Source of the DNA: Caecitellus pseudoparvulus
Lineage: Eukaryota; Protista; Bigyra: Bicosoecida
NCBI GenBank assembly: GCA_965644315.1
Contig: CBFFRQ010000187.1
Span: 1-26,010 of the forward strand
Direction: 5' to 3'
Length of the DNA: 26,010 nt
Below are positions 1 through 26,010 of the stretch, in pieces. Below the pieces are notes generated by a model. That model had not been told where the DNA came from and made no database searches. It saw nothing but the letters and a program-made list of their open reading frames with translations. Position numbers and translations under genes: made by a program. How positions within the stretch are numbered: the first letter of the stretch is position 1; each line of letters starts with the position of its first letter.

Positions 1-1954
1 TAACCCTAACCCTAACCCTAACCCTAACCCTAACCCTAACCCTAACCCTAACCCTAACCCTAACCCTAACCCTAACCCTAACCCTAACCCTAACCCTAAC
101 CCTAACCCTAACCCTAACCCTAACCCTAACCCTAACCCTAACCCTAACCCTAACCCTAACCCTAACCCTAACCCTAACCCTAACCCTAACCCTAACCCTA
201 ACCCTAACCCTAACCCTAACCCTAACCCTAACCCTAACCCTAACCCTAACCCTAACCCTAACCCTAACCCTAACCCTAACCCTAACCCTAACCCTAACCC
301 TAACCCTAACCCTAACCCTAACCCTAACCCTAACCCTAACCCTAACCCTAACCCTAACCCTAACCCTAACCCTAACCCTAACCCTAACCCTAACCCTAAC
401 CCTAACCCTAACCCTAACCCTAACCCTAACCCTAACCCTAACCCTAACCCTAACCCTAACCCTAACCCTAACCCTAACCCTAACCCTAACCCTAACCCTA
501 ACCCTAACCCTAACCCTAACCCTAACCCTAACCCTAACCCTAACCCTAACCCTAACCCTAACCCTAACCCTAACCCTAACCCTAACCCTAACCCTAACCC
601 TAACCCTAACCCTAACCCTAACCCTAACCCTAACCCTAACCCTAACCCTAACCCTAACCCTAACCCTAACCCTAACCCTAACCCTAACCCTAACCCTAAC
701 CCTAACCCTAACCCTAACCCTAACCCTAACCCTAACCCTAACCCTAACCCTAACCCTAACCCTAACCCTAACCCTAACCCTAACCCTAACCCTAACCCTA
801 ACCCTAACCCTAACCCTAACCCTAACCCTAACCCTAACCCTAACCCTAACCCTAACCCTAACCCTAACCCTAACCCTAACCCTAACCCTAACCCTAACCC
901 TAACCCTAACCCTAACCCTAACCCTAACCCTAACCCTAACCCTAACCCTAACCCTAACCCTAACCCTAACCCTAACCCTAACCCTAACCCTAACCCTAAC
1001 CCTAACCCTAACCCTAACCCTAACCCTAACCCTAACCCTAACCCTAACCCTAACCCTAACCCTAACCCTAACCCTAACCCTAACCCTAACCCTAACCCTA
1101 ACCCTAACCCTAACCCTAACCCTAACCCTAACCCTAACCCTAACCCTAACCCTAACCCTAACCCTAACCCTAACCCTAACCCTAACCCTAACCCTAACCC
1201 TAACCCTAACCCTAACCCTAACCCTAACCCTAACCCTAACCCTAACCCTAACCCTAACCCTAACCCTAACCCTAACCCTAACCCTAACCCTAACCCTAAC
1301 CCTAACCCTAACCCTAACCCTAACCCTAACCCTAACCCTAACCCTAACCCTAACCCTAACCCTAACCCTAACCCTAACCCTAACCCTAACCCTAACCCTA
1401 ACCCTAACCCTAACCCTAACCCTAACCCTAACCCTAACCCTAACCCTAACCCTAACCCTAACCCTAACCCTAACCCTAACCCTAACCCTAACCCTAACCC
1501 TAACCCTAACCCTAACCCTAACCCTAACCCTAACCCTAACCCTAACCCTAACCCTAACCCTAACCCTAACCCTAACCCTAACCCTAACCCTAACCCTAAC
1601 CCTAACCCTAACCCTAACCCTAACCCTAACCCTAACCCTAACCCTAACCCTAACCCTAACCCTAACCCTAACCCTAACCCTAACCCTAACCCTAACCCTA
1701 ACCCTAACCCTAACCCTAACCCTAACCCTAACCCTAACCCTAACCCTAACCCTAACCCTAACCCTAACCCTAACCCTAACCCTAACCCTAACCCTAACCC
1801 TAACCCTAACCCTAACCCTAACCCTAACCCTAACCCTAACCCTAACCCTAACCCTAACCCTAACCCTAACCCTAACCCTAACCCTAACCCTAACCCTAAC
1901 CCTACCCTAACCCTAACCCTAACCCTAACCCTAACCCTAACCCTAACCCTAACC
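1..1954 (+). repeat. Terminal telomeric tract (TAACCC)n (C-rich strand of TTAGGG telomere)
   Basis: Hexamer array from base 1, with one variant unit (TACCC) near 1903; the C-rich strand at the 5' start indicates a left chromosome end. Confidence 0.99.
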
Positions 1955-1987
1955 GGCATGGAGGCAATCTGCAATGCATTGAGTAGC
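1955..1987 (+). mobile_element. 33-nt stub of element A 3' terminus embedded in the telomere
   Basis: 1956-1987 (GCATGGAGGCAATCTGCAATGCATTGAGTAGC) is identical to 5706-5737 and 8686-8717; flanked by telomeric repeats on both sides. Confidence 0.93.
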
Positions 1988-2785
1988 TAACCTAACCCTA
2001 ACCCTAACCCTAACCCTAACCCTAACCCTAACCCTAACCCTAACCCTAACCCTAACCCTAACCCTAACCCTAACCCTAACCCTAACCCTAACCCTAACCC
2101 TAACCCTAACCCTAACCCTAACCCTAACCCTAACCCTAACCCTAACCCTAACCCTAACCCTAACCCTAACCCTAACCCTAACCCTAACCCTAACCCTAAC
2201 CCTAACCCTAACCCTAACCCTAACCCTAACCCTAACCCTAACCCTAACCCTAACCCTAACCCTAACCCTAACCCTAACCCTAACCCTAACCCTAACCCTA
2301 ACCCTAACCCTAACCCTAACCCTAACCCTAACCCTAACCCTAACCCTAACCCTAACCCTAACCCTAACCCTAACCCTAACCCTAACCCTAACCCTAACCC
2401 TAACCCTAACCCTAACCCTAACCCTAACCCTAACCCTAACCCTAACCCTAACCCTAACCCTAACCCTAACCCTAACCCTAACCCTAACCCTAACCCTAAC
2501 CCTAACCCTAACCCTAACCCTAACCCTAACCCTAACCCTAACCCTAACCCTAACCCTAACCCTAACCCTAACCCTAACCCTAACCCTAACCCTAACCCTA
2601 ACCCTAACCCTAACCCTAACCCTAACCCTAACCCTAACCCTAACCCTAACCCTAACCCTAACCCTAACCCCTAACCCAAACCCCTAACCCTAACCCTAAC
2701 CCTAACCCTAACAGAAAGGAGGGAACCCTAACCCTAACCCTAACCCTAACCCTAACCCTAACCCTAACCCTAACCCTAACCCTAA
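1988..2785 (+). repeat. Internal telomeric tract (TAACCC)n with degenerate units near 2670-2725
   Basis: Direct reading; includes TAACCCC and AAACCCC variants and an 11-nt AGAAAGGAGGG interruption at 2713-2723. Confidence 0.97.
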
Positions 2786-2810
2786 GGCAATCTGCAATGC
2801 ATTGAGTAGC
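2786..2810 (+). mobile_element. 25-nt stub of element A 3' terminus joined via TAAC to the 5' end of copy A1
   Basis: GGCAATCTGCAATGCATTGAGTAGC is identical to 5713-5737. Confidence 0.92.
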
Positions 2811-2814
2811 TAAC

Positions 2815-5737
2815 TTTCCAAATGTCAAGCTAATCACAAGTTGTGAAGTGCTAACATTGCCTAATCCAGGCGCTCGTGCACCCAAGTGTGGTGTTGCACA
2901 GTGCTTGCTGGTTGGGTGGTGCGCACCGGGGCGGGGTAGTGCGAATTCCGCACACCATCGCACCGTGGCTCCCAGTTTGCGCCCTCGGTCGGGGCATGCA
3001 CCTGGGATCGACATCAAAAGCATCATTGACAAGCATCATGAACGCCCAAGTGGATCAAGTCCTGGGGGTCCTCTTCGTGGAGGGGTGCCTGAAGCGCAAG
3101 CAAGTGCTCGGCCCCAGAACAGGTGTCTTCACTGACATGCCACGTCGGGGTGCCGCACGCACCTTCGAGCTTGGAGGACCCCTGCCCAAGACTGATCATG
3201 ATAGTTCATCTTCGGCACGGGACATGTGGCTCGAGGTCTATGGGGAAGCCGCCGAACGGCTGATCCCAGGGCTGAGTGCGGAATTCGGCAACGCCAATGC
3301 GGCCCTGCGCCAGGGACCCACCGGATCGCCAACCATCCTCGTCACGCTCGGAAGTGAGGGTGATTCACCAACAGTGGCACGTCAACTTCGCATTCTTGCT
3401 GCTCAAGAGGACGACTTCGCCATTCGAGTCGGCCAAGGTGGGTTCGTCGCCGTGGCCTACACCAACACCAAGCAGTTCGCATCGGCGAAGGCGAAAGTGA
3501 AGGTGAAGGCCCACCCCACCGCCATCCAAGTGGCCCACCAAGTGACCAAGGAAGCAACCGAAATCGCCTGCCAGTCAGGTGATGTTGCCAAGGTCATGTG
3601 CCTCGTTAGGTCCCACTTCGACCATGGCCCCGTGCCAGCCCAAGCCGTCCGTCCCAGTGTCAGACAATCCGTCCCCTCCGAGGGTGATGCACCTGTCGAC
3701 ACCAAGACACCATCGACCTGGACTGACACTCAGCTCGACAAGGCACCGAAGAAGAAGAAGACCCGTCGAGGCAAGCGAGGAAAGGGCAAGTCAGCCGGAC
3801 GATCCCTCACCTTCGAGGACGTCTTCATCAAGAACGTCCGGCCACCTGCACCTCGACCAACCTCACCACCTGCCACCCAAGGCTCACCCAAAGATACCGT
3901 CACCACCCCTGTGGTGCATGCCATGTTGCCTTCATCAAGGGTGCAGCGGGGCGTCGACCGCAAGTGGCCGTCCCCCACCCCGTCGGGCGAGGCAAGCCCC
4001 GAGGTGCACCGGTATCGGCCGTCTGCAGCAGCAGCATGGGAGGTGATCACAAGGGTGGTGCCTCTTCATGACAGTGTGCGGACACCCGAGCACCTGGCCG
4101 AGTACCCCATCAAGCCTGGCCCTCTGGCCGACCTGCTGTCATCGACCCACGTGTACTCTAACGTGGGGGGCGGGCCTGTGTCCAGGCCTGTCTCGAGACG
4201 GCAGCAGGGGAGAGGGTCTTCGAGGCTGGGGACCTCCTCCTACTCCAGCATGCAGCCACCATCAACGCTGCCCAGCTTGCCTTCAAGCACATGGTCAGGC
4301 AGCTGGAGGGGGTGGTCAGTGACTCGTCCAGCTCGGACATCATGGACGTCGGCCAGAAGCCACCCTCCCCCTTCCGCTCAGACGGGCAACGGGTGGCCGT
4401 CTTCCGCAACATGCTGCACCAGCACTCGCCGGATGACACCTTCCTGGCCCCAGGTACACCACCAGTCCTGCTTCCCGGCCTGCACCTGCTCATCGACCGC
4501 ATCAACCAAGGGTACCGTGCCCCAGCCGGGCATGATGACCTTGGCCAGGCCGGCGTCGACCCCAGCCAGGTTGATGAAGAGGGTGACCAAGAGGGGCACC
4601 TCGACGGAGTGCTGTATGCCTTCGCACTTCGAGAGGTGTGGACCGACAACACGGCCCATCTGCAGCTCATCCTCGTCGACCATGATCGAGGCAAGCTGGT
4701 GCTGTGGAACCCCGACATCCCTGACCTCCATGACGAGCTGCCCCTGCACAAGTGCATGACCCGGCTGGCAGCCGAAGGCATCAACGTCTTGTACCGGATC
4801 TGGACCACACCCGAGGCGGGCAGTCCAGCACCCTTCCGGGACAGGCTTCGAGGGGCACTCCAGTCTCTCCGAGATGACTTGCACCCCCTGCCTCACAAGG
4901 CCACCGACGGCACCGTGCACCCCCAGACCCTCATCGCTGGCAAGGGCACAAGGGTGGCCATGCCTCATGGGCGGATGACCCGACAGCAGGCCGCCACCCT
5001 GGAGGCTGAGGTCAAGGACCCCCTCAAGCGGCTGGTGCCTGAAGACGGCGAGGGTCGCCTGCCCAAGGTCAAGGATGTGCCCCACATCTCGATCGGGCAG
5101 ATGGGTGGACGCCTGATGTAAGTCACCTGTGGGGGCATACTCCCTGTGCCACACATGACTGAAGCTTTGTGTCGCGACCGACGCACATAGCTGACATCGG
5201 ACATTGGAAAGTCCAACCCAACCTCACCATCACCAACCCAACATCGATACCAACACATCAGGACTCGGCTCAGTGGAAGGGGAAGGCACTTGCAGCAAGA
5301 TCTGTGAGGCCGCCCCCAAACCTGAGCCGAAGGGACAGCCGGGCTGGGTCGTGTGCTTGCATCTCAGCAACACCCAGTCCGTGTCGAGTCCATATCCTCC
5401 AGCCCACACCGCCACCCAAGCCAAGCAAGTCGGGTCTCCACCCCTGGACATCGGACCGAGACGGACGAGACTGGACTGGACGGACAAGACAAGAGTGGAC
5501 CGAGACCTGGACCTACACCTCAAGACCATCCCACCGGGGCGGGCGCTGAAGCGCCAAGACAGACGGCGACTTATACAACGGACACGAGTCTGTGCTAGTC
5601 GCAAAGCCGTGCAAGCGGTGCCGTCGTGGTGTCTGTGTCACTGCATTCTGTTGTGGCGCAGGTGGCACCACATGTCCAAGCCCAAGCTGTACCATGATGT
5701 AGCCTGCATGGAGGCAATCTGCAATGCATTGAGTAGC
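2815..5737 (+). mobile_element. Telomere-associated element A, copy 1 (2,923 bp; probable non-autonomous retroelement)
   Basis: Near-identical to 5794-8717; bounded by CTAAC/telomeric repeats; single long ORF plus ~620-nt 3' region; 3' stubs occur elsewhere in the telomere. Confidence 0.88.
3038..5121 (+). pseudogene. Element A ORF, copy 1, split by a 1-nt deletion (G6 vs G7 at 4165-4170); may be a sequencing error
   Basis: ORFs 2876..4759 and 4291..5121 together reproduce the intact ORF of copy 2. Confidence 0.75.
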
Positions 5738-5741
5738 TAAC
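5542..5741 (+). other. Structured 3'-terminal RNA module of element A (hairpins followed by GCUAAC)
   Basis: Stems GGCGC/GCGCC, GCGACT/AGTCGC, CGGAC/GTCTG, GCCGT-GCAA-GCGGT and GTGGTGTC/GGCACCAC are matched by equivalent stems in element B at 11012-11207. Confidence 0.75.
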
Positions 5742-5793
5742 CTAACCCTAACCTAACCCTAACCCTAACCCTAACCCTAACCCTAACCCTAAC
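5738..5793 (+). repeat. Telomeric spacer between A1 and A2 (56 bp, includes two TAACC variants)
   Basis: Direct reading. Confidence 0.97.
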
Positions 5794-8717
5794 TTTCCAA
5801 ATGTCAAGCTAATCACAAGTTGTGAAGTGCTAACATTGCCTAATCCAGGCGCTCGTGCACCCAAGTGTGGTGTTGCACAGTGCTTGCTGGTTGGGTGGTG
5901 CGCACCGGGGCGGGGTAGTGCGAATTCCGCACACCATCGCACCGTGGCTCCCAGTTTGCGCCCTCGGTCGGGGCATGCACCTGGGATCGACATCAAAAGC
6001 ATCATTGACAAGCATCATGAACGCCCAAGTGGATCAAGTCCTGGGGGTCCTCTTCGTGGAGGGGTGCCTGAAGCGCAAGCAAGTGCTCGGCCCCAGAACA
6101 GGTGTCTTCACTGACATGCCACGTCGGGGTGCCGCACGCACCTTCGAGCTTGGAGGACCCCTGCCCAAGACTGATCATGATAGTTCATCTTCGGCACGGG
6201 ACATGTGGCTCGAGGTCTATGGGGAAGCCGCCGAACGGCTGATCCCAGGGCTGAGTGCGGAATTCGGCAACGCCAATGCGGCCCTGCGCCAGGGACCCAC
6301 CGGATCGCCAACCATCCTCGTCACGCTCGGAAGTGAGGGTGATTCACCAACAGTGGCACGTCAACTTCGCATTCTTGCTGCTCAAGAGGACGACTTCGCC
6401 ATTCGAGTCGGCCAAGGTGGGTTCGTCGCCGTGGCCTACACCAACACCAAGCAGTTCGCATCGGCGAAGGCGAAAGTGAAGGTGAAGGCCCACCCCACCG
6501 CCATCCAAGTGGCCCACCAAGTGACCAAGGAAGCAACCGAAATCGCCTGCCAGTCAGGTGATGTTGCCAAGGTCATGTGCCTCGTTAGGTCCCACTTCGA
6601 CCATGGCCCCGTGCCAGCCCAAGCCGTCCGTCCCAGTGTCAGACAATCCGTCCCCTCCGAGGGTGATGCACCTGTCGACACCAAGACACCATCGACCTGG
6701 ACTGACACTCAGCTCGACAAGGCACCGAAGAAGAAGAAGACCCGTCGAGGCAAGCGAGGAAAGGGCAAGTCAGCCGGACGATCCCTCACCTTCGAGGACG
6801 TCTTCATCAAGAACGTCCGGCCACCTGCACCTCGACCAACCTCACCACCTGCCACCCAAGGCTCACCCAAAGATACCGTCACCACCCCTGTGGTGCATGC
6901 CATGTTGCCTTCATCAAGGGTGCAGCGGGGCGTCGACCGCAAGTGGCCGTCCCCCACCCCGTCGGGCGAGGCAAGCCCCGAGGTGCACCGGTATCGGCCG
7001 TCTGCAGCAGCAGCATGGGAGGTGATCACAAGGGTGGTGCCTCTTCATGACAGTGTGCGGACACCCGAGCACCTGGCCGAGTACCCCATCAAGCCTGGCC
7101 CTCTGGCCGACCTGCTGTCATCGACCCACGTGTACTCTAACGTGGGGGGGCGGGCCTGTGTCCAGGCCTGTCTCGAGACGGCAGCAGGGGAGAGGGTCTT
7201 CGAGGCTGGGGACCTCCTCCTACTCCAGCATGCAGCCACCATCAACGCTGCCCAGCTTGCCTTCAAGCACATGGTCAGGCAGCTGGAGGGGGTGGTCAGT
7301 GACTCGTCCAGCTCGGACATCATGGACGTCGGCCAGAAGCCACCCTCCCCCTTCCGCTCAGACGGGCAACGGGTGGCCGTCTTCCGCAACATGCTGCACC
7401 AGCACTCGCCGGATGACACCTTCCTGGCCCCAGGTACACCACCAGTCCTGCTTCCCGGCCTGCACCTGCTCATCGACCGCATCAACCAAGGGTACCGTGC
7501 CCCAGCCGGGCATGATGACCTTGGCCAGGCCGGCGTCGACCCCAGCCAGGTTGATGAAGAGGGTGACCAAGAGGGGCACCTCGACGGAGTGCTGTATGCC
7601 TTCGCACTTCGAGAGGTGTGGACCGACAACACGGCCCATCTGCAGCTCATCCTCGTCGACCATGATCGAGGCAAGCTGGTGCTGTGGAACCCCGACATCC
7701 CTGACCTCCATGACGAGCTGCCCCTGCACAAGTGCATGACCCGGCTGGCAGCCGAAGGCATCAACGTCTTGTACCGGATCTGGACCACACCCGAGGCGGG
7801 CAGTCCAGCACCCTTCCGGGACAGGCTTCGAGGGGCACTCCAGTCTCTCCGAGATGACTTCCCCCCCCTGCCTCACAAGGCCACCGACGGCACCGTGCAC
7901 CCCCAGACCCTCATCGCTGGCAAGGGCACAAGGGTGGCCATGCCTCATGGGCGGATGACCCGACAGCAGGCCGCCACCCTGGAGGCTGAGGTCAAGGACC
8001 CCCTCAAGCGGCTGGTGCCTGAAGACGGCGAGGGTCGCCTGCCCAAGGTCAAGGATGTGCCCCACATCTCGATCGGGCAGATGGGTGGACGCCTGATGTA
8101 AGTCACCTGTGGGGGCATACTCCCTGTGCCACACATGACTGAAGCTTTGTGTCGCGACCGACGCACATAGCTGACATCGGACATTGGAAAGTCCAACCCA
8201 ACCTCACCATCACCAACCCAACATCGATACCAACACATCAGGACTCGGCTCAGTGGAAGGGGAAGGCACTTGCAGCAAGATCTGTGAGGCCGCCCCCAAA
8301 CCTGAGCCGAAGGGACAGCCGGGCTGGGTCGTGTGCTTGCATCTCAGCAACACCCAGTCCGTGTCGAGTCCATATCCTCCAGCCCACACCGCCACCCAAG
8401 CCAAGCAAGTCGGGTCTCCACCCCTGGACATCGGACCGAGACGGACGAGACTGGACTGGACGGACAAGACAAGAGTGGACCGAGACCTGGACCTACACCT
8501 CAAGACCATCCCACCGGGGCGGGCGCTGAAGCGCCAAGACAGACGGCGACTTATACAACGGACACGAGTCTGTGCTAGTCGCAAAGCCGTGCAAGCGGTG
8601 CCGTCGTGGTGTCTGTGTCACTGCATTCTGTTGTGGCGCAGGTGGCACCACATGTCCAAGCCCAAGCTGTACCATGATGTAGCCTGCATGGAGGCAATCT
8701 GCAATGCATTGAGTAGC
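5794..8717 (+). mobile_element. Telomere-associated element A, copy 2 (2,924 bp, intact ORF)
   Basis: Same 5' start (CTAAC|TTTCCAAATG) and 3' end (GAGTAGC|TAAC) as copy 1; I noticed only 3 nt of difference. Confidence 0.88.
6017..8101 (+). CDS. Element A protein (~694 aa from ATG 6017; alternative ATG 5975): basic KKKKTRRGKRGKGK segment, Pro/Ser-rich linker, possible papain-fold C-terminal domain; no RT motifs seen
   Basis: Long uninterrupted ORF with GC3-rich codons, TAA stop. Confidence 0.8.
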   Translation: MNAQVDQVLGVLFVEGCLKRKQVLGPRTGVFTDMPRRGAARTFELGGPLPKTDHDSSSSARDMWLEVYGEAAERLIPGLSAEFGNANAALRQGPTGSPTILVTLGSEGDSPTVARQLRILAAQEDDFAIRVGQGGFVAVAYTNTKQFASAKAKVKVKAHPTAIQVAHQVTKEATEIACQSGDVAKVMCLVRSHFDHGPVPAQAVRPSVRQSVPSEGDAPVDTKTPSTWTDTQLDKAPKKKKTRRGKRGKGKSAGRSLTFEDVFIKNVRPPAPRPTSPPATQGSPKDTVTTPVVHAMLPSSRVQRGVDRKWPSPTPSGEASPEVHRYRPSAAAAWEVITRVVPLHDSVRTPEHLAEYPIKPGPLADLLSSTHVYSNVGGRACVQACLETAAGERVFEAGDLLLLQHAATINAAQLAFKHMVRQLEGVVSDSSSSDIMDVGQKPPSPFRSDGQRVAVFRNMLHQHSPDDTFLAPGTPPVLLPGLHLLIDRINQGYRAPAGHDDLGQAGVDPSQVDEEGDQEGHLDGVLYAFALREVWTDNTAHLQLILVDHDRGKLVLWNPDIPDLHDELPLHKCMTRLAAEGINVLYRIWTTPEAGSPAPFRDRLRGALQSLRDDFPPLPHKATDGTVHPQTLIAGKGTRVAMPHGRMTRQQAATLEAEVKDPLKRLVPEDGEGRLPKVKDVPHISIGQMGGRLM

Positions 8718-8721
8718 TAAC
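8522..8721 (+). other. Structured 3'-terminal RNA module of element A, copy 2
   Basis: Identical to 5542-5741. Confidence 0.75.
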
Positions 8722-8756
8722 CCTAACCCTAACCCTAACCCTAACCCTAACCCTAA
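8718..8756 (+). repeat. Telomeric spacer (6.5 units) capping the truncated 5' end of element B
   Basis: Direct reading. Confidence 0.97.
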
Positions 8757-11201
8757 TCGCCTTCAGCAAGGCCCAGCTGGGGATGCAAAGCTCGCTGGCA
8801 CGCATGCACAACTATGCGAAGCTTGCTGTGTGTGGCGTCTTGCCAACACACATCCGGGCGACGAAACTCCGCAGCAACATCTTCATGAAGCTGCTGAAGA
8901 ATGTCCAAGTGCCCACCCCCATGGCCAAGGCGCTGTCCATCAGCCTGCGCCAAGCCCTGGACCTGCTGCCCTCCCCCCTGGACATGGCCGACATCTTCCT
9001 GGCCAATGTCCGCCTCGACAGGCCAGGCGCTGGAGGCATCCCAGATCCATGGGCCTTACACGGTCTACTCGACCTCTGGCTCCTTGGATGCCTCCCTGAC
9101 CGCGCTCGCCTGGAGGCTGTGTGCCTGGAGCCGCCGCCTGACTCGGCCCCAGACACACACGGGGTCGACATCACCGCTGCGATGGACCCCGCACCCCCCA
9201 AGATCCAGCTGCTTGGACTCGCTGCGGCGGAGTCCTCGGATCTGTCTGAGGCCCCCCAGTTCCCGGACACCACCCCCTGGGCCACTCGGCAACGCGTCGT
9301 CGCCTCCTTCCTTCATGTGGCCCAGACGGTCAAGTGCAGTGCAGTTGGCTACACTCCCACGGGGGAGATGAAGGCCACCAGGCGTCCGAAGGAGTACCAC
9401 ATCGGTGTGGGTGCTCGCTTCGTCGCCTGGCTGCACCCGATCCCTTCCTCTGTGAACCCAGTCTTCTGGGTCCACGAAGGCGATCAGGAGAGACGTGTGA
9501 AGGTGCACCTGTGGCAGACGCTTCAAGTGTTCAACGGGGATGACACCCCTACACTGTTCAGCGCCTGCCCCCTGTGCCACAGCGTCTCGTGGTGCAGCCT
9601 GCAGGAGCACGTCCTTCTTGACTGCCCCCACCACGCCCTGGTCCCTGCGAGAAGGTCCGCCCTGTCCGAGGTGCGGACCTTCCTGTCCAGATCCAATGAT
9701 GCAGTGAGGGGGGTTGCCAACTGCCAGTACCTTGAAGTACCCCCCCCACTGCTGGATGCCGTCGTCCACGCCGACGAAGGCCGCTTGTTGGGCCGCCCGT
9801 GTCGCCTGCTGCTGCTGCGACTGCTGCTGTGCGGCCAGTGGCCCCATCGGTGGGGCCAGCCTCCGGCACAGCAGCCTTGGAGTCCCGAGGCAGCCGCGGT
9901 CCTGAGTAACCCCCATGTCACTCTCCGCGGCTCCTCGGGTCCACTCCGCCCCCCCAAGTACTGGCGCGAGGCCCTGGTAGCCGCCACGGGCCTCGCGGTA
10001 TCTGCGTGGGACGCGGTGGTGACGTGCATGCTCAGTCTTACCTCTCGTGCCGACCGTCACATCCAGAGGCACGCCCGGTACCTCTGGTGGGCGGCGCACG
10101 GGCGAACATGTCCTCTCCCAGGTTACTCGGCTCCTGATCCGAGTACTGTGAGGAAGCATGTGCGGGATGTGAAGACGCGGCGCTTCGAGCGCACTTACTT
10201 CCCTGTCAAGTCCCCTCGTCGGCCGCCTCGCTCCTTCACGAGGCAGGCCACCTTGCTCGACTTCGGGCTGGCACGGCCGGAAGTCCACGAGGAACCTCCG
10301 GCACCGTCGATGTCATCCTCGGCGTCGTCCTCCGGGTCGTCCTTGAAGTGCTCGTCAGACTCTGAGTAGCGGGCGATGTGTGTAGAGCGCGGCGCGGGGC
10401 GGTGCAAGCTTACGGCGTGGCGTGGTGACAACCACGGTCGTGGCTGAGCGAAGTGCAGGTGCGCATGAAGGCGATGTCCTTGATGATGGATGGGACCTGT
10501 GGAAAGTTGGAGAATGTGGTGAAGAATATGTCCAGTATACTTACATGATGGCTCGGGGTCCTTGTGCAGCCCGAGATAGATTCCTGTGACGGAGCGCGCG
10601 GAATTTGGCAGGGTGAACACGCGGGCGCGCGGGGAAACGTCGCAGGCGGGGCGCACAGGTCCTCAGGGCCTTGATTGATGAGTAAGCTGGATTATCTGTG
10701 AAGGAAGGCAGGTGTTCGTGGTGTTCTTGGTTCTCGGGTGGCGTTGTTCCGGCGGTGCGCGCTGCTACCACCGGCGTGGTGCAGTGCAGCACCGTCGTGA
10801 AACGCCACCCGAAGGCGGCCACTGCGGCTCAGGACAGCGCGCAGTGGCCCCAGGCACACGTGCAGTGCCTGGCAAGGGCCAGGAGAAGCGGGGGGTCTCT
10901 GAATTATGAAGCGAAGTGTGGACTGGGACGAAGCAGGAGTGGACCCGGCCCCCTCTGGCTCAGCCGACTGAGCCGAGAGGGCGCGGGAGGGGCAGTTCGA
11001 CACGAATGGGCGGGCGCGGGCGCGCCCTAGCAAGCGGCGGCTCATACAACGGACGTATGTCCGTGATGGCTGCAGACCCACGAGAGTGGGAGCCGCTGTA
11101 GCGCTCCTGGTGTGCCTTGTGCACAGCAGCGAGCGCTACATGTGATGCCCAAGCTGTATCGCGTGCAAGCGTGAAGGCGACATGCAATGCATTAAATGAG
11201 C
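8757..11201 (+). mobile_element. Element B: 5'-truncated non-LTR (LINE-like) retrotransposon attached at the chromosome break
   Basis: ORF is open from the telomere junction; LINE ORF2 C-terminal motifs; 3' end is homologous to element A and ends GAGC|TAACCC. Confidence 0.8.
8759..10369 (+). CDS. C-terminal part of a LINE-type ORF2 (post-RT region with CCHC zinc knuckle); 5'-partial
   Basis: No stop between the junction and ATG 8783; GAGGIPDP (~9026-9048) resembles the post-RT GGLG-P motif; CPLC-x10-HVLLDCP at 9566-9628. Confidence 0.75.
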   Translation, partial: AFSKAQLGMQSSLARMHNYAKLAVCGVLPTHIRATKLRSNIFMKLLKNVQVPTPMAKALSISLRQALDLLPSPLDMADIFLANVRLDRPGAGGIPDPWALHGLLDLWLLGCLPDRARLEAVCLEPPPDSAPDTHGVDITAAMDPAPPKIQLLGLAAAESSDLSEAPQFPDTTPWATRQRVVASFLHVAQTVKCSAVGYTPTGEMKATRRPKEYHIGVGARFVAWLHPIPSSVNPVFWVHEGDQERRVKVHLWQTLQVFNGDDTPTLFSACPLCHSVSWCSLQEHVLLDCPHHALVPARRSALSEVRTFLSRSNDAVRGVANCQYLEVPPPLLDAVVHADEGRLLGRPCRLLLLRLLLCGQWPHRWGQPPAQQPWSPEAAAVLSNPHVTLRGSSGPLRPPKYWREALVAATGLAVSAWDAVVTCMLSLTSRADRHIQRHARYLWWAAHGRTCPLPGYSAPDPSTVRKHVRDVKTRRFERTYFPVKSPRRPPRSFTRQATLLDFGLARPEVHEEPPAPSMSSSASSSGSSLKCSSDSE

Positions 11202-11207
11202 TAACCC
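11012..11207 (+). other. Structured 3'-terminal RNA module of element B
   Basis: Stems GGGCGC/GCGCCC, GCGGCT/GGCTGC, CGGAC/GTCCG, CCCAC-GAGA-GTGGG and TGTAGCGCTC/GAGCGCTACA occur in the same order and with similar spacing as in element A. Confidence 0.75.
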
Positions 11208-12398
11208 GTACCCAAGCATGCCATGAGACCCCAGCCCCCAGCACATGACCCCACCGGACGTCAAGAGCGCACAGCTGTGATCATTCCCGACAGTGATGTG
11301 AGATGCTGTTGCGCCCCCAAGGTCAACAGTCCCAGCAGTTGCCGGGTGCTCATCGTTGCCAATGAACTCGGTGTTGCCGTACCCAAGCTGGCCACTGGAC
11401 CCCGACCCCCAGCACATGACCTCTCCGCTCGTGAGAAGCACGCACGTGTGGCTCTGTCCTGCAGCGACTCGTGCTGCCGCGCGCCCCCCGCCCAAATTAA
11501 CTTGACCTGCAGCAGCAGGGTGCTCGTTGTCACCAATGTGGTTGAAGTTGCTGTATCCGAGCCTGCCAGAGAATGCTGTCCCCCAGCACATGACCCCGCC
11601 GTTCGTCAACACAGCACACGTGTGGCTGTCTCCAGCGGAAACCTGTGCTGCAGCAAGACCTGCACCCAGGTTGACAGCACCTGCAGCAGATGGGTGCTCA
11701 TTGTCACCAATGTTGTTGGTGTTACCATACCCAAGCCGGCCGTTTGATCCAAACCCCCAGCACATAAGCAGCCCAGTTGTCAACACTGCGCACGTGTGGC
11801 TCTTGCCTGCAGACACTTGGGCAGCGGCTGCACCAGAGCCCAAATCAACGGTTCCCGCCGCAGCTGGATCCTCAGAGGCGCCAACGTTCTCCTTATTGCC
11901 GTACCCGAGCTGGCCGGCGATGGAGGAGCCCCAGCACATGACACCTCCGTCATCCAGCACAACACAAGTGTGGCTGCCTCCTGCCGAAACTTGGACCACG
12001 ACAACACCAGCGCCTACGTTCACATTGCCTGCAGTTTCTGGTAGCTCGTTGTCTCCGATGGGGTTCAAGTTCCCGTACCCGAGCTGCCCACTGTAGCCTC
12101 CACCCCAGCATCGCACCTTGCCGTCCGTCACGGCGCAGGTATGCAAGCCGCCGGAAGATAGCTGAGTGTCTTCAACAGACGTGCTCGCCAAGCGGCGATG
12201 AAGGTTGACATCATTCAGCATCAAACTGAGTCCACGAAGTGCAACGTGAGCTTCGGCGCAGCCCAACGTTGCCAGGAAGGCAGCGGAGAGCACCGCGAAA
12301 CGCCACCGGCACGCTGCGCCGGCCCCTGCCCGCTTTGGCAAGTGCGCAGCGCAAGACAGACAGGCGCTAGCGCATTGGTTCATAACATGGGGACCCAT
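11136..12398 (-). CDS. Secreted RCC1/BLIP-II-type repeat protein, truncated in repeat 6 and fused to 22 codons of antisense element B (start uncertain: ATG at 12524, 12398 or 12383)
   Basis: 5.5 repeats of QVSAGxSHTCAVLxxGxVMCWGxxxxGxLGYGN; hydrophobic signal-like segment FAVLSAAFLATLGCAEA; repeat pattern stops at ~11205. Confidence 0.88.
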   Translation of the reverse strand: MGPHVMNQCASACLSCAAHLPKRAGAGAACRWRFAVLSAAFLATLGCAEAHVALRGLSLMLNDVNLHRRLASTSVEDTQLSSGGLHTCAVTDGKVRCWGGGYSGQLGYGNLNPIGDNELPETAGNVNVGAGVVVVQVSAGGSHTCVVLDDGGVMCWGSSIAGQLGYGNKENVGASEDPAAAGTVDLGSGAAAAQVSAGKSHTCAVLTTGLLMCWGFGSNGRLGYGNTNNIGDNEHPSAAGAVNLGAGLAAAQVSAGDSHTCAVLTNGGVMCWGTAFSGRLGYSNFNHIGDNEHPAAAGQVNLGGGRAAARVAAGQSHTCVLLTSGEVMCWGSGSSGQLGYGNTEFIGNDEHPATAGTVDLGGATASHITVGNDHSCALLTSGGVMCWGLGSHGMLGYGLAHLMHCMSPSRLHAIQLGHHM

Positions 12399-13371
12399 GG
12401 CAATGCCAGGCGGCAATGAGGGATGCTGCGTGGGACGCAGCGCGTCCTGAAGAATCCGACACTGCACGTCCTGAAAGCGCTGTTGCCTGATTCGCGCCTG
12501 CGAGTGGTACAGGGAAAAGAGCATGATACATGGACCCTAGTAGTGGTAAAAATGAGAATTCATGTGCAACACAGTGCATCGACAGCACTAGACAAGCATT
12601 GTGGCGCGAGCAGCACGCGTTGACAGCATCTGATGGGCGTTTCACGCGCCATCAAGAAGCGGAGGCGACTCCCGGACTCCCAAGCACGAAAGCCCTTTGA
12701 TATACTTACACAGCAGAACATTGGAGCTACGAGATCTGTCTAAGTCAAAAATGGTACATGCTGCAATGTGCCGATTGTGCCCAGTACCAAAATGAAGCGG
12801 CACGGCCCCCCTTGCTTGGCTGTGACGGGCGTCACCACCCCGCTCGGTCTGCAGCGGCAACCTTCCGCACACCGTGATACAATATGGAGCCTTCAATAGC
12901 CCCGCGTGGGCTACAGAGCAGCAGCGGCTGGGGCGACATGCTGGAGGTGCGTCCCAACAGCCGCCCGATGCAGCACCTCAAGGAAGAGACACCGTGCGCC
13001 CCACGCCGTGCTTCCCCCTCCATCATCATCCCGGGGCCAAAGAGTCCTTCCATTTGGACTACACTTCATAGCTGCCTCTAAAGCTGTCAAGGCCTGGACA
13101 TCGAAGGGCCCAGCTACCTCTCAATAGGCGCTGTAGCAGCCGCTGCATCCACACCCAGTTCAAGGCTGGCAGCATGGTACTCCCGGAATCTCCAGACCTC
13201 AAAACGTGCCACAGGAGCCTCTGTCAGTCTCGCAAGCTCTGCAGCTTGCTGTCTTCAACTGATGATCACGTTCAGCTGCATCATCTGGTCAAAGCCTACA
13301 ACTACTCTTCACAATGCCTCAGCCACCCAGAACTGAACTCTGCGGCCAGGACCGACGACCACATGTAAACA

Positions 13372-14871
13372 TCACCGCCCGCAAGCTGCCCTGAGGAGTA
13401 GAAAATGGCGCCTCCCACTTCTCGTGCTTGTTCCGTACCATGCAGCGTCCTTCCCTGCCTGCAGGGCAGTGTCCCCCGCCAACGCTGCAGCTTCGCGTGG
13501 CATGGCCCGGCTGCCTGTGAGCCCCATCAACTCTCGCATCACGTGCGAGTGGCCATTCCTGCACGCCATGCGGAAGCCCACGTCAGGGCCGTCCCAGCTT
13601 CCCACGTGGACATCCACAGCTTTTTGTCCCGTGAGGGCCAACAGCTCGCGCACCACGTGCACGTGGCCACGCTCACAAGCACTCCGAAAACCAACCTCTG
13701 GCCCAGTCCCATCTGCAACGTGAACATCAATCGCCCCGTCGCCAACCACGCCAAGTAACTCGCGCAGCACGGCCAAGTGGCCAAGGTAGCAAGCCCATCG
13801 GAAGCCATACTCGGGCCCAACTCTGTCTCCCGCGTGGATATCCACCGCATGCTCCGCTGGCAACGCCAACAGCAAACGCACAACGTTTGCGTGGCCATAC
13901 CGGCAAGCGAGCCGAAAGGCAGATTCGGGCCCATCAGCATCCCCTGCATGTACATCCACGGCCAGCTCGCCAGAAAGGGCGAGCAAGTCTCGCACTACTG
14001 TCTCATGTCCTCCTGCACATGCAGATCGAAAGCCAGCTTCAGCCCCTTCCTCGTCACATGCGTGCACGTCTACCTGCCGATCACCAGTGAGAGCCAGCAG
14101 CTCCCGAACTACAGCTTCATGGCCGTGCTGACATGCCCTCCGAAAGCCAGCCTCAGGTCCCTCCCAATCTCCAGCGTGTACGTCCACAACGCGATGGCCT
14201 GTCAGCGCCAGGAGCTCGCGCACCACACCAACATGGCCCCGTGCGCACGCGTACCGAAAGGGGGCCTCAGGCCCATCTTCATCTCCCACATGCACATCAA
14301 TTTCCCGGTCCCCACCAAGCCGCAGCAACACATGCACAACATCCAAGTGGCCGTGCAAGCACGCGGCTCGGAAGGCAGCCTCCGGCCCAGCCGAGTCCCC
14401 AGCGCGCACGTCCACTGCACGCTCGCTGCCGAGACGCAGCAGCTCGCAAACAACATCTAGGTGGCCTTCCGAACTGGCCGCCCGGAAGGCAAACTCAGGC
14501 CCGTCTTCATCCCCAGCGTGCACGTCCACGGTCCTTTCCCCGCTCAGCGCAAGCAGCTCCCGCACCGTCTCCACATGCCCATTCCAGCAAGCCAATCGAA
14601 AACCCGCCTCAGGGCCATTCTCATCACCTGCATGGACATCCAGGCCTGCCTCTTCCTCCACGGCCAGCAGTGCTCGCAACAGGCCAACGTGCCCTGCTCC
14701 ACATGCTCTCAAAAAGCCAGCAGTAATGTCGTCCCCTGTCAGAGCCCCAAGCACAGACTCTGCTCTCGCCTTTGACCCGTGGAGCATGTCCATCAGTGTG
14801 ATTACGTCACCACCTGTGCAGGCAGCCCTCCACTCTCCCACGGCACCGGCATCGTCCGCCTCACTCGCCAT
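13372..14871 (-). CDS. Ankyrin-repeat protein (~10 long repeats of ~39 aa)
   Basis: Repeats of VDVHAGDxxGPExxFRxACxxGHxxVVRELLAL; ATG 14871 (MASEADD); TGA stop. Confidence 0.92.
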   Translation of the reverse strand: MASEADDAGAVGEWRAACTGGDVITLMDMLHGSKARAESVLGALTGDDITAGFLRACGAGHVGLLRALLAVEEEAGLDVHAGDENGPEAGFRLACWNGHVETVRELLALSGERTVDVHAGDEDGPEFAFRAASSEGHLDVVCELLRLGSERAVDVRAGDSAGPEAAFRAACLHGHLDVVHVLLRLGGDREIDVHVGDEDGPEAPFRYACARGHVGVVRELLALTGHRVVDVHAGDWEGPEAGFRRACQHGHEAVVRELLALTGDRQVDVHACDEEGAEAGFRSACAGGHETVVRDLLALSGELAVDVHAGDADGPESAFRLACRYGHANVVRLLLALPAEHAVDIHAGDRVGPEYGFRWACYLGHLAVLRELLGVVGDGAIDVHVADGTGPEVGFRSACERGHVHVVRELLALTGQKAVDVHVGSWDGPDVGFRMACRNGHSHVMRELMGLTGSRAMPREAAALAGDTALQAGKDAAWYGTSTRSGRRHFLLLRAACGR

Positions 14872-15381
14872 GGCGTTGCGGCGCAGATTCCGCACATGTG
14901 GCCTCGATGCACCTCCGCGCTGTGGAAGGAACAAGGCTCCAGCAGGCCGATCAGGGTGAAATTCTAAGTTGCACTTTCACACTCCAGTTGTGAACATGAA
15001 CGGCACCTGGGCTTCCGCGTTTTCGTTACGCACTGTAACTGCTCCAAGTGTCAGCCGAGGCAGTGGCGTCAGCTGCCCCTCGTGCCTATCGCCTCGTGCT
15101 GCCTCCAAAGCTCCTTCGAGCTGGACCGTTCACTCTCTTTTCAAATCAAACACCTTCATGGTCCTCTAGAGATCGCTCCACTTCCTAGTCTTTGCCGAGA
15201 TCAGTTGCACGTCGCAAGACTATCTGTGCAAGTTTCCGTTCGGCATCGGCAGTGCTCCAAGGAGCAAAGATGTAATCACAGCTTGTCGACCTCACGTGAA
15301 TGGAAATGTGCCTGCCACCAAGCCAGGCAAACTAGTGTGTGCATTTTGCAGCCCATGTCACCCTCTCTTTCCTTTCCTTTA

Positions 15382-17979
15382 TCAAGAGCGAGCAATGGCA
15401 GGGCCGACGGCCAAGGGCGACTTGGTGCGAGTGGCTGGGGTCGCCACTCTCGAGTCCTCTGCTTCCTGGCGCAGGCCAGCTTCCCGCACCATGGCCACAT
15501 CACGCGAGAGGGCGATTGCCTTATCCACAGAAATGCAGCTGCCGAGCGCAATGCAGGCCGCTGCGCTCCTGCGTGGTCCAAACGTGCAGCACCAGAGGCC
15601 TGGGTGTGGGACGTGCTTCAGGTGTGAATGCGTCGGCGATTGCTGCAGGTACAGCTTCAGCCAGTCAAAGACTGCAACGTGCCGCGAACGCAGGGTGGCG
15701 ACGCCTGCGCCGAGCAGGAGGAGGAAGGTCATGGCCAAGAACAGCGTGTTTGCGAGGAAGATGGCGCCCTGCAGCAGGAACTCCGTCTTCTCCCCGACCA
15801 GTAGTTCGTCGCCCAGCGCCAGGCCTCCGAAGGCAGACACACAAATGGCGGTCAGTGCTGCGGTTTCCACAGCATTCATCAGCGTGGCCTCGTACGGCAA
15901 GGATGCGACATGGACGACAAGGGAAGCTGACAGCACGAGGCAGATCAGCGCTGCTTGCAGCTCGGCATTGCGCACAGTGACAGCGACTGCAGCAAGGAGC
16001 ACTTTCCGTGGCAGCACAACCAGCAACTCCCAGTACCAGAAGTTGGGCTCGTCTTCTTCTTTGCGGGGAGAGTCCTCAGAGTGCGCACGGGGAATTCTGA
16101 ACCCTTCATACACCGCACCGTACACTGCCTTCACGCTGTGCTTGTAGACATGGTGCCTGTGGCGGCATACGAGACAGGCGCTGCCGACCGGGATGCCGAC
16201 GCCCCACACCAGCAAGCCAAGGTATGCTGCGAGCTGGGCGGTCTGGAACATGGAGTCCATGCTTCCGTGTGCGACATCTGAACGGAGGAACAGGAAGCCC
16301 AGGATGCGGAAGTCGTACGTGTCCAGCATGCGCAGACATGCCTCGACTACAGGGAAGTGCACCAGCAAGAGCAGGATGAAGGCTGCGCGATACGCTTGCT
16401 CAGCACACCTCGCCCGCTGCTTGAAGAGGTCCACAGTCTTTGCCAGCACAGCTTTCTCCTCAGAGCGCATGCTTGCAGGGTGGGCCGGCGGTGCGCCAGG
16501 CATCACAGCTGCTTCAACCTGCGCTGCCGCCTGGCTGCGGCTTGATCGCGGCTTGCGCATGTCAATGACGACTGAGCCTTCCGACTCTTCATCAGCCTCG
16601 GCCAGGTCGTCCAAGTCAGCCCACGCAGATGTCCGTCTCGCTGCTGGAGATGGGTCGGTCGGGCCTGTGTCGTCTTGGAATGAGGTGGACCTTGGAACCA
16701 GCGCGGAAGGTCTGGAAGTTGGAGACACCAGGGTCTTTGGCGCAGGGAAGGCGAACGTATCATCAACCAGAGCACCCTCTTTCTTGGGAGGAGTGGAAGC
16801 GGCAAGGGGCTGTGGAGCCACTGCTCCAGACTCGGCAACGCCTTCCCCGCCAACTGAGCCCCCGCCCTTCTCCTCAGCATACCTCTCAGCAGCAGCCTGC
16901 AGCACTGCGTGGCTTTGCCGCTGCAATATGCTGGTCACACCCGCTACGATCAACGGAATGCTCACTGCAGCAATGGGTATGCTCAAGGTGATGAAGAAGC
17001 GAGTGTACATGTCTGTGCGCATGGCACACTGGGCAGGCACCGAGTTGGTGCTGACGCCGACCGACACTGAGGAGAGCCACGCCATGATGCCATCCAACGC
17101 GCTTTCAGGAGGCAAGCGTGTACTCAACAGCACAGCATACATCTGGGCCCAACCAGTCATGACACGGAACACCCCAATGAGCAGTCCCCTGCTTTGACCC
17201 TCCTTGCTTTCCCGATCACTCGTGCGCAGGGCCAAGTACACGAGGAGCCCCGTGAACAAAACCCAGGAGCCGATGCTCTGCAGGAAGCCGAAGGTGTCGT
17301 TGGGACACTTTACACAAAGCAGCTGTGGGCTGGACCTTGCCCAGCCTTCAGCACACTCGCCACAGAGGATGCCCCTGTGCCCAGGCACACAGGAGATGCC
17401 ACTCGAGTTCGCTACAGGCCTGCACGCATCTGGAGGCGTGCACTGAAGGATGCTCGCACCAGCGTAAAGAACCGCTTTCCCTGGGACTGCGGCCTGCAAC
17501 TCAGTTGTCTCATTCACAAGTGCTTGCAGACGCCGTCTCGCGGGCGAATCAGCGCTGGTTGTGTCACCCTGCAACTCGGCACCTGCCACATCTTTCAGCT
17601 TGCTCCAGTACCTTTCCTGCAGCTTGGGGTGTGATGGCACCATGGACGCATCGGTCACGCAGGTATCACACCAGAAACCCGGGCGAGGCCTGAACTGCCC
17701 AGCAGCGCAGCTGACGCCGTTCAAGGGGCACTGCAAGCACTTGGTCTGGGCCAGGTTGGCGAAGGTGCCGCCAGGGCACTGCGTGCATGCAGCCTCTTGG
17801 TTTTCAACATTGGCACGGATTGTTCCAGGAGGGCAGCGTTCACAGCGAAGCCCAAAAGTGTCATTGGTGCTCTGGCGGCGCTGCCAGCCAGTAGCACAAA
17901 TGCAGTCCATCTGCGAGTCAGCTAGCACCTCGCTGTCGGTGCGGCACGTTGGGCTCACAACCACAGCAGGCACAGCCAC
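15382..17979 (-). CDS. C-terminal part of a large membrane protein: Cys-rich (CxxCPPG, GCC2/GCC3-like) repeats followed by a multi-pass TM domain
   Basis: 865-aa ORF with CERCPPGT, CTQCPGGTF and CVPGHRGILCGEC, then many hydrophobic helices and WYWELLVVLPRK; frame stays open upstream to at least ~18060. Confidence 0.85.
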   Translation of the reverse strand: MAVPAVVVSPTCRTDSEVLADSQMDCICATGWQRRQSTNDTFGLRCERCPPGTIRANVENQEAACTQCPGGTFANLAQTKCLQCPLNGVSCAAGQFRPRPGFWCDTCVTDASMVPSHPKLQERYWSKLKDVAGAELQGDTTSADSPARRRLQALVNETTELQAAVPGKAVLYAGASILQCTPPDACRPVANSSGISCVPGHRGILCGECAEGWARSSPQLLCVKCPNDTFGFLQSIGSWVLFTGLLVYLALRTSDRESKEGQSRGLLIGVFRVMTGWAQMYAVLLSTRLPPESALDGIMAWLSSVSVGVSTNSVPAQCAMRTDMYTRFFITLSIPIAAVSIPLIVAGVTSILQRQSHAVLQAAAERYAEEKGGGSVGGEGVAESGAVAPQPLAASTPPKKEGALVDDTFAFPAPKTLVSPTSRPSALVPRSTSFQDDTGPTDPSPAARRTSAWADLDDLAEADEESEGSVVIDMRKPRSSRSQAAAQVEAAVMPGAPPAHPASMRSEEKAVLAKTVDLFKQRARCAEQAYRAAFILLLLVHFPVVEACLRMLDTYDFRILGFLFLRSDVAHGSMDSMFQTAQLAAYLGLLVWGVGIPVGSACLVCRHRHHVYKHSVKAVYGAVYEGFRIPRAHSEDSPRKEEDEPNFWYWELLVVLPRKVLLAAVAVTVRNAELQAALICLVLSASLVVHVASLPYEATLMNAVETAALTAICVSAFGGLALGDELLVGEKTEFLLQGAIFLANTLFLAMTFLLLLGAGVATLRSRHVAVFDWLKLYLQQSPTHSHLKHVPHPGLWCCTFGPRRSAAACIALGSCISVDKAIALSRDVAMVREAGLRQEAEDSRVATPATRTKSPLAVGPAIARS

Positions 17980-18059
17980 TGCACCTCGTGAGAGATAAGG
18001 ATATATGGCTTCCCAGAGATAGAGGATGTGAACAGTGTAGTTTGTGGCTGAGATGGTTG

Positions 18060-18932
18060 GACTTGCAGCACGGCACGCCCTTCGTCCAGGGCCGCGAGCC
18101 CGACAGTCAGGTCGGGTTCGCCGGTCACTAAATGGCGCACTTGCGGTAACTCAACGAGGGACTCCACTTCGCGACTTGCGGCATCTCGTGCTTCAAGCAG
18201 GAGCGTTACTTGCTGTCGCCCAGCCACAATCATTGCGCTTCCACTCGCTGAGGCATCCATCATGGACATGTTGCGTTGCCCACTCAAAGCTGATTGAATG
18301 GTGATCACTTCGCGATCAGCGCGTTTGGGCCACGAAACGGCATCGGGCAGCATGAATCTACTCGTGTGCGAGAACGCCCCTCCACCGCGCACCTGCACCC
18401 GCACTGGGATAGCCCGGAATTCTTCGTACGCAGCCAGCGCGGCCACGTCCGTCGCACCTGGCGCACCTTCTGCCACGGATGCAGTGATGCGCACCAGGAT
18501 TGTTGCCGCAAGCTCTCCGCTACCGCACAGAAGCCCTGGGGGTGGCCGTGGCCCAAGACACAGCTCACCCCCATGCACAACGCCGGCAGGCACCACCAGT
18601 TGCCCAGTGGAAGCAGGCAGCACGAGCTCATGCTTCGGTGTGGTTGTTTGCAGCCATGTGGCTGTGGACGAGGTGCCCTGCGACGGAACCACTTGCACGT
18701 GTAGATCAGCAACGGATGCCAACGTTTGCAGGATGGCAATGCCGGAGGCTTCCTGGCTCGGCGCCACTGTCAGCGACACGGTGCCAGGGACCACGGAAAG
18801 CAGCGTGGGGCGCATGGTCACCGGCAGCACATGATCAAGCTGCCCAGCTTTGGACTTGGCATCATACTCATTCGTGCGCAAGCGCAGGGTGCTCGAAAAC
18901 AGCCCGCTGACAGCTGCGCCTGGAGAGAACAA
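18060..18932 (-). CDS. Middle segment (beta-rich Ig-like/filamin-like) of the same large membrane-protein gene
   Basis: Long ORF of beta-strand character; changes frame relative to the downstream segment near 18050-18075. Confidence 0.65.
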
Positions 18933-20582
18933 CTAAACTGTTAGGAGCACGCGCTCTCCCACTCGAAGGGACACCTGCAACACCCCTGGCTCTTCTCGAA
19001 GGGAGCTGACGGAAACGACGCCCTGCTCGTCGGCGAGCACGGAAGCAATGTCGGACCCAGTGCCCCCACCATGGCCACATACACCTGCCGGGGTGCACAC
19101 TGCGAGCCATGGTGCCAATGTAGCGTCCGCGTGGTCAAGTCTCCAGGTCAAGGTGCCAGACCCAACGTTTCGCAGAAGCAGCTGTTGGGTGCTGTTGCCG
19201 CCTGGGATGACGTTGCGCTCCATGACGCGAGGCCGTATGTCCGAGATCGGCGCGATGACCCGCAATGAAACCTGCACGATGACAGGCAAAAGGTCGGCCA
19301 CCCGCAGTCGCCCAGTTGCCCAGCCGGCCGCTTCGTTTGAAGCCGTCGAGTTTGCCTGGAAGGTAGCAGTGGCCCGGTGCAGACCAGGAGGCAGGTTCGC
19401 AGACTGCATGGTCAAGATAACTCCTTGCTGGCCTTGGTTTGCGGGGAGTCGCGCCGTCTGGGATGCAGACAGCGTCAGCCAGCCCTGCTGTTGGCCCCGA
19501 AAGGAAATCTGTGCGTCCCAGTGCACGTGTTCGGCACTGGACACAATGACTGCTTGAGACTTGGTGTCAGACTGGCCGTTGAGCTCGAAAGCAGCGGCCA
19601 CTTCCACAGGGAATGCGGTGAGGAACGGCAAGGGTTGGGTAGTGACACTGGCGGTGGGAGAGGGGGAGGCACCGGGTGATTTCGTTGGTTGGGCGGATGG
19701 ACTGCTGGATGTCGTTGGCGTTGGCGTTCTGCTGCTCGACGGGCGCACGAGGGGCGACCTGGACGGGGCGATGGAAGGCAGCGGCGCTGAGCTTTGAGCC
19801 AAGCCGACCACATTAACGGGCACGACTGCAGTCGCATTCAAGCCCACGACGCCGCGGACGTGAACTACAAAGTCAAATGCTCCCGAGTTCCCAGTCGACT
19901 CCAAGTACGCACTGAGGAGTCGAGGCAGCCCATCAACTGCGGCAGGCCCAAGCTGCAAGTAAAGGGAGACGACCAAGCGTGGAAATGTGGACGTAAAGGT
20001 TCGAGTCACCCTCCAACAGTCAGTCGAGTGCAGACAAGGACCCTAACCATCCAGCCTCGCATCGATGCACTACACGCTCAAAACAACCAGATTCGCAGCA
20101 GATCCGAAGTCTGCTGCATCAGACAGTGACAGGTGAGCGCCAACACTGGTCCCTGTCTGAGCACCGACCAACAACACCGCTGGATCGCGCAGTGCTGCCA
20201 CGATGGTGCCCCCATACAAGGCCACTTCCTGCTGCACAGTCGAGGACAGCCACTCGGGCGGCCTTGAAGACGGAGTCGCGCTGCGAGTTGCTATCACTGA
20301 TGGCGTCACCGAGGGAGAATTGCTGTGGGTGGATGCAGCTGACGAGGAGGGCGTGGCGACGCACGCTGTGGCATCGTGGGATGGGCGTGGAAAACTGCCG
20401 CGAGCATGCTGAAGGATACGGCATGCTACGCATGCACCCTTGTGCAGCGCCTGTGGGAGGCATGCCACCCTGCGCTGCGCGGCGCAGCTGCCGTCAGTGG
20501 CAGTGGCAGAACGCTCCCAGGCGCACGAAGCGGCAGCAACACCAGCACCTCTCGCAAAGCACTCCCTCGTCCACGCTGTCAA
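18933..20582 (-). CDS. N-terminal segments (S/T/P linkers, Ig-like/BACON-like domains) of the same gene, interrupted by in-frame TAGs
   Basis: ORFs 20070..20582, 18933..20009 and 17955..18932 share one frame and are separated only by TAG codons; QQLLLRNVGSGTLTW motif. Confidence 0.6.
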
Positions 20583-21306
20583 GCAAAGAGGGGGTGGAAC
20601 CCGACATCAGTGCAACTCATGCCATGGTCATTCAGCATCGGGCCCCTCCTCCACCGCCAGCAGCTTGGTCAGCGACCAGTCCGCACCGCGAGTAGGCCAA
20701 GACAACAGCAGCGGCGAGCTTCACCGGCAGCAGCGGGGCCAGGGTGGAACGCCAGCCTTCAAACTTCACAATCAACAATGTTTCTAAGGCATTGACGTGC
20801 CAATCACGGCAGCCGGCCCCACCTCGCGTCAGAATCACAAACATCTCCCGTGCAGGACGCTGCACCTACATCCGATTTCCGCAGCTCAGCTGCCTGCTCT
20901 GCGCTGCCCCCGGGCGTCCTGCCGCTGCATTACAGCGGCAAGGAGAATTCAGGCACTTTGATATATGGACGAGACATTTCAATGATGGCCACTCAGGGCT
21001 CCCAGTCCTGCCCATTTCGCTGCCAGGCTGCAGAACGTGTTTGACTGGCTCTGCCCCCGGCAGCGCAAACCATTGCAAGGCGCTGCTGTGCACGATGGCA
21101 TGCCTGCCCAGATACAGGGACTGCACAGCACACCATGACATGCTTAGTAGCATTGGGAAACCTCCAGACGTGTTTGTTCAATGGAATCCAATGACGGCAC
21201 GGCCATGATCTGCAAAGGCAAGGCTCACACCTGTCTCGCATCGAAGGCCAAGCCTGGCAAGCTGTGTGGCGGAGTGAGCATGAAGCAAGACATCTGACCT
21301 TCACGG

Positions 21307-21807
21307 ATGCTCCCCAAACCTGGGGGTCGATTTGCTTATGACAACCGCAGTGCTCCACACGCTGGTGACACTGCTTGCCCAGCTTTGAACGATCTGAAAC
21401 GAAATGTACGTGAGAACAGTGTCTGTCTGGAACACGCCCACATACTGCCCCAGGGCCTGGCAAATGCCTCTGAAGCACTGGAGGCATTTGCTGGGCCCTT
21501 GCGGCAAAAGTTGCTCCCGAAGTCTGGGGGTGCCGCAGAGGGCAAAAGTTTCTACAGGCCCCACGAGGTGGTCGCCGCACCCCCCGGACGGATGCAAGTC
21601 CTGAAAACGTGCATTCGGTACTGTGGGGCCGTGTTTGATCACGTGGTAGAAGCTCAACTTCAAGGCGCAGGCGTGGGACGCGGGCAGCCCGCCGCAGACC
21701 TCGCGCGGCGAGCCCGCTACACGGCCGCCACGCCTGCCGCCTGGACCATGCCAAGCCACCTCGCTTCTGGGCGAGATGGCGCAACAGCGGAGGAAGAAAG
21801 TGAGTGA
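21307..21807 (+). CDS. Possible short ORF or fragment with an HNH-like LEHAHILP motif
   Basis: ATG-started 166-aa ORF; motif resemblance only. Confidence 0.2.
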   Translation: MLPKPGGRFAYDNRSAPHAGDTACPALNDLKRNVRENSVCLEHAHILPQGLANASEALEAFAGPLRQKLLPKSGGAAEGKSFYRPHEVVAAPPGRMQVLKTCIRYCGAVFDHVVEAQLQGAGVGRGQPAADLARRARYTAATPAAWTMPSHLASGRDGATAEEESE

Positions 21808-22277
21808 GACAAGCTTGCTATGGATTGATAGTGCATTGATTGATGTTATTCTGAAATTCCCAGTGTCGTAACGCGCGGCGGGGCTGTTTTGGGTTGCGGG
21901 GTGGCGCGGTGTGCACGGGGTCGCTGCGGCGCCCCAACACGCCAAGGCCGAAAGCCGCACCCAACTCGCCCAACAGGCGCCGAACGCCTGAAAGACGACA
22001 AACAACATTAAACTACTATGTTCTTGAAGGGACAGGCTCATTGTACATGGTGAATCTCCATGTTTTGTGCAAGATACGTGTACAAGACCAAGCGAGCACT
22101 GTTGCCCGCTTCTTTCGAGGAGCAAGTGTGAGGTGTGTGTGGTGAAAACAAGAGGCGACAATGCATTGAACTTCCTGAACATGTTCTCTGCGAAGGCCAA
22201 ATTGCTGAAATGTGATCTTTCTACCTCACTGAGAAGAATCACGTCATGTTTGCATTGGGCGTTGAGTGACCAACACA

Positions 22278-25025
22278 TTACCATCTAGAGAACTTGGGTC
22301 CCCAGGAATTGTCGACAGGGTTGCGGACGTGGTCGTTGATCTTGCCCATATTCCCCCACTCCACTCGGCTCCTGTCATCGAGAAGTGAAAGGTTAAACAT
22401 CTTGATCGTCAATGCAGTCTTGTAATCCCAGTTCCAAGGCCAGTCAAGGATGTTGAAGTATTGGAAGTCAACGCTGCCCCACACGTCGTAGCGACCAGGA
22501 AAGATGAAGAAGCGGTCCACGTTTCTGTTCCAGGGGCCATACGCATATGCTTGTTGAACATAAAACCCGGAGATTGTGATCTTGGCGCGCACAGCATCGC
22601 CAGCCTTGCCGCAGCAGTTAGGGTAAAAGTACGCAATCAACTTCACGACAAGGACGTCACGGTATACGATATGAACGCTGGACCCTCCACCCTTCGTTTC
22701 AAACATGTGATTGTACCAGTCGATGTTGATGGAACCCAGCTTCTTGTCAAACATGCCGAGGATACCCCTCAGCGCACCACGGATGAAGCCTGGTAGGCCC
22801 CTCATCTTGTCGACAACGTTAGAGAACTTCAGCGCGACGTCGACATAAAAGTGAATGTGCTTTCTCAAGCCCCTGAACCTAGAAAACGTCGTGCCACCTG
22901 CCACGCACAAGACTTCATATGCGCAGCCTTCAGCGTAGATGTTGAACTCGCCCTGGCCAGTGAGCCAATGCCGCTTGTACTCAAAAGAGACTGTCACCCT
23001 GGAAAGCTCAATGTTGAAGCCGATGATGGGCGTGTACATGTCCAAAGTGATCGATAGGATGCCAAAGTCCAGCTTTTTCCCGCCGGTCCTTGTGCGCGAG
23101 CGCAGCATGCGCCGGGCAGGTGCGCTGAGCCCTGCGAGGCGTCGTTCAGTCAGTGCCCGAGACATGGTCGAGTTGCCATACTCATCCGTATCCTCTGCTT
23201 CCAGCTGTGCATCGACCACAGTCTGGTACCACTCTTGGTAGCTCGCGTCCGGGCTGTCCACATAGAATCGCAAGCTGCTGCCATCGATCGCGGCCGCCCC
23301 GCCCATTTGTGGTGGATACTGAGCGCCCCAATCCCATACCCCTGCGATGGAGTCAAGGTCGTCGTCCGGGAACTCTTCCCGGGGCACACCCAGCACATGA
23401 GTGGCGTTGGTCTCCATCTCTTCATACTGCACAGAGTATTCGGTCATGTTTTCTGGGTGCATGCGGCGCTCAAACGCTGCCGTGAAGCGGTTTGCGGCGG
23501 GGTGGGCCACCGCCGTGGTCTGGGCCATGCAGCGCTCAAGCTCGTCCAGACTCGGCACAGAAATGTCCAAGGCTTCGAACTGAGGTGCGTCATCACCGAC
23601 AAGGTACGTGTCCATCTCAATGTAGTTGCCTTCAGACAGCAGCAGACGGGGCACCTGGGTGTTAATGTCGTCGAAGTAGTCCAAGTGCTTCCACTCGCCA
23701 CGGTTGCCGGCGCTCTCGACCGGCTGGTAGGACAGGCGGAAGCGACGCATGTCGCCGACCTCGCCGACATAGTGGAAAAGGTAGTCGTCAGGGATGTCCA
23801 TGGGCATCATGCCCTCGGAAACCTGGCAATGAGACAGCAAGCCGGTGTGATCCTGTTGCCATGTGTACGTGAAGCCGTCCTTCGCATGGTGCACCGACAC
23901 GGTGCCGGGGAAGCCCGGTGACCTGTCCACGAGGAACTGGTCTGTTGAGTTCACAACTATGGATCTGTAGTTCTTGACATACATGGCATCCTGATATTGA
24001 ACCACGCCTGGTCCTGCGAATTCGTCCCCTCCCACGGCGACACGGCAAGGATCTTCCCCTGCCGTGGCGTCAGGCAAACATGGCAAGTACATGCTAGAGG
24101 TTGCATAGAAAAAGCTAGGCATCGATGGTTTCACAACAGTCGTGCACGTCCACTCCACGTCGTCGATCAAGTTGAAGAAGCCCACGATGGAGACTGTGCC
24201 TGACAGGCGCCGGCCGCCGTTGGTCGCGCCGGCCAGAGACTCCAGCACGTTCGTGCCGGTGCCGGAGGCTTCAGACTCTTCCACGGCAAAGCCAGCTTCA
24301 GAGAACAACTGTCCCACCTCGTGGTCGAAGGTGAGTTCCACATCATCCAAGATCACCCGGCCCACAGATGTGACCAGCACGAGCACACTGCCGCATGCGG
24401 CACCGTTGCGCGGGACGCGAACGATGGAGGAAATGCGCAGGGAAACCGTCGCGCCCATGTCGGACTCCAGCTCAAACCACTCCAGCTCCTTGAAGTACTT
24501 GTCAGGCATGGTGGAGGACAGCTCGCGCTTCTGGTACTGCCGGCGCACACCGAGAGCGCTTGCCAGGCGGCCAGATGGGGAATGTGCTTCGCCATCGGAC
24601 AGCGCCAAGCGGCGAGCGGAAGAGTCAGAGCCAGGGGCATCACGGGCCAGGATGGCGCCTTGGGAAGTTACGGTCAGGTCAGAGGAGGCAGTTTGGACGA
24701 CGTCTCCGTTGTTGTTGGTCAGTTTGGTGCTTCCCTCTTTCACGTGTGTTTCCTTCGACAGCTCCACAGCGGCATAGGTCAAGGCCATGTTCGCGCCGAG
24801 GAGGAGCACAAGCAGCGCAAGGAGGACCCCCACGACGATCTTCAGGATTTGGCCAAGTTGTTGACTGCGCTTCCATGCAGCAGCAGCGTCACGAAGTTCT
24901 TCGCCGTCCACAACACCGCTAGCGTCCAGGTCGAAGGCGGCAAGTGTGCTGCTCAGTCCAGGTGGGAGCTTGTCCAAGTCAAACTTCAGCCGGCCTTGCT
25001 GCATGGAAATGCCATTCATGGACAT
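22278..25025 (-). CDS. 915-aa single-pass membrane protein with an N-terminal EF-hand-like loop and a large luminal/extracellular region
   Basis: Uninterrupted ORF; AFDLDASGVVDGEEL; TM helix IVVGVLLALLVLLLGANMAL; several RRL motifs; TAA stop. Confidence 0.88.
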   Translation of the reverse strand: MSMNGISMQQGRLKFDLDKLPPGLSSTLAAFDLDASGVVDGEELRDAAAAWKRSQQLGQILKIVVGVLLALLVLLLGANMALTYAAVELSKETHVKEGSTKLTNNNGDVVQTASSDLTVTSQGAILARDAPGSDSSARRLALSDGEAHSPSGRLASALGVRRQYQKRELSSTMPDKYFKELEWFELESDMGATVSLRISSIVRVPRNGAACGSVLVLVTSVGRVILDDVELTFDHEVGQLFSEAGFAVEESEASGTGTNVLESLAGATNGGRRLSGTVSIVGFFNLIDDVEWTCTTVVKPSMPSFFYATSSMYLPCLPDATAGEDPCRVAVGGDEFAGPGVVQYQDAMYVKNYRSIVVNSTDQFLVDRSPGFPGTVSVHHAKDGFTYTWQQDHTGLLSHCQVSEGMMPMDIPDDYLFHYVGEVGDMRRFRLSYQPVESAGNRGEWKHLDYFDDINTQVPRLLLSEGNYIEMDTYLVGDDAPQFEALDISVPSLDELERCMAQTTAVAHPAANRFTAAFERRMHPENMTEYSVQYEEMETNATHVLGVPREEFPDDDLDSIAGVWDWGAQYPPQMGGAAAIDGSSLRFYVDSPDASYQEWYQTVVDAQLEAEDTDEYGNSTMSRALTERRLAGLSAPARRMLRSRTRTGGKKLDFGILSITLDMYTPIIGFNIELSRVTVSFEYKRHWLTGQGEFNIYAEGCAYEVLCVAGGTTFSRFRGLRKHIHFYVDVALKFSNVVDKMRGLPGFIRGALRGILGMFDKKLGSINIDWYNHMFETKGGGSSVHIVYRDVLVVKLIAYFYPNCCGKAGDAVRAKITISGFYVQQAYAYGPWNRNVDRFFIFPGRYDVWGSVDFQYFNILDWPWNWDYKTALTIKMFNLSLLDDRSRVEWGNMGKINDHVRNPVDNSWGPKFSRW

Positions 25026-26010
25026 GGCCGCAGTTACCTGGTCAACAGAGGTGGAACCCTCCCCGTCAGCGGCTTGTGGCGCTTGGCTTGCCGATTCCTT
25101 TGCCGGCTCCGGAGCGTCAGGCTGAGCCTGCGAAATTGAGAAAGGCGCATTCGGCGTCCCAAACCATGAAACATTGCTTTGCAGTCGAGATCAGGATCGC
25201 ACCGCCGCGGCGCTGCAGAGGGAGAAGGCATGGGTTCGTGTTGGCGTGTTGGAACGAATGGTTGTCAGTTGGCATGCGTGAGTCATTGCGGGCTCTCAGC
25301 GAGACGCAAGCTCTCGCAGCCGGGGGGAAGCAAACTTACCCATCATCAGGCACTTTGTCCGCAGGAACAACAGAATCTGCCATGGCTAGGACTGTGGAAC
25401 TGGGAGAGAGGGCCACTTCTGGGAGTGACGTTGCGGAACTGACGCCGGGCGAAACGCAGGCACACACTTGGTCTTTCCCCAACCTTAGAAAAAGACTACA
25501 GAGACAATCTCAAGTGGAGATTGTCAGAGAGCGATTCATCCAGCTTGAACACGCAAGCCAGAGAACTAGATGGAATGTGTCGAGTGCTGGCAAACTGACT
25601 GCACACGGTACCCCCCCTGATGGTGTGCATGAGGGGCGCGAAGGGGGGGACTTGGACACTGAAGCTGTGCAGCGTCCCCTGGGCCCCCGTCATCTGCTTG
25701 CTCCCCTGGAAGATGACCAACATCCAGCCTCAAGTGACGAACATCCCGGTGCCGCTGGAACGCTACGAAAGGGCAAGAAGACCAAATCCTGCACAAAAGG
25801 CTGCACCCTCAGACTCGACTCCAAGCTACGCACCGGAACCTCACATGATTCAAAACACGCGCAAATATCACCATGCGACCCTCCAGCAGCCTGGCAAGCA
25901 CGGAACTTGCTTTGTGTTCAGCCTTTATCCCAGCCATCCCTTCGAGACTTGCCAACAAGTTTGCACCAAGCCAGCTGTGCTGCTGCCAACCCGTCGCTCC
26001 TACTGCCCTG

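What the first reader, a model, noticed from the sequence alone, without database searches (positions are those of the whole stretch)
1955..11207. Two-component telomere-extending retroelement system (A and B) interleaved with TTAGGG repeats
Seen: five same-orientation insertions (two A stubs, two full A copies, one truncated B), each with its 5' end toward the tip and its 3' end in AGC-TAAC(CC). They are separated by telomeric repeats, with no poly(A), LTRs or recognisable target duplications. Established: this polarity is what results when an RNA is reverse transcribed using the chromosome's G-rich 3' end as primer, as for Drosophila HeT-A/TART/TAHRE and endonuclease-less Penelope-like Athena/Coprina elements. 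Inference: B is the RT-encoding LINE-like driver, and A is either a protein-coding non-autonomous partner or one half of a segmented element with ORF1 and ORF2 on separate RNAs. A HeT-A/TART-like pair with a LINE-type protein, a telomere-complementary tail and coexisting canonical repeats in a protist is not a system I recognise.
Basis: partly seen in the sequence, partly recalled or inferred. Interest (0 to 1): 0.95.

Follow-up and report, generated by a model that had tools for sequence, protein, structure and literature searches.

The report
Telomere-specific LINEs with ORF1-only partner
This chromosome end carries head-to-tail copies of a telomere-only jumping gene (a LINE encoding an endonuclease and a reverse transcriptase) and of its shorter, protein-coding hitch-hiker, interleaved with ordinary TTAGGG repeats. 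It resembles the fruit-fly telomere elements, but in a microbe that still has telomerase.

Summary
Behind about 1.95 kb of terminal (CCCTAA)n lie two A stubs, two full A copies (2.93 kb) and a 2.45-kb 3' fragment of B. All are in one orientation and all end in GCTAAC.

- **B** is a 7.76-kb non-LTR retrotransposon. One reading frame (up to 2,386 codons open) runs from an ORF1-like region through an AP-type endonuclease, a reverse transcriptase and a CCHC motif.
- **A** is an old non-autonomous relative that keeps only the ORF1-like part. Its 694-aa protein is 39-47% identical to the pre-endonuclease part of B-type ORFs, and dN/dS is 0.17 against an environmental copy. It shares B's 5' end and a roughly 190-nt structured 3' module (15 compensatory pairs).
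- **Genome-wide**, 102 3' ends, 70 5' ends and at least 8 RT lineages all sit at contig ends in the telomere-dictated orientation. An intact TERT gene is present.
- **Junctions** favour priming on very short or broken ends. In 28 of 42 junctions 12 nt or less of repeat follows the element. B abuts a truncated RCC1 gene whose 98%-identical paralogs run about 270 codons further.

The elements are not endonuclease-less, A is not half of a split element, and the general kind is known (MoTeR1/2, TRAS/SART, HeT-A/TAHRE). I rate it a new variant of a known kind. First-stage notes flagged the same system on other pieces of this genome.

The parts
1..1954 (+). Terminal telomere tract, (CCCTAA)n on the + strand. 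The window starts at base 1 of contig C187.
1955..1991 (+). A stub 1: the last 36-37 nt of element A, ending in GCTAAC.
1992..2785 (+). Internal telomere tract with variant units near 2664-2690 and a 12-nt non-telomeric filler at 2713-2724.
2786..2814 (+). A stub 2: the last 29 nt of A, joined to the next A copy with no repeat between them.
2815..5741 (+). A copy 1, full length (2,927 nt). A G6 homopolymer where copy 2 has G7 splits the ORF.
5742..5793 (+). 52-nt telomeric tract between the two A copies.
5794..8721 (+). A copy 2, full length (2,928 nt): 5' UTR 5794-6016, ORF 6017-8101, 3' UTR 8102-8721.
6017..8101 (+). A ORF, 694 aa from the first ATG. It is the ORF1-like protein, homologous to the pre-endonuclease part of B-type ORFs and under purifying selection.
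8527..8721 (+). Structured 3' module of A (the same module lies at 5547-5741 in copy 1), ending in the single-stranded tail ...GCAATGCATTGAGTAGCTAAC.
8722..8756 (+). 35-nt telomeric tract between A copy 2 and B.
8757..11205 (+). B, a 5'-truncated 3' fragment (2,449 nt of about 7,760). The frame is open from 8759 to the stop at 10369 (post-RT region with a CCHC motif). The 3' UTR is 10370-11205, and its structured module is at about 11011-11205.
11206..12524 (-). Subtelomeric RCC1-repeat gene cut at its 3' end by the B junction. The frame runs on into B and stops at 11136.

Best explanation
The array is built by a guild of telomere-specialised non-LTR retrotransposons.

B-type elements are autonomous. 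They are about 7.8 kb long with one giant ORF: an ORF1-like region of about 750 aa, an AP-type endonuclease, a reverse transcriptase, a CCHC motif and a C-terminal region.

A is an old ORF1-only relative, standing to B as HeT-A stands to TAHRE. It keeps the shared 5' end, a selected ORF1-like protein and the shared structured 3' module of about 190 nt. Inferred: a B-type RT copies it in trans by recognising that module.

The RNAs have no poly(A). They end in one or two telomeric C-strand units (...GCUAAC[C][CUAACC]). Inferred: this tail pairs with a G-strand 3' end (...TTAGG-3'), and the RT extends that end. This places the element 3' end towards the centromere and the 5' end towards the tip.

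I think the 3'-OH is most often a chromosome end that has lost most or all of its repeats, including broken ends inside genes. That is an end-healing mode, with the endonuclease possibly supplying nicks in longer tracts. Telomerase, whose gene is intact, then re-caps the new end. Template jumps or repeated additions give the repeat-free A-A junctions. Recombination between ends spreads the arrays further.

Shown: element anatomy, the A/B homology, conservation of the 3' structure, the exclusive end location and polarity, TERT presence, and the truncated gene at the inner junction. Inferred: trans-mobilisation, tail pairing, and end-priming versus nick-priming.
For: Domains:
- RVT_1 scores 8.6e-32 in L005 and 3.2e-30 in L016.
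- In the whole genome, Exo_endo_phos lies about 1.8 kb upstream of RVT_1 in the same open frame, up to 2,386 codons on C34 and 2,313 on C105.
- A metagenome relative, P0009/L035, is 80% identical to B over the RT N-terminal stretch they share. It is one open frame from ORF1-like tail to endonuclease to RT.
- The endonuclease motifs SWN, TEPGG, MGDLN-H, LDHIL and SDH are conserved across sequences only 32-61% identical.
- The AlphaFold model (pLDDT 65, pTM 0.73) matches APE1, ExoIII and the L1 endonuclease at E 1e-10 to 1e-8.

A as an ORF1-only relative:
- tblastn of the A ORF hits the 5' parts of B, B2 and E-family copies at 39-44% identity. The alignment is colinear, and A stops exactly where the E family continues into the endonuclease.
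- The first 360 nt of A are 74% identical to B's 5' end, and the last 205 nt are 70% identical to B2's 3' end.
- dN/dS is 0.165 against the metagenome copy.

3' module: there are 44 pairs, 15 with compensatory changes. 97% of cells are paired against 28-52% when partners are slid, and 0 of 500 shuffles reach the observed value.

Location:
- 102 3' ends and 70 5' ends, every forward hit within 30 kb of a contig start.
- At least 47 full A copies that are about 100% identical.
- All RT hits above 90 bits lie at contig ends.
- 5' truncation points are scattered while 3' ends are intact.

End-healing:
- 28 of 42 junctions have 12 nt or less of repeat after the 3' end.
- B joins the RCC1 gene with only CC between them.
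- 97-98% identical paralogs have 732-codon open frames against 466 here.

TERT: Telomerase_RBD scores 79 bits in a 1,389-codon open frame.
Against: - A conserved, apparently functional AP-endonuclease would not be needed if ends were the only primers. It fits nick-dependent insertion into repeats, as in TRAS/SART. From my own knowledge, Drosophila TART and TAHRE also keep an endonuclease domain, so this does not settle the question.
- Some insertions sit distal to long tracts (721, 418, 301 and 122 nt), so short telomeres are not a requirement.
- Interstitial tracts may have shrunk after insertion.
Transcription, RNA ends and current activity are therefore untested.
They are represented by Pfam coordinates and by relatives: L035, which is 80% identical to B in the RT stretch, plus more distant ones.
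- Contig lengths were not available, so the end position of minus-strand copies is inferred, not shown.
- The near-identity of A copies could partly reflect gene conversion or break-induced replication (BIR), not recent transposition. The B-B junction is identical on C18 and C30.
Confidence: 0.6

Rival explanations
1. The elements are the same, but integration is purely endonuclease-driven (the TRAS/SART or MoTeR mode). The AP-endonuclease nicks the G-strand inside double-stranded telomeric repeats and target-primed reverse transcription follows. The elements are parasites of the repeat tract and do not extend or heal chromosome ends.
For: - The endonuclease domain lies in frame in many diverged lineages, with catalytic motifs conserved.
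- The 3' junction has a fixed register with the repeat.
- Insertions sit distal to long tracts of 122-721 nt.
- The same array architecture with short interstitial (TTAGGG)1-10 tracts is reported for MoTeRs (PMC7367193).
- SART1 inserts at a defined repeat of a three-repeat target (PMC7265360).
Against: - Random nicking in tracts of a kilobase or more should usually leave long proximal remainders. Instead 28 of 42 remainders are 12 nt or less, and most innermost junctions to unique DNA have 1-11 nt.
- B is joined to a truncated gene with at most 2 nt that could be telomeric, and the distal part of that gene is gone. This model would need telomere healing at the break and then an insertion at the very first repeat.
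Confidence: 0.3
2. The elements are now inactive relics. The arrays and the near-identical A copies were spread and homogenised by recombination between chromosome ends (BIR, unequal exchange, D-loop or rolling-circle amplification), not by ongoing retrotransposition.
For: - About 47 A copies are 100% identical.
- Identical B-B junctions occur on C18 and C30 with the same 7,753-nt spacing.
- Identical odd filler junctions occur on C190/C196 and on C32/C151.
- Such processes are documented for MoTeR arrays (PMC7367193).
Against: - A has many different 5' truncation points: 236, 1018, 1175, 2416, 2711, 2749 and 2816, plus the 29- and 37-nt stubs.
- Inter-element tracts vary.
- At least 12 autonomous copies have open frames longer than 2,000 codons.
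- dN/dS is 0.165 for the A ORF.
- At least 8 RT lineages are kept only at ends.
Confidence: 0.08
3. The array is an assembly artefact: repetitive reads mis-joined at a contig end.
For: - The region is highly repetitive, and the two A copies differ only at homopolymer-type positions.
Against: - The same architecture appears at dozens of contig ends, each with different truncation points and tracts.
- An independent short-read metagenome contig has repeats, full A, repeats, then a B-like 5' end.
Confidence: 0.02

Closest known systems
Drosophila HeT-A / TAHRE / TART (Jockey-clade telomeric retrotransposons)
   Same: Head-to-tail arrays at chromosome ends with the 3' end towards the centromere. 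An abundant gag/ORF1-only element (HeT-A) shares its UTRs and gag with an autonomous relative (TAHRE). Broken ends inside genes are healed by direct attachment. The pol genes keep an AP-endonuclease domain (own knowledge; PMC5537684, PMC6581046).
   Different: Here telomerase is present and canonical repeats cap and interleave the elements. The 3' end is a telomeric C-strand unit, not oligo(A). ORF1, endonuclease and RT are fused in one ORF. The RT clade is unresolved and the host is a protist-like microbe.
Magnaporthe oryzae MoTeR1 / MoTeR2 and Fusarium FoTeRs
   Same: The host is telomerase-positive with TTAGGG telomeres. Elements always have the 5' end nearest the tip. An autonomous element and a shorter partner share 5' and 3' ends. 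Interstitial telomere tracts are short, copies are truncated, and arrays are reshaped by breaks and BIR (PMC7367193, PMC12857005).
   Different: PMC10088271 places the MoTeR elements in the CRE clade. From my own knowledge, CRE-clade elements carry a restriction-enzyme-like endonuclease after the RT, and MoTeRs have variant 5' repeats. B has an AP-endonuclease before the RT and no Pfam match after it. A encodes a homolog of the driver's own N-terminal region.
Bombyx TRAS / SART (R1 clade) and Anolis Tx1-1_ACar
   Same: These are AP-endonuclease LINEs that insert specifically into telomeric repeats in a fixed orientation in hosts that have telomerase (PMC10088271, PMC7265360, PMC2868851).
   Different: Those have two ORFs and a poly(A) tail, and no ORF1-only partner is described. 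SART1 needs at least 3 repeats, whereas most junctions here keep 2 repeats or fewer. The B-type endonuclease has no detectable sequence match to the solved TRAS1, R1 or L1 endonucleases.
Endonuclease-deficient Penelope-like elements (Athena, Coprina)
   Same: They are restricted to chromosome ends, and the 3' end carries telomere-complementary sequence thought to pair with the G-overhang (PMC8557442; own knowledge).
   Different: Those lack any endonuclease and have a PLE/TERT-like RT. B has an AP-endonuclease and a LINE-type RT whose best solved matches are L1 ORF2p and R2.
Mammalian HAL1 (half-L1) elements
   Same: A non-autonomous LINE derivative that keeps only ORF1 and is mobilised by the full element (own knowledge).
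   Different: HAL1 is dispersed, polyadenylated and not telomeric.

Membership tests
Non-LTR (LINE) retrotransposon, AP-endonuclease type | Reverse transcriptase domain of the LINE type | tested here: met
   RVT_1 scores 8.6e-32 and 3.2e-30 in longer B and B2 copies. The best solved matches are L1 ORF2p and R2. The window's own B fragment starts after the RT.
Non-LTR (LINE) retrotransposon, AP-endonuclease type | AP-type endonuclease N-terminal to the RT in the same ORF | tested here: met
   PF03372 lies upstream of RVT_1 in open frames up to 2,386 codons. L035 is a single frame. Motifs are conserved. The fold matches APE1, ExoIII and the L1 endonuclease. B's own endonuclease letters were not read.
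Non-LTR (LINE) retrotransposon, AP-endonuclease type | Variable 5' truncation with intact 3' ends, and no LTRs | tested here: met
Non-LTR (LINE) retrotransposon, AP-endonuclease type | Assignment to a named LINE clade by RT phylogeny | not tested
   No labelled reference set was available. The nearest outside relatives are unnamed proteins at 35% identity or less.
TRAS/SART-type telomeric-repeat-specific LINE | Insertion in telomeric repeats in a fixed orientation | tested here: met
TRAS/SART-type telomeric-repeat-specific LINE | Two ORFs, zinc-knuckle ORF1 and a poly(A) tail | tested here: not met
   There is a single fused ORF. No Pfam family hits the ORF1-like protein. The 3' end is GCTAAC with no A run.
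TRAS/SART-type telomeric-repeat-specific LINE | Endonuclease that cleaves telomeric duplex at a defined site | not testable with these tools
   This needs a biochemical assay.
HeT-A/TART/TAHRE-type telomere-forming retrotransposons | Head-to-tail terminal arrays with the 3' end proximal, including attachment to broken ends | tested here: met
HeT-A/TART/TAHRE-type telomere-forming retrotransposons | A gag-only partner related to an autonomous element | tested here: met
HeT-A/TART/TAHRE-type telomere-forming retrotransposons | The host lacks telomerase and the elements replace the repeats | tested here: not met
   A TERT-like 1,389-codon open frame carries Telomerase_RBD at 79 bits. About 1.95 kb of terminal repeats are present.
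MoTeR/FoTeR (CRE-clade telomeric retrotransposons) | Restriction-enzyme-like endonuclease C-terminal to the RT | tested here: not met
   No Pfam match in the 536-aa post-RT region. An AP-endonuclease lies before the RT instead.
MoTeR/FoTeR (CRE-clade telomeric retrotransposons) | Autonomous and non-autonomous pair sharing termini, 5' end towards the tip, short interstitial TTAGGG tracts | tested here: met
   compared with PMC7367193
Endonuclease-deficient Penelope-like elements | No endonuclease domain | tested here: not met

The most novel reading that the evidence does not exclude
A convergent, HeT-A/TAHRE-like chromosome-end-healing system that works alongside telomerase. Retroelement RNAs with a telomeric tail would be reverse transcribed directly onto deprotected or broken ends, including ends inside genes. 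An ORF1-only element would be the main building block. This would be a living intermediate between telomerase-only and retrotransposon-only telomeres.
Probability: 0.4. Interest if true: 0.85.

Novelty: new variant of a known kind. Interest (0 to 1): 0.65.

Why it matters
Telomere-specialised retrotransposons are few and well studied. How the Drosophila system arose from a telomerase-based one is an open question.

This genome has many diverged AP-endonuclease LINE lineages confined to chromosome ends. It also has an ORF1-only partner under selection, a conserved structured 3' RNA module ending in a telomeric unit, an intact telomerase gene, and junctions that look like healed terminal deletions.

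If the host can be cultured, the genome is small and the elements look active, with near-identical copies and long open frames. End-priming versus nick-priming, trans-mobilisation and interplay with telomerase would then be directly testable.

The 3' module and the endonuclease could also be of interest as parts for site-specific insertion tools.

Tried and rejected
- **Read and RNA evidence.** Expression and long-read support are untested.
- **Genome letters.** I did not try fetch from genomes. The middle 2.3 kb of B, including its own endonuclease, was therefore never read, and contig lengths stayed unknown.
- **A ORF function.** None of these gave a usable lead:
  - Pfam gave nothing.
  - The ESM Atlas gave only noise at 0.76.
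  - A PDB profile search hit only a low-complexity match.
  - The AlphaFold model was unusable (pLDDT 34.5). An RRM-like beta-alpha-beta pattern at about 98-151 is only a hint.
  - There was no significant similarity to the N-termini of the distant relatives P0011 and P0013.
- **Rfam.** No family matched in 2786-26010.
- **RT clade.** The names of the nearest database proteins are uninformative. PDB matches do not separate L1 from R2, so the clade stays unresolved.
- **Solved LINE endonucleases.** No sequence-level match to any of them. Only the fold search links the domain to the APE family.
- **Host organism.** It could not be identified. The window's host genes are RCC1, ankyrin and orphan ORFs. 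A 35%-identical relative comes from a coral metagenome, and the best named RT hit is from Haematococcus.
- **Second truncated RCC1 copy.** A pattern search for its junction on C43 found nothing.
- **Rejected readings.** LTR element (no LTRs). Penelope-like element (endonuclease present, LINE-type RT). Split ORF1/ORF2 element (B has its own ORF1-like region).
- **Query hygiene.** I kept plain telomeric repeats out of all search queries.


Full report
**What is in the window**

The window is the first 26,010 bases of contig C187 of a 30.6-Mb, 215-contig genome. It opens with (TAACCC)n, so this is a left chromosome end with the C-strand on top.

The repeat tract is interrupted by two short pieces identical to the 3' end of element A: 1955/6-1991 and 2786-2814. 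Then come, in order:
- A copy 1 at 2815-5741, joined to stub 2 with no repeat between them.
- 52 nt of repeats.
- A copy 2 at 5794-8721.
- 35 nt of repeats.
- A 2,449-nt piece of element B at 8757-11205.

Every piece ends in GCAATGCATT, then 5-6 nt, then GCTAAC, followed by C or CC. There are no LTRs, no inverted repeats and no poly(A). The two A copies differ at three homopolymer-type positions. The G7 version gives the long ORF.

**What B is**

The window's fragment holds only the post-RT part of the ORF (536 codons with a CCHC-like motif, no Pfam hit) and an 836-nt 3' UTR.

The genome holds about 15 copies at 94-97% identity, a second family at about 75% identity (B2) and further families. 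Tandem copies 7,753 nt apart on C18 and C30 give a full length of about 7.76 kb.

Longer copies carry RVT_1 at 8.6e-32 and 3.2e-30. Whole-genome Pfam scans place an Exo_endo_phos domain about 1.8 kb upstream of the RT in the same open frame. That frame is up to 2,386 codons on C34, and at least 12 copies from several lineages exceed 2,000 codons.

The metagenome contig L035 stands in for it:
- Its protein, P0009, is 80% identical to B over the RT N-terminal stretch they share.
- It is one continuous frame from the ORF1-like tail through the endonuclease to the RT.
- The motifs SWN, TEPGG, MGDLN-H, LDHIL and SDH are conserved among four sequences only 32-61% identical.
- An AlphaFold model (pLDDT 65, pTM 0.73) matches APE1, ExoIII, NExo and the L1 endonuclease at E 1e-10 to 1e-8.

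B is therefore an AP-endonuclease LINE, not an endonuclease-less element.

**What A is**

A is 2,928 nt long. It has a 223-nt 5' UTR, a 694-codon ORF from the first ATG (6017-8101) and a 620-nt 3' UTR.

- The ORF has no Pfam, Atlas or PDB relatives.
- It is 39-44% identical by tblastn (45-47% in the protein alignment) to the region of B, B2 and E-family ORFs that precedes the endonuclease, and colinear with it.
- A's stop falls where the E family reads on into the endonuclease.
- The first 360 nt of A are 74% identical to B's 5' end (84% to another B-like 5' end). The last 205 nt are 70% identical to B2's 3' end.

A is thus not a recent deletion of any present driver. It is an independent ORF1-only lineage.

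Against a 97%-identical copy on a metagenome contig (ENA ERZ1643211, L031), the ORF gives dN/dS of 0.165. The 5' UTR shows 1 change in 223 nt. The protein and the 5' end are therefore under constraint. Because B carries its own ORF1-like region, the 'split element' idea is not needed.

**Shared 3' module**

I aligned the last roughly 195 nt of A, the metagenome A, B, B', two B2 variants and two C-family variants. They fold into a common multi-helix structure:
- There are 44 pairs, and 15 show compensatory changes.
- 97% of cells are paired, against 28-52% when partners are slid by 1-3 columns.
- 0 of 500 shuffles reach the observed covariation.

The tail, TGCAATGCATT...GCTAAC, is unpaired and nearly invariant. 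No Rfam family matches. This is the likely handle by which a B-type RT recognises both its own RNA and A's RNA (inference).

**Genome-wide distribution**

- The 3'-end motif occurs 102 times (84 forward, 18 reverse; reversed control 0). Every forward hit lies within 30 kb of a contig start.
- The 5'-end motif occurs 70 times (57 forward, all within about 12 kb of a start).
- At least 47 full A copies are about 100% identical. Further copies are truncated at positions 236, 1018, 1175, 2416, 2711, 2749 and 2816.
- All RT hits above 90 bits lie at contig ends in the same orientation. By profile coordinates and scores they represent at least 8 lineages.
- A weaker (35-bit) RT family is dispersed internally and is something else.

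Contig lengths were not available. The end position of minus-strand copies is therefore inferred, apart from C105, whose end at 19,154 is visible from locus L025.

A TERT-like gene is present: Telomerase_RBD scores 79 bits in a 1,389-codon open frame on C77.

**Junctions and mechanism**

*3' side.* The element always ends in GCTAAC, in register with the following repeat. At the B/RCC1 junction there is no repeat at all, so CUAAC must come from the RNA.

*5' side.* Full-length copies start at TTTCCAAATG and are always preceded by ...AC. Of 23 junctions with 30 nt or less between a 3' end and the next 5' start:
- 10 have no gap (GCTAAC|TTTCC).
- 7 have one, two or four regular CCTAAC units.
- 6 have variant or filler sequence, such as CCCTAAAC, CCCAAAAAC or CGGCAAGGAC.

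*Proximal tracts.* In 42 non-redundant junctions from the fetched loci, the repeat tract proximal to a 3' end is 12 nt or less in 28, 13-60 nt in 10, and over 100 nt in 4. Most innermost junctions to unique DNA have 1-11 nt.

*The RCC1 gene.* In the window B is joined, with only CC between, to an RCC1-repeat gene whose domain match stops at the junction. Paralogs 97-98% identical on C28, C107 and C114 have open frames of 732 codons against 466 here. On C114 the intact gene lies upstream of the innermost element 3' end. The window's end has therefore lost at least 1.2 kb relative to that arrangement before B was attached.

*Reading.* Random endonuclease nicking inside kilobase-long tracts would seldom leave such short remainders. 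Priming on ends with few or no repeats explains them, and also explains the truncated gene.

The conserved endonuclease argues that nicking matters at least sometimes. Insertions distal to tracts of 122-721 nt show that short telomeres are not required. I therefore favour a mixed model dominated by end-priming (about 0.6) over pure nick-driven insertion (about 0.3).

Repeat-free tandems fit template jumping from the 5' end of one RNA to the 3' end of another, helped by the shared AC/CUAAC. Identical B-B junctions on C18 and C30, and identical odd fillers on other contig pairs, show that recombination between ends also copies arrays.

**Relatives elsewhere**

An exhaustive HMMER search found close relatives only as metagenome fragments: P0009 at 80%, P0015 at 67%, P0010 at 53% and P0012 at 49%. 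It also found two long single-ORF endonuclease-plus-RT proteins at 32-35% identity. P0011 is 2,150 aa and comes from a coral metagenome. P0013 is 3,724 aa, on a Logan contig that starts with CCCTAA repeats. Named hits (arthropods, fish, green algae) are at 31% identity or less. The LINE clade is unresolved and the host organism was not identified.

**Comparison with what is known**

A 2023 survey lists the telomere-inserting retrotransposons known then: SART/TRAS, GilM/GilT, Zepp, MoTeR1, Tx1-1_ACar, Athena and the Drosophila HTT elements (PMC10088271).

MoTeR1/MoTeR2 already show the same polarity, an autonomous element with a shorter partner sharing its termini, interstitial (TTAGGG)1-10 tracts and a telomerase-positive host (PMC7367193). 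FoTeRs extend this to Fusarium (PMC12857005). SART1 needs at least three repeats (PMC7265360).

What is different here:
- An AP-endonuclease LINE with ORF1, endonuclease and RT fused in one ORF.
- A 3' end made of a telomeric unit behind a conserved structured module, instead of poly(A).
- A partner that is an ORF1-only homolog under selection, the HeT-A/TAHRE relationship.
- Many coexisting lineages confined to chromosome ends.
- Junction evidence for healing of terminal deletions.

I rate this a new variant of a known kind, with interest 0.65.

First-stage notes flagged the same system on other pieces of this genome (s1-661109, s1-641839, s1-652519, s1-652520, s1-661111). None had been followed up.

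**Limits**

- No read or RNA data were available.
- No more genome letters could be read.
- The structure prediction of the A protein failed.
- No plain telomeric repeats were sent to any search tool.

Noticed in passing
window 11206-12524 (-): The first host gene is an RCC1-repeat protein from a subtelomeric family. Copies 96-98% identical sit near other contig ends (C138, C28, C107, C114, C43, C163). Several are cut at different points: residue 369 on C43 and 350 on C163. This may be a series of terminal deletions.
   Followed up: partly
window 2713-2724: A 12-nt non-telomeric filler (AGAAAGGAGGGA) lies inside the repeat tract, with variant repeat units at about 2664-2690 and about 1903. Its origin is unknown.
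   Followed up: no
window 4165 vs 7145 (A copies 1 and 2): The A copies differ by a G6/G7 homopolymer difference that frameshifts the ORF. About 17 genomic A copies carry a 1-nt-shorter form of unmapped position (2,910 nt aligned), possibly this one. It is either a real frameshifted variant amplified in trans or a recurrent homopolymer assembly error.
   Followed up: partly
G000:C77:24520-26142 (-): A telomerase reverse transcriptase candidate: Telomerase_RBD at 79 bits plus a weak RVT_1 hit, in one 1,389-codon open frame.
   Followed up: partly
G000, e.g. C56:518528, C57:728128, C67:862376, C80:486684, C142 (several): A separate RT family (RVT_1 about 35 bits, frames of 436-739 codons) is dispersed at internal sites in both orientations. 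It is a different, non-telomeric retroelement.
   Followed up: no
L007 about 3940 and L004 about 3942 (C18 and C30): Both contigs have the same B-B junction (..GAACTAA|TGTCAACC.., with the downstream copy lacking its first 9 nt) and the same 7,753-nt spacing. The two chromosome ends therefore share a duplicated A-B-B block.
   Followed up: partly
L002 3946-3990 (C99): After a B 3' end comes CTAAA and then G-strand-oriented GGGTTAGGG and unique sequence. This may be an inverted telomeric junction or the scar of a fusion.
   Followed up: no
L033 1-18758 (Logan SRR24000141): A contig from another GC-rich organism starts with CCCTAA repeats. At 7.5 kb from that end it carries a 3,724-codon endonuclease-plus-RT ORF, 32% identical to B and in the same orientation, next to a DDE_1-like gene.
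   Followed up: no
window 8699-8721 and 11182-11205: The unpaired 3' tail holds the invariant palindrome AATGCATT just before GCTAAC, in all families. It may be a protein-binding or RNA-dimerisation site.
   Followed up: no
window 13372-14934 (-), 15382-17979 (-), 22278-25025 (-): The other subtelomeric genes are all on the minus strand: an ankyrin-repeat protein, an 865-aa cysteine-rich protein with weak NCD3G and ephrin-receptor-like hits, and a 915-aa orphan.
   Followed up: no

What the first reader, a model, noticed from the sequence alone, without database searches (positions are those of the whole stretch)
11136..11230. Broken chromosome healed by element B inside an RCC1-repeat gene
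Each of the first five RCC1 repeats continues LGY(G/S)N, but the sixth reads MLGYG-LAHLMH. At this point the sequence is GAGC-TAACCC-GTACCC: B's 3' end meets the gene through one telomeric hexamer whose CC(C) overlaps the Gly codon. No distal part of the gene appears in the window. Inference: a terminal deletion exposed a GG(G)-3' end that primed reverse transcription directly on B RNA through 2-3 nt of pairing, so the element rather than a long telomerase tract was added first. The gene gained a 22-aa element-derived tail and stop codon.
Basis: partly seen in the sequence, partly recalled or inferred. Interest (0 to 1): 0.85.

Follow-up and report, generated by a model that had tools for sequence, protein, structure and literature searches.

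The report
Retrotransposon-capped chromosome break inside a gene
At this chromosome end a surface-protein gene lost its far end, and the stump is joined, base to base, to the tail of a telomere-specific jumping gene, one of many such caps in this protist genome that also has normal telomerase telomeres.

Summary
The RCC1-repeat ORF (11136-12524, minus strand) has five LGY(G/S)N blades. The sixth breaks after LGYG and runs 22 codons through the antisense of element B to a stop. Five near-identical paralogues (96-98%) continue in frame to a 728-aa protein. Their homology to the window stops at 11206-11209, exactly where B reaches its canonical 3' end (…GCTAAC, 11200-11205). No base is left unassigned, and the "telomeric hexamer" is TAAC from B plus CC from the gene.

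B is the 2.45-kb 3' part of a 7.75-kb non-LTR retrotransposon with an AP-endonuclease and a reverse transcriptase. It has at least 40 copies, most near contig ends with their 3' ends pointing inward. In 64 sampled element 3' junctions, 21 abut non-telomeric DNA with no full telomere repeat. Two other RCC1 paralogues are truncated the same way, one through a non-telomeric 3-nt microhomology. Both ends of this B copy are unique in the assembly, and no orphan distal gene piece exists.

The best reading is a terminal loss capped by reverse transcription primed on the exposed chromosome 3' end. This looks like a new variant of a known kind (HeT-A/TART, Athena, L1 end capping), here in a telomerase-positive stramenopile-like protist.

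The parts
1..2785 (+). Terminal telomere, (TAACCC)n with the C-rich strand on top, which marks a left chromosome end. It is interrupted by short element 3' stubs (about 1955-1990) and an odd 14-nt insert at about 2712-2728.
   Evidence: One search found 466 TAACCC against about 10 expected. Searches show the interruptions. C-runs are 434/436 canonical.
2786..2814 (+). A 29-nt stub of element A's 3' end, joined directly to the 5' end of a full A copy.
2815..5741 (+). Element A copy 1, an ORF1-only partner element that ends ...GTAGCTAAC.
   Evidence: The ORF of the near-identical A copy 2 is 42% identical to B ORF1 (E=6e-149).
5742..5793 (+). Short internal telomere tract of about 8 repeats between the A copies.
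5794..8721 (+). Element A copy 2, near-identical to copy 1.
8722..8756 (+). Short internal telomere tract of about 6 repeats, added onto the 5'-truncated end of B.
   Evidence: The 5' junction 23-mer is unique in the genome.
8757..11205 (+). Element B, the 5'-truncated 2.45-kb 3' part of a 7.75-kb AP-endonuclease plus RT non-LTR retrotransposon. It ends at its canonical 3' terminus ...AATGAGCTAAC.
   Evidence: One search gives 96.2% identity to L013:5555-8003. One search finds RVT_1 at 7.5e-30 and Exo_endo_phos at 1.7e-7 in the full-length copy. Searches cover the other copies.
11206..11207 (.). The CC/GG dinucleotide at the join. It is homologous to the gene (GG of the Gly codon in paralogue L017) and also matches the CC that usually follows CTAAC at element ends, so it is the possible pairing site.
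11136..11204 (-). The 22-codon tail plus stop of the chimeric ORF, read from the antisense of B's 3' end.
11206..12524 (-). 3'-truncated RCC1-repeat gene holding residues 1-440 of a 728-aa family. It keeps 5.5 of 7 blades and has lost the Ser/Thr/Pro-rich stalk and the transmembrane anchor.
11206..22177 (.). Subtelomeric block. The gene end (to about 14026) matches five paralogous ends at 96-97%, and 14000 onward is shared by at least 10 chromosome ends at 93-94% to varying depths. Its proximal edge is an old element 3' end.
21425..22177 (+). Old fragment of an F-family element whose 3' end (…ACAATGCATTGAACTTCCT) abuts chromosome-unique DNA at 22178. This marks an earlier capped end.

Best explanation
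The window is a left chromosome end of a telomerase-positive, stramenopile-like protist. A subtelomeric copy of an RCC1-propeller surface-protein gene lost everything distal to Gly440, either by a break or by complete telomere erosion. The exposed 3' end of the G-rich strand (…GGGTACGG-3') served as primer for reverse transcription of a B-element RNA, starting at or within 1-3 nt of the RNA's 3' terminus (…GAGCUAAC(CC)). Synthesis stopped 2.45 kb in, giving the 5' truncation. Telomerase then added about 6 repeats, an A element was added, then about 8 repeats, another A and an A stub, and finally a 2.7-kb telomere.

Shown by sequence:
- The break point coincides to the base with the canonical terminus of B.
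- No filler bases lie at the join.
- The orientation fits priming from the chromosome end.
- B is 5'-truncated.
- Both ends of this B copy are unique in the assembly.
- Direct junctions recur genome-wide.

Inferred: that the free end, rather than an endonuclease nick, was the primer; that base pairing guided the start; and that the chimeric 462-aa ORF is probably a dead or secreted remnant.
For: Gene truncation:
- Paralogues continue in frame to 728 aa, with 7 LGY blades, a stalk and a transmembrane segment.
- Homology to the window ends at 11206-11209.
- No orphan distal part exists.

Element identity:
- B is 96% identical to the 3' 2.45 kb of a 7.75-kb element with RVT_1 and Exo_endo_phos domains.
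- At least 40 copies exist, most near contig ends with the 3' end inward.
- Both junctions of this copy are unique, as expected for one retrotransposition event.

Genome-wide pattern:
- Of 64 distinct 3' junctions, 21 have no more than CTAACCC before non-telomeric DNA, and 45 have at most 3 repeat units.
- Element-to-element joins occur with no telomere repeat at all.
- The register at the element/telomere boundary varies. The first C-run is non-canonical in 19/43 junctions against 18/118 later runs (Fisher p=2.5e-4). This argues against a fixed endonuclease nick.

Independent examples:
- The C43 paralogue is truncated at a different codon and joined to a D-family end that lacks its last AAC, through a TCT overlap. 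Telomerase cannot make that junction.
- The C19 RCC1 gene and the C41 copy of the same block are also capped by elements.

Telomerase is present: a TERT RNA-binding domain gives E=7e-21 in a 1389-aa open frame.

The predicted fold leaves the last 5-16 nt of the B RNA unpaired.
Against: - No reads, second assembly or transcript data could be examined.
- Full-length B has every AP-endonuclease catalytic motif, so endonuclease-dependent events are possible.
- The overlap (1-3 nt, G/C) is also what telomerase seeds or end-joining would use.
- The B copy is about 4-5% diverged from most other copies, so the event may be old and later changes cannot be excluded.
Confidence: 0.7

Rival explanations
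1. Telomerase acted first. The broken end was seeded by telomerase, and B was later inserted by its AP endonuclease into the most proximal repeat, so the element was not the first thing added.
For: - TERT is present.
- B has an intact-looking endonuclease.
- Many other junctions do carry 2 to more than 20 repeats.
- G-ending stumps are good telomerase seeds, and in Magnaporthe 19 of 24 healings used 1-4 nt seeds (PMC7367193).
Against: - No base at the junction is left for telomerase. CTAAC is element-intrinsic, as shown by element-element joins with no repeats, and CC is gene-homologous.
- Insertion would have to hit the very first repeat in a third of all junctions.
- SART1 needs at least 3 repeats (PMC7265360).
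- The TCT junction in C43 cannot come from telomerase.
Confidence: 0.1
2. The element caused the break. The B endonuclease nicked inside the intact gene, reverse transcription began, second-strand joining failed, and the distal chromosome part was lost, with telomerase healing the cDNA end.
For: - The AP-endonuclease motifs are intact.
- The outcome would look identical to what is seen.
- Transposon-induced end instability is documented for MoTeRs (PMC7367193).
Against: - The gene sequence at the break (GGGTACGG|CAAC) is not telomere-like beyond GG.
- No sampled copy shows a completed non-terminal insertion with both target halves, although the few internal motif hits were not examined for this.
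- This reading needs an extra failure step.
Confidence: 0.08
3. DNA-level capture. An acentric terminal fragment broken at the fragile repeat tract next to B's 3' end was ligated to the broken gene, or the array was copied by break-induced replication, with no new reverse transcription.
For: - Interstitial telomere tracts are known breakage sites (PMC7367193).
- Subtelomeric blocks here are clearly exchanged among at least 10 ends.
- 1-3 nt overlaps fit end joining.
Against: - Both the 5'-truncation junction and the 3' junction of this B copy are unique in the assembly, so no donor exists.
- Break-induced replication needs homology, which is absent at the gene/B join.
- Two simultaneous breaks are required.
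Confidence: 0.07
4. Assembly artefact. A chimeric join of a B-containing read set with an RCC1-gene read set produced the junction.
For: - Both flanks are multi-copy.
- Reads could not be checked.
- Contig C138 shows a suspicious gene-to-(CCCTAA)n join in the wrong orientation.
Against: - A misjoin would fall inside shared repeat sequence, not exactly at the element's canonical last base with zero filler.
- The same junction grammar is seen at dozens of other ends.
- Flank divergence of 3-5% from paralogues gives assemblers unique anchors.
Confidence: 0.05

Closest known systems
Drosophila HeT-A / TART / TAHRE telomeric retrotransposons (healing of broken ends, Biessmann et al. 1990, as cited in PMC4700185 and PMC5537684)
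   Same: - Head-to-tail arrays at chromosome ends with the 3' end toward the centromere.
- A two-component system, with an ORF1-only element (A) alongside an autonomous RT element (B).
- Direct addition to non-telomeric broken ends, truncating genes.
   Different: - Telomerase and perfect TTAGGG arrays coexist here.
- Elements end in a telomere-complementary CTAACC tail rather than oligo(A).
- The RT is very divergent (best database hit 32% over 26% of its length), and its clade is undetermined.
Endonuclease-deficient Penelope-like elements Athena/Coprina and rotifer Terminons (Gladyshev & Arkhipova 2007; PMC6431247)
   Same: - The 3' end carries a short reverse-complement telomere repeat after a folded 3' region, proposed to pair with the G-overhang.
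[quoted passage not shown]
- Host genes are caught in subterminal arrays.
   Different: - The RT here is LINE-type (RVT_1; best PDB matches R2 and L1).
- An AP endonuclease is present.
- There is no hammerhead ribozyme or any other Rfam match.
Bombyx SART1/TRAS1 (R1 clade) telomere-repeat-specific LINEs (PMC7265360)
   Same: These are AP-endonuclease plus RT LINEs living in telomerase-made telomere repeats.
   Different: - SART1 needs at least 3 repeats and a poly(A) tail and inserts at a fixed site.
- Here 35 of 64 junctions have fewer than 3 repeat units, the register varies, and there is no poly(A).
Endonuclease-independent L1 retrotransposition at dysfunctional telomeres and breaks (Morrish et al. 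2007, recalled from memory; topic reviewed in PMC4700185)
   Same: A LINE RT uses a free chromosomal 3' end as primer with 0-few nt of microhomology, and 5'- and 3'-truncated products occur (compare the C43 junction lacking AAC).
   Different: In L1 this is a rare laboratory pathway in repair-deficient cells. Here it appears to be a routine germ-line outcome of specialised elements.
Fungal MoTeR / FoTeR telomeric retrotransposons (PMC7367193, PMC12857005)
   Same: Telomere-embedded autonomous and non-autonomous pairs, with short telomere tracts at 3' ends (FoTeR has 3-7 repeats) and truncated copies.
   Different: - They belong to the CRE clade, whose elements use a restriction-like endonuclease (PMC10088271, PMC4640811).
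- Naked ends in Magnaporthe are healed by telomerase, break-induced replication or end joining rather than by direct element addition.

Membership tests
Non-LTR (LINE) retrotransposon with AP endonuclease | Reverse transcriptase domain of LINE type | tested here: met
   RVT_1 at E=7.5e-30 in L013 ORF 4451-7165. Best PDB matches are R2Bm at 6e-17 and L1 ORF2p at 2e-11.
Non-LTR (LINE) retrotransposon with AP endonuclease | AP-type endonuclease with catalytic motifs | tested here: met
   Exo_endo_phos at E=1.7e-7. The motifs WNV, LCLTE, GDLNC, LDH and SDH are present in the translation. Activity was not tested.
Non-LTR (LINE) retrotransposon with AP endonuclease | Variable 5' truncation with a constant 3' end | tested here: met
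   The window copy starts at position 5555 of 7750. Other copies start at query positions 33, 183, 327, 532, 697 and so on, all with the same 3' end.
Non-LTR (LINE) retrotransposon with AP endonuclease | Target-site duplication flanking insertions | not testable with these tools
   The 5' flank of every sampled copy is telomere repeat or another element, so no duplicated target can be defined.
Telomere-specialised retrotransposons (functional class) | Location restricted to chromosome ends, one orientation, head-to-tail arrays | tested here: met
   The 3' motif has 146 hits against 0 in the control. Nearly all element-type hits lie within about 30 kb of contig ends, plus strand at contig starts and minus strand at contig ends. 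One F-family copy is internal (C18:155 kb).
SART/TRAS-type repeat-specific insertion | Needs several telomere repeats, fixed insertion register, poly(A) tail | tested here: not met
   21 of 64 junctions have no full repeat, the register is variable (19/43 non-canonical first C-run), and there is no poly(A). Phylogenetic placement was not tested.
Endonuclease-deficient Penelope-like elements (Athena/Coprina) | PLE-type RT, no endonuclease, 3' hammerhead ribozyme | tested here: not met
   An AP endonuclease is present, there is no Rfam hammerhead, and the RT matches LINE RTs. Only the telomere-complementary 3' tail is shared.
RCC1-like seven-bladed propeller proteins | Seven RCC1 repeats closing a propeller | tested here: not met
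   The window copy keeps 5 complete LGY(G/S)N blades plus half of the sixth. The intact paralogue has 7. The domain assignment itself is secure (WD40_RLD 1.5e-54).

The most novel reading that the evidence does not exclude
In this protist a family of AP-endonuclease-bearing LINEs cooperates with telomerase. The family has at least seven 3'-end types and includes an ORF1-only partner, A, and all types end in a single-stranded telomere-complementary tail. These elements would form a routine chromosome-end repair system that caps fully eroded or broken, repeat-free ends by priming on the free 3' end. That would make it a living intermediate between telomerase telomeres and Drosophila-type retrotransposon telomeres, evolved independently in a stramenopile-like lineage.
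Probability: 0.4. Interest if true: 0.8.

Novelty: new variant of a known kind. Interest (0 to 1): 0.65.

Why it matters
Healing of broken chromosome ends by retrotransposons is classically a Drosophila peculiarity linked to the loss of telomerase. Telomere-tailed elements that pair with the G-overhang were known only from endonuclease-free Penelope-like elements.

Here an endonuclease-bearing LINE family with a telomere-complementary tail sits in the telomeres of a telomerase-positive protist. It repeatedly caps repeat-free stumps, destroying subtelomeric surface-protein genes as it does so. If confirmed with reads and experiments, it offers three things:
- a tractable natural system to ask how LINE reverse transcriptases and telomerase share chromosome ends;
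- a test of the long-standing idea that retrotransposon telomeres arose from telomere-targeting LINEs acting as a back-up;
- an explanation of how subtelomeric gene families are eroded and reshuffled.

Tried and rejected
- **Reads.** No read or RNA evidence was obtained.
- **Independent assemblies.** Exact-protein look-up of the chimeric ORF found nothing. An exact junction 34-mer in metagenome contigs found nothing. A scan for RT relatives in metagenomes found nothing.
- **Organism identity.** HSP90 places it nearest oomycetes and diatoms at 73-75%. A 99% match exists only in an unnamed ENA metagenome. The taxon remains unnamed.
- **Homology searches.** The RT search gave only distant LINE hits, so the clade is not assigned. 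The RCC1 search gave only about 50%-identical, mostly bacterial-type RCC1 proteins and no orthologue with the same end.
- **Rfam.** No family matched, including hammerhead.
- **Literature.** No telomeric retrotransposon of stramenopiles turned up in the held library.
- **The shorter form is the natural gene end.** Rejected: the paralogues continue the repeat pattern, and the tail is antisense B sequence.
- **Ordinary internal insertion.** Rejected: no distal gene part exists anywhere.
- **The TAACCC hexamer is a telomerase product.** Rejected as unnecessary: TAAC is element-intrinsic and CC is gene-homologous.
Full report
**1. What is there**

The window is contig C187:1-26010 of a 30.6-Mb, 215-contig assembly. 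It begins with 2.7 kb of perfect (TAACCC)n: 466 hexamers against about 10 expected, with 434 of 436 C-runs canonical. This is a left chromosome end.

Reading inward, the elements are:
- a 29-nt stub of element A's 3' end (2786-2814);
- a full A copy (2815-5741);
- about 8 telomere repeats;
- a second near-identical A copy (5794-8721);
- about 6 repeats;
- element B (8757-11205);
- immediately after B, an RCC1-repeat ORF on the minus strand (11136-12524).

All larger host ORFs from 11 to 25 kb lie on the minus strand, pointing at the telomere.

**2.

The ORF translation has five blades ending QLGYGN, QLGYGN, RLGYGN, RLGYSN and QLGYGN. The sixth reads MLGYG and then LAHLMHCMSPSRLHAIQLGHHM-stop, a 22-aa tail. 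Pfam gives RCC1-like domain E=1.5e-54.

A six-frame search of the organism's own genome found near-identical paralogues (96-98% protein identity) on C138, C28, C107, C114 and C163. These match residues 1-439/440 and then continue in frame. The intact form (L018:407-2593, 728 aa) has these parts:
- a hydrophobic N-terminal signal or anchor;
- seven LGY blades;
- a long Ser/Thr/Pro-rich stalk;
- a transmembrane segment and a short tail.

It looks like a surface glycoprotein.

At the DNA level, homology between window and paralogues stops at 11206-11209. The closest paralogue at that point, L017, reads GGGTACGG|CAACACC where the window reads GGGTACGG|GTTAGCTC. The distal 0.9 kb of the gene occurs only attached to the longer copies. 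There is no orphan piece, and only weak internal-repeat echoes appear in the window. The junction 23-mer occurs once in the assembly.

**3. What element B is**

The last 806 nt of B recur at 40 or more places. Most are a few kb from contig starts (plus strand) or contig ends (minus strand).

Between two such 3' ends on C30 lies a 7.75-kb full-length copy (L013:251-8003). The window's B equals its last 2.45 kb at 96% identity, so it is a 5'-truncated copy.

The full copy encodes:
- an 882-aa ORF1;
- an AP-endonuclease domain (Exo_endo_phos, E=1.7e-7) with the WNV, LCLTE, GDLNC, LDH and SDH motifs all present;
- a reverse transcriptase (RVT_1, E=7.5e-30).

The RT is LINE-like (PDB R2Bm 6e-17, L1 ORF2p 2e-11) but very divergent. 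Its best hit among 5.8 billion proteins is 32% identical over 26% of its length.

Element A encodes only a homologue of B's ORF1 (42% identity, E=6e-149). It shares B's 5' leader (75%) and its 3' motif. A and B therefore resemble the HeT-A/TART or MoTeR2/MoTeR1 kind of pair.

The genome also has a TERT gene (Telomerase_RBD, E=7e-21, 1389-aa open frame).

HSP90 places the organism nearest oomycetes and diatoms (73-75%). A 99% match exists only in an unnamed metagenome. I therefore call it a stramenopile-like protist and cannot name it.

**4. Anatomy of the junction**

Other B copies end …AATGA(A/G)CTAAC. After that come anything from zero to more than 20 telomere repeats. Element-to-element joins with no repeat at all occur, for example …GTAGCTAAC|TTTCCAAATG in the window at 2814/2815 and on C12 and C43. 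These show that CTAAC belongs to the element itself.

In the window, GCTAAC occupies 11200-11205 and the gene-homologous sequence begins at 11206. No base is unassigned.

Because most element ends continue CC after CTAAC, the gene's terminal GG could have paired with the RNA's terminal CC. The overlap is 1-3 nt, depending on where the RNA ended and on whether the ancestral codon was GGC or GGG. The predicted fold of the last 118 nt leaves the final 5-16 nt unpaired. This is weak support only.

**5. The junction is one of a population**

A 13-nt motif shared by all element 3' ends (TGCAATGCATTRA) hits 146 places against 0 for the reversed control. I fetched 60 of these hits and, together with earlier loci and the window, classified 64 distinct element 3' junctions from at least seven 3'-tail types. 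The results are:
- 21 junctions have at most CTAACCC before non-telomeric sequence, which is the window's class and the largest one;
- 45 have at most three repeat units;
- only 9 exceed five units.

Where telomere repeats do follow, the first C-run is non-canonical (2, 4 or 5 C) in 19 of 43 junctions. The figure is 18 of 118 for later runs (Fisher p=2.5e-4) and 2 of 436 for the terminal telomere. This variable register is what joining of an RNA 3' end to chromosome termini with 0-3 nt of overlap predicts. It is not what a fixed endonuclease nick predicts. For comparison, SART1 needs at least three repeats and inserts at one position (PMC7265360).

**6. Independent parallel events**

- **C43.** Another paralogue of the same gene is cut at a different codon (equivalent to window 11422). 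It is joined to a D-family end that lacks its final AAC. All paralogues read …GACCTCTC|CGCTCG there, the element normally ends …ACTGTCTAAC, and the junction reads …ACTGTCTC|CGCTCG. This is a 3-nt TCT overlap in non-telomeric sequence, which telomerase cannot have produced.
- **C19.** A more distant RCC1 gene is cut after …DPSAAGAV by a D-family end.
- **C41.** The same subtelomeric block is cut deeper (equivalent to window 17030) and capped by a B copy with two repeats.
- **C138.** The block is cut about 170 nt downstream of the position where the intact paralogue's gene ends, and capped by an E-family stub.

The block from window 14000 to about 22180 is shared, to varying depths, by at least 10 ends at 93-94% identity. 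Its proximal boundary is an old F-family 3' end abutting unique DNA at 22178. The history of this end therefore appears to be an old cap, then acquisition of the block (probably by recombination or break-induced replication), then loss into the RCC1 gene, then the B cap.

**7. Mechanism and rivals**

The most economical reading (about 0.7) is terminal loss followed by reverse transcription of B RNA primed on the free chromosomal 3' end, then alternating telomerase and element additions.

The orientation fits: the sense strand runs with the C-strand and the 3' end points inward. The 5' truncation, the uniqueness of both ends of this B copy, the absence of filler and the genome-wide junction spectrum also fit.

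The rivals, in order:
- **Telomerase seed first, then endonuclease insertion into the first repeat (0.1).** No base is left for telomerase, and a third of all junctions would have to hit the first repeat.
- **Endonuclease nick inside the intact gene with failed completion, so the element caused the loss (0.08).** The endonuclease looks intact, so this is not excluded.
- **DNA-level capture of a terminal fragment, or break-induced replication (0.07).** No donor with this B copy exists.

Whether the 462-aa chimeric ORF is expressed is unknown. It lacks 1.5 blades, the stalk and the anchor, so it is most likely a dead remnant.

**8. Comparison with known systems**

The behaviour matches four known cases:
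- Drosophila HeT-A/TART healing of broken ends (PMC4700185, PMC5537684);
- endonuclease-independent L1 capping of dysfunctional telomeres;
- the telomere-complementary 3' tails of Athena/Coprina Penelope-like elements and Terminons (PMC6431247);
- the array architecture of MoTeR/FoTeR (PMC7367193, PMC12857005).

It is not a member of the Penelope-like group, because it has an AP endonuclease, a LINE-type RT and no hammerhead. It does not behave like SART/TRAS either. Its LINE clade was not determined.

The review lists I read name telomeric retrotransposons only from insects, Chlorella, Giardia, fungi, a lizard and rotifers (PMC10088271). No stramenopile example turned up in the literature searches.

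I rate the finding a new variant of a known kind. The single junction is a textbook-style healing event. The interest lies in its setting: a telomerase-positive protist, endonuclease-bearing LINEs with telomere-complementary tails, and direct capping as the commonest junction class.

**9. Handling notes**

- Telomere-repeat stretches were searched only inside the window and the organism's own genome.
- The one pattern sent to a public collection contained a single hexamer within the junction.

Noticed in passing
window 2815-8721; L013:276-2924: Element A (2.93 kb, two near-identical tandem copies) encodes only a homologue of B's ORF1 (42% identity, E=6e-149). It shares B's 5' leader and 3' motif, so it looks like an ORF1-only partner presumably mobilised by B-type RT, as HeT-A is by TART.
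   Followed up: partly
L017 (G000:C138:1-3419), junction at about 2323: Another RCC1 paralogue, on the plus strand, is cut inside its Ser/Thr/Pro stalk and runs straight into about 1 kb of (CCCTAA)n. This is the wrong strand orientation for telomerase healing. It is either a break-to-telomere fusion or capture, or a chimeric contig end.
   Followed up: partly
window 21425-22177, with unique DNA from 22178: An old F-family element 3' end (…ACAATGCATTGAACTTCCT) marks the proximal edge of the 11-kb subtelomeric block. The block is shared, to varying depths, by at least 10 chromosome ends at 93-94%, and C114 and C28 share it right up to this edge. This suggests the blocks spread by recombination seeded in old element remnants.
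   Followed up: partly
L018:1-237 (G000:C28, also C107 and C114 contig ends): An AT-rich segment with a roughly 100-nt near-perfect inverted repeat lies about 170 nt downstream of the intact RCC1 gene, and three contigs stop there. It could be a foreign mobile element or a foldback that breaks the assembly.
   Followed up: no
window 2712-2728 and about 1955-1990: A 14-nt non-telomeric insert (CAGAAAGGAGGGAA) and a short element 3'-end stub (motif at 1971-1982) lie inside the terminal telomere array.
   Followed up: no
all element 3' ends, e.g. window 11184-11195, 8701-8712, 5721-5732: Every element family shares TGCAATGCATTRA, which contains the perfect 10-nt palindrome CAATGCATTG, 4-7 nt before the CTAAC terminus. 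It could be a protein-binding or RNA-dimerisation site. There are 146 genome hits against 0 in the control.
   Followed up: partly
genome-wide: RCC1-repeat domains occur in dozens of very long uninterrupted frames (2,000-8,000 aa). The domain is most similar (about 50%) to bacterial-type secreted RCC1 proteins. This is a large, possibly horizontally acquired, surface-protein family.
   Followed up: no
G000:C18:155162 (L042): An F-family 3' end with two telomere repeat units lies 155 kb inside a 1.35-Mb contig. It could be a relic of an ancient chromosome end or fusion.
   Followed up: no
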